A stretch of 64,000 nt of DNA, taken from positions 131,139 to 195,138 of the forward strand of contig LCGL01000001.1 in the NCBI GenBank assembly GCA_000999715.1, written 5' to 3'. Positions 1 through 64,000 of this stretch are shown here, in pieces. Position 1 is the stretch's first letter; each line of letters begins with the position of its first letter. Origin of the DNA: Candidatus Falkowbacteria bacterium GW2011_GWF2_43_32. GTDB taxonomy: Bacteria; Patescibacteriota; Patescibacteriia; Patescibacteriales; UBA12465. The notes beneath the pieces are model-generated. The model ran no database searches and was not told the origin of the DNA. It was given only the letters and a program-made list of their open reading frames with translations. Made by a program: the position numbers and the translations under genes.

Positions 1-144
1 ACTGGTGGCGTCTATTTCTCTGGCCGTTTCCGAATCAACCTTAAAGCCCTCGTTAATGGTATTGATGCCGAAAACAACCGCGGGCACCAAGGCCACCGCG
101 ATTGCCAGCCAAAAAAATTTTGATTTTAAAAGATGCTTTTTCAT
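1..144 (-). CDS. 5' part of a gene for a secreted/membrane protein, truncated by the left window edge
   Basis: My own translation of the minus strand from the ATG at 144-142 gives MKKHLLKSKFFWLAIAVALVPAVVFGINTINEGFKVDSETAREIDATS. The frame stays open to base 1. A basic N-terminus followed by a hydrophobic stretch indicates a signal peptide or anchor. The fragment is too short to appear in the ORF track. Confidence 0.4.
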   Translation of the reverse strand, partial: MKKHLLKSKFFWLAIAVALVPAVVFGINTINEGFKVDSETAREIDATS

Positions 145-175
145 AAAATATTCATTAGGTCTTAAGCGGGCTGTC

Positions 176-802
176 TTATTTTATCGCCTCCAATTTTTTG
201 ATTCGCGCTTCCAGGCTATCAATTTCCGCCTGCTGTTCTTTAATCGCTTCAATCAAAGGGGCGACCAAGTTGGCGTAATGTACCGATTTCGTATCGCCAG
301 CTTCGGAAACTAAAACCGGAAACACTTGTTCCACTTCCTGAGCGATTAAACCGATGCCGGCCTCGCCGTCCTTAATCCAATCAAAAGAAACGCCGCGTAA
401 TTGCAGGATCTTGTCCAGCGAACTGTCCAAAGTTTTGACGTTCTTTTTCAATTTTTCATCCGAAGCATAAACAAAAGCCGTCGCCGCCGCCGTGCCGTTG
501 ACGTGCAGGAGATAACCTGGACTGGTTGTACCGATGCCAACATCGCCGTATTCAACAACAAACCCTATGGCAGGCTGATTTTTGGCAACATAGAGACCAC
601 CACCAACTTCTCCCAAGCGCTGGACTCGCAAATCCTCGTTCAAATAACTGCCTGTAATCGCCGCCTCCGTTTTCCAAACTGCCAGACTAAAGACGGCAGT
701 CGTCAAAATAACGCCAATCACCAACCAAGGCGCACCGACTTTCACATTCTTGAGATTGTTCATAAGATTGTTCATAAAATTTAGATTATTATCTATGTTC
801 AT
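176..802 (-). CDS. Short tail-fibre-like protein with an N-terminal TM anchor, one GDVGIGTTSP unit and a C-terminal endosialidase-chaperone (peptidase S74 / PF13884-type) domain
   Basis: This is ORF 176-871. The hydrophobic segment is GAPWLVIGVILTTAVFSLAVW. The C-terminus reads SDEKLKKNV..LRGVSFDW..GLIAQEVEQVFP..YANLVAPLIEAIKEQQ followed by a coiled-coil tail, and it is paralogous to the C-terminus of 3355-7695. The track start at 871 lies inside the upstream terminator hairpin, so I prefer the ATG at 802; the ATG at 775 is also possible. Confidence 0.75.
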   Translation of the reverse strand: MNIDNNLNFMNNLMNNLKNVKVGAPWLVIGVILTTAVFSLAVWKTEAAITGSYLNEDLRVQRLGEVGGGLYVAKNQPAIGFVVEYGDVGIGTTSPGYLLHVNGTAAATAFVYASDEKLKKNVKTLDSSLDKILQLRGVSFDWIKDGEAGIGLIAQEVEQVFPVLVSEAGDTKSVHYANLVAPLIEAIKEQQAEIDSLEARIKKLEAIK

Positions 803-831
803 ATAATACCATATTTTGAAAAACCCGTAAA
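803..831 (-). promoter_or_regulatory. Candidate sigma70-type promoter (TTTACG-17 nt-TATTAT on the minus strand)
   Basis: Read on the minus strand, TTTACG is at 831-826 and TATTAT at 808-803, separated by a 17-nt spacer. If this promoter is used, the real start codon is the ATG at 775 rather than 802. Confidence 0.3.
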
Positions 832-865
832 TAAAAAGCCCCTCCTGACAAAAGTCAAGCGGGGC
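829..865 (-). terminator. Rho-independent terminator after the 882-2828 gene
   Basis: The minus strand reads GCCCCGCTTGAC-TTTT-GTCAGGAGGGGC, with 11 of 12 positions paired, followed by TTTTTATTT. Confidence 0.55.
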
Positions 866-881
866 CCTCAAATAAACACAA

Positions 882-2828
882 CTACTGTTGATAAACCGTT
901 AAGCGATCGGTGCGATCGGCCAAGAAAACTTTATCTCCAAAAACGGCGATACTGCCACTCTTGCCCGGCGCGGTTGTCCAGAGGATGTTACCACCCAAAT
1001 CCATTCTGGTTATTCCAACATAACTACCACCAAACCGATTAGAAAAATAAAAACTATTCTCGTCATATTTCCTTACAAAAATATGTGTACTTTCACTTCC
1101 CTCCGCAACAACTTGCCGCCAAATCAAGTCCAAGCCTTGTCCGTCCGCTCTCAAGCGATAACAAGTTACAAGAGACTTATAGGGAATACCTTCTGACAAA
1201 CTGCCAAAACTTTCACTGACAATCAACAAGGAATCGTTCGGAAAAATTTGTAGGCCCTGGGCTCCTGAGCTGTTAGAATAATCAGGCCCCAAAACTTCCC
1301 AGAGCTCGTTGAAGTTCTGGTCAAACTTGGAAATTACGAGTACGCCATAAGCCATAAACCCTCCCGCCATAAAAATGTCGTCATCCATAAAAACAATATA
1401 GTCATAATCCGTCACCAAGCTTGGTTCACCAATGATCTCTCCATTCGGATTCAATATCGTAGTTTGCTGAAATCTCGGGGTATAAAGATTTCCATTCGCG
1501 TCCATTGCCAAACTGGGAGCCATTCCCTGTCCGGGATCAACCAAGGTACTCCAACGCAACTCACCGCTTTGACAATCATAGGCGTCAATATAAGTGTCGC
1601 CATCGCCAATTCCCAGGGCGGCATTTCGAACGATGTGATAATAAACCACCCCATTGGCGACGATAATGCCACCGCGGGGATAATCTATTTGGTCGGTTAC
1701 AATATCATTTTTCCAAACCAGTTCGCCGGCGGTATTGAATTTGGCGACGAAAGCGTCTCCATAAATACCGTTAAATTGTCCGCCGACATAAACATTCCCA
1801 TCCGCATCAACTTCCAAATCCCAAATCTCGGTTTCGGGGATGTAAAATCCCTCCAAAGTGGTAAATACCATGTCTGCGCCATAGGTCGTGCCGAGCGCGT
1901 TAGTGGCGGTTATGCGGTAATAATAGGTCGTTCCTCCGGTCAATTGTCCCAAATTAAACGATACGGTCGTATCGTTGATAATCACGGCGCCGGAACTGAC
2001 TACTACCCGATTGCCGTAATCCTTGGCCAAATCATATTCAAAAGAAATGGAAGTAACCAGCGCGTTGGCTTTAACCACGGCATTTAAAGTCGCGGTCGTA
2101 ATGCCCACCTCGCTGGCGGCTTGAGTAATCACAATCGGCGCGTGATCGGCAATCAAAGTGGAGAAAGTAAAATCATAACCGTATCTCGTACCGGCCGCAT
2201 TTACGCCTTTCACGGCGTAATGATAAAGTTCACCGTCTTCCAGGCCTTCCAAGGTCACCGACACCACGGTATCGCTTTTGATAAGCAAACCGGTGCCGAC
2301 TGTCGCGAAATAACGATAAGAAGTGGTCGGGCCGTATCCGAAAGAAATATCAACCGGCAAAGGATTGGCCTGAACGGCGGCAAACAAAGTAACCGTCGTC
2401 GTTCCCACTCCCTCCGCTTCCATGGTCGTGACTACCGGAGCGGAAACGGGCGCGGACAAAGTTCGAAAAGAAAGATTGCGTCCGTAACTGGTGCCGGCTT
2501 CGTTTTTGGCATAAGCTTTCACCGCGTAATCGGTGTCCGGACTCAAGCCGGAAACAAGCACGGAAAACGGACCGTAACGCTTATTCTCCGCCGAATAAGC
2601 CTGGCCTGATTCCAAAATGATAATACCCAAATCCAACAGAGTTGCTCCTCCGTCAGATTCCAAACTGCCGTTAATGACGGCGGAGCGAGCAGTGACGTCA
2701 CTGCAAGAAACCGTGGTTACTTTCGGCAATTCCGTAAATACTTCGGGTTTGCAACAAGAAAACAAAATCATCTGCGCCAAGCCGGTTGCTACAACCAGCC
2801 AAATGGCAATAACTTTAATTTTTTTCAT
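882..2828 (-). CDS. Lipoprotein with three FN3-like repeats and a C-terminal beta-propeller (SBBP/PQQ-like repeats)
   Basis: The protein is 648 aa with signal and lipobox MKKIKVIAIWLVVATGLAQMILFSC. It has three ~95-aa repeats ending GTSYGRNLSFRT, GTRYGYDFTFST and GTTYGADMVFTT. The C-terminal half carries repeats such as DADGNVYVGGQF..FVAKFNTAGELVW, typical of SBBP-type propellers. Confidence 0.7.
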   Translation of the reverse strand: MKKIKVIAIWLVVATGLAQMILFSCCKPEVFTELPKVTTVSCSDVTARSAVINGSLESDGGATLLDLGIIILESGQAYSAENKRYGPFSVLVSGLSPDTDYAVKAYAKNEAGTSYGRNLSFRTLSAPVSAPVVTTMEAEGVGTTTVTLFAAVQANPLPVDISFGYGPTTSYRYFATVGTGLLIKSDTVVSVTLEGLEDGELYHYAVKGVNAAGTRYGYDFTFSTLIADHAPIVITQAASEVGITTATLNAVVKANALVTSISFEYDLAKDYGNRVVVSSGAVIINDTTVSFNLGQLTGGTTYYYRITATNALGTTYGADMVFTTLEGFYIPETEIWDLEVDADGNVYVGGQFNGIYGDAFVAKFNTAGELVWKNDIVTDQIDYPRGGIIVANGVVYYHIVRNAALGIGDGDTYIDAYDCQSGELRWSTLVDPGQGMAPSLAMDANGNLYTPRFQQTTILNPNGEIIGEPSLVTDYDYIVFMDDDIFMAGGFMAYGVLVISKFDQNFNELWEVLGPDYSNSSGAQGLQIFPNDSLLIVSESFGSLSEGIPYKSLVTCYRLRADGQGLDLIWRQVVAEGSESTHIFVRKYDENSFYFSNRFGGSYVGITRMDLGGNILWTTAPGKSGSIAVFGDKVFLADRTDRLTVYQQ

Positions 2829-2926
2829 TATTCAAATTTTAAAGTGCTGATTGTATTGAACAACCTCAATACTTGGTTCGTCTCTTTGTTGAGACTGATT
2901 TAAAGATAAGCTTTAAATCTATCTGA

Positions 2927-2955
2927 AGTATAGTATATTTTTATATAAATGTCAA
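2927..2955 (-). promoter_or_regulatory. Near-consensus sigma70 promoter for the 882-2828 gene (TTGACA-17-TATACT)
   Basis: On the minus strand TTGACA is at 2955-2950 and TATACT at 2932-2927, with a 17-nt spacer. Confidence 0.5.
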
Positions 2956-3011
2956 TAATATAAGCTAAATCTTATTTAAGATTAGCTAAAATACGGCCAT
3001 AATATTAAGCC

Positions 3012-3353
3012 CTAACGCCGCGGTCTCAAGTTTTCCAGCAACTGCTCATATTCAGCATCGGTGAGTGTCGGCGTAGCGGTGGGCGACGGTTTCAAATTTT
3101 CCAATAACTGCTCATATTCGGTGTCGGAAAGCGTCGGCGTGGCGGTGGGCGACGGTTTCAAATTTTCCAATAACTGCTCATATTCGGCCGGAGACAATGT
3201 TGTGCCGCTATCCTCGCTCTTTTCTTCATTCAACCAAGGAACGATTTGTTCCAGCGGTTTGTCCTTCAAGCTCAACAACAAATAGGCGACCGCCAGCGTC
3301 ACCAAGATGGCTATGATGGAAATGATAATTCTTTTGGTTTTGATGTTTAACAT
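3012..3353 (-). CDS. Small membrane-anchored protein with tandem 22-aa repeats
   Basis: The protein is 113 aa with N-terminal TM segment IIISIIAILVTLAVAYLLLSL. It then carries 2.4 copies of EYEQLLENLKPSPTATPTL(S/T)D(T/A). Confidence 0.6.
   Translation of the reverse strand: MLNIKTKRIIISIIAILVTLAVAYLLLSLKDKPLEQIVPWLNEEKSEDSGTTLSPAEYEQLLENLKPSPTATPTLSDTEYEQLLENLKPSPTATPTLTDAEYEQLLENLRPRR
3031..3190. repeat. 66-bp tandem repeat, about 2.4 copies (units start at 3031, 3097 and 3163)
   Basis: The unit ttttccaataactgctcatattcggtgtcggaaagcgtcggcgtggcggtgggcgacggtttcaaa recurs head to tail with a few substitutions. It lies in-frame inside CDS 3012-3353. Confidence 0.9.
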
Positions 3354-3354
3354 A

Positions 3355-6300
3355 TTATTTGATTATTTCTAAAGCTCTGATTCTGGCTTCCAAATCATCA
3401 ATAGTTTTGGTTTTCGCTTCCAAGTCCTCAATCTTGGCTTGCTGTGCTTTGACGGCCTCAATCAAAGGCGCGACCAAGTTGGCATATTGCACGCCCTTGG
3501 CTCCGTCCTGACCGAAGACCAATTCCGGGAAAACTTTTTCCACCTCTTGCGCAATCAAACCGACACTTGGCGATCCGTCTTGTTTCCAATCGAAAGTAAC
3601 ACCGCGCAATTTCAAGATTTTTTCCAAAGAATTATCGATACTCGCGACATTTTTCTTCAAATTGCGATCGGAACTCCAAATGAAAGAGCTCGCTTTGACG
3701 TTGCCGTTAACTTCCAGTTTTTCGCTCGGCGCCGTCGTCCCGATGCCAACGTTCCCCGACGTCGGCAAAATTGTAATTCTGGCGGTTCCATCAAAATTTC
3801 CTGACTTAATATGAAAACGTTTATCAGTATCGGTTCTCAATCCCATCCACCAGTCATCCGTTCCGGCGGTCTGGAAATAGACTCCGCCGGCGTTCGTCGT
3901 AGCGCCTCTGTCAATTTCTATCCCGGCTCCGGTGGAACTGTCCAAATGCAAACCATACCCGACAAGATCACCGGCTACGGTTAGCGCTTGGTCGGGCGCG
4001 GTGGTGCCGATGCCGACATAACCCAAATTGTTAATCCTCATCATTTCCGTGGCATTACCGGTATTCCTGGAACCGAACGTTAAAGCGCTAGTTACCCCGG
4101 CATTTATAGCTACACTCTTGATAAATCCGCTGACACCGACGCCGCCGGTGGAGACGTCATTCGCGTAAAATTCAATGCCGCCATAATCATTAGCCACATC
4201 TATAGTGGTGTGCGTGTTCTCTATTCTAAGGTATGGGGCACTGGCTGAAGAGCCGCCATCTTTTGTAATCTGTAAAAGTTTCGCCGGCGCTGTCGTCCCA
4301 ATCCCCACATTCCAAGCCGTAGAACTGGCATAAAGATTGGAGCCGCTCAAACCCCAATAAGTGCCGGCCATACTATCAACATAAGCTTTCGTGGCGGCAT
4401 CGGTGTCAACAGTCGGTGTAGCCACATTACCGATTTTTCCGCTGCCGGCTTTGATGGTATAACCGGAGGCCACAGTCGCCACTTCCAATCCGGCAGTCGG
4501 TGCGGTTGTTCCAATTCCGAAATAACCGGAACTGTTAATAGTCATTCTGGTAGCCGCATTCACAACAAACTGCATTAAATCACCACTATTATTATACACA
4601 ATCCACCCTCTATCCGTGTCATCGCTATCGCCAAAATCCAATCTGGCGACAGACGATGTCCCGGAGGTAATTCTTGCAATCGTATTTCCTGTTCCCAAAA
4701 TATGTAATTGAACTTCAGGGGCTGTCGTGCCGATGCCGACGTTGCCGGCTTGTGTCCAAGTCAAAACATCTACGTCAGCTGCAGAAGTATTAACATGTCC
4801 TAGTGTTGCTGAATCTCCTGCCTTACTAGCAATAAATGCCATATTATTTTCAAGTCCTGCTTCAGAAGCATCATAGTGTCTAATTTCTAATCTTTTTTGT
4901 TGAGTTACTTCACCATTAATTCTTACTTTGGTAGTTTCTGCTGATTCTGTATTAATATCTAAATGTGCTTGTGGGCTTGTTATTCCTATACCCACCTTCC
5001 AAGCCGTGGAGCTGGCATAAAGATTGGAACCGCTTAAACCCCAAGGCTGAGAAGCGCTGGCCACGCTGTCGGCATAAGCTTTCGTGGCGGCATCGTCATC
5101 GGCAGTCGGTGTGGCGACATTACCGATTTTTCCGGCGCCGGCTTTGATGGTATAGCCGGAGACCGCAGTCGCTACTTCCAATCCGGCGGCCGGCGCGGTG
5201 GTGCCGATGCCGACCAAACCGGTTGACGTCAATCTCATTACTTCGGAATCCTGCGCTGCTCTAAAAGCCAAATATCCCATTTCTGCTACCGTGTTATTTG
5301 AAAACGTAATAATCGAACCATAAGGCGTGGTTGTGTCTTTTGTAATTACAAATTGTCTTACTGAAGAGGGGGCCACGCTACCAAGAGTTAAACTTATTGT
5401 TCCGCTGTCCGTGTTAGTCCCGGTTGAAACATGAAGTTTAGACGCCGGAGCGATAGTGCCGACGCCGACGTTGCCACCTAAAGGATTTAACAACAAGTCA
5501 TAAGCAATGGACGCCGTACCAAAATTCCTAGATTGGATATAAGAAGGATAAGGAGATCCGAGCGTTCCCATGACCATTCCGACATTACTTCCGTCGCCAA
5601 CTACTAAAGCACCCTGGGCTGCCGGAACAGTTAAGTCAGGCGTGGCTAAAGCCGCTTTTACTTCTAGAGCCCGACGCGGATTAGTCATTCCGATGCCGAC
5701 GTTGCCGCCAACTTGCTGCAAAATCAGATTATTATCACTAGTACCACCTAAGTCATAGGCCTGAAGACCAGTGTAAGTATCACCACTTGTCGCTCCAGTT
5801 AAAATTCTAAAACCAGAGCCAACCCCAGTAGCATAATCAGAGTTATAAAATCTTGCTAAATCGGATGAAGCGGAAGACGGTTGAACATGCAAAGCCGACG
5901 AAAGTGCTACAGTAGGATTGAGAGCTATCTTTCCTATCACTGTTAAGTTGGCAGAAGGCGCCGTCGTCCCGATTCCGACTTTTCCATTGGCTAAAATACG
6001 CATACGTTCTGTCAAAGCAACATCGGCTACAGCATTACGAGTTGAAAAAACTAAATCTCCTATCGTATTTGTTCCACCATTAGTAAGATGCCCCTTAATA
6101 GACGCCCAACCAAGCGAGCCTGCCGCTACCGATTGAACGTTACCGAATATTAATGCTCCACCGCTACCGGCGCTGGTAGTTGATGAATTTAGTGCTAACA
6201 TATCAGTCCGCACGCCGGCATCTGTCAGATTGGCCGTTAACTGACCGGCGCCATAAAGCTCAAGTTTTGATTTTGGATTCGTCGTCCCAATCCCCACATT

Positions 6301-7695
6301 CCAAGCCGTAGAACTGGCATAAAGGTTGGAACCGCTCAAACCCCAGTAACCGACCGTGGAACCAGAACCACCGGCAAGGGTAGCGACCAAATAACCTTTA
6401 TTGACAACGTCTTCATCCTGAGTGATGGTGGAGGTTCTCATCTTAATTAAATCACTGACATCTAGTTGCGCTAAAGGAGCGGTAGTACCGATGCCAACGT
6501 TGCCGGCATTAATAGTCATATAAGAAGATGCGGCCGTCCCCCATGATTGAATATTATTATTAGGATCTCTCTCCCACCACGTTTTAGTGTCAGTCATGGG
6601 AGTCGTAAAAGAACTGTCAACCGAAATAGCGTCATGAACTCTGGCGGTAGTCCACGACGTACCCGCCGCATCTCTAACCAACCAAATCATGTTTTTGACA
6701 AAATTGCTTGACTTACCCTGAAAAGTGGTTATTATTTGACTATTTCCTGCCGTTTCTCCCAATAATGTTGTTTCTAAAACATCTAATTTTGACCCCGGAG
6801 CGGTTATACCGATGCCTGTATTACCAGAAACTAGAGAAACAATATTACCATTGTCTCTTACCGCCCAAGCCCGATCAATTGATTGAACTTCTTCTACTGT
6901 CGGCACGCCGAACCAATTTGAGACACTAACACCGGCATTGTAATAATTTAAAAACCTAAGCTTAATATAGGCAACATCGGCCCCTAATCTGTAATTACTG
7001 CTGGCGGTATCGCTTGGATTGGTCCAATCATTAGCTGTTCCCGAGCCAAAAAGATAACCGGTTTTTCTAAACCAAGTGTTGGCGGTCAAATCTCCGTTCC
7101 AAAAATAATAATTAGCAGTGCCCACGCCGGCCGAATTATAACAATTGACTTCCGCTTTAGCACTATTATAACAATCAAATCCCAAATATCTTGTTCCCGT
7201 GGTGGCATTATCTGTCCGAATCCATAAACTCAGCCTATAGGTTTTTTCATTATCAACCGGTATAAAATTTGAATATATTTGAACATCGCCGGTGGTAGTT
7301 ATTTTTAAAACTTGAGCATATTCTCCGGTGGGTAACTGCATGGTTTCTACGGAATTACCGGCTTCACCGGTCCACTGATTCATATCTGCAAAATACGGAT
7401 CCGGCAATAAATTATCGGAAGCGGGCGACCAAGAATAGGCATTATAAATATTATCTCCGAATTTTATATTACCGCTGACATCTAAAGCGGTCGTCGGCTC
7501 AGTCGTCCCGATCCCCACATCTCCGTCGATGTTCCAAATTCCGTCACCGGGGAAAGTGGCACCGTTAGCAAAATCCGGGCCGGTCTGCGCTTGTGCCATT
7601 GTCAAACCGAAAAGAGCGACCAAGGCCGCGAGAGAAAAAATTAATATTTTTTTAGACATAAACGTATTGTTTAAGCTGTTGATTATCTTTTCCAA
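3355..7695 (-). CDS. Giant secreted tail-fibre-like fibre protein (1446 aa) with a C-terminal S74-type intramolecular chaperone domain
   Basis: The signal peptide is MSKKILIFSLAALVALFGLTMAQA, so the start is possibly at 7659. I count about 14 G-x-V-G-I-G-T-T-x-P units, plus internal duplications such as AGLEVAT..SGYTIKAG.GKIGNVATPT.D.DAATKAY.D..WGLSGSNLYASSTAW.VGIG. The last 105 aa (3358-3672) read SDRNLKKNV..LRGVTFDW..GLIAQEVEKVFPELV..YANLVAPLIEAVKAQQ followed by a coiled coil. Confidence 0.85.
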   Translation of the reverse strand: MEKIINSLNNTFMSKKILIFSLAALVALFGLTMAQAQTGPDFANGATFPGDGIWNIDGDVGIGTTEPTTALDVSGNIKFGDNIYNAYSWSPASDNLLPDPYFADMNQWTGEAGNSVETMQLPTGEYAQVLKITTTGDVQIYSNFIPVDNEKTYRLSLWIRTDNATTGTRYLGFDCYNSAKAEVNCYNSAGVGTANYYFWNGDLTANTWFRKTGYLFGSGTANDWTNPSDTASSNYRLGADVAYIKLRFLNYYNAGVSVSNWFGVPTVEEVQSIDRAWAVRDNGNIVSLVSGNTGIGITAPGSKLDVLETTLLGETAGNSQIITTFQGKSSNFVKNMIWLVRDAAGTSWTTARVHDAISVDSSFTTPMTDTKTWWERDPNNNIQSWGTAASSYMTINAGNVGIGTTAPLAQLDVSDLIKMRTSTITQDEDVVNKGYLVATLAGGSGSTVGYWGLSGSNLYASSTAWNVGIGTTNPKSKLELYGAGQLTANLTDAGVRTDMLALNSSTTSAGSGGALIFGNVQSVAAGSLGWASIKGHLTNGGTNTIGDLVFSTRNAVADVALTERMRILANGKVGIGTTAPSANLTVIGKIALNPTVALSSALHVQPSSASSDLARFYNSDYATGVGSGFRILTGATSGDTYTGLQAYDLGGTSDNNLILQQVGGNVGIGMTNPRRALEVKAALATPDLTVPAAQGALVVGDGSNVGMVMGTLGSPYPSYIQSRNFGTASIAYDLLLNPLGGNVGVGTIAPASKLHVSTGTNTDSGTISLTLGSVAPSSVRQFVITKDTTTPYGSIITFSNNTVAEMGYLAFRAAQDSEVMRLTSTGLVGIGTTAPAAGLEVATAVSGYTIKAGAGKIGNVATPTADDDAATKAYADSVASASQPWGLSGSNLYASSTAWKVGIGITSPQAHLDINTESAETTKVRINGEVTQQKRLEIRHYDASEAGLENNMAFIASKAGDSATLGHVNTSAADVDVLTWTQAGNVGIGTTAPEVQLHILGTGNTIARITSGTSSVARLDFGDSDDTDRGWIVYNNSGDLMQFVVNAATRMTINSSGYFGIGTTAPTAGLEVATVASGYTIKAGSGKIGNVATPTVDTDAATKAYVDSMAGTYWGLSGSNLYASSTAWNVGIGTTAPAKLLQITKDGGSSASAPYLRIENTHTTIDVANDYGGIEFYANDVSTGGVGVSGFIKSVAINAGVTSALTFGSRNTGNATEMMRINNLGYVGIGTTAPDQALTVAGDLVGYGLHLDSSTGAGIEIDRGATTNAGGVYFQTAGTDDWWMGLRTDTDKRFHIKSGNFDGTARITILPTSGNVGIGTTAPSEKLEVNGNVKASSFIWSSDRNLKKNVASIDNSLEKILKLRGVTFDWKQDGSPSVGLIAQEVEKVFPELVFGQDGAKGVQYANLVAPLIEAVKAQQAKIEDLEAKTKTIDDLEARIRALEIIK

Positions 7696-7700
7696 TTATA

Positions 7701-9266
7701 TCATTTTCTGTAATAGTAATCAAATAAAACATCGGCTAAAAAGGGCGAATGGAATTTATCCGGCCAAGCCGGAAAAACCGCTCGCAAAAAGAATTGATTG
7801 ATGGACGGCGTGACGAAATCTAAAGCGGTGCCGGCCGGCAATTCTTGCCAGTTTTGACCGTCGGTGGAAAAAGAAAGTTTTATCGTTTCCGCGCTGGCCG
7901 CGTCCAAATTCAAACGACTCTTGGCGATACCCTGAAGAGAAAATTGCGGCGCGCGCGCCAAAGGATTGAATTCCACTTGCGCCGGCGTGTTGTTTTTAAA
8001 ACCGCGGTCCACAAAAGCTTTCCATTCCGTTTGATCGTTATCTATTGTCTTGGCTAAGAGCACATATTTATCGGCCGCAGTTTCCGCCAAACGAAAAGCG
8101 ACCGCATCCACACTGCCCAAAGTCCGACTGAAAACCGCTTCCCCGACAATGTCTTCGCCGCCGTTCTGCCAAAGCTTGATTAGGCGCGGTCGCGACAGAG
8201 TCGTACTGAAAACATACCAGTTGACATCCTGAGCGCGAGTGGCTTTAATCGCTTCCGCCTGAAAACCGTTGGCCATAACGCGGATATCAAAAAATCGGCT
8301 GATATCGGTCAATCCCTCGGGCCGAACGCGATAGGCAATGCCCTTATAAGCTCCGTAAATAAGCAAGAAATCACTCTCTTCCCCACCGCCGCCGAACAAG
8401 CCGAAATACGATGAATTGATTTGATTATTAAGCGTGGCGCTTAACAAAGGCGTAAATTCCCGTCCGTCAAAATAAAAAACCAAACCTTGATAACCGCTAG
8501 TATTTTTTAAAGTGAAACCGACTACCCAGCGTTCCGCCAAAGAGAAAAAAGAAATGGCGCTGATTTCCCGGTCTTTGACTTCCGCCGGCAAAGCTAAGGG
8601 CCGATCATTATAATACAATTCGCCCCATCGCTGTTCCAGGCAATCGGCGCCCAAACAACGACGGTCAAAATAAGGACCTTTGAAATTATTGAAATTAAAA
8701 TCCGTCCAAGAATCCGCCTGGGCGGCCACCAGATCTTCGGCGGCCGTTTGCCAACTGTAATCCGGCGGAAAAAACAGCGCCGTCGCCGTTTTATCTTGGT
8801 AAAGCGTAGTTTTATTGAAATTCATGAAAGCTTCGGAAGAAAAAGTATCAAAAAAAGTGCCGAAAGTCAGTGTCGGATCAATAATATTGGGTAAGGAATC
8901 CGTTTTCGTCGTATCGGAGTCTCCCGTCAGCGAATGCTGGGGACCGATGGTCAAAGAAGAAACGGCCGGAATGACACCATCAGGTTCATCTTCCTTGGTA
9001 ACATTGACCGAGGTCGGCGGCACGACCGCTTCTGTCCCCTTCTCCGTCTCGTTCTCCGTCAGCACCGTCGCCGCCGGCTGTTCGGACGGCGCGGAGGCCG
9101 AGAAATTAAATCGGGAAATATAATAAGCCAAAAAATAAACGATTACGCCCAGGAACAATAAAATAAAAGTTCGGAAAATTGTCGTTCCCAGTTTTTTTCC
9201 GCTTGACAATTTTTTAGTTGGAGTTTTTGCCGACATAAAACAAAGAATTTTAATCGGAAGAGACAA
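7701..9266 (-). CDS. Membrane-anchored extracellular protein of unknown function
   Basis: The protein is 521 aa with one N-terminal TM segment, TIFRTFILLFLGVIVYFLAYYI. I recognised no motif. It sits between fibre genes on the same strand. Confidence 0.6.
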   Translation of the reverse strand: MSLPIKILCFMSAKTPTKKLSSGKKLGTTIFRTFILLFLGVIVYFLAYYISRFNFSASAPSEQPAATVLTENETEKGTEAVVPPTSVNVTKEDEPDGVIPAVSSLTIGPQHSLTGDSDTTKTDSLPNIIDPTLTFGTFFDTFSSEAFMNFNKTTLYQDKTATALFFPPDYSWQTAAEDLVAAQADSWTDFNFNNFKGPYFDRRCLGADCLEQRWGELYYNDRPLALPAEVKDREISAISFFSLAERWVVGFTLKNTSGYQGLVFYFDGREFTPLLSATLNNQINSSYFGLFGGGGEESDFLLIYGAYKGIAYRVRPEGLTDISRFFDIRVMANGFQAEAIKATRAQDVNWYVFSTTLSRPRLIKLWQNGGEDIVGEAVFSRTLGSVDAVAFRLAETAADKYVLLAKTIDNDQTEWKAFVDRGFKNNTPAQVEFNPLARAPQFSLQGIAKSRLNLDAASAETIKLSFSTDGQNWQELPAGTALDFVTPSINQFFLRAVFPAWPDKFHSPFLADVLFDYYYRK

Positions 9267-9324
9267 AATAAATCTGATAAACCTTTCTTTTATTATAACA
9301 CGATATTCGGACCGAAAGCTATAA

Positions 9325-9352
9325 ACAAAACACCCCGCGAACGGGGTGTTTT
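9325..9352 (-). terminator. Rho-independent terminator after the cupredoxin pair
   Basis: CACCCCG (9331-9337), a CGAA loop and CGGGGTG (9342-9348) are flanked by an A-run and a T-run. The minus-strand reading ends in TTTTGTTT. Confidence 0.65.
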
Positions 9353-9367
9353 ATCGCAGACAGAAAT

Positions 9368-10045
9368 TTATTTAACAATCATCTTGCCGGTTTCGCCGCG
9401 GCCCTTGTGTCCGCCGACATTGCAGAAGAAAGCGTATTCGCCGGCTTTGTCCGGAGCGTTGAAAGTGACCGCTCTGGTTTCTCCGGAATACACGCCGATG
9501 CCGATAGCCGATAAGGAAGGATCTTCAAAAACAAAGCTATGGACATAAGAATCCACCGAAGTAATGGCAATCGTTATCGGGGCGCCGGTTTTAACTTCAA
9601 ATTCTTTCGGACTAAATCCCGCCGTGGAAACATCCAACTTGATAACGCTGGCGGACAGTTCTTCTTTCGCCACCGGACCGGTTTCACCCGGAGCTTCCGA
9701 TGAAGATTGGGAAACGTCATTGGCGGTCGGCTTGCCTTCCAAGGTGACCACTTTATTGTCTTTGGTGATCGGATTGGCGCCCGGAACTTCCACCCGAGCG
9801 TCCTGTAGAACCGTGTTGACTTCAATCATTTCTTCGGACTCTAACGGTATTTCTCCCTCCGCGGTCGTCGCGTCCGTCGGCTGATTAATCTCTCCCGGAT
9901 TAACCGCTTTCTTGCTCTGAGAAATCGCCACGATGATGATTAGAATAATCACAACCGCGACACCCAAAATAATCCAGATTTTTTTAGAATTGTTCTCCAT
10001 ATTTTTTAGATTATTAATAAAATAGTTAGGATTATTATTCAACAA
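9368..10045 (-). CDS. Membrane-anchored type-1 copper (cupredoxin, azurin/plastocyanin-like) protein
   Basis: The protein is 225 aa with an N-terminal TM segment and a long Pro/Glu/Thr-rich linker. The C-terminal domain carries the ligand pattern YVHSFVFED ... FFCNVGGHKGRGETGKM (His, Cys, His, Met). Confidence 0.6.
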   Translation of the reverse strand: MLNNNPNYFINNLKNMENNSKKIWIILGVAVVIILIIIVAISQSKKAVNPGEINQPTDATTAEGEIPLESEEMIEVNTVLQDARVEVPGANPITKDNKVVTLEGKPTANDVSQSSSEAPGETGPVAKEELSASVIKLDVSTAGFSPKEFEVKTGAPITIAITSVDSYVHSFVFEDPSLSAIGIGVYSGETRAVTFNAPDKAGEYAFFCNVGGHKGRGETGKMIVK

Positions 10046-10733
10046 TCATCATACCGGTTTCGCCGCGACCCTTATGTCCCGGAATATCACAGAAGAAGGC
10101 ATATTCCCCTTTTTCCGGAGCATTCCAAGATTTTACTCTGGTGCTGTTTCCGCTAACGCCCAAAGCGGTCGCAATCAAAGCCGGATCTTCCAAGCGCCAG
10201 ACATGAGTAAATTCGTCGGTGGAAGTCAACACAAAATTAACCAATTGCCCCGCTTTGACGGTAAAAGTATTCGGCGAAAAACCGGCCGAGCTGACCGACA
10301 ATTTAACGGTATAAGCGTTATCTTCCACCAAATCGGCGGAAGCAATCGGCGCCGATTCTTTGGGGGCGTCGGGTGAAGAAGGCATCACATTAAGTTTGAC
10401 CGGTGCACCCTCGGAAGTCACCACTATATTATCCTCCGTAATCGGACTGGAACCGACCGCCAAAGGCCGCGCTTCCTGAAGAGTTTCCATGTCCACCACT
10501 TCTTCAGAGACAACGCTTTTGGATGGAGCCACTTCGCCGTTGGCATTCTGTTGCGCCGCCGGTTGAATCGTTTCTGCCGGTCGGCCGTCCTTATTGGCCG
10601 CTTGTTTGCCTTGTAAAACGGCAATGGCGACAATCAAGGCGACCAGCACTACGATGCCTAAAATAATCCAAATTTTTTTAGCACTGTTTTCCATATTTTT
10701 AAAATTTAAGATGCCGGCGACTAAGCGCGCCAA
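10035..10733 (-). CDS. Membrane-anchored cupredoxin, tandem paralogue of 9368-10045
   Basis: The protein is 232 aa with the same architecture, reading FTHVWRLED ... FFCDIPGHKGRGETGMM. Its stop overlaps the next start by 11 nt. Confidence 0.6.
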   Translation of the reverse strand: MARLVAGILNFKNMENSAKKIWIILGIVVLVALIVAIAVLQGKQAANKDGRPAETIQPAAQQNANGEVAPSKSVVSEEVVDMETLQEARPLAVGSSPITEDNIVVTSEGAPVKLNVMPSSPDAPKESAPIASADLVEDNAYTVKLSVSSAGFSPNTFTVKAGQLVNFVLTSTDEFTHVWRLEDPALIATALGVSGNSTRVKSWNAPEKGEYAFFCDIPGHKGRGETGMMIVE

Positions 10734-10796
10734 CGCATTAATTATATAAATTTATTAATTACATTATACCATGATTTCCGCCATTTTTGAATATCT

Positions 10797-13700
10797 TTAT
10801 TTTACTTTCACGCCCTGCCGTGTTTGATCCTTGACTTTCAACGGCCACTTACGCCAATCAAAGCGTTTGCCAATCAAGCGATATGAAATTTCAGCCGGAC
10901 GATCGGAACGGAAAATCAATTTATTGTCTTGAATCAAATAATATACGGAAGCAAATTCGCCATAAGGAGTAATTAGAACGTCTACACTGTCTTTGCTAAA
11001 ATCAACTATTTGCCGCCAAACCCAGAGTTCGCCGCCCTCTTCCGTCTTGGCAAAATCAATCACCGCCTCAAATTCCGTCTTTACTTCGGCAGCTGTCGGC
11101 ACCGCAACTTTTCGGTTAATTTTAATCTTGCCGACATATTCTTCTTTCACGCCGCCGACGACGGAAGAAACGAAAGTCGCGTAATTAATGCCGTTAAGGA
11201 AATATAGAGGATCAATGGTGGTGGCGTTTAATTTTTCAACCGTTAAAGTACCCACTTGATCAATTGAATAACCGCTCATATCAATATATCCCTGCATATC
11301 TCCGCCGGCAAGAGGCAAATAGCCGCCTGTTTCATAAGTACCCGACGTACCGGCAATCAGTGTTTTAACTAATCCATAATTGGCTAAAGCATAATCATCT
11401 TCGGAAAGATAAGTGTCGGCATAGTTATGACCGGTGCCGGAAGATCCGGCCGGAGCGGCGACACCGGAATTGGTAATGGAAAAAATGTCATTCGGCGCGG
11501 TGGTACCGATGCCGAGTCTTCCGGATATATCAAGAAGCATGGCCGTTCCACTGCCAAAAGTATCATTATTAACATTAAATGAAATGCCTTTGCCGCTTCT
11601 ACCTTGCAAGGCCAGAGTACCGCTATAATACCCGACATATGACCGAGAATTAAACTCTATTTTAGGAGAACCGGTTATCCCGCCCCCATCATCAAGAGAC
11701 AATAAAGATGGAGGACTGACCGTTCCAATTCCGACATATCCGGAATTTAAAGTGGTCAAACCTTTTATCATGTCAATCTGAGTACCGGCCGGCAAACTGC
11801 CGACTAAGACTCCGGTGTCACCCTCCACAATACTAAACGAACCGCCAACTTCAATGCTTTGGTTCAAGATAGAATGGCTATAATATAAATAAGAGGAATT
11901 CACGTTGCCGACATATAAATCAATCGTCTTGGAGCTCTCGGTATCGGCGGTAATGATAGCTTTTACATCAAACGAGGTGCCATTATTTGAAACACTGCCG
12001 AGATGGTGAATATCTACAATCGGAGAACTGGTCATCGCCGGTTGTCTGGCGGTGAATTTATATATGCTGGTAACATCATTATCATTGGTAATACCCCTCA
12101 TATGGGTCATAAACGTTCCCTGATATGTATGGTACTGACCGGTTAAAGTTAGGGTTCCTATCTTATGCCACTTACTGTTAGTCGGATCTAATCTTGCAGA
12201 TTTCCAAGTAGTTATCATTCCCGTTGATTTGATTATTCCGTTGACCTCCAGTCTTTGACTGGGATTCGTCGTGCCGATGCCCACGTTGCCACCATTCGCA
12301 ATATAAGAAACAGCATTGGCAGTGGCAGCCAATTTTATATTATGATTATTTGCTCCATCATATAAACTTAACGTTCCGCCCCAATCTTGATTATAAACTT
12401 TAAACCGAACCCCTGATGAAGTATAATTTATGGCAAATAAATCAACGTCTTCACCCGTAAAATCTATTTGCAGCTTACCAAGAGTCGGTGCCGTCGTCCC
12501 GATACCCACGTTCCAAGCCGTAGAGCTGGCATAAAGATTGGAGCCGCTCAAGCCCCAATAGCCGACCGTGGAACCCGAGCCGCCGGCGATTAATGTTTTA
12601 ACCACTCCATAATTGGTCAGGGCGTAATCATCGGTAGAAAGATAAGTATCGGCATGGTTATGACCGGTGCCGGAAGATCCGGCCGGAGCGGCAACGCCGG
12701 AATCGGTAATGGAAAGAATATCGTTAGGCGCGGTGGTGCCGATGCCAACATACCCCAGATTATTAATCCTCATCATTTCTGTGGCATTGCCGGTATTTCT
12801 GGAACCGAATGTTAAAGCGCTGGTCACCCCGGCATTTATAGCTACACTCTTGATAAACCCACTGACACCGACGCCGCCAGCGGAGATATCATTCGCGTAA
12901 AATTCAATACCACCATAATCATTAGCCGTATCTATAGTGGTATGTGTATTTTCTATTCTAAGATACGGGGCGCTGACCGAAGAATCGCCGTCTCTTGCAA
13001 CCTGTAAAAGCTTTGCCGGAGCCGTCGTGCCGATGCCGACATTACCGTTATATCTAATCGTCATTGCTCTGGCTAATGTTCCATCGGAAGTAGGGGCTAC
13101 ATCGAAGAAAAGATCGGAACCAAAAGTATTTACGGAATTGCTATTTATCGTGCTTCCTATTCTTGCATAATTTATATTTGCATCATTGTTTTGATAATTT
13201 GATCCACGGAAAAGTATTCCGCCTCCATGCCCAACATAAGGCAGGGTATTTGCTTTTGCCGATATCGTCAATATATCATTGTATGTAGTGCGGTTTACTG
13301 TTTCATATCTTTGAATTTCTGTTTGCGTGTTTGGCACCGTCGTCCCAATCCCGACGTTGCCGCCAGAAGTAATTCTCATTTTTTCAGTTGTAGCACTTGA
13401 AATTCTCGTTCTAAAAGCTAGATCACCACTTGCACCATTTACATACCTTATAGCATCTATTTCCGCCATGGGCGTTGCGGCATCAGCACTAGTAACATCA
13501 AAAGCTAATCTCGCACCATCTGAATTAGTAGTTCCTTTGTGTCTAATGGTTGCTATTGTTTCAATCCCTGCGCCATTAGTCCCACCTGCAATCTCTATAG
13601 GTGTTGTCGGATCCGTCGTCCCGATTCCCACCTTCCAATCGGTGGAACTGGCATAAAGATTGGAGCCGTCCAAACCCCAGTAACCGACCGTTTCTCCGGA

Positions 13701-14342
13701 ACCGCCGGCGATAGCGGAACCAATGGCAGAATCCAAATAACCTTTATTAATAACATCTTCATCCTGAGTGATGGTGGAGGTTCTCATCTTAATTAAATCG
13801 CTGACATCTAACTTAGCGCCGGGAGTGGTCGTACCGATACCAACGTAACCGGTGTCGGGAATAACTAAAGCCGGATTGGAACTCTGAAAAATATAATTGG
13901 ATACACCGACCGAACTGCTTCCCAGCTTCAATGTCGCCCCTACACAAACCCCTCCGATTAACTCATAGCCCTGGGCGCAAGCCGAGCAAACCTCGGTACA
14001 TTGATTAAAAGTCGTACAATTATCGGGAACGGTAACATTCAATTTACAAGTAGTCGTTGAACATTTGGTGTAACCGGTATTACAACTTAAAACGCAATAG
14101 TTATATGAGCAACTAAAAGCATAGGTTCCGCCGGTCGGGTTAACCGGACAATCGGCGGTAGACTCCACTTCGCAAACAAGAGTATTTCCGTTACACCACG
14201 ACCTCCCTTCCGTCCAATTACAAAAGACACCGTCTTTCATGGTATTGGTTTCACAACCTCGCGTGGATGTATCAGCCTTAGCCGAAAAAGAAATCAAGAG
14301 TCCGAAAAATATTAAAATGGGAAGCAGTTTTGTATGCTTCAT
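10797..14342 (-). CDS. Giant secreted tail-fibre-like fibre protein (1181 aa) with an N-terminal Cys-rich module
   Basis: The signal peptide is MKHTKLLPILIFFGLLISFSAKA, followed by a Cys-rich N-terminal ~110 aa. I count about 9 GIGTT units. There are two copies of the cassette NDI(L/F)SIT.SGVAAPAGSSGTGHN.ADTYLS.DDYAL.NYG.VKTLIAG. Near the C-terminus is a tail-fibre-type LPLAGGDMQGYIDMSGYSI motif. Confidence 0.85.
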   Translation of the reverse strand: MKHTKLLPILIFFGLLISFSAKADTSTRGCETNTMKDGVFCNWTEGRSWCNGNTLVCEVESTADCPVNPTGGTYAFSCSYNYCVLSCNTGYTKCSTTTCKLNVTVPDNCTTFNQCTEVCSACAQGYELIGGVCVGATLKLGSSSVGVSNYIFQSSNPALVIPDTGYVGIGTTTPGAKLDVSDLIKMRTSTITQDEDVINKGYLDSAIGSAIAGGSGETVGYWGLDGSNLYASSTDWKVGIGTTDPTTPIEIAGGTNGAGIETIATIRHKGTTNSDGARLAFDVTSADAATPMAEIDAIRYVNGASGDLAFRTRISSATTEKMRITSGGNVGIGTTVPNTQTEIQRYETVNRTTYNDILTISAKANTLPYVGHGGGILFRGSNYQNNDANINYARIGSTINSNSVNTFGSDLFFDVAPTSDGTLARAMTIRYNGNVGIGTTAPAKLLQVARDGDSSVSAPYLRIENTHTTIDTANDYGGIEFYANDISAGGVGVSGFIKSVAINAGVTSALTFGSRNTGNATEMMRINNLGYVGIGTTAPNDILSITDSGVAAPAGSSGTGHNHADTYLSTDDYALTNYGVVKTLIAGGSGSTVGYWGLSGSNLYASSTAWNVGIGTTAPTLGKLQIDFTGEDVDLFAINYTSSGVRFKVYNQDWGGTLSLYDGANNHNIKLAATANAVSYIANGGNVGIGTTNPSQRLEVNGIIKSTGMITTWKSARLDPTNSKWHKIGTLTLTGQYHTYQGTFMTHMRGITNDNDVTSIYKFTARQPAMTSSPIVDIHHLGSVSNNGTSFDVKAIITADTESSKTIDLYVGNVNSSYLYYSHSILNQSIEVGGSFSIVEGDTGVLVGSLPAGTQIDMIKGLTTLNSGYVGIGTVSPPSLLSLDDGGGITGSPKIEFNSRSYVGYYSGTLALQGRSGKGISFNVNNDTFGSGTAMLLDISGRLGIGTTAPNDIFSITNSGVAAPAGSSGTGHNYADTYLSEDDYALANYGLVKTLIAGTSGTYETGGYLPLAGGDMQGYIDMSGYSIDQVGTLTVEKLNATTIDPLYFLNGINYATFVSSVVGGVKEEYVGKIKINRKVAVPTAAEVKTEFEAVIDFAKTEEGGELWVWRQIVDFSKDSVDVLITPYGEFASVYYLIQDNKLIFRSDRPAEISYRLIGKRFDWRKWPLKVKDQTRQGVKVK

Positions 14343-14364
14343 AACTGTCTAAATTATACAATTA

Positions 14365-17199
14365 TTACTTACAACAGGCAAATTGATAGGTGAGACTACA
14401 ACGATTTAAACCGCCAAATCCATCGCCACTGGCTAGCTTGATCCAAACTGCGCCATAATCAGCGGTGGCCGAAGCACTCGTCCAGCCCTGACAATCGTTA
14501 GCGTTTGCCGTATACCCCGGAGGGCCATTGGAAATCCAGAAAGTTGTATCTAAAGGAATATCGGCGCCGTTGCCGCTGTTGATTGTGTATAGAATTTCAT
14601 CGGCCGTACAGACATGACTGCCGGACTCAACCGCATTACAAAGAGCGTCAACGCCGGTATAGCCGGATTGCGAACCGTTGTATTCCAATGGAGTAGAAGT
14701 AGAATAACTGGCAAAAGCGACCGGAGCCAAAGTAGAATTAACCCAACCCATAGTAGCCACATCCGTATCGGCGGTCGGTGCGGCCACGTTACCGATTTTA
14801 TAAGTCATCGCCGTAGAGGTACCGGCCAAAATCGCATAGTCGCTGGGAGGAACGACTTCCAACGAAGCGGTCGGTGCGGTGGTGCCGATGCCGACATTGC
14901 CATTATTCAACATCGTAGCAACAACTGTTCCCCCGTCCGTTCCACCAACCCATTGATGAGCTATGCCTGCCGCCGTACCCGCTCCTGTTGTAGATTTATA
15001 AGTTATTTTAGAATCAACAGCCGTTCCGCCTATTAAGAGGGGAGTAAATAAACTACTGGTATATGCGCTAAGCCAGTATCTATTTGATGCTCCTAAATTA
15101 CGGTTATTACTGATATCAGGAATAAGATTACCACTATATTGTATAGTTGAAGCACTAAAATATAAAGCTCCGCTATCTGTCCTGATTCTCGCGTAGCCAT
15201 TACTTGACTCCATCCAGAGATGTTTTCCTGTAACTGTCCCAGGTTTTAAATCTATTTGAAAATCACCATTTAATGCCAGTTCTTTTCCCGGCGCCGTCGT
15301 CCCGATGCCGACGTTGCCGCCAGATTGAAGAAACAATCTGGTACCAACCCCTGTTTCAACGAACTCAAAACTACCAGAAATTCCTCTAATATGCCACTGT
15401 TTATTACCAGAGTCAGTTTCAGTAAAACCAATATTAGGGTTTGCGTCACCAATTTCTAATTTAAACCCTGGCTCAGTCGTCCCAATCCCCACATTCCAAT
15501 CCGTAGAACTGGCATAAAGATTGGAGCCGTTCAAATTCCAATAGGCGGATTGAGACACCTCGTCCCCGTCATCAACATATTGCTTGGTGGCCACATCAGT
15601 ATCGGCTGTTGGAATAGCCACATTACCGATTTTATAAGTCATCGCCGTGGAGGTGCCGGCCAAAATCGCATAACCGCTGGCCGGGACGACTTCCAATCTG
15701 GCCGCCGGCGCCGTCGTCCCGATGCCGACGTCGCCTGCTATGTTAAAAGTTATCTTTGGTGTGTTATTATACATAAACTGATAACCAGCAACACCGCCCT
15801 CCGCCCCATTAATTGCAAGATACCCTGACGAAGAAGCCCCAGTTAAACCTCTGCCAACATCATAATACCTTGTACCACCAGATGTACCCATAATTCTTAA
15901 AGCAGGACCATCAACATTAATTTGCAATTTTGCCCCCGGTGCCGTCGTCCCAATTCCTACATTTTGAGCGGTTGTACTAGATATATAAATGGCTGGTGAT
16001 GTTATGCCCCCCAACCCCTGAGTGCCAATTCTTATTGGGGTTCCGGCAGTATTTCCAGCATAAGATGCTGTTATAAAATCAAAAGTAGAAACTGTTTGTC
16101 TAAAAAATGTTCTCTTAATATTCACATCTGCTAAATCAGAGCTATTATCTACTTCAAACGTAGTGTCTTTATAAACACCGCTTGCGACATCGGGATAAAA
16201 TCTCATTGAAGCATTTGTAAAAGTTCCACCCGTTACGCCCATCGCGAAACCCGGTCTTGAATAACCACTCGCAGTTGAACCTGCAACAAACTTCACATAA
16301 TCGTAAGTTCCAGTACTCCTCACCGCCCCAACCACATCTAATTTCTCCACCGGACTCGTCGTCCCAATCCCCACATTCCAATCCGTAGAACTGGCAAACA
16401 GATTGGAACCGCTCAAACCCCAATAGCCGACCGTGGAACCGGAGCCGCCGGCAATTAATGTTTTGGCCAATCCATAATTGACCAAGGCGTAATCATCGGT
16501 AGAAAGATAGGTAGAGGCATAATTATGTCCGGTGTCGGATGACCCGGCCGGAGCGGCCGTGCCGGAACCGGTAATGGAAAAAATGTCATTCGGTTCGGAA
16601 GTGCCGATACCGACATAACTGGTGGGCGGAATATATAGGGCGGGATAAGTGGCGCTCTGAATCACCGTGTTGCCGCTGGCCGGAACCGAATCATAACCAA
16701 GTTTCAAAGTCGGAGCGGTTCCTTCGCAGGCATTGGTACAAGCATTAAAAGTCTCCCATGATTCGCAAGATTGCGTGGCGATACAAGTATTATCGGTCGC
16801 GCAAAGCGTATAACCCGGATCACAACTGGCGCAAGCCCCGGCCGTGCAATTGGAATTGGTTAAAGTGGCGCAATGGTCGGCCGGATCATTGTAAGTACAA
16901 CTGCGAGTCGGATAAGTGCTGGCGGTACACAACAAATAATCGGCGATACAAGTACTGCAAGCGCCGCAAGAATCCAAAGTGGCGCAAGGAGAAACGGCCG
17001 TCAATTCATTGGTCGGACAATAGGCCAAATCCATACTGCGACAAGAGCCGGAACAATAATATAATTGACTCGGCTCACTGGCACAACCGACACCCTGCGG
17101 ACTGGCGGTCGGACAAGTAATTGTCGCCGACGCCGAAGAAGCGAAGATGAATCCGATAACGAAAAATATGGGAATTAGAAACAGGAATTTCTGTCTCAT
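14365..17199 (-). CDS. Secreted tail-fibre-like fibre protein (944 aa) with a Cys-rich N-terminus and a 6-Cys C-terminal globular domain
   Basis: A signal peptide is followed by a Cys-rich N-terminal ~130 aa. I count about 7 GIGTT units and one copy of the NDIFSITGSG..GHNYASTYLSTDDYAL cassette. The last 105 aa (14365-14682) carry GSHVC..EIL..NGPPGYTANANDC..FACCK. Confidence 0.85.
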   Translation of the reverse strand: MRQKFLFLIPIFFVIGFIFASSASATITCPTASPQGVGCASEPSQLYYCSGSCRSMDLAYCPTNELTAVSPCATLDSCGACSTCIADYLLCTASTYPTRSCTYNDPADHCATLTNSNCTAGACASCDPGYTLCATDNTCIATQSCESWETFNACTNACEGTAPTLKLGYDSVPASGNTVIQSATYPALYIPPTSYVGIGTSEPNDIFSITGSGTAAPAGSSDTGHNYASTYLSTDDYALVNYGLAKTLIAGGSGSTVGYWGLSGSNLFASSTDWNVGIGTTSPVEKLDVVGAVRSTGTYDYVKFVAGSTASGYSRPGFAMGVTGGTFTNASMRFYPDVASGVYKDTTFEVDNSSDLADVNIKRTFFRQTVSTFDFITASYAGNTAGTPIRIGTQGLGGITSPAIYISSTTAQNVGIGTTAPGAKLQINVDGPALRIMGTSGGTRYYDVGRGLTGASSSGYLAINGAEGGVAGYQFMYNNTPKITFNIAGDVGIGTTAPAARLEVVPASGYAILAGTSTAMTYKIGNVAIPTADTDVATKQYVDDGDEVSQSAYWNLNGSNLYASSTDWNVGIGTTEPGFKLEIGDANPNIGFTETDSGNKQWHIRGISGSFEFVETGVGTRLFLQSGGNVGIGTTAPGKELALNGDFQIDLKPGTVTGKHLWMESSNGYARIRTDSGALYFSASTIQYSGNLIPDISNNRNLGASNRYWLSAYTSSLFTPLLIGGTAVDSKITYKSTTGAGTAAGIAHQWVGGTDGGTVVATMLNNGNVGIGTTAPTASLEVVPPSDYAILAGTSTAMTYKIGNVAAPTADTDVATMGWVNSTLAPVAFASYSTSTPLEYNGSQSGYTGVDALCNAVESGSHVCTADEILYTINSGNGADIPLDTTFWISNGPPGYTANANDCQGWTSASATADYGAVWIKLASGDGFGGLNRCSLTYQFACCK

Positions 17200-17260
17200 A
17201 GTTAATTTAACTTATTATACAAAGAAAACCCGAATTTGTCATTTAACACGCTCAAGAATT

Positions 17261-19339
17261 TCATTGACAGCAAGCAAACCGAATAGAATTATTGCATTGC
17301 ATCAACAAGCCGCGCCCCTCCGGAAAACCGGTCGCCGGTTTCTGCCAATAAGTACCGTAAGCGGCCGAGGTATTATTCGTCCGCGCATTACAATCGTTGG
17401 CTAAAGCCGTATAGGCGGGAGGACCGTTAAAAACCCAGGCGTCTTCCGAGGGCGGACTGCCGCCGTCTTTAATCGTATTCAAAATTTCAAAAGTGGCGCA
17501 GACATGAGAACCGGCATATTCACCGGCGCACTCCGCATGAGCGTAAGCGTAACCGGCCGTACCGCTGTTATCGCCGTTATAAATACCGGTTGTTACGCCG
17601 ACAAGAACCGCCGTCGTGGAAGAACCGGAAAGAATAAAAGTGGAGTCCACATATCCCTTGGTAACCACATCCGTATCGGCGGTCGGAGCGGCCACGTTAC
17701 CGATTTTATAAGACATCTCCGTGGAAGTGCCGGCCAAAATCGCATAGCCGCTGACAGGCGCCACCTCCAAGGGAGCGGCCGGAGCGGTGGTGCCGATGCC
17801 CACATAACCGCTTTTCAAAATCGCAAATTTACTCGTTGAGGCAACCTGTAAATCAAGCAATTTAGAAGTGGAGGTGGAATTGGTATCGGTAATATTCATC
17901 AACCAAGCGGTAAATTCCGTGTTGGCCTCATTCCAGGTTTGGCTGGTGTTCAAAATCGGCGCATTAGTGGTCATCGTTGCGCCGCCGCTGATAATATCTC
18001 CGAATTTGGTCACCCGGAAACGAGTAATACCGCCGACTTGAAAATTCAATAAATCGCCAACAAAATTCGCGGGAGGATTAGCGCCGATAAAGGTGCCGGA
18101 ACTGTCCTGACCGGTCAAATCATTGGGACCGATCTGAAAAAAAGTTTTGGAAGTCGGCGGCAAACCGGTGTTGGTGCTGAAATTTGTTTTTAAAGAGTCA
18201 CCGATTTTTAATTGCAAAGTGCCGGCGTCATATTCAATGGAACGCTGTAAATCCGTGTCGGTCGGATTGTCCGGATCGTAAAAAGTGATACCGGGCGAAG
18301 AAGCGGCCACCAGTAAAGGAGCGGAAAAAACAAAATTACCGTTAGTGCCGAGAGTCGGATCGAAAGAAATACTTTCCCAGCCGTCGGTAGTGCGGCCCAA
18401 TTGAATCTTGCCCGTGGAAGTGGCGCCCAGCGGATTTTCAACGAACGAAGCCGCCCCCGAAGCATCTAAATCCACCAAAACATTGCCGACCACGCTTAAC
18501 TTCTCTGCCGGAGTAGAGGTGCCGATGCCGACATTACCACTAGTCGGTAAAACCATTAATTGAACAGAATTGTTTTCTCTCACAGAAAAATTCTTACCAG
18601 TAGGTCTATTAAGTATCAGTTGTTGGTCGTTTATACCACTAAGAATATTCATATTACCAAGAGTTTTCGTCAATCCATTCAAAGATATTCCCATATAACC
18701 ATTGCTTGGTTGCCCCACCTCAAATTCGCCACGAGTTGCATAAGTATCATCTTGAACATGAAGTTTTGATTGAGGTAATAGAAGCCCTATCCCCACCTTC
18801 CAATCATTGGAATCGGCATAAAGATTGGAACCGCTCAAACTCCAATAACCAACGGTTTCTCCCGAGCCGCCGGCGATTAATGTTTTAACCAATCCATAAT
18901 TGGCCAGGGCATAATCATCGGTAGAGAGATAAGAAGCGGTGTAATTATGACCGGTGCCAACGGATCCCAACGGCGCGGCTGTGCCGGAATCGGTAATGGA
19001 AAAAATATCGTTCGGCGCGGTGGTGCCGACGCCGAAATCGCCGGAAGCAAACAAATCAACCGCCTGAATTGTGCCGTTGACTTCCAAACCGCTGGCCGGA
19101 GCGCTGGTGGCGATACCGAGCGGCCCGTTCATGGAAACCGGCAGCCAAGTGTTAACGAAATCCGTAAACAAATCATTCCATTCCGAAGAAGTTAAAGTAC
19201 CATTATATTCTTTTTCATAAGTGGAGGTGGAACTGGCGGCCCGAGCTCCCTGTAAAGAAAAAATAAATAAAAAACTTCCGCCTAACAACAAAAAAGCGGC
19301 TAATTTAATCGTTAATTTTCGTCCGAAAAATAAGGACAT
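17261..19339 (-). CDS. Secreted tail-fibre-like fibre protein (692 aa) with the same 6-Cys C-terminal domain
   Basis: It has a signal/anchor segment, 4-5 GIGTT-type units and one copy of the NDIFSITDSG..GHNYTASYLSTDDYAL cassette. The last 106 aa (17261-17581) are homologous to the C-terminus of 14365-17199: GSHVC, NGPPAYTALANDC, FACCQ. Confidence 0.85.
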   Translation of the reverse strand: MSLFFGRKLTIKLAAFLLLGGSFLFIFSLQGARAASSTSTYEKEYNGTLTSSEWNDLFTDFVNTWLPVSMNGPLGIATSAPASGLEVNGTIQAVDLFASGDFGVGTTAPNDIFSITDSGTAAPLGSVGTGHNYTASYLSTDDYALANYGLVKTLIAGGSGETVGYWSLSGSNLYADSNDWKVGIGLLLPQSKLHVQDDTYATRGEFEVGQPSNGYMGISLNGLTKTLGNMNILSGINDQQLILNRPTGKNFSVRENNSVQLMVLPTSGNVGIGTSTPAEKLSVVGNVLVDLDASGAASFVENPLGATSTGKIQLGRTTDGWESISFDPTLGTNGNFVFSAPLLVAASSPGITFYDPDNPTDTDLQRSIEYDAGTLQLKIGDSLKTNFSTNTGLPPTSKTFFQIGPNDLTGQDSSGTFIGANPPANFVGDLLNFQVGGITRFRVTKFGDIISGGATMTTNAPILNTSQTWNEANTEFTAWLMNITDTNSTSTSKLLDLQVASTSKFAILKSGYVGIGTTAPAAPLEVAPVSGYAILAGTSTEMSYKIGNVAAPTADTDVVTKGYVDSTFILSGSSTTAVLVGVTTGIYNGDNSGTAGYAYAHAECAGEYAGSHVCATFEILNTIKDGGSPPSEDAWVFNGPPAYTALANDCNARTNNTSAAYGTYWQKPATGFPEGRGLLMQCNNSIRFACCQ

Positions 19340-19433
19340 TAAAAAAATTTTCTCTCACTAAACTTACCTGAATTATAACATCTTTTCGTAAACTTGCCAA
19401 CAAAAATATTTCTCTGCTTCCCGTTTTCCACCC

Positions 19434-19814
19434 TTACATCCTGATTTCCACACTGCGCTGAGTATTTTGGAAACTGCCGACGGCTTTAAAGGTCAAAGGC
19501 GGCCAATCAATAAAATAAACATCGTAAGCGGCGGCCGAGGAAAATATTCCCTCATCCTCAAAAATCGGTACTTCCTCGTCGGGGGTGGTATAAACATAAC
19601 TGTTCTGCCGCATTTCCCACAGCAAGCGTTCCGCACCGGCTTCGGCCGCGAAATAAGCCTTGGTGGACTGCGCCTGCACGCCGCCGGATTTGATGCTGAT
19701 CAAAGCGACATAAGCGCCGCCCAAAGCCGACACCAACATGCCGGCCATGATAAACATGGTCAAAAGCAAGGCACTGCCCGGTTGATTATTTTTTTTCAAT
19801 AAAGCTTTCATCAT
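19434..19814 (-). CDS. PilX-N-like pilus-associated protein
   Basis: The protein is 126 aa. Its N-terminus KKNNQPGSALLLTMFIMAGMLVSALGG follows the G-S-A-L plus hydrophobic helix pattern of PilX N-terminal domains. It is the last gene of the minor-pilin block. Confidence 0.5.
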   Translation of the reverse strand: MMKALLKKNNQPGSALLLTMFIMAGMLVSALGGAYVALISIKSGGVQAQSTKAYFAAEAGAERLLWEMRQNSYVYTTPDEEVPIFEDEGIFSSAAAYDVYFIDWPPLTFKAVGSFQNTQRSVEIRM

Positions 19815-19889
19815 AGGCGTGATATCCGAATAATCGTTGTAATATTAGGCTATAAATTGTTCCCACAACCGAACCGCCGGATTAAAAAT

Positions 19890-20477
19890 TTATTTATAAT
19901 AACGCGAGGCGACGCTGGTTTGGAGAGTCATTTCGGATTGAAATTGTCGCTCGTTCAAAGCATGCGCCCGCAGATTGACGGTAAGCAAAGCTTGCGTGGA
20001 AGTGCTCGCATTCAAAACAAAATCCAAGTCATCAATCCAAATTTTGGCGGGCGAAATAAAACCCGTTTCGGAATTTCGACTGACCTGAAAACGCTGACTG
20101 TCGCCGTCGGACACCAAAGAATAGGTGACGCATTGATTATAATAATTTTTGAAAATCAAGGTATCGCTACTCCCCGTTTCGGAAACGATGAAAATTTCGT
20201 CATCCGGTATGCCCGGACAAACAGCCTCGTTCTTCTGCGCCATCCGCATTTCTTTGTTGATTACTTCCAAAAAATATTTCAAACTTTCTTGGACATTTTG
20301 TGTGGCGATGGCACTCCGCTGTCCGTCAATCACCAATTTAAAAATGCCGGTCGCCGACAAAATAATGACGGAAAATAAGGCGACGGAGATTATCACCTCC
20401 ATCAAAGAAAAACCGGCCGCCATTTGCGACGATGCCGAACGATCGATTTTTTGTAAATTTTTCCTAGCGCCAATCAT
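19890..20477 (-). CDS. Minor (pseudo)pilin with a prepilin N-terminal cleavage/methylation motif
   Basis: The ORF track gives 19890-20534. The motif AAG|FSLMEVIISVALFSVIILSATG (G/F-x-x-x-E plus a hydrophobic helix) fits a start at MIGARKNLQKIDRSASSQMAAG, which is ATG 20477. Confidence 0.7.
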   Translation of the reverse strand: MIGARKNLQKIDRSASSQMAAGFSLMEVIISVALFSVIILSATGIFKLVIDGQRSAIATQNVQESLKYFLEVINKEMRMAQKNEAVCPGIPDDEIFIVSETGSSDTLIFKNYYNQCVTYSLVSDGDSQRFQVSRNSETGFISPAKIWIDDLDFVLNASTSTQALLTVNLRAHALNERQFQSEMTLQTSVASRYYK

Positions 20478-20985
20478 ATAAAATAGTTTCCAGGACATAA
20501 GAATAATCATTGTCACGGCTGTTCCAAGACACATCGGATAAAACGCGGAAAGAATTCACGTCCAAATCTTCAATCGTAATCAAGCGCGTAAAACCGCTGG
20601 AAGTGGCCGCCTCGCTCAAGCCGTGCCGATAAAATCCGTCGTCATCCCGCCGCAAAAGCGGACTGGCGGAAGAAGAGGTCGCTTGCGGCGCTTCATCCAA
20701 ATAATCCATATAATAATATCCGGCCGCCAAATCGGTATTGAAAGGATCGCTCGTTCGCCAATTGGAATCGCGCACTTTTCTCACCAATTCTATTCCCTCT
20801 TGCGCCAACTGATAAGCGATCAGATTATCTTTGTTATAGCTTTGACTTTGAATATTTCTGATAACCAGCGACAAAACGCCGACCAAGCCCATGGAAATGA
20901 CAAACAACACCACGATGATTTCCAGCAAGGTGAATCCGGCCCGGTGCCGGCGATGCGCTTGTTTTTTATCGATCTTCGCAAACAT
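20464..20985 (-). CDS. Minor (pseudo)pilin with a prepilin N-terminal cleavage/methylation motif
   Basis: The protein is 173 aa and starts MFAKIDKKQAHRRHRAG|FTLLEIIVVLFVISMGLVGVLS. Confidence 0.75.
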   Translation of the reverse strand: MFAKIDKKQAHRRHRAGFTLLEIIVVLFVISMGLVGVLSLVIRNIQSQSYNKDNLIAYQLAQEGIELVRKVRDSNWRTSDPFNTDLAAGYYYMDYLDEAPQATSSSASPLLRRDDDGFYRHGLSEAATSSGFTRLITIEDLDVNSFRVLSDVSWNSRDNDYSYVLETILYDWR

Positions 20986-21082
20986 GAAAATTATTATTAA
21001 TGACTTTAATTCTGTCGGCCGCTTTAATTAATCATTCCCCTCCCGACCGTTCTAATATGCCTCTTCTCTCCCGGTCGCCGCT

Positions 21083-21700
21083 TTAATCCGTCACTTCCAC
21101 CAAACCCAAAAAATTAACCCGCACCGTTTTTACGAACTCGGTGCGCTCTTCTTTCAAAGTAATATCCAAAGTTGAGGACGTCGCCGCACCGTCATAAATA
21201 TTGGTCTGCGGATCGGGCGGAAAAAAAATGACATTGACGCTGTTATTGAGTTGAGAACCGTCGGTTTCCAGGGCATAAATTTCTATGCCGTCCGGCAAAC
21301 GCGTGGTACGCGCGCCGTAATTTATCACCCCTTCTTCCGTTTCGTCATAATCCATATAACCGACCGTTCCGGTGGCGTTCAAATCGGCAAACAGAGTGTA
21401 AGCGTTTTCATTGATATCCAAATGAATGCCCCAGCCGCTGGCCGGCACCGTCTCGTTATATTTAACCAAACCGAGCGTATTATTCTGCGCCAAATGCAAG
21501 TCCGCCACCAAATTCTGCGCGGTCATAATCAAATCCGTCCGCTTGTTGGCGGAACGATAATCAACGATGAACAAAACCGTAATCAGCATAATCATGGACA
21601 TGCTCACCACCATTTCCAATAGAGTAAAGCCGGACTCAAACCGTCCGCAAGGCGAGATTTTCAAGCACCGGGTTTTGAATTGTAAGATTTTTTTAATCAT
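21083..21700 (-). CDS. Minor (pseudo)pilin, GspH/FimT-like
   Basis: The track ORF 21083-21979 overlaps the upstream gene. The internal start MIKKILQFKTRCLKISPCGRFESG|FTLLEMVVSMSMIMLITVLF at 21700 gives a canonical prepilin leader and leaves a 28-nt gap after the 21729 stop. Confidence 0.7.
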   Translation of the reverse strand: MIKKILQFKTRCLKISPCGRFESGFTLLEMVVSMSMIMLITVLFIVDYRSANKRTDLIMTAQNLVADLHLAQNNTLGLVKYNETVPASGWGIHLDINENAYTLFADLNATGTVGYMDYDETEEGVINYGARTTRLPDGIEIYALETDGSQLNNSVNVIFFPPDPQTNIYDGAATSSTLDITLKEERTEFVKTVRVNFLGLVEVTD

Positions 21701-21728
21701 CTTGTTTCCGTTTATTCCGCTCAACCGA

Positions 21729-23198
21729 TTATTCCGCTTTGATTTCCCGCCACAAAGGCAAATCATAATTGATATTGACGGTCGTGGAAGTACTGCAGAC
21801 ATATGAATCGGGATCGGTGGTACTGAGGTTGACGACCGTACCGGTCGCCTGGAAGAAAATAATGAAAGTGGTCGGCGCGGTATCGTCGCTGATGGTGGCT
21901 GACACATCGTCCGTCGTCCACAAATAACTGCAAGTGCTGGTGGAACAACCCAAAGGTACTGCCGGCGCGGCGCTGTCATAATAATAGGAATCGCTGGTAA
22001 ATTCGGTCGTCGTGCCGACTAAAACTTCATAAGGCTCCCAGGTGAAATAGGGTGTGGGAAATTCATGGGCATAGGTCGTAAAAGTTCTGATGTCGCTGTC
22101 CGGATTGCCGTCGGTGGCTTCGTCTCCACTGCCCAAATGTCCGTCGTCCACGCCATATTGATACCATTCGGTCGCCTCGCCTTCCGAATCGAACAACCTT
22201 ATCCACCAATAATAATGCGTATTATAATCCAAGGCCGGACAACCGGGGTCGGTATTGGGAATAATATATTGCGAGGCGACCGACGGAGTTTTAATGCCGC
22301 TCCAACAAATATAATCGCTAGTGGAAGTAGAAAAACTGTTGGTGTCGTTCACCACGATTTCATAACCGTTTTGCGTGCCGCTTTTCAAATACCACTTCAA
22401 AACCGCCTTGCGGGCTTCGTCATTGCAGGCGTTGGAATAACTCCAATTCGGCGCGGACAAATGTCCGACCTGCAAATTGCTGATATAAACTTTATAATCC
22501 CTGGTCGCGCAATTGCCGGCACCGCCGCCTTCGCTCTCGCAATTAAAACTGATGTCCCCCAAAGTGCTGGTGGCGTAACCGACAAAATCTCCGGGCTCAA
22601 CGTCATGTCCCGGCAAAACCGAATCATCCAAATAATCCCAGGATTGCAGAGCTACCGGAGTGGCCGTGGCATTGTCCAAGCGAATCCAATCGCCCGAGGA
22701 AGCCGTTCGCGCCCAACCATGAATCAATTGCGTGCTTTCGTTATAGCAGGCCCAACAATTATTGCCGGCATTGCAAGTATTGGGACAATTGACATTGAAA
22801 GCGTAATTGTCCGGCGGATCGTCGGCATCCGGCGTTGTCGTCGCTTCCAAAGAAATCAAGCCTTGCGAATAATTCCAGGCTGTGCCGGAAAAATTGCCGT
22901 CATTATCGATGGAAACATGATGCACCAAGTTAGTGCAAGGCGTCGCATAAAAATGAAAACCGCGCGGCTCCGGATAGGCATAAAGATTTTCCGCCACATC
23001 CAATTGATCGCTGACCAAATCGTCCAGACAATCAAAATAAATATAACGATACTCGTCACTCCACCAGGCGGCTCCCCGCACCGTGGAGGTGGCCGCTTGC
23101 GCCACGGAAACCGACCGAATTATCAAAAAACCGGCAACAACAAAAATTGCCCAAAAAATTTTCCGACGGTTGCTGATTTTTCGGCTAACGCTCAACAT
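21729..23198 (-). CDS. Cys-rich secreted protein encoded at the head of the minor-pilin block (candidate pilus tip/adhesin component)
   Basis: The protein is 489 aa with N-terminal anchor IFWAIFVVAGFLIIRSV and many Cys and Trp residues. It has FN3/PKD-like segments such as YEIVVNDTNSF..HYYWWIRLFDSEGEATEWYQY. Any functional role is inferred from position only. Confidence 0.6.
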   Translation of the reverse strand: MLSVSRKISNRRKIFWAIFVVAGFLIIRSVSVAQAATSTVRGAAWWSDEYRYIYFDCLDDLVSDQLDVAENLYAYPEPRGFHFYATPCTNLVHHVSIDNDGNFSGTAWNYSQGLISLEATTTPDADDPPDNYAFNVNCPNTCNAGNNCWACYNESTQLIHGWARTASSGDWIRLDNATATPVALQSWDYLDDSVLPGHDVEPGDFVGYATSTLGDISFNCESEGGGAGNCATRDYKVYISNLQVGHLSAPNWSYSNACNDEARKAVLKWYLKSGTQNGYEIVVNDTNSFSTSTSDYICWSGIKTPSVASQYIIPNTDPGCPALDYNTHYYWWIRLFDSEGEATEWYQYGVDDGHLGSGDEATDGNPDSDIRTFTTYAHEFPTPYFTWEPYEVLVGTTTEFTSDSYYYDSAAPAVPLGCSTSTCSYLWTTDDVSATISDDTAPTTFIIFFQATGTVVNLSTTDPDSYVCSTSTTVNINYDLPLWREIKAE

Positions 23199-23309
23199 AT
23201 CAATTATTGAAATTATAACATTTTTCCCGGATTTTAGGAATAAATTTTTACTTAAAACAAATAACTGTTATGATAATAATGTCGGGACTAAATTATTTTT
23301 TTCCGAGAC

Positions 23310-23819
23310 TCATAAAAATCCCTCGTTTGAGGGGTTTTTGTTATAAAAATTAGCTAAAAACTTCTTCCCCAATTTAATCATTTCTTCCCGTTTTTTATTT
23401 GTTTCATCGGTATAACCGAGCAAATGCAATAAGCCGTGCACCAATAAAAAATAGAAAACCTCGTCGGGGCGGATTAATTTTTTATCCGCGCCCTCTTTCT
23501 TTTCCCCGATAATTTCCCGATATTTTTCCACTTTTTTGGTTTCGGAAATATTGATGATGACTTCCCCCAAATAAGGGCCGGAACCGAAGACCGGTCGTCC
23601 GGCGCCGCGCGGTATTTTCCCGGCCGGAAATGACAAAACATCGGTCGTTTTATCCGACTGCCGATAGGTTTTATTCAAATTTTTCATTCTCGCCGGTCCG
23701 ACAATCGCCACCGAAACTTCATATCCGCTTTTCCGATAGGCGCGCAAAAACCGCTCCGCGACGGTCGTGATTTTTTGCGCCTTGATTTTTTGTTTGGTCG
23801 TATTGTTGATTTCGATCAT
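23310..23819 (-). CDS. ybeY: Endoribonuclease YbeY (rRNA maturation factor)
   Basis: The protein is 169 aa. It carries the family motif LLVHGLLHLLGYTDE, where the usual form is H-G-x-L-H-L-x-G-Y-D-H, and the N-terminal region is typical of YbeY. Confidence 0.8.
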   Translation of the reverse strand: MIEINNTTKQKIKAQKITTVAERFLRAYRKSGYEVSVAIVGPARMKNLNKTYRQSDKTTDVLSFPAGKIPRGAGRPVFGSGPYLGEVIINISETKKVEKYREIIGEKKEGADKKLIRPDEVFYFLLVHGLLHLLGYTDETNKKREEMIKLGKKFLANFYNKNPSNEGFL

Positions 23820-23868
23820 AAATTTCGGTCATCTGCCGACAAATCCCTCTCGGACGACTTGTTATTTG

Positions 23869-24909
23869 TTAAAACAGTCTTCTTAATTTTCTCAAACAAC
23901 CGTAAAGCAGATACCAACCCGGCTGGTAAATAAGGTCGAAAGTCCCGGGATATTCCGCCGTTCGCCCGCCGAAACCAAGTTTAAAACGCGTCACGCCCGG
24001 CCATTTCTCGGCGTCAAGACCGTAAAAATCATAATAAAGATAAGCCTCTTTCCGAGCGAGTTTTATCACCGACCATTGCAGGAGATAAGGCGCCATCACC
24101 TCGCGAAATTCATTGTCGGAAGCGCCATGCAAATAAGTAACTTTGTCGCCCCAAAAACAAAACAAGCCGGCGGCGATATTTTTACCGCGATAACGAGCCA
24201 AAAATAATTTGACCAAGGCGGTATCGTTCAATAAATTACGATAGTGCTCCGGTTGGTGCAAGCGAAAACCGTCCCGAGCGCCGGTTTTTTTCATCAACCG
24301 CCAAAATTCCGAAAAATCTTCCGCTCGACCGACGATTATTTCTACGCCCTTTTTCTCGGCCAAACGAATATTATACCGGGTTTTTTGGCGCATGGCGGCC
24401 AACAATTCCTCTTCGCTCGCTTTTAAATCCAGCAATAAAGTCTTTTTGGGTTGCAAATCCCGGGTTTTTTTAAGCGACCAGCCAATCTTTTCCGGTTCCT
24501 TGGTCGGTTCCTTGGCCGGTTCCAGTCGCCAGAATACCGGCCGGCCGTTCCCATCTTGGTTCTTCGCCGCTTCAATCCAACCCGTGCCGATATTTTTCAT
24601 CAAAAATCGAATCGCCGCCGCATCGCCGAGCGGACCGCGCGGCGAATACCAGTAAAAGCGACGACGGCCGATAATGCGTAGGGATTTTTTAATCAGGGTC
24701 GCAACCGCCAAAAGTTTAGGTGCCGTTTTTTTGCCGCTCTCTTCCGCCAGCACTCCGACTCTGACAATTTCCTTCCCCTCCGACCGTTCCAATTCTCCCC
24801 ATTCCCAAGATTGCAAAAACTCCGCTCCCCGGTTTCCCGAAGCGGTTCTAATAAAATCATTCCACAATTTCTTGTCCGAACAATAAATCAATTTCATATA
24901 CAGCCTCAT
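23869..24909 (-). CDS. FemAB-family peptidoglycan interpeptide-bridge aminoacyltransferase (FemX-like)
   Basis: The protein is 346 aa. RQKTRYNIRLAEKKGVEI and the overall length and pattern are typical of the FemAB family. The start may be the ATG at 24897, because a TATAAT box overlaps 24913-24908. Confidence 0.65.
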   Translation of the reverse strand: MRLYMKLIYCSDKKLWNDFIRTASGNRGAEFLQSWEWGELERSEGKEIVRVGVLAEESGKKTAPKLLAVATLIKKSLRIIGRRRFYWYSPRGPLGDAAAIRFLMKNIGTGWIEAAKNQDGNGRPVFWRLEPAKEPTKEPEKIGWSLKKTRDLQPKKTLLLDLKASEEELLAAMRQKTRYNIRLAEKKGVEIIVGRAEDFSEFWRLMKKTGARDGFRLHQPEHYRNLLNDTALVKLFLARYRGKNIAAGLFCFWGDKVTYLHGASDNEFREVMAPYLLQWSVIKLARKEAYLYYDFYGLDAEKWPGVTRFKLGFGGRTAEYPGTFDLIYQPGWYLLYGCLRKLRRLF

Positions 24910-24917
24910 TATATCAT

Positions 24918-24953
24918 AAAACCAAAAAGGAGTCCGCCGTCGCGAACCCCTTT
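24918..24953 (-). terminator. Terminator after the major pilin gene
   Basis: The minus strand reads GGGGTTCG-CGACGG-CGGACTCC, an 8-bp stem that includes 2 G-U pairs, followed by TTTTTGGTTTT. Confidence 0.4.
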
Positions 24954-25009
24954 AAAAATTTCTTCTTGAGAATTAAAATCATCAACCCCGAGAAACCGTT
25001 TGCCGGGAC

Positions 25010-25453
25010 TTAGTAAATACCGGCCGGAGTGGCATACCGCATCTCATTTCCGGTAACTTCATTGATGGTCGCCCCCAGGCAGAACTCAATGGAGTAAGAA
25101 GAGTCGGCCCCACTATCACCGGTCTTGGCATAAGTATACTCATCGGCATCATCTTCACAGGAATCTCCGTCAGTCGGAAGCGGCGGAACGGGAATAGCGC
25201 GCAAATAAGTGCCGTTATCGCTGGATAAAGTGGCTCCGGCGGTCACGGACGCGAATTCCGGATAATCGCCGACATCGTTATAATACATTTCCAGCGCGGT
25301 CTGGATTTGCTTCACATCGGCAATACGTTTGGCGTCGCGCGCTCTGGCCCGCGCCGAATTCAAAGCCAGGACGGACAGGGTTGATAGCAAGCCGATAATG
25401 GCAATGACCACCAACAATTCAATCAGGGTAAAACCCTTTTTATTTTTGTTCAT
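25010..25453 (-). CDS. Major type IV pilin
   Basis: The protein is 147 aa and starts MNKNKKG|FTLIELLVVIAIIGLLSTLSVLALNSARARARDAKRIADVKQIQTALEMYY, a textbook class III signal followed by the pilin alpha1 helix. It has its own promoter and terminator. Confidence 0.9.
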   Translation of the reverse strand: MNKNKKGFTLIELLVVIAIIGLLSTLSVLALNSARARARDAKRIADVKQIQTALEMYYNDVGDYPEFASVTAGATLSSDNGTYLRAIPVPPLPTDGDSCEDDADEYTYAKTGDSGADSSYSIEFCLGATINEVTGNEMRYATPAGIY

Positions 25454-25503
25454 AAACTGCGAGTTTAAATAAAATAAATTTTATGTAAATATGACTTAAT
25501 CAT

Positions 25504-25532
25504 ATTATAACATTAACGTAAAAAAGGCGCAA
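25504..25532 (-). promoter_or_regulatory. Candidate sigma70 promoter of the pilin gene (TTGCGC-17-TATAAT)
   Basis: On the minus strand TTGCGC is at 25532-25527 and TATAAT at 25509-25504, with a 17-nt spacer. Confidence 0.45.
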
Positions 25533-25547
25533 TACTTTTTGGGAGTT

Positions 25548-26753
25548 TTAGAACTGACTGGCCAGATTATACATCGGCAAGAGTACGGCCGCGACCATCA
25601 CGCCGACGCCGATGCCCATCAAAACCATAATCACCGGCTCCATCAACTTGCTTAAATTATCCAACATGTTCGTGCTTTCCCGGGTATAAAAAGACGTAAT
25701 CCGATCCAGCACCGCATCCACTTTACCGGTTTTTTCGCCGACGGCAATCATTTGCGGCACCATTTTCGGCACGTAATCGCTGGCTTCAAACACTCCGGAC
25801 AAAGATTCGCCGTCATTGATGGATTGCAAAGTTTCCAAAATCAAATCGCGATAAATCACGTTGCCGACCACCTCGGCCACAATCTCCAAACTGCGCGTAA
25901 TGGTGACGCCGCCTTTTAACAAGGTGGACAAAGAGCGGGAAAAACGCATCAAATAAATATATTTGAACAAACGACCGAAAATCGGCAAATTGATTTTCAA
26001 CAAATCCACTTGCCGCCGACCGAGGGCGGTTTTCAAATAAAAATGTATCATAACGCCGACGGCAATCGCCAACAACGCGATTAACCAAAGATACTTCTGC
26101 AGAAATTCGGAAGCGCCGATAACCAAACGCGTAGACAGGGGCAAGGCGGCGCCGGTTTCCGTCAAAATCGCCGTCAAATTGGGAATGACGTAAACCATCA
26201 ACACGATACCGACGGCAATCAAGCCGACCGTGATAAAAATCGGATAAATCATGGCGCCGCGCACCTTGGCCACCATGTCATAATTTTTTTCCATCTCGTC
26301 GGCCAGATAATTTAATACGTCATCCAATTTGCCGGAAGTTTCTCCGGAGCGGATGATGTTCACGAAAAATTCCGAAAACAGGCGCGGCCGCTTGCCGAAG
26401 GAGTCGGACAAAAACGCGCCGCTGTCCACCTCAAAAGCGATATCGGCAATCAAACTTTTCAACGAAATATTTTTGGTTTGATCCACCAAAATCATCAACG
26501 ATTCCACCACCGGCACATTGGCGGAAATCATGACCGAAAATTGACGCGAAAAAATCACCAAATCCTTACTCTTGATCGGCGCAATCATCATCAAAAATTT
26601 GGTTTCCGAGGTGTTGGTGACGTCCAACAAACTGACGACGGTCAATTCTTTCCGGCGCAAACGCAAAATGGCGTCGCTTTCCGACAAGCCCACGACTTTG
26701 CCGATTTTACGGCGACCGTCCGCGTCCTCCGCTTGATATTTAAAAATAGGCAT
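25548..26753 (-). CDS. pilC: Type IV pilus platform protein PilC (GspF family)
   Basis: The protein is 401 aa with a duplicated GspF-type domain and three TM regions. It lies next to pilB. Confidence 0.85.
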   Translation of the reverse strand: MPIFKYQAEDADGRRKIGKVVGLSESDAILRLRRKELTVVSLLDVTNTSETKFLMMIAPIKSKDLVIFSRQFSVMISANVPVVESLMILVDQTKNISLKSLIADIAFEVDSGAFLSDSFGKRPRLFSEFFVNIIRSGETSGKLDDVLNYLADEMEKNYDMVAKVRGAMIYPIFITVGLIAVGIVLMVYVIPNLTAILTETGAALPLSTRLVIGASEFLQKYLWLIALLAIAVGVMIHFYLKTALGRRQVDLLKINLPIFGRLFKYIYLMRFSRSLSTLLKGGVTITRSLEIVAEVVGNVIYRDLILETLQSINDGESLSGVFEASDYVPKMVPQMIAVGEKTGKVDAVLDRITSFYTRESTNMLDNLSKLMEPVIMVLMGIGVGVMVAAVLLPMYNLASQF

Positions 26754-26772
26754 AAGAATTCTCGGTTATTCT

Positions 26773-28530
26773 TTAACTCTCAACCACTCTCAAAACTTCT
26801 TCCCAGGAAGTTTGTCCTTGCAAAACCTTTAACACTCCGTCCTGCTTGATGGATAAAAATTCTTCGGTTTTTTTCACCGCTTCAATATTCAAATTTTGAT
26901 CGCCGTTATTGATTAACTCCCGCAAAGCGTCGTTGATTTCAATCACTTCGGCGATGGCGACACGATCGGAATAGCCGGTATTCTCGCAACGAGGACAACC
27001 GACCGCTTGGAAAATTTTATATTTGGCGAGCGCTTGTTCCGGCGTACTAAACTCCGACAATTCCTGTTTAATGACCTCCGCCGGCGCATTTTGCAATTCG
27101 GCGGTCATCTCGGCGATGGCATCGGGAGACAATTTGGTTTCTTTTTTGCAGTGCGGACAAAGTCGGCGCGCCAAACGTTGAGCGATTACGGTTTTCAAGG
27201 TGGAAGCCAATAAAAATCTCTCGATTTTCATATCCAACAAACGAAACACCGCTCCCAAAGCGTCATTGGTGTGCAGAGTGGATAAAACCAAGTGCCCGGT
27301 CAAAGAAGAATGAATGGACAATTCGGCGGTTTCTTCGTCGCGAATTTCTCCCACCATGATAATATTGGGATCTTGACGCAAAATGGACCGCAAACCGCTG
27401 GCGAAAGAAAACCCGATTTTCGGCCGCACTTGCGATTGGTTGATGCCCTTGATTTCGTATTCAATCGGATCCTCCAAGGTGGAAATATTGACTCCCTCCT
27501 GATTCAAAATATTCAACATGGCGTACAAAGTGGTGGTTTTACCGGAACCGGTCGGCCCGGTAACCAAAAAGATGCCGCTGGTTTTCTTACTGCCCTCTTC
27601 AATCCGGCGCAAAGCCAATTTATTGAAACCCAATTGCTCCAAACTGGGCGCGCCCTTGGAAGTGTCCAAAATTCTCATCACCACTTTTTCCCGATTGACC
27701 AACGGCAAAGTGGAAATACGAAAATCAACTTCGCGATTATTGACCACCAAACGAATGCGGCCGTCTTGCGGAATGCGGGTTTCGTCCAATTTCAATTTGG
27801 CCAAGACTTTAATACGCGCGATAATGGCGTTATGAACGGATTTCGGCAAACTCAAAGAAGTGTGCAAAATGCCGTCGATGCGATAACGAACGCGGCTGTC
27901 GTTGGCATACGGTTCAATATGAATATCGGAAGCGCGCGCTTCCACGGCATGACGAATGATTACGGAGACGATGCGGGAAACCGGCGCGCTGTTGATATCT
28001 TCGGCGCTCACCTCTTCGCTGTCCGTTTTGACTGTCACCAATTCCTCCCCTTCTTCCTTGGCTTTGACTTCCAAGGCACTGGAAATTTCCTGTTCAATCT
28101 TTTGATACTGCTTGAAAACTTTCTGCCAACCGGCGGCGGAAACCAAAAAATATTTCACTTGCGACTTGTCGTCGGCCGTCAAAAAATTGATCGCCTCCAT
28201 AGCCTTCAAATTCGGCTCCACCAAACCGATTTTCAAAACTTTTTCCTCCCGACCGAAACAGACGATTTTGTAAGTCTTGGCAATTTCCTCCGGCAAGAAA
28301 TTGAGAATCGCTTCCGGCACTTCTTCGTTGGTCAAATTATAATAAGGCAAATTAAAAACCTCCGCCCGAAATTCCGTCAATTTTTCTTCGTCAATGATTT
28401 TCTGACCGACCAAAAAAGAGCTCAAGCTCTCTTTGTTTTTGAGAATGAGCTTTTTAATCTCCGCCGCTTTATCGGCGCTAATGATTTTTTTGGCCTGCAA
28501 CAGGCTCAACAGTTGTTCATTTTTATCCAT
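26773..28530 (-). CDS. pilB: Type IV pilus assembly ATPase PilB (GspE family)
   Basis: The Walker A motif is GPTGSGKTTT, the Walker B/Asp box is IIMVGEIRDEETA, the His box is TGHLVLSTLHTND, and the tetracysteine motif is CPHC..CPRC. The ATG at 28530 (MDKNEQ..) is preferred over the TTG at 28554 given by the ORF track. Confidence 0.9.
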   Translation of the reverse strand: MDKNEQLLSLLQAKKIISADKAAEIKKLILKNKESLSSFLVGQKIIDEEKLTEFRAEVFNLPYYNLTNEEVPEAILNFLPEEIAKTYKIVCFGREEKVLKIGLVEPNLKAMEAINFLTADDKSQVKYFLVSAAGWQKVFKQYQKIEQEISSALEVKAKEEGEELVTVKTDSEEVSAEDINSAPVSRIVSVIIRHAVEARASDIHIEPYANDSRVRYRIDGILHTSLSLPKSVHNAIIARIKVLAKLKLDETRIPQDGRIRLVVNNREVDFRISTLPLVNREKVVMRILDTSKGAPSLEQLGFNKLALRRIEEGSKKTSGIFLVTGPTGSGKTTTLYAMLNILNQEGVNISTLEDPIEYEIKGINQSQVRPKIGFSFASGLRSILRQDPNIIMVGEIRDEETAELSIHSSLTGHLVLSTLHTNDALGAVFRLLDMKIERFLLASTLKTVIAQRLARRLCPHCKKETKLSPDAIAEMTAELQNAPAEVIKQELSEFSTPEQALAKYKIFQAVGCPRCENTGYSDRVAIAEVIEINDALRELINNGDQNLNIEAVKKTEEFLSIKQDGVLKVLQGQTSWEEVLRVVES

Positions 28531-28565
28531 GATAGTGGTGAAAATTATCCTCAAATGCCGACTTT

Positions 28566-28958
28566 TTATTTTTCCCGAAAAAACAAGGAATTATTGCCTT
28601 GCACGCAACGGCGCGGCGCGACCGCCGCCTCGGTACCGGAAGCGCTGGTAACCAAGGGAGTAACCGCCACTCCCGACCCGACCGCCGACGTACCGAGTCG
28701 ATTGCAAATATCGTCAAAATCGAAATCAATCACGTTATTGGTCAGTCCCAAAAACTGCGGCAATTTCAAAACCGTCAAATCCAAAGCTTCTCCGGCAGGA
28801 ATCACAATGGATTGCGCCGACGGCGTCAGCGGTTCAATCAATCCGGATCGCTCGCGCAACCAATCCAGGGCTTGCAAGCGGAAAATAAACAACGCCAAAC
28901 CGCCCAAGATCATCAGGCTAAGAAAGAAAATAAGCATGGCGCGATAGCTGTTTTTCAT
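28566..28958 (-). CDS. Small membrane protein of the pilus cluster, function unknown
   Basis: The protein is 130 aa with N-terminal TM segment AMLIFFLSLMILGGLALFIF. It sits between pilO and pilB. Confidence 0.5.
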   Translation of the reverse strand: MKNSYRAMLIFFLSLMILGGLALFIFRLQALDWLRERSGLIEPLTPSAQSIVIPAGEALDLTVLKLPQFLGLTNNVIDFDFDDICNRLGTSAVGSGVAVTPLVTSASGTEAAVAPRRCVQGNNSLFFREK

Positions 28959-28962
28959 AATG

Positions 28963-29580
28963 CTAAAAAGACGCTTGATAAAAATAAGTGGTCAAAAAAA
29001 TGGTGGCGCTGTCTTCCGACGGCGAAAACTCCACGGCGCTAATGTCAAACAGGCGCAAATTATTTTCCAAAATGCGCAATAATTTTTTAAAATTTCCGTA
29101 ATCGACCGCCATCACTTCCAGGGAAAGATTAATCGTGCCGACTTTTTTGTCGGTCACACTGATAATGGAAGGACTGGTCGGCGGCGGCGGCACGCCTTCC
29201 ACCGGTTGATCGATTTGAATGTTGGTCACCAGCCAACCGCCCCGACTGACGATTTCCGCCAATTCGCCGAACAATCTTTCCCGAGCATAGTTATCGGGCA
29301 AAACGCTGTTGAATTTTACCAAATCGGCCGGACTGATTTTTTTATATACCTCGGCGATAGCCTGCAGGCTGGCCAGTTTTTTCTGCTGATTCTCGTAAAG
29401 CCGCCGTTGTTCTTCAATATTCATCAAGATGGCCGCTTCCGTCGCTCTGAATTTCGGCCCCAAAAAAGCGAAATAAGCGACCGCCAAAAACAAAATCAAG
29501 ACGCCGGCCAAAATGGCGTTGAAATAATTGTTCAGGAAAAAATTGCGGGAATTTTGATTTTTAAAATTATGGCTGACCAT
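28963..29580 (-). CDS. pilO: PilO-like pilus alignment protein
   Basis: The protein is 205 aa with a single TM segment, a coiled-coil region (EEQRRLYENQQKKLASLQ) and a C-terminal ferredoxin-like part. It lies directly after pilN. Confidence 0.55.
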   Translation of the reverse strand: MVSHNFKNQNSRNFFLNNYFNAILAGVLILFLAVAYFAFLGPKFRATEAAILMNIEEQRRLYENQQKKLASLQAIAEVYKKISPADLVKFNSVLPDNYARERLFGELAEIVSRGGWLVTNIQIDQPVEGVPPPPTSPSIISVTDKKVGTINLSLEVMAVDYGNFKKLLRILENNLRLFDISAVEFSPSEDSATIFLTTYFYQASF

Positions 29581-29582
29581 AC

Positions 29583-30215
29583 TTATTTTTGAAAAATTTC
29601 CGGATTAACTTTTAACGACAAATCAAAACTGATTTCATTGCTTTGACCGCCGTCCACGTTTTTCTCGGCCTCCGCCAATTCCACCGTCGCCTGTCGCGTC
29701 AAGGGGTCGTTCAAAAACGCTTTGACCTGCCAGGAAACATCGGCAAAAGAAGAGGCCTTGGCGCCCAGATTATAAGTGCCGCTCAAATCGCCGCTGAATT
29801 CGCTATATTGAACGGTGCTGAGAGTATTGCGCTCCAACCAGCTGAAAAAGTTGGTCCAATAGACATGATTGGACAATAAATTGGAAAAAGCGACCGATTT
29901 TTCCTTATAGGCGACCGCCGCTTCGGCCTGTTCCTTAAACCGTCCGACCTCTCGATTGATTTCCGCCACGCTCTCGTTTAAAGCTTGCGCTTGGGCGATT
30001 TCTTGTTTTTCCCACCAATTCAAACCAAGATAAATTTCCATGACAAACAAGCCGGCCAAAAACAAAACCACCACCAAAATGAGAATGCTTCGATTCCAAT
30101 CAAAGAAAATTCTGGCTTCGTCTTTAATAAGATTAACTTCCAAAATTTTCGGATTTTGCAAATATTTTTTTCGGCTGTCTTCTTTTCGGGATGTCTTCTT
30201 CTTAAATGAAAACAT
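29583..30215 (-). CDS. pilN: PilN-like pilus alignment protein
   Basis: The protein is 210 aa. It has a VNLIKDE motif (compare INLLP), then a TM segment and a coiled coil. It lies directly after pilM. Confidence 0.55.
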   Translation of the reverse strand: MFSFKKKTSRKEDSRKKYLQNPKILEVNLIKDEARIFFDWNRSILILVVVLFLAGLFVMEIYLGLNWWEKQEIAQAQALNESVAEINREVGRFKEQAEAAVAYKEKSVAFSNLLSNHVYWTNFFSWLERNTLSTVQYSEFSGDLSGTYNLGAKASSFADVSWQVKAFLNDPLTRQATVELAEAEKNVDGGQSNEISFDLSLKVNPEIFQK

Positions 30216-30225
30216 GAAATTTTAA

Positions 30226-31305
30226 TTATTCTATTTCTCTCATGGCCAGTCCGATGGCCACGGCCAAACGCGGACCGACTTCGCTCAAAACCGGCTTCAA
30301 CTCCGCCGGATAATGAATGCGATTCCAGGGATCGCCAATAATCACTTTCAAATTCAAGCGAGAAGAAAGATATTCGGCCAAATTCAAAAGTAAAGCTCCG
30401 CCGCCTGATAAGACCACTTTTTCCACTTCGCCGCTGTTTTGCGAGCGAAAAAAATCCAACATATATTGCATCTCGGTCACGATCGGTTCCAAAACTTTGA
30501 CCAAAAACTGCGGCACTTCTTCTTGAGCGTCAGCGCTCAAAGCGCCGCTCAAATCACATTTGAATTGTTCGGCTTGCGCATAAGTCAGACCCATCTTTTC
30601 CGCCAGGGCCTTGGTCACGGTGGAAGCGCAAACCATCAAACTGCGATTTAAAACCGGAATGCTTTCCTTGACGATGGACAAGTCGGTGCTGTTGGCGCCG
30701 ATCTCCACGATCATCACCGTGGATTTATCGTCGCCGAGCAAAGAACGGACCAGAGAAAACGTTTCCGTCTCCAAACTGGCCAGACTCAATTTCGTGGCTT
30801 TGAAAATATCAATATATTTCCGCACCAACTTTTTCGGACTGCCGGTCAAAAAAACTCGCATATTCCCTTTGGTCGGAATCTTGCCGTCGGCTTCCGGAAT
30901 AACTTTCCAGTCCAAAGTCATTTCCTCCAAAGGCAAAGGAATAACTTTTTTGGCTTCTTCGTTAATGGCCGCCGCCAAGCCTTTTTTATCGACGTTGGCG
31001 ATGTTGATGATGGAGGAAAAAACCGCGAAGGTCGGCAAAGAAGCGGTCACTCTTTTGCTGGTAATCCCGGACTCCGTCTTGATTTTGTTGATCGCCCGCG
31101 CCAAATAATTGATGTCCGTCATTTTGGTGAAACTGACATCGCTGGTGCTTTCGCTGAAAGCGTAATTGGACAAATAAATATGACGATTTTTTTTCTTCAG
31201 CTCCACCATTTTCAAAGAAGCGTCGCCGATATCGATTCCCAAATAAAGATTGTTGCCGCTAAAAGAAAATAGACTCATATATGATATAGAAAAAAATCCA
31301 ATCAA
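30226..31305 (-). CDS. pilM: PilM, actin-like ATPase of the type IV pilus machinery
   Basis: The protein is 359 aa with an actin/FtsA-fold signature: LGIDIGDASLKMVEL and VVLSGGGALL. The start is possibly at 31278 (MSLFSF..). Confidence 0.8.
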   Translation of the reverse strand: MIGFFSISYMSLFSFSGNNLYLGIDIGDASLKMVELKKKNRHIYLSNYAFSESTSDVSFTKMTDINYLARAINKIKTESGITSKRVTASLPTFAVFSSIINIANVDKKGLAAAINEEAKKVIPLPLEEMTLDWKVIPEADGKIPTKGNMRVFLTGSPKKLVRKYIDIFKATKLSLASLETETFSLVRSLLGDDKSTVMIVEIGANSTDLSIVKESIPVLNRSLMVCASTVTKALAEKMGLTYAQAEQFKCDLSGALSADAQEEVPQFLVKVLEPIVTEMQYMLDFFRSQNSGEVEKVVLSGGGALLLNLAEYLSSRLNLKVIIGDPWNRIHYPAELKPVLSEVGPRLAVAIGLAMREIE

Positions 31306-31372
31306 AATTGAATTATCCCTTAGTTTAGTATATAATAATTATATAATATCTGGAAACATTAAACAAGCATCT

Positions 31373-32617
31373 ATGAACTTCTTCGCTCGCTATAAAAAAG
31401 TTTTTCTGATTTTCTTATTTTTGGCCGCCGTGGCTCTCATCGGTTACCTTATTTGGCGCATTTTTTTTAGTCCGCTTCCCGTCACGCCGACCGCCACCAC
31501 CACTCCCGCCGTTGTCGGCGGCGGCTTGCCGACAGCCGGTCCGGCCGGCGAAAGCGGCATCGGCGGCGGCGGTACCGGAATTCTGCCCGACGGCACTCCG
31601 ACCGGCGGTGCCCCGAGCTTGAACGAGCCCGATGTTTTGGCGGTTGGCGGTTTAACCAAGACCGGCATCCTGACCGCTTCGCCCGTACTCAACCCGACCC
31701 TGGGAGATGACGGCCAAATTCGTTATTACGATCAAGCCGACGGCCGTTTTTACAGAATTGATAAAGACGGAAAAGCCACTTTATTGAGCGATAAAGTCTT
31801 CCATGATGTGGCCAATATCGTTTGGGCGCCGACTCAAGATAAAGCGATTCTGGAATATCCGGACGGCAATAAAATTCTCTATAATTTCCAAACCAAAAAA
31901 CAAGTGACTCTGCCCTCTTACTGGCAAGAATTTTCTTTTTCGCCGAACGGCGGTCAAATCACTTCCGAAAGCATCGGACTGGATCCGGAAAATCGTTGGT
32001 TGGTGGTCGCCAACGACGACGGCTCCCAGGCGCGCGCCGTGGAGAACATCGGCACGAACGCCCAAAATGTCTATCCCTCCTGGTCGCCCAACAACCAAAC
32101 GGTGGCGATGTATACCAAGGGACTGGATTTTAATCGGCAAGAAATATTTTTCATCGGTCTGAACAACGAAAATTTCAAGTCCACGGTTATCGAGGGCCGC
32201 GGCCTGCAAACGCAATGGTCCACCAGCGGCGACCGTCTGCTTTATAGCGTTTACAGCACGGCGACGGATTTAAAACCGCGACTCTGGATTGTGGACGCGC
32301 AAGGCGATTCCATCAATCAAAATCGCCGCAGTTTCAGTTTGGAGACCTGGGCGGACAAATGCACTTTCGCTTCCAATACCGAAATCTATTGCGCCGTACC
32401 GGAAACGCTGGAAAGAGGCGCCGGCCTGTTTCCGGAAATGGCCGATAAAACCAAAGATAATTTATATAAAATAGATTTGGTGACCGGCGCCCGCAAATTG
32501 ATTGCCGTTCCGGACGGAGCCTATAACATCTCCCAAGTTCTGGTCGGCGAAAATCAAGATTATCTGTACTTCACCGATAAGATCACTCAACAAATTTACG
32601 AGATAAGACTGAAATAG
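31373..32617 (+). CDS. Anchored TolB-like/PD40 beta-propeller protein
   Basis: The track ORF starts at 31250. The ATG at 31373 gives MNFFARYKKVFLIFLFLAAVALIGYLIW (TM segment) followed by a Gly/Pro/Thr linker. PD40-like repeats follow, for example VYPSWSPNNQTVAMY and WSTSGDRLLYSV. Confidence 0.55.
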   Translation: MNFFARYKKVFLIFLFLAAVALIGYLIWRIFFSPLPVTPTATTTPAVVGGGLPTAGPAGESGIGGGGTGILPDGTPTGGAPSLNEPDVLAVGGLTKTGILTASPVLNPTLGDDGQIRYYDQADGRFYRIDKDGKATLLSDKVFHDVANIVWAPTQDKAILEYPDGNKILYNFQTKKQVTLPSYWQEFSFSPNGGQITSESIGLDPENRWLVVANDDGSQARAVENIGTNAQNVYPSWSPNNQTVAMYTKGLDFNRQEIFFIGLNNENFKSTVIEGRGLQTQWSTSGDRLLYSVYSTATDLKPRLWIVDAQGDSINQNRRSFSLETWADKCTFASNTEIYCAVPETLERGAGLFPEMADKTKDNLYKIDLVTGARKLIAVPDGAYNISQVLVGENQDYLYFTDKITQQIYEIRLK

Positions 32618-32618
32618 C

Positions 32619-33275
32619 ATGCGCAAATCTTTTTTGTTGGATTTGCTGTTTCCCGTCAAATGCCTGGCCTGCGGCCAAGAAGGCGCTTGGTTATGCGAAA
32701 GCTGTTTTCGGAAATTGAAATTCGGCGCGCCGGAAACAAAGCATCGGTTGATCGTTCCCGAGCTGACGGCCATCTTCATCGCCGGCGATTACGACGATCC
32801 CTTGTTATCCGAACTGATTAAAAAATTCAAATATAATTTTCTGACCGGCCCGGGAAAAGTTCTGGGGCGGTTTTTAATTTTATTCTGGCAAGGACAGTTG
32901 TCCGCAAATCGCAATTTGGCGGTCGCGGAAAAATTTCTTTTGCTGGCCGTTCCCCTTTCCAAAAAACGCCGCCGTTGGCGCGGCTTCAACCAGGCGGAAA
33001 TTTTGGCGCAAGAATTGGCCGAGAGTTTTTCTTATCCTCTCGGTCAAGAATTGAAACGCATCGGACACCAAAAACCGCAAGCCGAACTGAGCGAACAAGC
33101 TCGATTGGCCAATGTGCGCGACGCTTTCGTTTGGACCGGGGCAAGCTTGGCCGGACAGACAATTTTATTGATAGACGATGTGGTGACAACCGGCGCGACC
33201 TTAAACGAAGCGGCCAAAGCCCTGAAAGCGGCCGGTGCCGCCGCGGTATACGGACTGGTCTTGGCCAAAGGATAA
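32619..33275 (+). CDS. comFC: ComF-family competence protein (phosphoribosyltransferase domain)
   Basis: The protein is 218 aa. The N-terminal zinc-finger pattern is CLACG..C..C. The C-terminal PRTase motif is ILLIDDVVTTGATLNEAAKALKAAGA. Confidence 0.8.
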   Translation: MRKSFLLDLLFPVKCLACGQEGAWLCESCFRKLKFGAPETKHRLIVPELTAIFIAGDYDDPLLSELIKKFKYNFLTGPGKVLGRFLILFWQGQLSANRNLAVAEKFLLLAVPLSKKRRRWRGFNQAEILAQELAESFSYPLGQELKRIGHQKPQAELSEQARLANVRDAFVWTGASLAGQTILLIDDVVTTGATLNEAAKALKAAGAAAVYGLVLAKG

Positions 33276-33343
33276 AAATAAAATTCCGCCCTCCGGCAAT
33301 TCTTTGTCAATCAATCTCCAGCCAAGAGTGCAGTCGCCCTCTC

Positions 33344-33372
33344 TTTACAAAAAAAATAAAAAGGCTTATCAT
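33344..33372 (+). promoter_or_regulatory. Candidate promoter of the thrS leader (TTTACA-17-TATCAT)
   Basis: TTTACA is at 33344-33349 and TATCAT at 33367-33372, with a 17-nt spacer. It sits about 300 nt upstream of the thrS start, which suits a T-box leader. Confidence 0.35.
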
Positions 33373-33379
33373 TAAATTA

Positions 33380-33598
33380 CCCTCACTAATTGTCGCGCCT
33401 ACCAAACGCGGTTAGAAAAACAAATTTTCTAAGAAAAATCACTTTTTCCTAAAGTTAAGGTAAATTTTAAAGCGTCCCGCTTCACGGCGGGAAAGCCAGG
33501 TGGAACCGCGAGACTGCATATTCGGCGATTAAACGCCCCTAAAAGTCCCGTCCCGGCAACAACAGCTTATTGTTGTTCTTGCCGGGAGGGGATTTTTT
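33380..33598 (+). promoter_or_regulatory. T-box riboswitch leader (tRNA-Thr sensing) with terminator/antiterminator
   Basis: The T-box core GCCAGGUGGAACCGCGAGAC (33495-33514) matches the GGUGGNACCGCG consensus. The Stem III hairpin is 33475-33492. The terminator stem 33546-33590 is followed by the T7 run at 33592-33598. The alternative antiterminator pairs 33495-33500 and 33508-33514 with 33545-33557, leaving a 7-nt UGGAACC bulge. The element lies directly upstream of thrS. Confidence 0.65.
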
Positions 33599-33675
33599 TA
33601 AATACCGATAATCGAAGACCGATTTTTTGCTGTTTTGAATCACAATTTTATAATTTAACCATAATCATAAATCAT

Positions 33676-35439
33676 ATGAACAAGGAAAAAATGCCCGTAG
33701 AAACCAAGCGCCATTCCATCGCGCATCTTTTGGCGGCGGCCGTCAAAGAAATTTGGCCGGAGGCGCAATTAAGCATCGGTCCGGCGATCGATAACGGTTT
33801 TTACTACGACATCGATTTCGGCGATGTCAAAATAAGCGACGCGAATTTCAAAGAAATAGAAAAAAAGATGGCGCATCTCGCCAAACAAAATCTGAAATTT
33901 GAACGTCGCGAAGAAAAAATAGACCTGGCTCTGCAAGCGGCCCAAGACGCGGGCGAAATTTATAAAGCGGAACTGCTGACCGACTTGAAAGCCGGCGGCG
34001 AAACGGTGGTGAGCCACTATACCGTCGGCAAATTCACCGATCTCTGTCGCGGCCCGCATGTGAACAACACCAACCAAATCAAACCGGGCAGTTTCAAACT
34101 GCATAAACTGGCCGGCGCTTATTGGCGCGGCGACGAAAAAAATAAAATGCTTACCCGGATTTACGGTCTGGCTTTTGACACCAAAGAAGAATTGGACGAT
34201 CATTTAAAAATGCTGATAGAAGCGGAAAAACGCGATCATCGCAAATTGGGCAAAGAACTGGATCTCTTTTGCTTTTCCGAATTGGTCGGCGCCGGCTTGC
34301 CTCTCTACACGCCAAAAGGCATGGTTATCATCGAAGAATTGAAAAAACATATTGAAGCCGTCTGTCGGAATTACGGTTTTGAAAAAGTGATGACTCCGCA
34401 TCTGGCGAAAATAGATTTATACGAACTTTCCGGCCACGCCAAAAAATTCAGCGAAGAACTGTTTCACGTTTCTTCCAGCAAGGGCCACGATTTTGTCATG
34501 AAACCGGTGCAATGTCCGCACCATACTCAAATCTACGCTTCCCGCCCCCGTTCTTACCGCGATTTGCCGATTCGCTATATGGAATCGGAGAAGCAATATC
34601 GGGCGGAAAAAACCGGCGAAGTCGGCGGACTTTCCCGCGTCTATGCCATTACCATTGAAGACGGCCACACTTTTTGCCGCATCGATCAGGTAAAAGAAGA
34701 AATAAAAAATCTGGTGAACATCATCAAAGATTTCTATAGCGCCCTGGGTCTTTGGGGACGACATTGGGTTTCCCTGTCCGTCCGCGACTATGCTCATCCG
34801 GAAAAATATATCGGCGAAACGGCCGACTGGGATTTATGCGAAAAAATGTTGGCGGAAATCTCCGATGAGTTGAAGCTGGATGCCAAACGCCAAGAAGGCG
34901 AAGCCGCCCTCTACGGCCCGAAGCTTGATTTTATGTTCCGCGATTCCTTGGGCAAAGAAATTCAAATTCCGACCGTGCAAATCGATTTTGCCACGCCCAA
35001 AAAATTCAATCTCACTTACGCCGATAAAGACGGCACGGCCAAAAATCCGGTAATGGTTCATCGGGCGATTCTCGGTTCTTACGAACGTTTTCTGGCCCTC
35101 TTGATAGAACATTTCGCCGGCGCTTTTCCCTTGTGGCTGTCGCCGGTGCAAGTAAAAATCGTTTCCGTGGCCGAAGCCCATTCTCCGGCTTGCACCCGGT
35201 TGGCGGCGGAATTAAAAGCGGCCGACATCCGCGTTGAAGTGGACGAGGCCAACGAAACCGTCGGCAATAAAATCAGAAAAGCGGTGGCCGAAAAGGTGCC
35301 CTATATGCTGGTTATCGGCGACAAAGAAGCCAATTCTCCGACCCTCGCCGTCCGCGATCGCGGCGCGGCCGACACTCGGGAAATCACCAAAGACAAATTC
35401 ATCGCCGAAGTGCTGAATAAAATAAAAAACCATCTCTAA
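33676..35439 (+). CDS. thrS: Threonyl-tRNA synthetase (short form lacking the N-terminal TGS domain)
   Basis: The protein is 587 aa and starts in the editing/SAD domain (HSIAHLLAAAV). The class II core reads FRDSLGKEIQIPTVQIDF and HRAILGSYERF, and a C-terminal anticodon-binding domain follows. Confidence 0.95.
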   Translation: MNKEKMPVETKRHSIAHLLAAAVKEIWPEAQLSIGPAIDNGFYYDIDFGDVKISDANFKEIEKKMAHLAKQNLKFERREEKIDLALQAAQDAGEIYKAELLTDLKAGGETVVSHYTVGKFTDLCRGPHVNNTNQIKPGSFKLHKLAGAYWRGDEKNKMLTRIYGLAFDTKEELDDHLKMLIEAEKRDHRKLGKELDLFCFSELVGAGLPLYTPKGMVIIEELKKHIEAVCRNYGFEKVMTPHLAKIDLYELSGHAKKFSEELFHVSSSKGHDFVMKPVQCPHHTQIYASRPRSYRDLPIRYMESEKQYRAEKTGEVGGLSRVYAITIEDGHTFCRIDQVKEEIKNLVNIIKDFYSALGLWGRHWVSLSVRDYAHPEKYIGETADWDLCEKMLAEISDELKLDAKRQEGEAALYGPKLDFMFRDSLGKEIQIPTVQIDFATPKKFNLTYADKDGTAKNPVMVHRAILGSYERFLALLIEHFAGAFPLWLSPVQVKIVSVAEAHSPACTRLAAELKAADIRVEVDEANETVGNKIRKAVAEKVPYMLVIGDKEANSPTLAVRDRGAADTREITKDKFIAEVLNKIKNHL

Positions 35440-35477
35440 GAAATGCTAGAAGAAAAAGTCCGTCTCTAAATTAAATT

Positions 35478-35507
35478 AAAAACTGCCGTTCCGCGGCAGT
35501 TTTTTTA
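35478..35507. terminator. Bidirectional Rho-independent terminator between convergent genes
   Basis: AACTGCCG (35481-35488) pairs with CGGCAGTT (35494-35501). The hairpin is flanked by an A-run upstream and T6 downstream. Confidence 0.7.
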
Positions 35508-35556
35508 TGACTGATATTTTCTGGTTCGTTGAAATCGCCTGTCAGCCACCCGGATA

Positions 35557-36246
35557 TTATTTCCCCACGACCAACATTTCCTTCGTCAAAAGCGGAAACG
35601 GCTCATGAAAGCCGGTGGCATAAGGACGAATCGCGCGGAACAAAACATCCGCCGAATAGCGATAATCTTCTCCCCGGCGCGTGCCGGGATCGTTGGTGAT
35701 AAATTCCGCAGTTTCGTAATCGTAGCCTTTAATCAAAATCATGTGCCGTTCCGGTCCGGGCGGAGTGAAATAAGGGTTGCCCAAGGCTTGACCGTTCAAC
35801 GGCACCAGAACCAAATGCCCCTTGTCCAATTCGCCTATCATTTCCGCCGTCTCCCTGATCGGCTTGAGCGCCACGTTACCGTGCGAAAAATAATCGCCGA
35901 AAATCCACACCAACATATCAAATAAAGCCACATCGCGATCTTCGCCGTAGGTCGCTTTTTCCCAATCCGATAATTTTAAAATCCGGGCGCGCCATTCATA
36001 ACGGTCAAAACCGGTCTCGCCACGCACCCAGGCCAGAGCCATTAAAGCGGTCGCTTCTTCACAGCCGTCTTCTTGCCTTTGGTCCTGCCATTCGGCCAAC
36101 GGCGCTTGCGCGGTAAAAGGAACCGCTGCCGACAAATTCGCCGGAAAGGACGAAGCGGCGGACACGCTTAAAAATCCGAACAAGACAAAAAATAAGAAAA
36201 AAATTCCTACAGCGGCGACTAAAGATGATAATTTATTTGGTCTCAT
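35557..36246 (-). CDS. Secreted C39-like cysteine peptidase family protein
   Basis: VPFTAQAPLAEWQDQRQEDGCEEATALMALAW resembles the Peptidase_C39_2 N-terminal Cys motif. A TM/signal segment lies at the N-terminus. The start at MRPNK (36246) is preferred over 36282. Confidence 0.45.
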   Translation of the reverse strand: MRPNKLSSLVAAVGIFFLFFVLFGFLSVSAASSFPANLSAAVPFTAQAPLAEWQDQRQEDGCEEATALMALAWVRGETGFDRYEWRARILKLSDWEKATYGEDRDVALFDMLVWIFGDYFSHGNVALKPIRETAEMIGELDKGHLVLVPLNGQALGNPYFTPPGPERHMILIKGYDYETAEFITNDPGTRRGEDYRYSADVLFRAIRPYATGFHEPFPLLTKEMLVVGK

Positions 36247-37069
36247 GCCACAAAAGTTTCTTATGATGTTCAATAATCTCATTAATCGTTCCGTCCTCCG
36301 CGTATTGTTGCAACAAATAATCGATTGACGGCAAATATTTGACGAAAGGCGATTTTTTGGACACCGTCAGATAAAAATTTTCCGTACTGACATATTCCGG
36401 CAAAATTTCCACCCGATCGACCAACTGCTGTTCGGCCATTAATTTCTCGGCGGAATATAAAGCGTAAACAAAATAATCCGCTTGCTCCGTTTCCAACAGC
36501 CCGACCGCTTCTTCGGCCGTGCCGACGACTTGAACGGTCAAATTTTCCAAAATATAGGTATCAAATTGTTGTCCGTAACTGTCGCCGACGGTAACCACGC
36601 CTTTTTTGCCGATTAAATCGCTCCAGACTTCATAGGAAAAAGCCTTTCCTTTTTTGACGACCAAAACAATCGGATCAACCGTGTAAGGGATGGAATAATC
36701 CATATAGGTTTCCCGTTCGGTCGTTTTGTAAGCGGCCACCAGAAAATCCACTTCTCCGCTTCGCGTTTTCGCTTGGGCCACATCCCAAGAACCGACATAT
36801 TTAAAATCGGTAATCAAACCCAGCTCCGCCAACACCCGGGAAATAATTTCCGGACCGGCGCCGACAATCTTATCGCCCGCCTGATACATAATCGGCGGCC
36901 ATTCCGGATGTCCGGAAATAATCGCCGACTGGTTCAGAGGTCTATTTTGAAAATAATAAACCGCCAGAAAAATGAAAGTAGCCAAAAAAACAATGCTAAA
37001 GACGATAAAAGCCGCCCGCCCGATTTGTTTCCACATAATTTTCATATAATTATTCGCTAGTTTTATCAA
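36233..37069 (-). CDS. Solute-binding protein, family 3 (PBP2-type), membrane anchored
   Basis: The protein is 278 aa. GPEIISRVLAELGL..FKYVGSWDVAQAKTRSGEVDFLVAAYKTTERETYMDYSIPY matches the SBP_bac_3 pattern. The start may be 37045. Confidence 0.6.
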   Translation of the reverse strand: MIKLANNYMKIMWKQIGRAAFIVFSIVFLATFIFLAVYYFQNRPLNQSAIISGHPEWPPIMYQAGDKIVGAGPEIISRVLAELGLITDFKYVGSWDVAQAKTRSGEVDFLVAAYKTTERETYMDYSIPYTVDPIVLVVKKGKAFSYEVWSDLIGKKGVVTVGDSYGQQFDTYILENLTVQVVGTAEEAVGLLETEQADYFVYALYSAEKLMAEQQLVDRVEILPEYVSTENFYLTVSKKSPFVKYLPSIDYLLQQYAEDGTINEIIEHHKKLLWHETK

Positions 37070-37748
37070 CGATGATAAGCAAATTCAAAGTCTCGCCCCG
37101 AGGACGCTCGTGCATCGTTCCGTCCCGGGATTGATATAAATAATTGACCGGAAAATCTTTCTTCAAATAATCAAAGTGCCGCTCGTCCAAGTCAAAATGC
37201 ACATGATGCTTATTTCTGCCGGCCGACTCTCGATACGGCACACTGCACAGCAATTTTTTACCGGCCAACGACAATAATTTATTGACACAATCGGCCACGG
37301 CTAAATTTATATGTTCTATCGTCTCAAAAGAAACGACGACATCAGCCGTACCTTGAAAATCGGCGATATCCGATTTCACAAAATCAATATTGTCTCTTGT
37401 TTTATAATGTTTATTCGCATATTGAATGGCCTCCGAAGAAATGTCCGCACCGACGACAGACCGACAAGAATCGGCCAGCAAGAGGGTGCCGTAACCGGTG
37501 CCGCAGGCGATATCAATGACAGTATCGTGTTGAGAAATCAGTTTTTGCGCCCAATGATAACGGGCTTCCTGGTGATAATCGTTGATACAAAATTTTCCCA
37601 GGATATTCGGATCATATCTTTCGCCGTTGTTCAACGCATTATGTTTGATAATATTACAAAACTTATAAAACCAATAAGCGATGGTCTTCGGATTATTCTT
37701 CAACATCATAAATTTTTCCGACAAATATTTTTTCATGTCCGTCGCCAA
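37050..37748 (-). CDS. Class I SAM-dependent methyltransferase
   Basis: The protein is 232 aa with motif I VIDIACGTGYGTLLLA and post-I VVGADIS. Confidence 0.75.
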   Translation of the reverse strand: MATDMKKYLSEKFMMLKNNPKTIAYWFYKFCNIIKHNALNNGERYDPNILGKFCINDYHQEARYHWAQKLISQHDTVIDIACGTGYGTLLLADSCRSVVGADISSEAIQYANKHYKTRDNIDFVKSDIADFQGTADVVVSFETIEHINLAVADCVNKLLSLAGKKLLCSVPYRESAGRNKHHVHFDLDERHFDYLKKDFPVNYLYQSRDGTMHERPRGETLNLLIIVDKTSE

Positions 37749-37830
37749 CGCGTTTTAAAATCTCATATCCCGACAATAATGATTATACCATATCGCCCGC
37801 AATCTCCCAATCAGCTAATTCTTCGCTAAA

Positions 37831-37850
37831 ACAGCCCCGAAAGGGGCTGT
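37831..37850 (-). terminator. Hairpin ACAGCCCC-GAAA-GGGGCTGT followed by TTTTAG on the minus strand
   Basis: It sits 8 nt beyond tRNA-fragment copy A. I interpret it as the original terminator of the tRNA-Ser gene and as the present terminator of the TA operon. Confidence 0.5.
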
Positions 37851-37858
37851 CGGTAAAC

Positions 37859-37876
37859 TGCGGAGAGGGTGGGGCG
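37859..37876 (-). repeat. tRNA-Ser 3'-end fragment, copy A (distal, degenerate)
   Basis: It reads tgcggagagggtggggcg, against gcggagaggcggggattc at the 3' end of the intact tRNA (44161-44178). Confidence 0.6.
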
Positions 37877-37918
37877 CACCGGGAACGGCGCTTGATAACT
37901 CCCTGCTGACCTCTTTGT

Positions 37919-38185
37919 TTAAGAAGAATATAACTGGCTGTGCGTGCCAATGGCTACAAAATAAATAATTTGGCCTTCTGCTACTTCTTCAAAAATAGCC
38001 CGCCAGTCACCATTAATATTAATACTCCGATAATTTCGGAGTTCGCCAACCAAGGGATGATTATTCAATATAGAATTATAAGGATCATTAATAAAAATAT
38101 CTAATCTTGCCTTAAAATTAGTTTTTACATTGACCGGACATTTTTTAAATTCCTTAATAAATTTTTTGGAATATTCAATCTGCAT
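37919..38185 (-). CDS. RelE/YafQ-family type II toxin
   Basis: The protein is 88 aa, with KKFIKEFKK at the N-terminus and GDWRAIFEEV..IYFVAIGTHSQLY at the C-terminus, which is the RelE/ParE superfamily pattern. It starts 3 nt after the antitoxin gene. Confidence 0.7.
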   Translation of the reverse strand: MQIEYSKKFIKEFKKCPVNVKTNFKARLDIFINDPYNSILNNHPLVGELRNYRSININGDWRAIFEEVAEGQIIYFVAIGTHSQLYSS

Positions 38186-38188
38186 AAA

Positions 38189-38464
38189 TTATTTACTATC
38201 CAAAAAACTAATGGCGGCCCGGTTATTTTTAAAAGAATAAAAATTACCCGCCCTTCTCTCATCTCTTGATTCTTTTATGGAAGACAATAAATAATCACTC
38301 GGTGTGTCTTCATTTAAAGTAAATAAAACCGCTTTATTGCGAATAAGTTGTTTTAGAAACCCATTAATTGCCCCACTTAAACTTAAGCCTAAATCAGCGG
38401 CTATTTTTTGAGCCTCTTTTTTTATTTTGATATCTGTTTTTATGTTGATAACTGTTGAGTTCAT
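38189..38464 (-). CDS. DinJ/RelB-family antitoxin
   Basis: The protein is 91 aa. INIKTDIKIKKEAQKIAADLGLSLSGAINGFLKQLI is the ribbon-helix-helix pattern of DinJ-type antitoxins. Confidence 0.7.
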   Translation of the reverse strand: MNSTVINIKTDIKIKKEAQKIAADLGLSLSGAINGFLKQLIRNKAVLFTLNEDTPSDYLLSSIKESRDERRAGNFYSFKNNRAAISFLDSK

Positions 38465-38487
38465 ATTTTTATTATTTATAAATTAAT

Positions 38488-38515
38488 GTATACATTGTAT
38501 ATACTTAGTATATAC
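38488..38515. promoter_or_regulatory. Candidate TA operator made of three palindromes: GTATAC, GTATATAC, GTATATAC
   Basis: GTATAC is at 38488-38493, and GTATATAC at 38497-38504 and 38508-38515. They lie 24-51 nt upstream of the antitoxin start. Confidence 0.4.
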
Positions 38516-38676
38516 GATATTGAAAATTTTGTCAATATGTATTAGTTCAATTTTGGAACTCCGCTATTTTACTTGAGTATTAGATAAAATATTTAAATAT
38601 CTACATAATAATTATCATGCTCCCCAATCTACTCTGGAACCAAAAAATAAGGCTTAAGGGCTGTATTTTTCTTAAT

Positions 38677-38695
38677 GCGGAGAGGCGAGGATTCT
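38677..38695 (-). repeat. tRNA-Ser 3'-end fragment, copy B
   Basis: It reads tgcggagaggcgaggattc, with 1 mismatch over 18 nt against the intact tRNA end. Confidence 0.75.
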
Positions 38696-38784
38696 CAAAA
38701 TAATAGAGTTGGCCGCAGTGGTCATCAACCTTGATTGATAACATATTCACTTTAACTAATTATATTTTAACATATTGATAAATT

Positions 38785-38824
38785 TATAAAAAATAGCCTC
38801 GAATTGCTTATGCAATTCGAGGCT
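38785..38824 (-). terminator. Rho-independent terminator after the 38904-39545 gene
   Basis: The 13-bp stem pairs AGCCTCGAATTGC (38795-38807) with GCAATTCGAGGCT (38812-38824). The minus-strand reading continues ATTTTTTAT. Confidence 0.7.
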
Positions 38825-38903
38825 GTATCCGCCAGCCGGCGGACAAAAGGCTAAAGACTGAAGTCTAGAGACTCAAAGAATCAAAAGACTAAGATTTAAA
38901 AAC

Positions 38904-39545
38904 TTACGAAACGACGAAAGCAACCCCGTGCCTACGATTCCACTTGCCATCAGGGTTGTCACAGAACGAGCTCAACGAAGAACTATTGAAATCGCGATTA
39001 GCGTAGAGCAACGTAGAATCGCCGTCAGAATCTTTAATTGGTTCGTGCATAACAACAATCCAATATAAATCCATAGCTTCCAGCTCTTTGTCAGAGAATC
39101 TCTCTCTGATTAAACAGGCCACTTCAGCGTTTGGTGTGGTGAGCTTACGATTTTTAGCATCTTTACGGATGTTTTTAGTGACACGTTCGTTGTCACTAAA
39201 AAGGTCGCCCTTCAAAACGGCAATTTTGTAGGTAATGCCACTTGTCGGTTTAAAGTTTTTTGAACGTAGAACACTTTTAGCGTAATCGCCGACTCGAAAA
39301 CTTTTACTTTCCAAACGAGAGATCCATTCTTCACCGGTGGTGCCATCTGAAGTTACCGAGAAACGGATAACGCTGTCTTTTTCAGTCCACTTCGGTTTGA
39401 TAACTGAAATTTGTACTTCTCCGGCGTTTACCATGCGAATGGCTTCATTAGGGTCATCAATCCCTGTTTGTTTCATGATGTTGTTTACTAAGGCATTTAA
39501 TTTGCCTGTTTCAACGTTCTGGATAGTAAATAAATATTTTTCCAT
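38904..39545 (-). CDS. Hypothetical protein (island cassette)
   Basis: The track ORF runs to 39680. The ATG at 39545 (MEKYLFTIQNVETG..) is preceded by AAGGAG at the right spacing. I recognised no motif. Confidence 0.6.
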   Translation of the reverse strand: MEKYLFTIQNVETGKLNALVNNIMKQTGIDDPNEAIRMVNAGEVQISVIKPKWTEKDSVIRFSVTSDGTTGEEWISRLESKSFRVGDYAKSVLRSKNFKPTSGITYKIAVLKGDLFSDNERVTKNIRKDAKNRKLTTPNAEVACLIRERFSDKELEAMDLYWIVVMHEPIKDSDGDSTLLYANRDFNSSSLSSFCDNPDGKWNRRHGVAFVVS

Positions 39546-39821
39546 GATTATTTCTCCTTGCGCTACATTGCGCTGTTTTACTTTCCTCAACTCCGAGGCG
39601 GAACTGATAACCATTTTGGTCACAGCCAGGAAACGACTATCCGCCAACCGGCGGATTAACCATCTTTTGGCTGTGACCAATTTCGCAAATTAATTTTTAA
39701 AGGTCAATAATTATAAAATATTATATCATATAAATTATATTCTGTCAACTCAGAGAGGGCTGAACAGGTTCGAGCTTTTTATTATTACGCCAATATTAAA
39801 TAAATTAATATAATATCTTTC

Positions 39822-39973
39822 TGCGGAGAGGTGGGGATTATCGCGCTCGCTTTTTGCCATAATGCAAAAAGCTCTCCGCCTCCGCCAGTTGGCGGATGGC
39901 GGACAGTTCAAATCCCTTTCATCTTTTACGCATACAAAAATATAACCCTTCTGGGTTGTATTTTTGTATGCGG
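39822..39973 (-). repeat. Non-coding island module, copy 1, starting with tRNA-fragment copy C and ending in a 19-bp hairpin plus degenerate fragment C'
   Basis: Block 39822-39874 (53 nt) is nearly identical to 43727-43779. Block 39905-39973 (69 nt) is nearly identical to 43881-43949. Confidence 0.8.
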
Positions 39974-40022
39974 GGTATTAGGGACTATATCCGAACTGAA
40001 ATGAAACAAAATACCAATAAAC

Positions 40023-40685
40023 TTATTCAATCCCTCTAACTTCTTGCCAGAACCTCTTAAAATAGGTGACCATAAAATCATGTCTTGCTTTAGCTATTTT
40101 TTTTCCGGTTTTTGTTAGTGTTTTATTCTTTATATTTTTTAACTTGAACTCATATTCCATGATAGCCGTATCGTCAACAGTATAAGCCTTGTCTTTCTTT
40201 AACTTAACTAGTCTCTTCTCATTTCCGGTATATAGAGCGTGTCGTAGATAGCCGGCAAATAAAAAATCACGACCGATACCAACTGCCCCAATAGAGTCTA
40301 ATTTATCCGCATCAAACAATACTTTAGCTTCAATCGTTTTAGGAATATTATTGTTCCTGTATCTGTGGCTAATAATACAATGGAGAATATTATCCATTGT
40401 ATTTTGATCTAATTTATATCTTTGTAAAATCTTATTAGCCATTTCAGCTCCCTTTTCAGCGTGACAAAATTTTCCCCGGCTAGCCATTTCCTCCTTACGA
40501 CCAATATCATGTAATAGACAAGCTGCCATCAAAACAGATAAATCCGCTTTTTCTTTCCGACCGATATTCATAGCCAAACTACAAACACGCTCGACGTGAG
40601 TCCAATCGTGACAACCGTTAGCACCAACAAAAAATTTCTTAGCTTCTTTTTCTATCTTTTTAATGATTTCTTGACTGATTTTCAT
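40023..40685 (-). CDS. HD-domain phosphohydrolase
   Basis: The protein is 220 aa with the metal-binding pattern H..HVERV, LLHDIGR and FDADKLD. Confidence 0.75.
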   Translation of the reverse strand: MKISQEIIKKIEKEAKKFFVGANGCHDWTHVERVCSLAMNIGRKEKADLSVLMAACLLHDIGRKEEMASRGKFCHAEKGAEMANKILQRYKLDQNTMDNILHCIISHRYRNNNIPKTIEAKVLFDADKLDSIGAVGIGRDFLFAGYLRHALYTGNEKRLVKLKKDKAYTVDDTAIMEYEFKLKNIKNKTLTKTGKKIAKARHDFMVTYFKRFWQEVRGIE

Positions 40686-40772
40686 ATTCTTTAAAACTAT
40701 TGCTTTTTTGATTTATCTATGCTATCTTAATAATAGAATTTCTATTAAAAAGCACCTCTTAAAGTTTCGTCT

Positions 40773-41285
40773 TTAAGCGGTGCTTTTTTCTTTAGCTATA
40801 TATTCAAGCTTATTCCTCAAATTATCCATAAACACGATTTTCTCTTTTGCAGTCTTTTTTAACAATTTTGAGCAATTCTTTACATCAGGACTAATCACTC
40901 TAGACAGCTTGCCTTTCTCGTATAAATATTTAACCAAGCAATAAAAGTCGCCATCGCTAGAAACAATAATTGCCTGATCAAAATTATCAAATTCTATCAT
41001 AGTTTGCAAAACCAAATCAGCATCAACATTGCCCTTGGGCTGTCTTTCTTCATTAGACAAAACAGGTTTAAAAATTAAGATATAACCATCTTTTTGCAGG
41101 GATGAATATAAATCCTGATTTTCTGGGATAAATCCGATAAACAAAAATGCCTGAGAAACTTTATACTTCTCTTTTAAATAGACACGAAACTTTTTAAAAT
41201 CAAGCTTCCAATTTAATTTATTAATACCCAGGTTTAAATTCTGGCTATCAATAAAAGCATAGTTGTTTTTGATGTTTTTCTCCAT
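40773..41285 (-). CDS. NYN/LabA-like (PIN-fold) nuclease domain protein
   Basis: The protein is 170 aa with NYAFIDSQNLNLG and AIIVSSDGDFYCLVKYL, the typical NYN-domain acidic motifs. Confidence 0.7.
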   Translation of the reverse strand: MEKNIKNNYAFIDSQNLNLGINKLNWKLDFKKFRVYLKEKYKVSQAFLFIGFIPENQDLYSSLQKDGYILIFKPVLSNEERQPKGNVDADLVLQTMIEFDNFDQAIIVSSDGDFYCLVKYLYEKGKLSRVISPDVKNCSKLLKKTAKEKIVFMDNLRNKLEYIAKEKSTA

Positions 41286-41504
41286 ACAAGATTATTTTAC
41301 CATAAATCTCTGAATCCCAAAAACATACAATTTCGGTTCGAACTTTTTCATGAATGATAAAAAATTAGAAATATTAGCGTTAAAATTGTTATTACCGACA
41401 GAAAAAAGCCAAGAATTCTTAAATACCAATTTTCCACGTTCGAACTTTCAAAAGAGCCGATAAAAAAGGACGAAATGAGCTTTTAGGCTCGCTTCGTCCC
41501 ATTC

Positions 41505-41534
41505 TGCGGAGAGGCGGGGACGTGATTGAAATGG
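41505..41534 (-). repeat. tRNA-Ser 3'-end fragment, copy D (extended repeat shared with copy E)
   Basis: It reads tgcggagaggcggggacgtgattgaaatgg. The first 16 nt match the tRNA end, and the rest matches copy E. Confidence 0.75.
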
Positions 41535-41569
41535 CATTAAATCAAACTTGCGTCAATTTTTTTTAAATT

Positions 41570-43000
41570 TTACAATATTCCACAATTTATCTGACTTATT
41601 TTTTGAATAATACCCTTATTAGCATCTACTTTTATAAAATCCCCATCTTTCAATATCTGTGTGGCTATTTTAGTACCTATAATACAGGGTTTTTTTATTT
41701 CCCTAGAAACAATGGCCGCATGACATAATAGTCCGCCCTCATCGGTTATTATGGCTTTTGCTTTTTTCATAGCCGCTAAATAATCCGGTCTGGTCATCGT
41801 AGAAACCAGTATATCTCCATCTCTAACTTTATTAATGTCATTGGGGTTAATAACTATTTTAACATAGCCAGAAACGATTCCGGGACAAGCCACCTGACCC
41901 TTAATCTCGTGAATATTTTGTTTTTCTTCTTTTTTCACAATTTTATTTTTATCAACGATAATGTTTTTTCCGTCTTGAAAAATGTAAACACAATCCATAA
42001 TCTTTCTTTGCTCAATAATTTTCTTTATCTTTTCTGAATTTTTAAATAGCTCTATAATTTCTTGATGAAGCAACAGGGAAATATCTTCTAAACTAATTCT
42101 ATATCTTTTAGCTATTTCGCTCAGAATCCTGCCGTGTTGATAAAAAGATAGTGATCTGAAATGACTTCTATGGTCTTTCAAGAAAAAATGTTGATGAGCA
42201 TAATCAAGAAATAATTTATCTATTTTTGACCAAGAATGACTCTTGATAAAAGAAATATATCTCTTTTTATTATTTAAAAACTCTTTTTTGGTCTTGTCTA
42301 TAAATTCTCTTGCCTGTTTACGATTAATCTTTTTTGCTCTATTTTTAAAATAAGCTGAGGAATAGGGTTTTACTATGGCACTATAACAAGGTATATAAGA
42401 ATATTTAACCCAATGTTTTTTAAGTAATTTTCCCTTGTCGCCATTATCTAAAATAATCTCCATTAAATCTAGTTGCTCTTGAATGATATAATGGGGCTTT
42501 TCCAAAGAACTAACTATTTCTAGCCCAATTTTAATATTTACTTTATTTCTTAACAGGATTTCTATTAATTTTTTTTCCGTTATCTCACCCAAAATGAAAC
42601 CAACCCAAAGAGCGGAGACGTCGGAATCTAAAACTTTAATTGATTTTTTAAATAATAAAAAAAGCTCTTTATCAGAAGCTTGTTTTAAATTAATTTTGCC
42701 TATCCCTCCAAAATATTTTTCAATAAATAAAGCTCTTTCAATTACTTTATTATTAATATCTTTGAGAAATTTAGAATTTAAAAAACGATTATCAAAAAAA
42801 TAATGATTGAATTCTTCCCACTCTTTATTTAAAAAATATCCATCTGCACTATCTTTTTTGATAAAATAAAGTTGGTTATTTATGCCTCGCCCTATTATTG
42901 CCTTTAAAGGTTTCCGGCAAGAGATGGAATAAGTCTGAGCCTGGTGAAGGGTGAGCGGTCTGTTAAAAAATTTATACCAATTGTTTAAGTTTATTTTCAT
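41570..43000 (-). CDS. PEP-utilizing-enzyme family protein carrying only the central part and the swivel phosphohistidine domain (no ATP-grasp)
   Basis: The protein is 476 aa. Its C-terminus GQVACPGIVSGYVKIV..GDILVSTMTRPDYLAAMKKAKAIITDEGGLLCHAAIVSREIKKPCIIG is the PEP-utilizers mobile domain, with the catalytic His in CHAAIV. Confidence 0.7.
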   Translation of the reverse strand: MKINLNNWYKFFNRPLTLHQAQTYSISCRKPLKAIIGRGINNQLYFIKKDSADGYFLNKEWEEFNHYFFDNRFLNSKFLKDINNKVIERALFIEKYFGGIGKINLKQASDKELFLLFKKSIKVLDSDVSALWVGFILGEITEKKLIEILLRNKVNIKIGLEIVSSLEKPHYIIQEQLDLMEIILDNGDKGKLLKKHWVKYSYIPCYSAIVKPYSSAYFKNRAKKINRKQAREFIDKTKKEFLNNKKRYISFIKSHSWSKIDKLFLDYAHQHFFLKDHRSHFRSLSFYQHGRILSEIAKRYRISLEDISLLLHQEIIELFKNSEKIKKIIEQRKIMDCVYIFQDGKNIIVDKNKIVKKEEKQNIHEIKGQVACPGIVSGYVKIVINPNDINKVRDGDILVSTMTRPDYLAAMKKAKAIITDEGGLLCHAAIVSREIKKPCIIGTKIATQILKDGDFIKVDANKGIIQKISQINCGIL

Positions 43001-43010
43001 ATTTGAAATC

Positions 43011-43040
43011 TGCGGAAAGAGCGGGACGTAGTTGGAATGG
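43011..43040 (-). repeat. tRNA-Ser 3'-end fragment, copy E (degenerate)
   Basis: It reads tgcggaaagagcgggacgtagttggaatgg. It aligns with copy D over about 30 nt with a few changes. Confidence 0.6.
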
Positions 43041-43059
43041 TTATAAATAATAAAATAAT

Positions 43060-43635
43060 TTAAGTTTCATTCTCATTTGCCACAAACTTTTTAAAATTTT
43101 CTATATCCTGCTCAGATCCTAATATGTGTATTTGTTCTGGATTTCTGACTTTAATTTGGATGCCTTCTTTAGTTACAGTAGAGCTTTCTACACTTGCATC
43201 GTATTTGTATATACGGGCACCTTCTGGCGAAAAAGAAGGATTATTGTAGCTTCTATATTCCTTATCATAAATTACTTTTTCCTCAGTGCTATCTTCTGGT
43301 TTAGGCATTATTAAAAGAGATTTAATATTTAAAAGCACGTTATTAATAACATCTCCATAAACACCTTGTATAGGGGAATATGAAAAATATGTACCAAACA
43401 TATTATCTCTAAACTTTTCTATTTTATTAGAGCTTGCATGATAAACAATATCTCTTACTTTACTGTCTGGAAAAATAGTATCTAAATATTCAGAATACTG
43501 TTCTTTTGTTCCAATTTCTGCAAGTTCTGGATTTTGCTCAAATGCAAAATCTACCCCTTCTTTAATTTGAGGTTTTTCAATTTTATTTTCTCTTTTTTCT
43601 GCATTCTGCGAAGCATTGTTAAGAAATTTTTCCAT
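43060..43635 (-). CDS. Hypothetical protein (island cassette)
   Basis: The protein is 191 aa. It is AT-rich and has no secure motif. Confidence 0.55.
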   Translation of the reverse strand: MEKFLNNASQNAEKRENKIEKPQIKEGVDFAFEQNPELAEIGTKEQYSEYLDTIFPDSKVRDIVYHASSNKIEKFRDNMFGTYFSYSPIQGVYGDVINNVLLNIKSLLIMPKPEDSTEEKVIYDKEYRSYNNPSFSPEGARIYKYDASVESSTVTKEGIQIKVRNPEQIHILGSEQDIENFKKFVANENET

Positions 43636-43726
43636 ATTTTACATTTACCTTAATATTAGCATTGCTCGTTCCAAAGTTCAATTCTCCCTACTAAAAACAG
43701 CCCCTATTTCAGGGCTATTTACAAAC

Positions 43727-43949
43727 TGCGGAGAGGCGGGGATTATCGCGCTCGCTTTTTGCCGTAATGCAAAAAGCTCACTTGTCCAGAGTTGGCGTCC
43801 GGATTGCCATTCAGGGCAATCCGTCCGACGCTCGTCCGCTCGTTCCGGCTTCCGCCCTCACTCGCGTCTCGCTGCCAACTAGTTCGAATCCCTTTCGTCT
43901 TTTACGCATACAAAAATACAACCCAAAAGGGTTGTATTTTTGTATGCGG
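43727..43949 (-). repeat. Non-coding island module, copy 2, starting with tRNA-fragment copy F and ending in a 19-bp hairpin that abuts copy G
   Basis: It has the same 53-nt and 69-nt end blocks as 39822-39973, but a 101-nt middle section instead of 30 nt. The hairpin pairs GCATACAAAAATACAACCC (43906-43924) with 43929-43947. Confidence 0.8.
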
Positions 43950-43963
43950 AGAGGCGGGGATTT
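43945..43963 (-). repeat. tRNA-Ser 3'-end fragment, copy G
   Basis: It reads tgcggagaggcggggattt, with 17 nt identical to the intact tRNA end. Confidence 0.8.
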
Positions 43964-44119
43964 CCGCCTCGGGTTGCCTTAGCGGCAACCCTCGTTGTCC
44001 TGGGCGGACCCGCTAAGTGCTCCTTAAGGTCGCGCTTATCGTCGCTCGTTCTCTCGTCCTCATTCCATTCGGACTCGAGTCTCGCTCGCCGCCTGTTCTC
44101 ATCCCCGCCTTCTCAGCTT

Positions 44120-44161
44120 CTAACTAAAAACATACAGCTTGCGCTGTATGTTTTTAGTTAG
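44120..44161 (-). terminator. 19-bp hairpin directly abutting the tRNA-Ser 3' end (terminator-like)
   Basis: CTAACTAAAAACATACAGC (44120-44138) pairs with GCTGTATGTTTTTAGTTAG (43-61, i.e. 44143-44161) around a TTGC loop. Confidence 0.5.
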
Positions 44162-44252
44162 CGGAGAGGCGGGGATTCGAACCCCGGATAGGAGTTTACA
44201 CTCCTATAACAGGTTAGCAACCTGCCGCTTTCAACCACTCAGCCACCTCTCC
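44162..44252 (-). tRNA. tRNA-Ser (anticodon GCU)
   Basis: The minus strand reads GGAGAGGTGGCTGAGTGGTTGAAAGCGGCAGGTTGCTAACCTGTTATAGGAGTGTAAACTCCTATCCGGGGTTCGAATCCCCGCCTCTCCG. The acceptor is 7 bp, the anticodon loop is TTGCTAA, the variable arm is long, the T loop is TTCGAAT and the discriminator is G. CCA is not encoded. Confidence 0.9.
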
Positions 44253-44377
44253 AAGATTAAACCAAAATAAAAAATTGAAATATCAACAACCCGGTTTTTA
44301 CACCCTAAATATTTCAATCTTCCAACGTTTATGGTATAATCACTATATAAAATATAGTTTAGCTTGTCAAACAAAAT

Positions 44378-44905
44378 ATGCCTCAAAATCAGCCAAACAA
44401 CACCTCTTACATCCGTTGGTCGGTACCGGAATATCGAACGCCGAAACGCGGTCGCAACTGGTATATCTTCGCCGGCCTATTTGTTTTTCTCTGTCTGTTT
44501 TTTTCTTTTTTCTCTCTGCAAGCCTGGCGCTTAACCTTCCTCGGCCCTAACTCCAACTTCCTCTTCGCTTTGATTATCGTCATCGCGGCCGCTATCATGA
44601 TTGTCAATAAAAATCGCCCGCCCCTGATGGTTAATGTCGAGCTCGGCCCGGAAGGCGTCAAAGTCGGACGTCGCTTCTACGATTATGACGATTTCAAAAG
44701 CTTCGCCGTGCTTTATAAGCCGAAACAAAGCCTGAAAAATTTGTATTTTGAACGGAAAAGTTCCGCCAGCCAACGTCTGTCTCTCCCTTTGCGCCATCTG
44801 GACGCTTTAAATGTCAGAAATTTTTTAATCAAGTATCTGGATGAAGATTTGGAAAGAACTAACCCGCCCTTATCCGAACAGTTGACTAAACTTCTGAAAT
44901 TATAA
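44378..44905 (+). CDS. Membrane protein of unknown function (two TM helices plus a small C-terminal domain)
   Basis: The protein is 175 aa. The TM segments are NWYIFAGLFVFLCLFFSFFSL and FLFALIIVIAAAIMIV. Confidence 0.6.
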   Translation: MPQNQPNNTSYIRWSVPEYRTPKRGRNWYIFAGLFVFLCLFFSFFSLQAWRLTFLGPNSNFLFALIIVIAAAIMIVNKNRPPLMVNVELGPEGVKVGRRFYDYDDFKSFAVLYKPKQSLKNLYFERKSSASQRLSLPLRHLDALNVRNFLIKYLDEDLERTNPPLSEQLTKLLKL

Positions 44906-44924
44906 TAAGATAAAGGAAGTTTTA

Positions 44925-44996
44925 GCCTTCATCGTTCAACGGATAGGACGCAAGATTGCGGATCTTGAAATCCAGGTTCGATTCCTGGTGGAGGCA
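44925..44996 (+). tRNA. tRNA-Arg (anticodon GCG)
   Basis: The sequence is GCCTTCATCGTTCAACGGATAGGACGCAAGATTGCGGATCTTGAAATCCAGGTTCGATTCCTGGTGGAGGCA. It folds as acceptor 7 bp (1 G-U), D stem GTTC/GGAC, anticodon stem CAAGA/TCTTG, loop TTGCGGA and T arm CCAGG-TTCGATT-CCTGG. Confidence 0.85.
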
Positions 44997-45020
44997 CTTT
45001 TACCGACGACCCTTAAATTT

Positions 45021-47069
45021 ATGGATTTGCATTCACCCATCATCACATTGCCCCGCGTCGGACAAACAACTTATGCGCTTTTGAAAAAGCTGGGTCTGGA
45101 AACCGTCCATGACCTGCTTTTTTATTTTCCTTTCCGTTATGACGATTTCTCCCGAAGCGTTTCCATCGCCTCTCTGCAGGCGGACACGACCGCCAATGTC
45201 AGCGGCGAAATTGAGCTGATTCAAAACAAAAAAAGTTTCAAACGGCGAATGTCCATTACCGAAGCGTTGATCAAAGACGAAACCGACACGCTGAAAGTCA
45301 TTTGGTTCAATCAACCCTTTCTGACACGCACGCTCAAGGTCGGCGATAAAATTTCCTTGGCCGGACGAGTCAGTGAAAACTACGGACAATTGGCCATGGT
45401 TTCTCCCGTTTATGAAAAAATCTATTCCGACGAGTTGGTCCACACCAGCGGCCTGGTGCCCAATTATCATCTGACGGCCGCTCTGACTCAAAAACAAATT
45501 CGTTTTTTAATCAAACAAATAATCTCTCTGGCCGATACGACGGAAGATTGGTTGCCGACGGAAATAAAAAAGCGTCTCAATCTTTTAGACTTGGGTCGGG
45601 CTCTGCGTCAAATCCATTTTCCCAAAAATCACGCGGAAGTTTTGACGGCGCAACGCCGACTGGCGTTCACGGAATTATTTCTCCGCCAACTGAAAGCGCA
45701 AATGATCAAACGACAACTGCGCGATCGCCGGGCTCTACCGATTAAATTTCAAGAAGCGGCCACCAAAAAATTCGTGGACTCTCTACCTTTTAAACTCACC
45801 GACGACCAACGGAAAGCCGCTTGGGAAATTTTGAAAGATTTGGAAAAGTCCGCTCCCATGAGCCGTCTCTTGGAAGGCGATGTCGGCAGCGGCAAAACTT
45901 TGGTTGTCATCTTGGCCTTATTGAATACGGCCCTGAACAAGCGTCAATCCGCTTTGATGGTGCCGACGGAAATTCTCGCCCAACAACATTTTCATTCCAT
46001 TTCCAAGCTATTGGCGGCCTATAATTTCAACATCGCTTTGGCCACACATCACCGTAAAGATAAGGACTGGCAAAACGCCGACATCGTTATCGGCACGCAA
46101 GCCTTAATTCAAAAGAACATCAAATTCAAAAATTTGGCTCTGGCCGTCATAGACGAACAACATCGTTTCGGGGTCGCGCAACGCAAAAAAATTCTGGAAG
46201 TCGGCCTCACCGACGAGACAACAAAATCCTCGCTGACGCCGCACTTTCTGTCTCTGACCGCCACGCCGATTCCCCGCTCTCTGGCGCTGGCGATTTACGG
46301 CGATCTTGATTTATCCGTCATCAATCAATTGCCGACCGGACGCCAACCGATTATCACTAAAATCGTTACCGAAGCCGGTCGATCGGCCGCTTATGATTTT
46401 ATTCGCGCCCAAATAAAAGCCGGCCGCCAAGCGTTTGTCGTTTGTCCTTTGATTGACGAATCGGACAAACTCGGCGCCAAGTCCGCCAAACAAGAATATG
46501 CCAAATTAACCGCCGACATTTTTCCCGAACTCAAAATCGGCCTCTTGCACGGCCGGTTGAAGGCGCCGGAAAAAGAAAAAGTGATGGCTGACTTTTTGGA
46601 CAATAAACTGCAAGTTTTGGTGACGACGGCGGTCATTGAAGTCGGCGTTGACGTGCCGAACGCGACGATGATGCTGATTGAAGGCGCCGAACGTTTCGGC
46701 CTGGCGCAACTTCATCAGTTCCGCGGCCGAGTCGGTCGCGGCGGTCATCAATCCCACTGTTTTGTTTTCCCCTCCCGGGAAGAAATAAGCAATCTGCAAA
46801 CCATTGAACGCCTGGAAGCTCTCACCAGACATCGCGACGGCTGGGAATTGGCGAAAATAGATTTAAAACTGCGCGGCGCCGGCGAATTGTACGGCACGGG
46901 CCAAAGCGGTTTTCCGGAACTGCAAATCGCCTCCCTGTTTGACTACGCCAACATCAAAAAAGCGGCCGAAGAAGCCAAACTGCTGATTCATGACGATCCG
47001 GAATTGCTAAAATATCCCCGCCTAAAACAACAGCTGGGCAAATGGGAAGAAAATGCTCATTTGGAATAA
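45021..47069 (+). CDS. recG: ATP-dependent DNA helicase RecG
   Basis: The track ORF start at 44988 overlaps the tRNA, so the ATG at 45021 (MDLHSPIITLPRVG) is preferred. The protein has a wedge domain and helicase motifs GDVGSGKT, VIDEQHRFGV and QLHQFRGRVGRG. Confidence 0.9.
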   Translation: MDLHSPIITLPRVGQTTYALLKKLGLETVHDLLFYFPFRYDDFSRSVSIASLQADTTANVSGEIELIQNKKSFKRRMSITEALIKDETDTLKVIWFNQPFLTRTLKVGDKISLAGRVSENYGQLAMVSPVYEKIYSDELVHTSGLVPNYHLTAALTQKQIRFLIKQIISLADTTEDWLPTEIKKRLNLLDLGRALRQIHFPKNHAEVLTAQRRLAFTELFLRQLKAQMIKRQLRDRRALPIKFQEAATKKFVDSLPFKLTDDQRKAAWEILKDLEKSAPMSRLLEGDVGSGKTLVVILALLNTALNKRQSALMVPTEILAQQHFHSISKLLAAYNFNIALATHHRKDKDWQNADIVIGTQALIQKNIKFKNLALAVIDEQHRFGVAQRKKILEVGLTDETTKSSLTPHFLSLTATPIPRSLALAIYGDLDLSVINQLPTGRQPIITKIVTEAGRSAAYDFIRAQIKAGRQAFVVCPLIDESDKLGAKSAKQEYAKLTADIFPELKIGLLHGRLKAPEKEKVMADFLDNKLQVLVTTAVIEVGVDVPNATMMLIEGAERFGLAQLHQFRGRVGRGGHQSHCFVFPSREEISNLQTIERLEALTRHRDGWELAKIDLKLRGAGELYGTGQSGFPELQIASLFDYANIKKAAEEAKLLIHDDPELLKYPRLKQQLGKWEENAHLE

Positions 47070-47084
47070 AAAGTTGGCAAAAAG

Positions 47085-47113
47085 TTGACAGAATTTTTAA
47101 TTTATATTATAAT
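47085..47113 (+). promoter_or_regulatory. Perfect-consensus sigma70 promoter TTGACA-17-TATAAT
   Basis: TTGACA is at 47085-47090 and TATAAT at 47108-47113, with a 17-nt spacer. It lies 42 nt upstream of the 47155 start. Confidence 0.6.
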
Positions 47114-47154
47114 TATTTTAATAAAGTCCTTTTTAATCACCAAAAACCTTAATA

Positions 47155-47448
47155 ATGAAGAAAACGACAATAATGGAAGCTCTAAAGAATGGTTCCCGGG
47201 TCTTGATAGACTCCAGCCGAGCAATTTATACTGCCGGCGGAACGCTCACTCTTCCCTTTATCTCAAAAACGGCATTTGATTTGGGAAAAAAAGATTTTAC
47301 TTTTGCGCATTTTCAAAGTTTTGATTTTGTAAACGAAAATGACAAAAAAATCATTACCGATCTGTTCCGCTCCAGACAAAGAGCCGCCGCTCGGATAAAG
47401 CGAAAAAAAAGAAAAGAGCTCGGAAAATTTCCCGAGTTATACAACTAA
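47155..47448 (+). CDS. Small protein with a strongly basic C-terminus, function unknown
   Basis: The protein is 97 aa and ends RSRQRAAARIKRKKRKELGKFPELYN. It is framed by a consensus promoter and a terminator. Confidence 0.55.
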   Translation: MKKTTIMEALKNGSRVLIDSSRAIYTAGGTLTLPFISKTAFDLGKKDFTFAHFQSFDFVNENDKKIITDLFRSRQRAAARIKRKKRKELGKFPELYN

Positions 47449-47451
47449 AAC

Positions 47452-47480
47452 AAAAAGCAGTTTATTCAACTGCTTTTTTT
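47452..47480. terminator. Bidirectional Rho-independent terminator
   Basis: GCAGTT (47457-47462) pairs with AACTGC (47468-47473). The hairpin is flanked by A5 and T7 and lies between convergent genes. Confidence 0.7.
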
Positions 47481-47501
47481 CTTATTCCGATATTTTAAGC
47501 T

Positions 47502-48851
47502 TTATTTTATAATCTCCACGAGATCGGCCAAATTTTTGATTTTTAATAACTTCAAGCGACCGCCTTTCACGGCAACATTGGGAATAATTGCGGTCGTGAA
47601 TCCCAGCCGTTCCGCTTCCTGAAGGCGCTGTTCCAATTTAAAAACATTTCTGACTTCCGCGCCCAAGCCCACTTCGCCCAGAACCAAAGTCTGTCGATTA
47701 AAATTCTTGTTCAAATAAGAAGAAATAATCGCCGCGCAAGCGGCCAAGTCCAAAGCCGGATCGCTGATTTTCAAACCGCCCACCACATTCAAAATAATAT
47801 CCTGACTGGTCAAATTTATCTTGGTGCGTTTGGTAATTACCGCACTCAAAACCTGAAGCCGATTAAGATCATAGCCGCTGGTTTTTCTTTGCGGATAACC
47901 GAAAACCGTCTTGGTCGCCAAAGCCTGCAAATCGGCCAGAAAAGGACGCGTTCCTTCCATCACGCAACCGATAACCGACCCGGAAATATTTTCTTGATCG
48001 GCTTCCACAAAAACCAGGCTCGGATTTTTTACCTCTTTAAAACCCTGACCGGTCATTTCCAGCACGCCGAGTTCGTTCACCGAACCGAAACGATTTTTCG
48101 TCGTCCGCAAAAGACAATAATTATTGTTGGTTTCGTTTTCCAGATATAAAACCGTGTCCACGATGTGCTCCAAAGATTTCGGGCCGGCCACCGTTCCGTC
48201 TTTGGTGATGTGCCCGATCAGAAAAACGGCAATATTGTTTTCCTTGGCCAGCTCCAAAAACTTGACGGCCGTCGCCCGAATTTGCGCAATATTGCCCGGT
48301 TCGGACGGCACCAGAGCGGAATAAACGGTTTGGATGGAATCAACGATCAAAATCGCCGGTTTTAATTTTAAGGCCGCGGCCACGATTTTTTCCGCATTGG
48401 TTTCGGAAATGAATTTCAAATTATCCAAAGAGCAACCCAAGCGATCCAAACGAGCTTTAACCTGAACGGCCGATTCTTCGCCGCTGACATAAATAGTCGC
48501 ATAATCCCGGCCGACCGCGCCGGCAATCTGCGCCACTAAAGTTGATTTGCCGATACCCGGTTCGCCGCTCAATAAAACCAAAGAACCCGGTACCAAGCCG
48601 CCGCCCAACACCCGGTCAATTTCTCCGATATTCGTTTTCAACCGCATTAAAACAACGGCCGGAATAGTCTTTAAATCGATTACTTCAGCGCCGCCCAGCT
48701 TTTTGACGGCGGCGTTTTTCTCTGTCCGACTGTCCGTGGTTTGTTCTTTCAAGGTTCCCCAGGAACCGCACTCCGAACAACGCCCACTCCATTTAGGGAA
48801 TTGGGCGTCGCAATTGGCGCAAACAAAAATTGTCTTAATATTATTGGCCAT
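47502..48851 (-). CDS. radA: DNA repair protein RadA/Sms
   Basis: The start MANNIKTIFVCANCDAQFPKWSGRCSECGSWGT at 48851 opens with the zinc finger. The Walker A motif is GEPGIGKST, a KNRFG motif is present, and a Lon-like C-terminal domain follows. The longer track ORF to 48938 is rejected. Confidence 0.9.
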   Translation of the reverse strand: MANNIKTIFVCANCDAQFPKWSGRCSECGSWGTLKEQTTDSRTEKNAAVKKLGGAEVIDLKTIPAVVLMRLKTNIGEIDRVLGGGLVPGSLVLLSGEPGIGKSTLVAQIAGAVGRDYATIYVSGEESAVQVKARLDRLGCSLDNLKFISETNAEKIVAAALKLKPAILIVDSIQTVYSALVPSEPGNIAQIRATAVKFLELAKENNIAVFLIGHITKDGTVAGPKSLEHIVDTVLYLENETNNNYCLLRTTKNRFGSVNELGVLEMTGQGFKEVKNPSLVFVEADQENISGSVIGCVMEGTRPFLADLQALATKTVFGYPQRKTSGYDLNRLQVLSAVITKRTKINLTSQDIILNVVGGLKISDPALDLAACAAIISSYLNKNFNRQTLVLGEVGLGAEVRNVFKLEQRLQEAERLGFTTAIIPNVAVKGGRLKLLKIKNLADLVEIIK

Positions 48852-48873
48852 GTCGGTAATTATCTTCGCTTCC

Positions 48874-49491
48874 CTATTTTTCCCAATAAACCTCGTCCGC
48901 CAACCATTCGTCGTCCTCCAAAACAAAACGCAAATCAATCGTTTGAAAATAAGACGTGCCGCCGTTGATCTCTCCCGTGCTCTCGCGCCGTTCGGTGGCG
49001 ACGATTACTTGAGCGGTGCCGGAATTTTCATCAAAACTCTTCGCTTCCGCGGTCAGCGCCCGTGTCGTGATACCGTAATATGAGCCGTCATTTTTGGCCT
49101 GGCTCTTGAGCGTGGCGACATAAGTGTCCACCCAGGTCGCCAAATCATCGGTCATAAAAATTTTCAAATCAATAAAATTGCCGTAAGCGGATTGATTGGA
49201 AAAAGAGCCGAAGCGTTCCGCGAAAGACATGGCCAATTTTTCCAAATCGGCGGCATTGAATTTATGGGCTTTCTCTTGAGAAATATCGTATTCTTGACGA
49301 TTAAGCGGCTTATCGCTCGGCGTCGTCGTGGCCGGCACGGCGGACGGCAGCTGCGCCGTCGTGGCCGCGGGCAAAGTCTCCGCCGACGGCGTCGTTTCTT
49401 TCTTTAAAAAGCCGAAATAAACAATCAGCAAGATAAGGGCCAGACCAAGCAAGATGATTAAAATTCCCAATGTTTTGCGGTTGTTTTGCAT
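48874..49491 (-). CDS. Membrane-anchored protein of unknown function, downstream of the VirB4-like gene
   Basis: The protein is 205 aa with N-terminal TM segment TLGILIILLGLALILLIVYFGF followed by a Thr/Pro/Ala linker. Confidence 0.55.
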   Translation of the reverse strand: MQNNRKTLGILIILLGLALILLIVYFGFLKKETTPSAETLPAATTAQLPSAVPATTTPSDKPLNRQEYDISQEKAHKFNAADLEKLAMSFAERFGSFSNQSAYGNFIDLKIFMTDDLATWVDTYVATLKSQAKNDGSYYGITTRALTAEAKSFDENSGTAQVIVATERRESTGEINGGTSYFQTIDLRFVLEDDEWLADEVYWEK

Positions 49492-49527
49492 ACTTTTATA
49501 TTAAATATTGCGTTTATCGATATCGTC

Positions 49528-51426
49528 TTAGGCCGCTTCTTCCCGCTGGCTTTCTTCAAATTCCTTTTTCGCTTCTTCCAATTCTAACAATTGCCGCGGA
49601 TCGGAAGTAATCAATTGATCTTCGGTATAGGAAGCGACCACTTTCATCGCCACATGTTTATTGCCGGCGAAAAAAATGCCCTCGCCGATTCCGCATTCCA
49701 ACAACAAGTATTTTTCTCCTTCCGTCAGCAAGAAAGTTTTCTGAATCAGGTCAATCGCCGCCGGCGATTGCTTCAACAAAATCTGCAAAGAGGAGTTGGT
49801 GACAATCGCTTGGCCGTAAGGCGAAGTCAAAAAGTCGTTGACGTCCTGCGTGATGGTGGTGACGCCCAAATAGTATTTGCGGCAACGTTTAACCAGCGCA
49901 AAAATGAATTTGGCGCTGTCTTCGTGTTGCATCATCCACCAAGCTTCGTCAATAACCAGGATGCGTTTTTTCATTTCGCTTCTGACCACATTCCAAATAT
50001 AATTGACGATGGTGTAAATGGCAATCGGTCGCAATTCGTCTTCCAAATCCCGCACCGAAAAACAAACCAATTGATTGCTCATGGCCACGTTAGTTTGATT
50101 ATTGAGCAAACCGGCGAAAGTTCCCTCCGTATATTTTCGCAAACGCAAAGCCAAATCCGCGCCACCCTCCATGCCGTCCAAAATTTGTTCAAAATCCGAC
50201 ATAATCGGCGCTTCAATCTTGGTCAAATCGGAATCCGGCGTGATGTCTTTCTTGGCATAAGTTTCCAACAACGCCCGATCGACGATGGAATCTTCGTCAT
50301 AACTCAACTTGCCGAGCATCAACCTGACCAAGCCCTTGAGGGTAATGACGGCACTGCGAATAATGTCTTTCGGCTTGGCCTCTCCGCCGATAGAGCGCGG
50401 CAAATCGAAAGGATTGATTTTATTTTCCGAAGACAAAGAAATATTGATGTAAGTGCCGCCGACCGCTTCCGCCAAATGCTTGTATTCATATTCCGGATCA
50501 ATGACAATCACGTCGGTGCCGAGCATCAAAGAACGCAAAATTTCCAATTTAATGGCATAACTTTTGCCGGCGCCGGAAGTGGCGAAAACGACCGAATTGG
50601 CGTTCTGAAGAGAAAAGCGATCAAAAAGAATCAAACTATTATTGTGACGATTGATGCCGTATAAAATGCCCCGATCGCTGGTCAATTCGCTGGAGATGAA
50701 CGGAAAAGACGAGGCAATCGGCGAAGAATTCATGTTAAAAGTGATATACAATTCATCGTCGCCCAAAGGCAAAGTAGAATTGAAACCTTGTTCCGATTGA
50801 TAATAAACCCGGCGAGAGTAAACCAGGCGCGAACCCAAAATATCTTCCACCGAATCGGACAGACGATCCAGTTCCTCCAGATTTTCCGAATACAAAGTAA
50901 TATACAAAGCGAATTGAAAAAATTTCTCCGTTCCTTGTGTCAGGGCGTCGCGCAAATATTCAATGTCGCGCAAAGCCGTTTCCCGCAAAGGATCGCGAGC
51001 GGCGCCTTTTTCCGCGTCGCTGACAATCTGCGCCTCCAAAGTACCGACTTTGTTTTTCAGTTGTTTTAAAATAATGGCACTCTTGACCGGATAAAAAAAC
51101 ATGGAAACGTCAAAAGTGGAATTCAAATTGATAATCGGCGCGAACCAACCGACGGAAATATAGCGCGGATAGGAAATCACGAATATCGTGCGCAAAAACT
51201 GATTGCCCAAACGAAGGAAATTAGATTCCACTTTCAAGCTGGCCGGAGCGATAACATCGCGTACCGACAGAATGCCGCGACGGAAAGCCTTCTCTTCTTC
51301 AATCACCTCGCGCGTCAATTCCGGATTTTCCTCGATCAAAGGCCCGCCGGCCGGTTTGGGAACGAGAGTAATCGGCGTTTGTAAAGTGATTTTATTCGGT
51401 TGTTCTTCCTTGTTGAAATTAACCAT
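49528..51426 (-). CDS. VirB4/TraE-like type IV secretion ATPase (Gram-positive type)
   Basis: The protein is 632 aa. The Walker A motif is FATSGAGKSYAIK and the Walker B motif is RILVIDEAWWMM. The N-terminal region FLRTIFVISYPRYISVGWF is typical of VirB4-family proteins. Confidence 0.7.
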   Translation of the reverse strand: MVNFNKEEQPNKITLQTPITLVPKPAGGPLIEENPELTREVIEEEKAFRRGILSVRDVIAPASLKVESNFLRLGNQFLRTIFVISYPRYISVGWFAPIINLNSTFDVSMFFYPVKSAIILKQLKNKVGTLEAQIVSDAEKGAARDPLRETALRDIEYLRDALTQGTEKFFQFALYITLYSENLEELDRLSDSVEDILGSRLVYSRRVYYQSEQGFNSTLPLGDDELYITFNMNSSPIASSFPFISSELTSDRGILYGINRHNNSLILFDRFSLQNANSVVFATSGAGKSYAIKLEILRSLMLGTDVIVIDPEYEYKHLAEAVGGTYINISLSSENKINPFDLPRSIGGEAKPKDIIRSAVITLKGLVRLMLGKLSYDEDSIVDRALLETYAKKDITPDSDLTKIEAPIMSDFEQILDGMEGGADLALRLRKYTEGTFAGLLNNQTNVAMSNQLVCFSVRDLEDELRPIAIYTIVNYIWNVVRSEMKKRILVIDEAWWMMQHEDSAKFIFALVKRCRKYYLGVTTITQDVNDFLTSPYGQAIVTNSSLQILLKQSPAAIDLIQKTFLLTEGEKYLLLECGIGEGIFFAGNKHVAMKVVASYTEDQLITSDPRQLLELEEAKKEFEESQREEAA

Positions 51427-51432
51427 ATATAT

Positions 51433-52110
51433 TTATCTTTCCACTCTGATTTTATCCAAGTCCGCCAAATTTTGATTCTTGGCCGTTTCCGGATTGTAAG
51501 TCTTATAGTATAACTCGATCAAACTTTGCGTGTCCAAGCGCGCCGTTGCCACGCCCATGGATTCCATGCCGCCCGCGACGCTGTCAATACGCCTGTCCAA
51601 CATTTCCTGATATTTTTGAAAAGTTTTTTCTTTTAATTTGATAATCGTCGCCGGTCGCAGCGCTTCGGAAAAAAGATTAAAGAAACTCTTATGCTTGTCG
51701 GACAAAGGATTGTAAGGCACGATGACATAAAACCGTTTGTTCATGATTTTACCCAAAGAAGTCAGCTCTTTGATGTATTCGATATAATCGGCGGTCTGCA
51801 CTTTCAACAATTTGTTGATTTGTTCTTTTTCTTTAACCCGCAAATATTCCAAATAATTGTCTATATCCAATTCACGCGATTGAATGACTATTTGCAAAGT
51901 GAAACCCAGATTGTTCAAGAAACGAACATAGGAATCAATGACCGCATTTTGTTCGTCTTCGCTCTTCAAAGAAAAGTTAATGCTGGATACCAGAAGCACG
52001 GCGCGCAAAGTGCCGTCCTTCATAACCACCGTATTGTCTTTAATCTCCGCAATATCCAAATATTGCTGGGTGGACGAGCTTATTTTATTTTTGGTCTGTT
52101 TGTTGGCCAT
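51433..52110 (-). CDS. Hypothetical protein of the T4SS-like cluster
   Basis: The protein is 225 aa and lies between the PrgI-like and VirB4-like genes with 3- and 6-nt gaps. The N-terminus YLDIAEIKDNTVVMKDGTLRAVLLVSSINFSLKSEDEQ weakly resembles VirB4 N-domains. Confidence 0.5.
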   Translation of the reverse strand: MANKQTKNKISSSTQQYLDIAEIKDNTVVMKDGTLRAVLLVSSINFSLKSEDEQNAVIDSYVRFLNNLGFTLQIVIQSRELDIDNYLEYLRVKEKEQINKLLKVQTADYIEYIKELTSLGKIMNKRFYVIVPYNPLSDKHKSFFNLFSEALRPATIIKLKEKTFQKYQEMLDRRIDSVAGGMESMGVATARLDTQSLIELYYKTYNPETAKNQNLADLDKIRVER

Positions 52111-52113
52111 ATA

Positions 52114-52533
52114 TTATTCGCCTTTATATCTTCCTTTAGTGTCCACAATCAGCGCCAATTCCGCCAATCGCGAAGTCTTATATTCTTTTTTAGTCTCCGG
52201 TTCATAACCGGGCTTGATGATATCCAACTTCTCTTCCTGTTCTATGGCCACCAACCGATTATTCCAAACGCGCAGACCCGGACGACGAACGGTTTGAATG
52301 GCATTTAAGACAAACAAATGAAAGGGCTGGCTATTCACTTTAACGAAAGAAAAAACGGCGGCGATTATCGTTATTATAATGGCAATTACCAAAAACAAAG
52401 AAAAATCAAACAAGCGATAACTGATGGCCATAATAATGGCGGCGGCCAGAATAATCAAAAATTGCCGAGTGGTCAACGGACCGATAATCTTGCTTTCCAC
52501 ATCCAGAAATTGTGGCACGGTGAACTGTTGCAT
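52114..52533 (-). CDS. PrgI-family (VirB3-like) small membrane protein
   Basis: The protein is 139 aa. It starts MQQFTVPQFLDVESKIIGPLTTRQFLIILAAAIIMAI and has two TM helices, matching the PrgI-family pattern. Confidence 0.6.
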   Translation of the reverse strand: MQQFTVPQFLDVESKIIGPLTTRQFLIILAAAIIMAISYRLFDFSLFLVIAIIITIIAAVFSFVKVNSQPFHLFVLNAIQTVRRPGLRVWNNRLVAIEQEEKLDIIKPGYEPETKKEYKTSRLAELALIVDTKGRYKGE

Positions 52534-52547
52534 AGATTAAACAAATG

Positions 52548-54365
52548 TTAAAACACTAATTTTCCGTTCAAACTGACGACGGCTTCTATTTCTTCCCGGG
52601 TTAAATAATCTTGTCCGGATTGACGACGCTTCTCTATCGCTTCTTTCAAGGAAATCCCGGCGACAATCGCTTCTTGCCCGGAACGCAGATATAAACGATT
52701 GACCGGGCTTTGTCGCCAAGCGCGAACACCTGCCACCATTTTATCATACCCGTCTTTTTCCAACAATTTTATTTTAGCCAAAACTTTAGCGGTCATCTCC
52801 GCCGGTGTCTGTCCTAAATGACGAAAATTAACCACATCCAAAAATTGCAATTCTTCTATCGGTCCCATTACTTTAGGCACCGCTTTGATATCCTGCAGGC
52901 GCGGACGAGAAGCCGAGACGACGGGAGCGGGACGAGCAAGCGTCGTTTTCGGAACGACCGGAGCGGACGGTGCCGGCGGAGCGGATTGAGCGACCGATGA
53001 GGCAACCGGAATTTTAGACGCAACCGGCACTTTCGGAACAAGCGGCGTTGGCGGAACGGATGAAGCGGATTGAGCAAACGGAGTTTTCGGAGCGATCGGC
53101 GCAGATTGAGTCAGCGTCGTTTTTGGAGCGACCGGAGCGGACGGGACAGCCGGAATTTTCGAAACAGACGAAGCCGTCGGAGGAGTCGGAACGGTCGGAG
53201 TTTTAGCGACCAACGGCGTGGCCGCTATTTTTGCGGCGGTCAATTTTAATTTCTTTTTGGATGTAAACAGTTTGGCCCAAAAACCAAGCGGTTTCGACGG
53301 TTTTACTTTAGCCTTCGTCGGCGTTACCGGAGACGATGGCAGAATTTTTTTAAGCGGTTGGAGCGTTTGTCCTTGCGGAATCGGTCGGAAAGATCTCGTC
53401 GGCACAGCCGCCGCCAGCGGCGAAACTGCCGGGGCTGTCGGAGCTGTCGGAGTTACGGAAACTGTGGCGGCCGTCAGCACGGTTTTATCGGCGGGGGTCG
53501 CCGCAGTCGGCCGAAGCGGAACCGGAGGTTTAACCGGCGCAACGGATTTGGGCTGAACCGATTGAACTGGCTTAGCGGCAGTCTGTCCGGAAGACGGCAA
53601 AATCAATTGTTCTTCCGGCGACGGCAAATCCAATTGTTTTTCTGCGGCCGGCAATTCATGTTTGGTGTCCAATTTTTCCGGCACTTTTATGCGACCATCG
53701 GCGATAACTTGTTTAAGATTATATTCTTCCGCCGAACCCCGGCTCGTAGCCGAGATTTTTTCCGCCCCGGCGATAATTTTATCCAAACGACCCGCCGGAA
53801 CAACCGGCCGAGACGCGGCGGCGGCATCGATTTCCAAACTTTTGAATTGATGACTGTCGCAAATTTTCAATACCCGATTAATTTCCGCGTCGCTTAAACT
53901 CAAGCCGCCGTTAACGACCGGCTTGCTTAAAGACGCGCGCGTATCAATCTTACTGCGTACACCGCGCAAATAAATCGCCAAAATATTTTTAAAACGACCC
54001 AATAAATCCGCACTCGGCAAAACCAAACCCGCCTCCTTAATCAATAACCCTGCATCTTTATCCAAATCCCAGGCACGTTTGTCGGCCGCCAAGCCAAGGT
54101 GATCGGCCGCCACCATAAAAACTTTTTCTTTCAATTCACGAGTCAGATCGGCCGCTTTTTCCGGCGCCAATAAAGCTTCGCCGCTGAAATAAGCCGGCAA
54201 ATCCTGAAGAGCCATTTCCTTAATCATCACTTTCATGACAACCATCGCCAAATCAACGTGATAGCGGTTTTCCAATTCCGTCAAAGAGGCCATCACCGAT
54301 GCCGAAGAAACCTTGTCCCGCAAGTCTTTGGACAGGCTATTAAATTTTTGCAAGTAATCAAACAT
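52548..54365 (-). CDS. Large protein with a central Pro/Ala/Thr/Val-rich low-complexity region, function unknown
   Basis: The protein is 605 aa. The central ~250 aa consist of degenerate repeats such as APVAPKTTLTQSAPIAPKTPFAQSAS. It is the first gene of the T4SS-like block. Confidence 0.6.
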   Translation of the reverse strand: MFDYLQKFNSLSKDLRDKVSSASVMASLTELENRYHVDLAMVVMKVMIKEMALQDLPAYFSGEALLAPEKAADLTRELKEKVFMVAADHLGLAADKRAWDLDKDAGLLIKEAGLVLPSADLLGRFKNILAIYLRGVRSKIDTRASLSKPVVNGGLSLSDAEINRVLKICDSHQFKSLEIDAAAASRPVVPAGRLDKIIAGAEKISATSRGSAEEYNLKQVIADGRIKVPEKLDTKHELPAAEKQLDLPSPEEQLILPSSGQTAAKPVQSVQPKSVAPVKPPVPLRPTAATPADKTVLTAATVSVTPTAPTAPAVSPLAAAVPTRSFRPIPQGQTLQPLKKILPSSPVTPTKAKVKPSKPLGFWAKLFTSKKKLKLTAAKIAATPLVAKTPTVPTPPTASSVSKIPAVPSAPVAPKTTLTQSAPIAPKTPFAQSASSVPPTPLVPKVPVASKIPVASSVAQSAPPAPSAPVVPKTTLARPAPVVSASRPRLQDIKAVPKVMGPIEELQFLDVVNFRHLGQTPAEMTAKVLAKIKLLEKDGYDKMVAGVRAWRQSPVNRLYLRSGQEAIVAGISLKEAIEKRRQSGQDYLTREEIEAVVSLNGKLVF

Positions 54366-54509
54366 GGACTTTGTCCCTCTGAAAATAAAGGGGTTAATCT
54401 CGCCCCGACGACAAAAATAAAAGAAAAAACAGAACGCTTATTCTGCTTCTATTTTAGCATATTTGGCGAAAAAGAGTAAATAAAAACGGCTAGGGATTAC
54501 GGGCCGCAA

Positions 54510-54541
54510 ACTTTATCTTTTCTTTATCTCTCTTTTGCTAT
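54510..54541. repeat. 32-nt intergenic motif, copy 1 (actttatcttttctttatctcTcttttgctat)
   Basis: It is 31/32 identical to 56279-56310. It ends 11 nt before the tRNA-like gene, and its 3' end together with tatt forms TGCTATATT, an extended -10 element. Confidence 0.85.
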
Positions 54542-54552
54542 ATTGGAGAGAC

Positions 54553-54636
54553 GGAAGGTGTTGCGCCAAGGTCGGCGTCACTGACTGATAATCAAGTGAT
54601 TCTTTCGAGAATGAGGTTCGAATCCTCCACCTTCCG
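54553..54636 (+). tRNA. Non-canonical tRNA-like gene with an 8-bp acceptor, 4-bp T stem, long variable arm, anticodon loop CUGAUAA (GAU) and discriminator G
   Basis: I folded it by hand. The acceptor pairs GGAAGGTG (54553-60) with CACCTTCC (54628-35). The D arm is GCGCC-AAGGTC-GGCGT. The anticodon stem pairs CACTGA with TCAAGTG and has one bulged A. The loop CTGATAA is at 54585-91. The V arm is ATTCT-TTCG-AGAAT, the T arm is GAGG-TTCGAAT-CCTC, and G is at 54636. Confidence 0.6.
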
Positions 54637-54712
54637 CCGGTATTGCTTTTTCTTTTCAAATTTGCTATCATATTAGCAGTTATCAGTCAGTGATTCTCGT
54701 TATCCGAAATCT

Positions 54713-54750
54713 AAAAACACCTCTCCTCACGGAGCGGTGTTTTTGTTTTT
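54713..54750. terminator. Bidirectional terminator
   Basis: ACACC-T-CTCC, a TCAC loop and GGAG-C-GGTGT form the hairpin. It is flanked by A5 and TTTTTGTTTTT. Confidence 0.6.
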
Positions 54751-54757
54751 AAAACCG

Positions 54758-55701
54758 TTATAAAGTCGTAATCGGCCGGCTTTGAGTGATATAAAATTTA
54801 TTTTTCACATAAACCCATTCAATATCGCAAGGAAATTTATAATGTTTCTCGATACCGGCGCAAATTTTCGCCAAGGCCACGATTTGCTTGCCGTTTAATT
54901 TCTGTCTTTCTCCCTGGGCTTTTGGGATCTTAACCCATTTCGTGCCGCCGCCCGTGCCTTTAACTATTTGGCGTGCTTGCGCCGCGATATTAATGTCAAT
55001 CAAAGAATAACCGCGCTTAGAAACCACGTAAGAATCCGGGGTAACGGAGCCGGAAACAATCGCTTCGCCCAAACCGTAGCCGGCTTCAATAATCATTTGA
55101 TTTCTATCCTGCGTTACCGGATGAACGGTAAAGGCGATACCGGAAATTTCCGCCTCCACCATTTTTTGCACCACCACCGCCACGCTCACGGCCGCTTTCA
55201 ACAGTTTCTTTTCATGACGATAGAAAATCGCTCGCGGCGTAAATAAAGACGACCAACATTTTTTTACATTAATCAATAAAGTTTTTTCGGTCGTATTCAA
55301 ATAGGTTTCCAATTCTCCGGCCCAGGAAGCCGTGGACGAATCTTCGGCCGTAGCGCTGGAGCGAATGGCGACGAAAGGCGCTTTCAATTTTTTAAATTCC
55401 GCCATGATATCTTTGGCCAAATCCGTCGGCATCGGCGCCTTGGCAATCAAATCGCGAATAACATTGGAGTAACGATCCACCAAATTAATATCTTTGTAAT
55501 TGATTTTCCTTAACTGCGCCGCCACTTCTTGCGTCAAATCCGTTTCCGTTAAAAACCGATCGGCACCGAAATTTTTGCCGCTGTCATTTCGCCGAGCGAG
55601 GCTCCTTTACCGCCGGCTTCAAAAACGGATTTTTTGCTGATTTTAGAGAAAGATTTGATAAAAGTTAACGATTGTTTTTTTGGTTTATTTTTGTCTTTCA
55701 T
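54758..55701 (-). pseudogene. PPDK_N (PEP/pyruvate-binding, ATP-grasp) domain gene interrupted by a frameshift in a T5 run
   Basis: The N-terminal fragment 55701-55549 reads MKDKNKPKK..FEAGGKGASLGEMTAAKISVPIGF* and ends in GGTTTTTAA. One extra T would read through as GFLTETDLTQEVAAQLRK.. into ORF 54758-55537 (VAIRSSATAEDS, ISGIAFTVHP). Confidence 0.7.
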
Positions 55702-55723
55702 TTTATTAAAAATTGCTATTTTC

Positions 55724-56275
55724 CTATTGTAACAACCCGCGCGCCCGGCAATAACTGGATTTGTACTTCTCGGGATGATAAGCTTTCATCCTTTTTATTT
55801 TACAACAAAGACGAAATTTAGCAATTTCGTCTTTTAATTTCCGTAAATCAACCTTTTGATCGTAACCGAGACAAATAAGATCCGGACGATATTTTTTCAG
55901 CACCGACCAACGATTTTTTAAGCCTCCCAAAACGGCGCGACCATGAAAATTTGACCGACCGTCAACGACCGGACGAGTAATCGTGATATTTGTCTTCATT
56001 TTTTTTAACGCCGCCGTCACCTTCCCGGTCCGCGTCTTTTCATCTTCCTGCGCCGCATACCCTTTACTCCGCCAAACATTTTTATCGCGGGCGACAATAA
56101 CGATTAACTCTATTCGATATTTTGTTTTTTCTTTTTTGACCGTGTCGTTATTGACCGACTTGCTCTTAACCGAAGAACGCTTCATCATTTTCTCGCCAAA
56201 AAACCGCGCCTGCCGGAAATAATCTAAATGGCCCGGATGCAAATTATCAAATGTGCCGAAAACCATTACTTTCAT
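55724..56275 (-). CDS. Cytidylyltransferase-like nucleotidyltransferase (HxGH family)
   Basis: The protein is 183 aa. MKVMVFGTFDNLHPGHLDYF is the (T/H)xGH signature, and a Lys-rich insertion follows it. Confidence 0.55.
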   Translation of the reverse strand: MKVMVFGTFDNLHPGHLDYFRQARFFGEKMMKRSSVKSKSVNNDTVKKEKTKYRIELIVIVARDKNVWRSKGYAAQEDEKTRTGKVTAALKKMKTNITITRPVVDGRSNFHGRAVLGGLKNRWSVLKKYRPDLICLGYDQKVDLRKLKDEIAKFRLCCKIKRMKAYHPEKYKSSYCRARGLLQ

Positions 56276-56278
56276 AGG

Positions 56279-56310
56279 ACTTTATCTTTTCTTTATCTCG
56301 CTTTTGCTAT
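56279..56310. repeat. 32-nt intergenic motif, copy 2 (actttatcttttctttatctcGcttttgctat)
   Basis: It is 31/32 identical to 54510-54541. On the minus strand it ends 3 nt before the ATG of 55724-56275. Confidence 0.85.
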
Positions 56311-56318
56311 GGGGGTTT

Positions 56319-57479
56319 TTATTTAGCCCTGTTAATTATCTTCTTCAGCTCCGCCACCTTATCCAATTTCTCCCAGCGAAATTCCGGCCGGCCGAAATGT
56401 CCATAAGCCGCCGTCTTTAAAAACACCGGCTTCTTCAATTCCAAATGATCGATAATCGCTTTCGGACGGAAATCAAAAACTTTTCCGATGGCCGCCAAAA
56501 TATCTTCTTCCGCGTACTTATTGGTGCCGAAAGTATCGATATAAATACCAACCGGTTTAGCGACGCCGATGGCATAAGCGACCTGCAATTCACACCTGTT
56601 CGCCAAACCCGCCGCCACCACATTTTTCGCCGCATAACGCGCCATATAAGCGCCGGAACGATCCACTTTGGAAGAATCTTTGCCGGAAAAACAGCCGCCG
56701 CCGTGTCGGGCCATGCCACCGTAAGTGTCAACGATAATTTTGCGACCGGTCAAGCCCGTATCCGCCGCCGGTCCGCCATAAGTGAAAGCGCCGGTGGAAT
56801 TAATGAATACTTTTGTTTTCTTGTCCATTAACTTGCCCAAAATCGGTTTAATCACTTTCGCTAAAATATCGGCCCGCACTTTGGTCAATTTAACTTTTTC
56901 ACTGTGACAAGCGGCCACCACCACCGTTTCCACGCGCTGGGCGATGCCGTCATGATATTCCACCGTCACTTGGCTCTTGCCGTCCGGACGAAGATAAGGC
57001 AAAACTTTTTTCTTGCGCACTGCCGCCAACTTCGCCGTCAATTTATGGGCCAACACTATCGGTAAAGGCATCAATTCTTTAGTCTCGTCCGTCGCATAGC
57101 CATACATCAAACCCTGATCGCCGGCGCCCTGTTCTTTAAATTCTCCCGTGCCTTCATCCACTCCCTGGGCGATTTCCGCACTCTGAGCATGCAAAGACGA
57201 CATGATACCGACACTATCGCAATCAAAACCGGATTCCGCGCCATTATAGCCGATGCTTTTCAAAATTTTGCGCACAGTGTCGTCAACTTGGATATATTCT
57301 TTCGTGCGCACTTCGCCGCCGACGACAATCATGCCGTTAGTGGCAAACGATTCCACGGCCGCATGACTCTCCGGATCTTTTTTTAACATTTCATCCAAAA
57401 TGCCGTCTGAAATTTGATCGCAGACTTTGTCCGGATGTCCTTCGGTCACCGATTCCGAAGTCATTAATTTGATGTTCAT
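56319..57479 (-). CDS. metK: S-adenosylmethionine synthase
   Basis: GHPDKVCDQISD, GAGDQG and GGGAFSGKD-type motifs (here GGGCFSGKD) are present. The ATG at 57479 (MNIKLMTSESV) is preferred over the TTG-initiated track start at 57503. Confidence 0.95.
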   Translation of the reverse strand: MNIKLMTSESVTEGHPDKVCDQISDGILDEMLKKDPESHAAVESFATNGMIVVGGEVRTKEYIQVDDTVRKILKSIGYNGAESGFDCDSVGIMSSLHAQSAEIAQGVDEGTGEFKEQGAGDQGLMYGYATDETKELMPLPIVLAHKLTAKLAAVRKKKVLPYLRPDGKSQVTVEYHDGIAQRVETVVVAACHSEKVKLTKVRADILAKVIKPILGKLMDKKTKVFINSTGAFTYGGPAADTGLTGRKIIVDTYGGMARHGGGCFSGKDSSKVDRSGAYMARYAAKNVVAAGLANRCELQVAYAIGVAKPVGIYIDTFGTNKYAEEDILAAIGKVFDFRPKAIIDHLELKKPVFLKTAAYGHFGRPEFRWEKLDKVAELKKIINRAK

Positions 57480-57543
57480 ATTTTTGGTCCGTTTCGCCGG
57501 CAAGCGGAGATAACGGAAATTAATTAGCGAAAATTTAACAACC

Positions 57544-58800
57544 TTAAGTCCCCAATTCCCAAGAAGCCAAATAAGCAGCCTGTTCTTTGGTCAAGGTATC
57601 AATTTTGATTCCTAATGATTTCAATTTCAATCGCGCCACGCGATTTTCCACCGCTTCCGGCACATTATGAACTTTAACCGCCAACTTGCCGGCGTTCTTT
57701 ACCACATATTCCGAAGCCAAAGCCTGTGTGGAAAAACTCATATCCATCACGCTGGACGGATGACCTTCGGCCGCGGCCAAATTGATCAGTCTTCCCTGTC
57801 CCAAAACATAAATCCGTTTTTTGCCGACCAGATATTCGTCCACATTTTTCGTCACGCCATAATTGACGCGACCGGCCATTTTTTTCAAAGCCGGAATATT
57901 TATTTCCACGTCAAAATGTCCGGAATTACAAAGCATGGCGCCGTCTTTCATCACTCTAAAATCATCGGCATCAATCACTTTGATATCACCGGTAATCGTA
58001 CAAAAGACATCGCCGACTTTAGCCGCCTCTTTCATCGGCATCACCCGAAAACCGTCCATGGCCGCTTCCAAAGATTTGATCGGATCTATTTCAGTCACAA
58101 TCACTTCTGCTCCCATGCCCCGGGCCCGCATCGCAAAGCCGCGTCCGCACCAACCGTAGCCGGCGACCACGATGCATTTCCCGGCAATCAAAATTCCGGT
58201 CGCCCGCACGATGCCGTCCAAAGTGGACTGTCCGGTACCATAGCGATTATCAAACAAATTTTTTGTTTTGGCGTCGTTAACGGCAATGACCGGCAATAAT
58301 AAGCGCCCGTGCGCCGCCAACGCCCGCAAACGAATCACGCCGGTCGTGGTTTCTTCCATACTGCCCAGAATATCCTTGGCCTGATATTTATATTTATTGT
58401 GCAAAAGCGAAATCAAATCCGCGCCGTCGTCCATCGTAATTTGCGGTTTGTTTTTTAAAGCCTGATTCAAATGAGCATAATAGGTTTTGGTGTCTTCGCC
58501 GTGGACAGCCAGAACTTTCAACCCGTGATTTTTTACCAAAGCAGCCGCAACATCGTCTTGCGTGGATAAAGGATTGGAGGCGACCAAAGTGACGTCCGCA
58601 CCGCCGGCTTTCAAGGCCAGCATCAAATTGGCCGTTTCCGCGGTGACGTGCATACAAGCGGAAATCCGCTTGCCTTTAAACGGTTTGTTTTTGCTGAACT
58701 CCGCCTTCAAACCGGCCAAAACCGGCATATCGCGTCCGGCCCATTGCAAACGCTTTTCTCCCTGAGCCGCCAATTTTAAATCTTTAATGTGATGAATCAT
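57544..58800 (-). CDS. ahcY: Adenosylhomocysteinase
   Basis: The protein is 418 aa with MDDGADL, the NAD-binding [11 protein letters not shown], and conserved HFDVEI. Confidence 0.9.
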
Positions 58801-58839
58801 ATTGACTTTATTGTTAATTATAGTATAATATAAATATTA

Positions 58840-59859
58840 CTACGAAAAAGACCCCTGTGCGGTTCCGTCCGCATCGGGGGCTTTTTCTTTTAAGACGGTT
58901 AATCTTTCTCGGTAATTCTCATAATATCTTTTCTTGAGTCCGGCGAGGGTAAAGCTATGTGTCTGCGTGCCGAACTTCTCCACCGTATAGACCGCAACCA
59001 GCCCGGCCAATTGCCCGCAAGTTTTTAAATCGCCGCCGGAAAGCAAGCCCTTGATAAAGCCGGCGCGATAAGCGTCGCCGGCACCGGTCGGATCGCAGGT
59101 ATTTTTCGGCCGCGCCGCCGGAACGATTATTTTTTTCACCTTATCACCGCGTTGATAAATTTCCGAGCCTTCCCCGCCTTTGGTAATCACTAAAATTTCC
59201 ACGGTTTTAATCAAAGTCTTTAAATCAATTCCCAGCTTATTCTGCGCCAATTTAATTTCGTAATCGTTGCCGATTAAAATTTGAGCGCCTGACAGCGCTT
59301 TTTTCAATTCCGCCGGCGAAAAAGCGATTAGAGCCTGGCCGGGATCAAAAATATAAGGGATTCTCTTTTGTTGATACATCGCGGCATAATCCAACATCCG
59401 CGCCTTGTCGTCGGGAGAAATAATCGCCCAAGCAATGTTTTTAAAGCCGGCAACCAGCGGCCGAACATAATTTTTCGGCAAAGGACCGGGATAAAAAGCC
59501 GTAATCTGATTGTCTTTCCGGTCGGTGATGATATAGGCGGCGGCGGTTTTTTCGCCCGTCATTTTTTTAACGCGGCTCAAATCAATTTTTCGCTTTTTAA
59601 GCCAAGTTTCATAAGATGAAAAATCTTCTCCGACCACTCCAAAAATAGTCGGCCGAACGCCGAGCAGACCAAGATTATAAGCAATATTTCCGGCCGTGCC
59701 CCCGAAGCTTACTTTAAGGCCGCCGAGGAAAAAGCTGACGTTGAGATTATGAATCTGATCAGGCAAAATATGGTCGCCGAAACAACCCGGAAAATTCATA
59801 ATTTGATCGTAAGCCAAAGAACCGGAAACAGCTATTTTCAAAGATTTATTTTTTAACAT
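58840..59859 (-). CDS. PfkB-family carbohydrate/nucleoside kinase (adenosine-kinase-like by context)
   Basis: The protein is 339 aa with the PfkB signature DPTGAGDAYRAGF. It lies immediately upstream of ahcY and metK. Confidence 0.7.
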   Translation of the reverse strand: MLKNKSLKIAVSGSLAYDQIMNFPGCFGDHILPDQIHNLNVSFFLGGLKVSFGGTAGNIAYNLGLLGVRPTIFGVVGEDFSSYETWLKKRKIDLSRVKKMTGEKTAAAYIITDRKDNQITAFYPGPLPKNYVRPLVAGFKNIAWAIISPDDKARMLDYAAMYQQKRIPYIFDPGQALIAFSPAELKKALSGAQILIGNDYEIKLAQNKLGIDLKTLIKTVEILVITKGGEGSEIYQRGDKVKKIIVPAARPKNTCDPTGAGDAYRAGFIKGLLSGGDLKTCGQLAGLVAVYTVEKFGTQTHSFTLAGLKKRYYENYRERLTVLKEKAPDADGTAQGSFS

Positions 59860-59913
59860 TTTACTATTTTTTAGCTCACGTACTTATTTCGCGCTAAAAT
59901 ACACAAACTATAC

Positions 59914-60681
59914 TTAAATTAATCCCCATTTAAACAAAGTGGCTTGTTCTATTTTTCTAAAAACCAACTGTTCAAATAATATGCCCACCAAAGCAATCAT
60001 TATTATACCCGAAATAACTTGATCAAATCTGAAGGCCCATTGCGACATCCAAATATATTTGCCCAGGCCGCCGGCCGTCACAACCAACATCTCCGCGCCG
60101 ATAAGCGACCGCCAAGCAGAGCCAAAGCCGACACGAATACCGCTGAGTATTTGCGGCAAAGCCCCCGGTATTATCACTTTCATTATAGTTTGAAATTTAT
60201 TTAATTCCAAATTACGCGCTACCAACAACCAATTCCGATTGACGCCTTGGACACCGCCGATAACACTATAAATCATACGCATAAAACTGGAAATAAAAAT
60301 AACTATCCAAATAGTTTGACGCGTAAATCCGAAAAATAAAATAATCAGCGGCAACCAAGCTAATGACGGCACCAAATTAATCGCCGATAAAAACGGTAAA
60401 AATATCTTACGAAAGTTGGAATTAATTCCGACAAATACTCCCAGTATCAAAGCAAAAAATACAGATACAAAAAAAGATGGAAAAATATTTAAAAAACTGT
60501 TTAACAATAATTTAATCAAGCTACCATTTTTAATCAACTTTAAAAAAGTGTTTAATGTCTCGTTAGGCGAAGACAGCAACCAAGTGGGGACTATTTGAGT
60601 AATATTCAAAGTATACCAAACAATTAAAACAACTAAAAATAACGACCAACCCAAAACAATTTCTTTAATTTTCGGAACCAT
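59914..60681 (-). CDS. ABC transporter permease (NitT/TauT-type)
   Basis: The protein is 255 aa with multiple TM helices and an EAA-like loop, FGSAWRSLIGAEM. Confidence 0.75.
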   Translation of the reverse strand: MVPKIKEIVLGWSLFLVVLIVWYTLNITQIVPTWLLSSPNETLNTFLKLIKNGSLIKLLLNSFLNIFPSFFVSVFFALILGVFVGINSNFRKIFLPFLSAINLVPSLAWLPLIILFFGFTRQTIWIVIFISSFMRMIYSVIGGVQGVNRNWLLVARNLELNKFQTIMKVIIPGALPQILSGIRVGFGSAWRSLIGAEMLVVTAGGLGKYIWMSQWAFRFDQVISGIIMIALVGILFEQLVFRKIEQATLFKWGLI

Positions 60682-61705
60682 ATATTTCTTCTTGCGCCAC
60701 CATTAATCTGTTTTCGAATCTTAAATCATAAACATCCTGAATCGATAGCTCCCGTTCTAACATTCCCATTTCTTTGGCTTTTTTAGCCAAATTCATCGTA
60801 ACATCCGGATCTTGCCAAATCATATTAAGCACTTCTCTGTTATCCCATTGGCTAACGATTTCTTCGGCCGCACGACTCACCGCACCCCCGCTTCCCTTCT
60901 TGATGTGATCGGATAGTAATTTTGCCGCTTCAGGCGCATTATCATGAATTAAACGATGAGCATCAATCAAGGCTTCTAAAAAGGCGGCGGTCTCCCCTTC
61001 GTGCTGATCAAGAAACTCTGCGTTAACTACGATAGAATTGCGTGGTAAAAATTCTTGATCATACCCTTTTCTATCCCATTCCGGCAAAACCACGACGCCA
61101 GACTCAAGTAACTGCTCCGTGTCTTGTTTAGATACAACTACAGCATCAACCGCTTTTTTATCCATCAGCGCGGTAGCTTGATATGCCCTTTCAATATCAA
61201 CAAAATTTATTTTGCTTACATCAATATTTTCTTTACCCATAACCGATCTGAAAAAAAGATCATTAATTCCACTGGCGTTAACTAAAATATTTTTGCCGTA
61301 AAAATTCGTAAGATTATCTAAATTTTCGCCTGGTCTGATCAACACAAAACTCGGTGAAGCGGCAGAAGCGGCAATAATTCTGATCGGCACGCCCTTGGCC
61401 ATGGCTGTCATGAAATTAGTAAAACTACCGATACCTAAATCAACTTGATTAGCGGCTAAAGCCAACATAACTTCTCGACCGCTTTTAAGCGGAACCATCT
61501 GCAACGTTAAACCGTGCGCTTGGAAATATCCTTTCTCATAAGCGACTATAATTGAAGCATTAGTAACGCTTTCCGTATTATATCCAACTCTAATCGTAAT
61601 GGGACTAGAATCATTCTCTTCCAATAATCCAGAAAAAATAAAATAGCCGCCAATCAATAATACGATTATTCCGACAAATAAACCTGATTTTTTAATAATT
61701 TTCAT
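60665..61705 (-). CDS. ABC transporter substrate-binding protein (NMT1/THI5-like)
   Basis: The protein is 346 aa with an N-terminal anchor and the pattern IRVGYN..VDLGIGSF..IRIIA. It sits between the ATPase and permease genes. Confidence 0.65.
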   Translation of the reverse strand: MKIIKKSGLFVGIIVLLIGGYFIFSGLLEENDSSPITIRVGYNTESVTNASIIVAYEKGYFQAHGLTLQMVPLKSGREVMLALAANQVDLGIGSFTNFMTAMAKGVPIRIIAASAASPSFVLIRPGENLDNLTNFYGKNILVNASGINDLFFRSVMGKENIDVSKINFVDIERAYQATALMDKKAVDAVVVSKQDTEQLLESGVVVLPEWDRKGYDQEFLPRNSIVVNAEFLDQHEGETAAFLEALIDAHRLIHDNAPEAAKLLSDHIKKGSGGAVSRAAEEIVSQWDNREVLNMIWQDPDVTMNLAKKAKEMGMLERELSIQDVYDLRFENRLMVAQEEIYGSEN

Positions 61706-61760
61706 AAATTAATTATTTCTAACTATGGATTAAACGTTCTGAATATTCCCAAAAACTAAG

Positions 61761-62564
61761 TTATATATCTTTGAAAATTAAATTATTTTTAAAATCATGA
61801 TTAAAATTATTCTTAAATTCCTTGGCAATTTCCTTTTCAATATCCTTAGCAATTTTCATAAACTTACTGTCATATTGAGGGCGCGGTCGAGGTAAACTTA
61901 TCTTATAAATTTTTTTAATCCGAGCCGGCGAGCTTGAGAGAAGATAAATAGTATCCGCCAAGACAATGGCCTCATTAATACTATGGGTTACAAAAACAAT
62001 TGTTTTTTTGGTCTTTTGCCAAATCTTCTCTAAGTTTGCCCTCATATGCTTACGGCTCTGAGAATCCAATGCCGCAAAAGGTTCGTCCATCAGCAAAACC
62101 CTCGGATTAGAAATTAAAGCTCGCGCGATAGCTATCCTTTGTTTCATCCCCCCGGAAAGATTATGAGTATACCAATTCTTAAACTTTGTTAATCCTACCA
62201 TTTTTAAATATTTGTCCGCCAAGACTTTTTTTTGCCGTAGCGATAGCCCGCTTTTTTCTAAACCAAAAATGATATTACTATAAACCGTCATCCAAGGAAA
62301 TAAAATATAATCCTGAAAAATCAAAATCCGGTCTGTTCCCGGCTTGTTAATCTCTTTATCATCTAATATAATCCGACCGGTCGTGGGCTTTAAAAACCCG
62401 GCCACGAGACGTAACAAGACAGTTTTGCCGCAACCGCTCGGGCCTAAAACGCAAGCCAACTCACCATTATGTAAAGAAATATTAATGTTTTTTATCGCCG
62501 GAAATTCATTCTTTCCGCCAAAGTTTTTACTGACATTTTCTAACTTCAAAATTTCCTTACTCAT
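61761..62564 (-). CDS. ABC transporter ATP-binding protein (NitT/TauT-type)
   Basis: The Walker A motif is GPSGCGKT, the signature is LSGGMKQRIAIARAL and the Walker B motif is LLMDEPFAALD. Confidence 0.9.
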   Translation of the reverse strand: MSKEILKLENVSKNFGGKNEFPAIKNINISLHNGELACVLGPSGCGKTVLLRLVAGFLKPTTGRIILDDKEINKPGTDRILIFQDYILFPWMTVYSNIIFGLEKSGLSLRQKKVLADKYLKMVGLTKFKNWYTHNLSGGMKQRIAIARALISNPRVLLMDEPFAALDSQSRKHMRANLEKIWQKTKKTIVFVTHSINEAIVLADTIYLLSSSPARIKKIYKISLPRPRPQYDSKFMKIAKDIEKEIAKEFKNNFNHDFKNNLIFKDI

Positions 62565-62613
62565 ACATTATGGCGAAAATTATCGATTTGCCTGGACAGC
62601 TATTTTCAAAGAT

Positions 62614-63549
62614 TTATTTTTTAACATCGGATTTTTGCGCCTGTTTTAACTCCGCCGCCTTCAAACGACTGATTTCCTGCTTAATCGCTTTATACTCCAG
62701 GCTGGAAGGGGGGTAGTTTTTCAAACTGGTCTCCAATTGAATCAAGGGAGAAACGGAATCGGTCTGAGAGGCTAAAAACTGTTGATTAAAGGCGGATATC
62801 GATTGCGGGGTTGTTTCTTCCAATAAAGCCTTCGCGGCGGCTATCTTTTTATTTTCAAGCACCGGATCTAAAACTCCTTTTCTAAAAATATACAATTTTC
62901 CGTCTATCTTTATCGGCGGTTCTTCGTCAAACCCTTCCGGCAAATCCGAGGGCAAATTAAGAAAATCATAAATATTAAATAGAGTCATCAACTTTTTATA
63001 ATCTTCGGGAGAAATATCCTTATTTCCTTTGAAAGAACCGAGATATTGAGCTTTTATCAGATTATCAACTTTATCCAGACCCACTTTGGATACATAATTC
63101 TTGACCCAATCCTTCACATATTTTATTTCGTAGTCGGCAGTGATTATTTCATTATTTTCCAACAGAGCTTTCTTTAATTCTTCTTTAAAAACATTGCGAT
63201 CGTCAATTACTAGTATGCTCAAAATTTTATCGACTATCTTGGCCAGAATATTATAGTCTTCAAGCTTAAACTGAAAACAAAAATTATCTTTAATCAAGCC
63301 GATGACTTCCTTGTCGCCCAGTGCCGGCAAACAAACAAACTTTAATTTCAAAACCTCCGATTGATAAAATCTCAATAGCTTTGGCTGAGCTCTAAGCTCA
63401 TTGATGTTTCTGTCTATAGCTCGACTTAAGAGACGCGAAAGCTCCAATGCCCTGAAGCGATCGTCATTAGTCACAATATAATCACTTATTTCCGGCAACA
63501 AATCGGCATAACTCTGCTCCAATATTCTTTTTGATTTATTGGTATCCAT
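62614..63549 (-). CDS. Hypothetical protein
   Basis: The protein is 311 aa with no recognised motif. Confidence 0.55.
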   Translation of the reverse strand: MDTNKSKRILEQSYADLLPEISDYIVTNDDRFRALELSRLLSRAIDRNINELRAQPKLLRFYQSEVLKLKFVCLPALGDKEVIGLIKDNFCFQFKLEDYNILAKIVDKILSILVIDDRNVFKEELKKALLENNEIITADYEIKYVKDWVKNYVSKVGLDKVDNLIKAQYLGSFKGNKDISPEDYKKLMTLFNIYDFLNLPSDLPEGFDEEPPIKIDGKLYIFRKGVLDPVLENKKIAAAKALLEETTPQSISAFNQQFLASQTDSVSPLIQLETSLKNYPPSSLEYKAIKQEISRLKAAELKQAQKSDVKK

Positions 63550-63552
63550 AAA

Positions 63553-64000
63553 TTAATTGACGCCTAAATCGTTAACAACATGACTATAACGCGGCTCTAT
63601 GTCTCCCTTGCCTTTTCCGGCTAAATTTCCAAGGCGGGTTTCCAAGACATCAAGGAGAGACTTGTTGCTATCTTTATTAATTTTACTAAATTCGGTCTCT
63701 AGTTTGGGATTGGCCTTGATAGCCTCATAACAGTATTTAGCGGCACTTTCATTCATAGTATTCATTCGACCGTGGCCATGAGCGTTATCCATGCTCTGTA
63801 ATTTAAGAACTCCGCCGACATTAAGATGAAACTTACCTTCCTTATCGTGATAACCGTAAGCCAAGCGATTGTCTTTGCGGATGCACTCTTCTTGCTGTCG
63901 CTTTCCGCTTTCCGTCGTCATGATATCATTATGCTCTAAATCGGTTGTTTCGCGCCATTGACCGTTTTCCATCACATACGCAGAAGTGGCCGCCCAATGA
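63553..64000 (-). CDS. Hypothetical protein, possibly truncated by the right window edge
   Basis: The track ORF 63553-63975 starts at a GTG, and the frame stays open upstream to base 64000 (..HWAATSAYV-MENGQW). The true start may therefore lie outside the window. Confidence 0.45.
   Translation of the reverse strand, partial: HWAATSAYVMENGQWRETTDLEHNDIMTTESGKRQQEECIRKDNRLAYGYHDKEGKFHLNVGGVLKLQSMDNAHGHGRMNTMNESAAKYCYEAIKANPKLETEFSKINKDSNKSLLDVLETRLGNLAGKGKGDIEPRYSHVVNDLGVN

Follow-up and report, generated by a model that had tools for sequence, protein, structure and literature searches.

The locus described here (Table 1) lies in a stretch of 64,000 nucleotides of Candidatus Falkowbacteria DNA, hereafter the window, and is probably a two-gene RNA cassette in which the second product, the small RNA RNA2, would be the dedicated inhibitor of the first, the tRNA-like RNA1, both forming a co-evolving, closed pair. 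Most likely RNA2 masks or destroys RNA1, as suggested by its complementarity to the RNA1 anticodon arm. We infer from the sequence that both RNAs are transcribed, RNA2 independently of RNA1, and that they pair in vivo with the consequences proposed below; where each transcript starts and where RNA1 ends are likewise read from the sequence.

Table 1. Features of the cassette and of a related scar (positions in the window).
Feature	Position	Strand	Details or basis
Promoter P1 of RNA1	54511-54544	+	T-rich box CTTTATCTTTTCTTTATCTC 54511-54530; extended -10 TGCTATATT 54536-54544
RNA1, (8/4) allo-tRNA-type tRNA-like RNA (predicted)	54553-54638	+	ARAGORN; RNAfold; tRNA-Sec below threshold; covariation in 4 lineages; covariance model R2
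RNA1 acceptor 5' strand	54553-54560	+	
RNA1 linker	54561-54562	+	
RNA1 D arm	54563-54578	+	
RNA1 anticodon arm	54579-54598	+	loop 54585-54591; anticodon GAU 54587-54589; bulged A 54595
RNA1 V arm	54599-54612	+	
RNA1 T arm	54613-54627	+	
RNA1 acceptor 3' strand	54628-54635	+	
RNA1 discriminator G; CC	54636; 54637-54638	+	
Promoter P2 of antisense sRNA	54643-54671	+	-35 TTGCTT 54643-54648; spacer 17 nt; extended -10 TGCTATCAT 54663-54671
RNA2, predicted sRNA of ~73 nt	54678-54750	+	5' single-stranded seed, hairpin, intrinsic terminator
RNA2 seed GTTATCAGTCAGTGAT	54679-54694	+	inverted repeat with RNA1; helix conservation; cofold
RNA2 intrinsic terminator	54713-54744 plus T run	+	
Scar of a second cassette	56277-56324	+	between nadD-like gene and metK; P1 copy fused to terminator half

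An earlier note on this DNA had claimed a tRNA-like gene at 54553-54636 of the forward strand, and every sequence detail it gave was found in place. The acceptor stem is a perfect helix of 8 bp (GGAAGGTG with CACCTTCC) whose 5' strand is followed by the linker TT; the D stem has 5 bp (GCGCC/GGCGT, loop AAGGTC), the anticodon stem 6 bp and a bulged A (CACTGA/TCA-A-GTG) around the loop CTGATAA, the long V arm reads ATTCT-TTCG-AGAAT, the T stem has 4 bp (GAGG/CCTC around TTCGAAT), and the discriminator is G, followed by CC. ARAGORN calls a tRNA-Ile(gat) at 54553-54638, and in RNAfold the 8/4 cloverleaf is both the minimum-energy and the centroid structure (-30.6 kcal/mol, z = -3.0), with none of 200 shuffles folding as well. 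The preference for an 8/4 over a 7/5 geometry was likewise upheld, the latter keeping a U.C or U.U mismatch in every lineage. The general tRNA model RF00005 of Rfam does not match RNA1 at the gathering score, whereas the two ordinary tRNAs of the window reach 60-62 bits on it; with a geometry of 8/4 and not 7/5, RNA1 was thus rejected as a canonical elongator tRNA of that family. The clan match kept in a relaxed Rfam scan is the tRNA-Sec model RF01852, at 36.6 bits (E = 1.2e-5; 42.1 bits for the RNA1 of L005) against a gathering score of 47. An assignment as tRNA-Sec was rejected on this score, on the anticodon, which is GAU and not UCA, and on the 4-bp T stem, the tRNA-Sec branch being 8/5. 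The extended -10 element proposed upstream is present, and P1 ends 8 nt ahead of the first base of RNA1. Motifs of the type TGnTATnAT occur 19 times in the window against 8.05 expected, mostly directly upstream of genes.

Relatives of RNA1 were located via the neighbouring proteins, and the window type is rare: four lineages carry it (the window, L003, L005 and L217), all of them Candidatus Falkowbacteria (CPR). The four keep every helix of the fold, with compensatory changes that include the 8th acceptor pair (G-C to A-U in L217). All 12 pairs of the acceptor branch (8 + 4) are retained in each lineage; the 5-bp D stem shows two compensatory changes around a loop of 6 nt (AAGGUC, GAGGUU or GCGGCC), and the V arm varies between 5 and 6 bp, with a loop of 3-4 nt and a compensatory U-A to C-G change. 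Discriminator G and anticodon GAU are both invariant (4/4). The 28 cloverleaf pairs are standard throughout except for one cell, an A.C at the loop-closing pair of the anticodon stem of L217. When 7 terminator pairs are added, 97% of 140 cells pair and 7 pairs have changed on both sides; as a control, sliding the partners by 1-3 columns drops the paired cells to 47-52%. The synteny search revealed no further window-type gene in 77 GTDB species, and neither covariance model matched the other 71 of these 77 species loci. Matches obtained with nhmmer in L013 and L022 were discarded, being terminators only. In a metagenome scan with the pattern GGAAGGTGNNGCGCNNNGGTNNGCG, where chance matches from GC-rich DNA dominate, the only genuine one among the 121 matches listed was the cassette of L201, identical to that of L005 (266/266) in contigs whose aligned surrounding DNA is 97.9% identical.

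The earlier note had also suspected an allo-tRNA, and a kinship is supported by the RNA1 covariance model, which matches phage (8/4) tRNA-Ser genes at 41-44 bits, acceptor and T arm being in common (acceptor GGAAGGUG/CRCCUUCC, T arm GAGG-UUCGAnU-CCUC). RNA1 thereby fits the known (8/4) allo-tRNA kind, with phage (8/4) tRNA-Ser as its apparent nearest outside relatives. (8/4) allo-tRNAs and (8/4) tRNA-Ser have been described from bacteria and phages, with Clostridia, Proteobacteria and Acidobacteria as hosts (Mukai et al. 2017, NAR 45:2776, PMC5389517). Like that group, RNA1 combines an 8-bp acceptor and a 4-bp T stem with a long V arm, G73, an anticodon stem of 6 bp (longer than the canonical 5 bp), a non-serine anticodon and a resemblance to the tRNA-Sec model. 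It differs in its host, a CPR bacterium, in the D arm, whose stem is long (5 bp) but whose loop has 6 nt and is no tetraloop, and in having a covarying antisense sRNA as its dedicated partner. No such partner is mentioned in PMC5389517, where neither 'antisense' nor 'complementary' occurs, and 'antisense' is likewise absent from a 2020 review; the former covers 35 anticodons, and its text does not name GAU.

A predicted second gene with its own promoter, overlooked in the earlier note, is situated about 40 nt downstream of RNA1. Its start at 54678 was placed from the position of the -10 element. The terminator reported at 54713-54750 does consist of a hairpin plus a T run, but it belongs to this downstream gene and not to the tRNA-like one. 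Between seed and terminator stands a small hairpin (54692-54711) in which the sequence of the V-arm 5' strand recurs as its own 5' strand. Position and spacing of P2 are kept in all window-type cassettes, and in L005 and L217 this spacing is accompanied by the TG-n-TATnAT element. No family of Rfam 15 matches RNA2 or the generic RNA1s described below, only terminator-like or sub-threshold chance matches being obtained, and no small ORF is conserved in the cassette, indels between cassettes shifting the reading frame.

Analysis of the seed demonstrates that 54680-54693 is the perfect Watson-Crick complement (14 nt) of 54578-54591, a stretch of RNA1 that runs from the final base of the D stem through the 5' strand of the anticodon stem to the end of the anticodon loop; terminal G.U pairs extend the duplex to 16 bp. 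In the four lineages all 56 cells of this long-range helix of 14 pairs (alignment columns 27-40 against 135-148) are paired, and three pairs have changed on both sides, including loop position 38 (A-U to C-G in L217). The pairing with RNA2 is thus kept more strictly than the anticodon stem itself, which carries the mismatch in L217. In cofolding, heterodimer formation is predicted to bring a gain in stability of 4-15 kcal/mol over the separate monomers. Whole-sequence RNAduplex gave meaningless long duplexes and ungapped runs were counted instead: over 10 cassettes, cognate complementarity averages 16.0 bp vs 9.6 bp for non-cognate pairs, and none of 7419 derangements reaches the cognate sum, the window and L003 being nearly identical and shuffle statistics on related sequences not being probabilities. 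Inside the helices G.U outnumbers A.C by 16 to 3, which points to selection on the RNA of this strand and not on DNA. If RNA2 had arisen as a duplicated anticodon arm, complementarity at 6 stem positions would follow automatically; such an origin leaves only the loop positions, and their covariation, as independent evidence. The loop core is conserved within a subtype, as CUGAUA in cassettes of the window type and as YUUGACA in the generic ones described below, and this could reflect an outside target.

We propose that gene 1 is expressed from the extended -10 promoter P1 as an (8/4) allo-tRNA-type RNA with a GAU anticodon, whose transcript should start, given the placement of that promoter, at the 5' end of the acceptor or no more than about 2 nt from it. 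Gene 2, with its own promoter and terminator, would yield a roughly 73-nt sRNA whose 5' tail is left unpaired. This tail may dock on the U-turn anticodon loop (C-U-G-A fits YUNR), as in Sok-type antisense RNAs, and then displace the 3' strand of the stem, giving a duplex of 14-16 bp that would hide the anticodon from ribosome and synthetase and would be long enough as a substrate of RNase III. Through such masking or cleavage RNA2 would be a dedicated inhibitor, or antidote, of RNA1, and the pair would be closed, needing no outside sequence target. Recognition of a U-turn loop by a 5' tail is an established mechanism of antisense RNAs (PMC4485353, which cites Franch et al. 1999), and anticodon loops are the archetype of the U-turn. 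As in hok/Sok and plasmid copy-control systems, a short sRNA with a free 5' tail would meet a YUNR target loop and the duplex would extend to a length sufficient for RNase III; there, however, mRNAs or replication primers are targeted by genes that overlap them on the opposite strand, whereas the target proposed here is non-coding and tRNA-shaped, and its gene and that of the sRNA are in tandem on the same strand. A type I toxin-antitoxin system of the hok/Sok kind was rejected, no conserved ORF for a toxic peptide being found.

The cassette is part of a wider Falkowbacteria family of predicted 'tRNA-shaped RNA plus antisense sRNA' units, 12 in total, of which 4 are of the window type and 8 are here called generic. 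The latter show the same design of tRNA-shaped RNA, promoter, antisense sRNA and terminator. Their RNA1 combines a terminal stem of 12 bp with a T stem of 5 bp, and its loops read CUUGACA, position 37 being C; a near-consensus TTGAC-17-TATAAT stands at the position of P2, and the T-rich box and TTTGCTATAWT precede RNA1 in all 12 cassettes. The generic units have a second covarying contact, between the D-like loop CAGGU of RNA1 and ACCUG in RNA2, and in L219 both contacts fuse into a contiguous antisense match of 27 bp. A scan of viral sequences for the generic RNA1 gave no matches. The putative cassettes are gained, lost and decaying like small autonomous modules: L005 and L201 share a cassette that is more alike than the DNA around it, L005 and L006 have empty sites where the window carries its cassette, L005 and L217 have an intact cassette at the genomic position of the window's scar, and in L028 an orphan RNA2 with an intact, strong promoter lies beside a decayed RNA1. 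In the scar, 34 nt that repeat P1 with one mismatch to 54511-54541 run directly into the terminator 3' half GGGGGTTTTTATTT. As to the surroundings, the PEP-utilizing pseudogene named in the earlier note is indeed frameshifted in the window, but the gene is a PPDK_N gene that is intact (324 aa) in contig L001, where the intergenic DNA is identical to the window's; the 'T4SS-like block' is a chromosomal gene cluster conserved across Falkowbacteria and not an inserted element.

In type VIII toxin-antitoxin systems such as creTA and SdsR/RyeA, toxin and antitoxin are both RNA (PMC10767807, PMC9458426). The cassette resembles them in that two predicted genes for small RNAs lie side by side, separated by less than 200 bp and with no protein component, and in its module-like distribution with orphans and scars. 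CreA, in contrast, acts through Cascade on a promoter and not by pairing with the toxin RNA, and these systems have no sequence similarity to the cassette. Another tRNA-associated RNA, the 3'ETS-leuZ of E. coli, which Lalaouna and colleagues are said to have described in 2015, reportedly acts as a sponge pairing with sRNA seeds; it is a tRNA-precursor spacer that buffers sRNAs with many other targets, whereas the contact in RNA1 is the anticodon arm of the tRNA body. The generic RNA1s resemble tRNA-like non-coding RNAs (tmRNA domain, YrlA, mascRNA) in their T arm, D-like loop and long terminal stem, and they score 26.7-30.3 bits on the tmRNA and mascRNA models, below threshold. They differ in lacking a tag reading frame, G3:U70, a Ro/Rsr context and any Rfam match at threshold, and the tmRNA tRNA-like domain, YrlA and mascRNA are not known to have a partner antisense gene. 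A two-piece tmRNA was rejected, since RNA1 closes its own terminal stem and has neither G3:U70 nor a conserved tag frame, as was a YrlA or Y RNA, without an Rfam match or rsr context.

The earlier note had read RNA1 as carrying serine-type features with an Ile anticodon, which agrees with what we take to be the SerRS identity set (G1-G2-A3, a C-G second D-stem pair, long V arm and G73); the same features also match the genome's own tRNA-Ser. The anticodon loop presumably carries all IleRS determinants, so that an exclusive Ser identity cannot be assumed, and a serylated RNA1 that misreads Ile codons seems unlikely to us. That RNA1 is a working tRNA, either reading AUC/AUU as Ser or being an odd tRNA-Ile, its complementarity to RNA2 being incidental or a fine-tuning of levels, is improbable. 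In its favour, the cloverleaf is perfect in the window and L005, where the T loop is canonical, G18G19 is present and the 7-nt loop carries U33 and A37, the presumed SerRS features are shared with tRNA-Ser, the L217 gene encodes a CCA end, and (8/4) allo-tRNAs are active in E. coli translation, even though many allo-tRNA(UAU) species are inactive (PMC5389517). Against this, the gene is missing from the syntenic region in 77 other species, where ARAGORN finds no Ile-like tRNA in any (77/77), and RNA1 is therefore not a housekeeping tRNA-Ile. The T-loop A58 is G in L003, and this change and the A.C mismatch of L217 argue against a strict tRNA constraint; ARAGORN calls neither gene, and decoding of Ile codons looks doubtful in both lineages. 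The pairing with RNA2 is intact in these two as in the other lineages and is held more strictly than the anticodon stem, and the related generic RNA1s, with 12-bp terminal and 5-bp T stems, cannot be charged like a tRNA.

Unlikely as well, though less so, is that RNA2 is a genuine seed-type regulator of mRNAs or of the real tRNA-Ile(GAU), titrated by RNA1 as a stable tRNA-shaped decoy, much as 3'ETS-leuZ would do in E. coli. The layout of RNA2 is classic for an sRNA (5' seed, hairpin, terminator), the orphan of L028 outlasted the decay of its RNA1, the 7-nt loop core is constant within each subtype, and the seed UUAUCAG presumably also fits the anticodon loop of any canonical tRNA-Ile(GAU). 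An sRNA bound to external targets should show constraint from them, yet beyond the 7-nt core the seeds vary freely among species and track only their own RNA1; a search of the 64-kb window for the 13-nt target sequence, with up to 2 mismatches allowed, yielded no other copy, and the generic loops, with C at 37, are unlike real anticodon loops. A single RNA of about 200 nt from P1, in which the long-range helix controls processing or release of the tRNA-like part, is as improbable as the working tRNA: no terminator separates RNA1 from RNA2, and for the window, L005, L217 and L025 the long-range helix is part of the minimum-energy structure of the whole transcript, but in all cassettes a full promoter (-35, 17-nt spacer, extended -10) stands exactly before the seed, close to consensus where the cassette is generic, and the spacer from RNA1 to the seed varies freely in sequence and in length, from 42 to 78 nt. 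Largely refuted, and very improbable, is that the locus holds no functional RNA pair and is either a tRNA pseudogene in decay or what is left of an att site, or else an inverted repeat acting at the level of DNA, for instance as an invertible segment. It is true that an 88-bp segment containing a promoter is bounded by a direct repeat AGTGATTCT and by an inverted repeat, and that the cassette moves between sites; however, compensatory conservation is seen between genomes whose neighbouring proteins are only 46-64% identical, the 16:3 excess of G.U over A.C contradicts pairing at the DNA level, and the locus has no recombinase or integrase nearby and no frame-preserving ORF.

Since 2017 allo-tRNAs have counted as a curiosity, being functional in the translation of E. 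coli and potentially lethal to it. We know of no explanation of how hosts tolerate or use them, and an sRNA gene dedicated to a neighbour's tRNA-like anticodon arm would, to our knowledge, be the first of its kind. Literature on tRNA-like RNAs in CPR and on antisense RNAs against anticodon loops turned up no prior description, and the locus looks like an RNA-against-RNA control cassette not described before for 8/4 tRNAs. If the preferred reading of RNA2 as inhibitor of RNA1 is true, a co-evolving, anticodon-masking antisense RNA would be the first natural control device for an allo-tRNA. It is possible, on balance doubtful, that RNA1 acts via its tRNA-like body and RNA2 as antidote, as a type VIII-like poison/antidote pair or a self-limiting regulator. 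More tentatively still, the CPR all-RNA modules may form an unrecognised class in which a tRNA-shaped effector is joined to a co-evolving antisense antidote masking its anticodon arm, the effector here being an 8/4 allo-tRNA with serine identity elements and an isoleucine anticodon, and thus a potential proteome-wide mistranslator. A 'tRNA toxin / anti-anticodon antitoxin' system of this kind would provide the first biological rationale for allo-tRNAs. The 12 Falkowbacteria cassettes would represent ready-made orthogonal RNA-RNA pairs with natural covariation, and small CPR genomes would nevertheless retain autonomous non-coding RNA modules. RNA1 is without a terminator of its own and transcripts from P1 may read through RNA2, so that the pairing could act in cis.

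The tRNA-like feature proposed at 54553-54636 in the earlier note is real. Every described detail of the cloverleaf matches the DNA of the window, and the 8/4 fold is both the minimum-energy and the centroid structure in RNAfold (-30.6 kcal/mol, z = -3.0), with none of 200 shuffles being equally stable. ARAGORN calls the gene, hereafter RNA1, as tRNA-Ile(gat) at 54553-54638. In the scan of the window the Rfam general tRNA model, which gives 60-62 bits to the two ordinary tRNAs of the window, did not report RNA1, and a relaxed scan returned tRNA-Sec as its top family, whose 36.6 bits fall short of the gathering score of 47. Allo-tRNAs were first found through such covariance-model behaviour (PMC5389517).

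The analysis of the downstream DNA reveals a perfect 14-nt inverted repeat whose arms are 88 bases apart (see table). The hairpin and T run that had been assigned to the tRNA actually close the unit containing the second arm. The complementary arm, its own promoter (P2) and this terminator together point to a locus encoding two RNAs, RNA1 and a predicted sRNA, RNA2, in which an unpaired 5' seed is followed by a small hairpin, with a 5' strand that duplicates the V-arm 5' strand, and then by the terminator. Motifs of the type TGnTATnAT were found 19 times versus 8.05 expected, mostly ahead of genes.

Features of the two-RNA locus, its relatives and their surroundings
Feature	Locus	Position	Strand	Remark
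P1 (RNA1 promoter)	window	54511-54544
RNA1	window	54553-54638	+	anticodon GAU
Repeat arm 1	window	54578-54591		TCACTGACTGATAA; last D-stem base, anticodon-stem 5' strand and entire anticodon loop
P2 (RNA2 promoter)	window	54643-54671		TTGCTT, 17-nt spacer, extended -10 TGCTATCAT; directly upstream of arm 2
RNA2	window	54678-54750	+	~73 nt
Repeat arm 2	window	54680-54693		TTATCAGTCAGTGA; complement of arm 1
Hairpin and T run	window	54713-54750
PPDK_N gene	window	54758-55732	-
Scar	window	56277-56324		between nadD-like gene and metK; 34-nt P1 copy, one mismatch to 54511-54541
605-aa protein with PrgI, TraC-like and VirB4-like neighbours	window; loci L007-L083	47502-54365 (window)
Low-GC stretches	window	38000-44000; 60000-64000		0.32-0.36; 0.37-0.39 (elsewhere ~0.46)
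Window-type lineage	L003	2331-2414 (RNA1)	-	adjoining 605-aa protein 94% identical; DNA 97.1% identical
Window-type lineage	L005 (= L201)			adjoining 605-aa protein 46% identical
Window-type lineage	L217			nadD-like protein 64% identical
Orphan RNA2	L028	6465-6650	-	seed GGGUAUCAGCCAGCGG
Generic cassette	L012	6720-6950	-
Generic cassette	L025	6700-6945	-
Generic cassette	L028	6640-6870	-
Generic cassette	L032	6720-6960	-
Generic cassettes	L038	215-440; 1420-1660	-
Generic cassette	L039	~480-700	-
Generic cassette	L219	9660-9930	-
95-nt tRNA-like gene	L093; L096	12375-12469; 5090-5183
Tandem gene arrays	L006; L012; L038; L219	1-4902; 4282-7925; 3163-7909; 6637-11446

Look-ups guided by neighbouring proteins found three further window-type lineages, all of which keep the P2 layout of -35, 17-nt spacer and extended -10. 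In the alignment of the four lineages, 27 of 28 cloverleaf pairs are standard in all sequences, the sole exception being the loop-closing pair of the anticodon stem, A.C in L217. Counting the cloverleaf and seven terminator pairs, 97% of cells are paired, and only 47-52% when the partners are slid by 1-3 columns. Both-sided changes bear out the proposed fold in seven cloverleaf pairs, namely the eighth acceptor pair (G-C to A-U), one V-stem pair, two D-stem pairs and three anticodon-stem pairs. Furthermore, the 14 pairs of the long-range RNA1-seed helix are formed in 56/56 cells, and three of them show both-sided changes. One of these double changes, A-U to C-G in L217, involves position 38 of the anticodon loop and cannot be explained by the tRNA's own stem; in the same lineage the intermolecular helix is perfect, with 16 Watson-Crick pairs, while the anticodon stem itself carries the A.C mismatch. 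Three of the six cassette differences of L003 lie in the T arm, and RNA2 and the seed are unchanged. The T loop there has G in place of A58 and C in place of U60, a T-stem A-U has become G.U, and ARAGORN no longer calls that gene.

A weak nhmmer signal led to eight copies of a related unit in other Falkowbacteria, the generic cassette, in which a T-rich box and extended -10, a tRNA-shaped RNA, a near-consensus TTGAC-17-TATAAT promoter, an sRNA and a terminator follow in that order. The generic RNA1 is 77 nt long. Its terminal stem has 12 bp, the loop of its small D-like hairpin is CAGGU, the 9-nt loop of its anticodon-like arm contains YUUGACA, and its T arm has 5 bp and the loop UUCGAnU. The 5' end of the sRNA is antisense to the anticodon-like arm of its own RNA1, and a second covarying contact joins CAGGU of RNA1 with ACCUG of RNA2 (for instance CCAGGUGG/UCAUCUGG in L038 versus CCGGGUGG/CUAUUCGG in L039); in L219 both contacts are merged into a single 27-bp antisense match. 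Across ten non-redundant cassettes, cognate complementarity spans 12-20 bp (mean 16.0) at constant relative positions, non-cognate combinations average 9.6 bp and never exceed 13, and none of 7419 derangements attains the cognate sum. Inside the helices G.U outnumbers A.C by 16 to 3, so that the constraint concerns this strand as RNA and does not lie at the DNA level. Cofolding predicts the heterodimers to be 4-15 kcal/mol better than the separate folds. Rfam 15 holds no family for either RNA of the generic cassettes, nor for RNA2.

A covariance model built from window-type RNA1 found no other copy in the loci of 77 Falkowbacteria species and matched phage (8/4) tRNA-Ser genes at 41-44 bits. 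These genes agree with RNA1 in the acceptor GGAAGGUG/CRCCUUCC-G, in a linker of 2 nt, in a D stem of 5 bp and in the T stem GAGG/CCUC of 4 bp, and they have Ser anticodons. Because of these shared parts, RNA1 belongs structurally, and probably by descent too, to the (8/4) tRNA-Ser/allo-tRNA group of Mukai et al. (PMC5389517). The allo-tRNA assignment is reasonable, in a new host phylum and with the anticodon kept in all four lineages. The bacterial SerRS set consists of G1-G2-A3, C-G at the second D-stem pair, a long V arm and G73, and the main IleRS determinants are G34, A35, U36, A37 and A38; given both sets, a dual or ambiguous identity of RNA1 is therefore possible, and Ser identity is not to be assumed. 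In the viral contigs L093 and L096, a tRNA-like gene has the same T arm but the acceptor GGGAGGG.../...CCCCCTTCC; ARAGORN calls it tRNA-Ile(gat), with an oversized anticodon region, and it may be another irregular phage tRNA.

The best-supported reading of these sequences is a closed two-RNA cassette formed by RNA1 and RNA2, the window type of which occurs in four lineages. We propose that the free 5' tail of RNA2 would dock on the U-turn anticodon loop of RNA1, where CUGA fits YUNR, and would then invade the anticodon stem, masking the anticodon arm and probably marking RNA1 for cleavage. This style of recognition is that of hok/Sok and copy-control antisense RNAs (PMC4485353), here with a tRNA-shaped RNA as the target. 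Since the seeds drift freely provided that the partner follows, no external sequence target is required, and this favours RNA1 as effector and RNA2 as its specific inhibitor over the opposite arrangement, unlikely in our judgement, of RNA2 as a regulator with RNA1 as its sponge; a structural switch acting in cis appears more improbable still. Allo-tRNAs are harmful in E. coli and cluster with toxin-antitoxin loci (Mukai et al., PMC5389517). If free RNA1 is harmful, the effector-inhibitor pair would constitute a type VIII-like all-RNA toxin-antitoxin module (PMC10767807). What is of value in these results is the antisense partner that covaries with RNA1, along with the family of cassettes built in this way; no description of them was found in Rfam or the searched literature.

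Whether RNA1 is in addition a working tRNA is a question on which the evidence points both ways. In its favour, the window and L005 show a perfect fold with G18G19 and a canonical T loop, L217 encodes the CCA end, and allo-tRNAs have proven competent in translation (PMC5389517). However, the gene is accessory, being missing from the syntenic region in 77 species; L003 has lost the near-universal A58 as well as U60, L217 the loop-closing pair, and neither is called by ARAGORN; and in the homologous generic RNA1s a tRNA geometry is impossible. The pairing of RNA1 with RNA2 seems to be under stricter selection than fitness for decoding, and the recoding of Ile codons as Ser is unproven and somewhat weakened.

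The proteins encoded around the cassette are those of Candidatus Falkowbacteria, a lineage of the CPR/Patescibacteria: database sources list identical proteins under 'Candidatus Falkowbacteria bacterium' and, in the case of the nadD-like protein, under 'GW2011_GWF2_43_32'. The T4SS-like block recognised earlier is a conserved, syntenic chromosomal cluster, not an ICE, present in every related contig reaching that far; it encodes the 605-aa protein without Pfam domain, PrgI, a TraC-like protein, a VirB4-like ATPase, a 205-aa protein and RadA. The 605-aa protein is kept across Falkowbacteria and Patescibacteria (128 relatives); its N- and C-terminal parts are invariant, and its proline-rich middle is hypervariable. 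On the opposite side of the cassette lie the PPDK_N gene, a nadD-like gene, metK and ahcY. The first of these, described as a PEP-utilizing pseudogene, is indeed frameshifted near codon 55 in the window but reads as an intact 324-aa ORF in L001, a contig that matches the window exactly in its intergenic DNA; the frameshift represents a strain-level pseudogene or else an error of assembly.

In their distribution the cassettes behave like modules. In the window and L003, the window-type cassette is located between PPDK_N and the 605-aa gene; L005 and L217 have it between the nadD-like gene and metK. The former site is empty in L005 and L006, with ~100 nt of intergenic DNA. At the latter the window has a P1 copy joined directly to the 3' half of a terminator (GGGGGTTTTTATTT) where L005 and L217 have an intact cassette, apparently the deletion scar of a second cassette. 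In L028 a generic cassette is followed directly by an orphan RNA2 of the window type, whose TTGACA-17-TATAGT promoter is strong and whose terminator is intact; ahead of this RNA2 stands only the decayed 3' half of an RNA1 (V arm, T arm and acceptor 3' strand). L038 carries a pair of generic cassettes separated by 1.2 kb. Between L201 and L005 the cassette is identical (266/266), and the surrounding aligned DNA is 97.9% identical.

Where the nadD-like gene begins (L005:4361 onward), the contigs L222 and L223 match L005 at 99.9% identity, but upstream they are unrelated to it; the breakpoint is at the exact edge of the cassette promoter and reflects a rearrangement or else a chimera of assembly. 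In four loci, paralogous genes form tandem arrays beside the cluster, and several cassettes are located between array genes; the proteins, of 320-630 aa, have a C-terminal PEP-utilizers mobile domain as only annotation, and a stand-alone PPDK_N gene is also present. Two stretches of the window are low in GC, and the first, which ends at tRNA-Ser(GCU), suggests a possible island. Many GTDB representative contigs among L012-L083 are labelled 'uncultured Gammaproteobacteria bacterium' though they are Falkowbacteria/Patescibacteria by synteny and protein identity, the label being evidently a submitter's placeholder.
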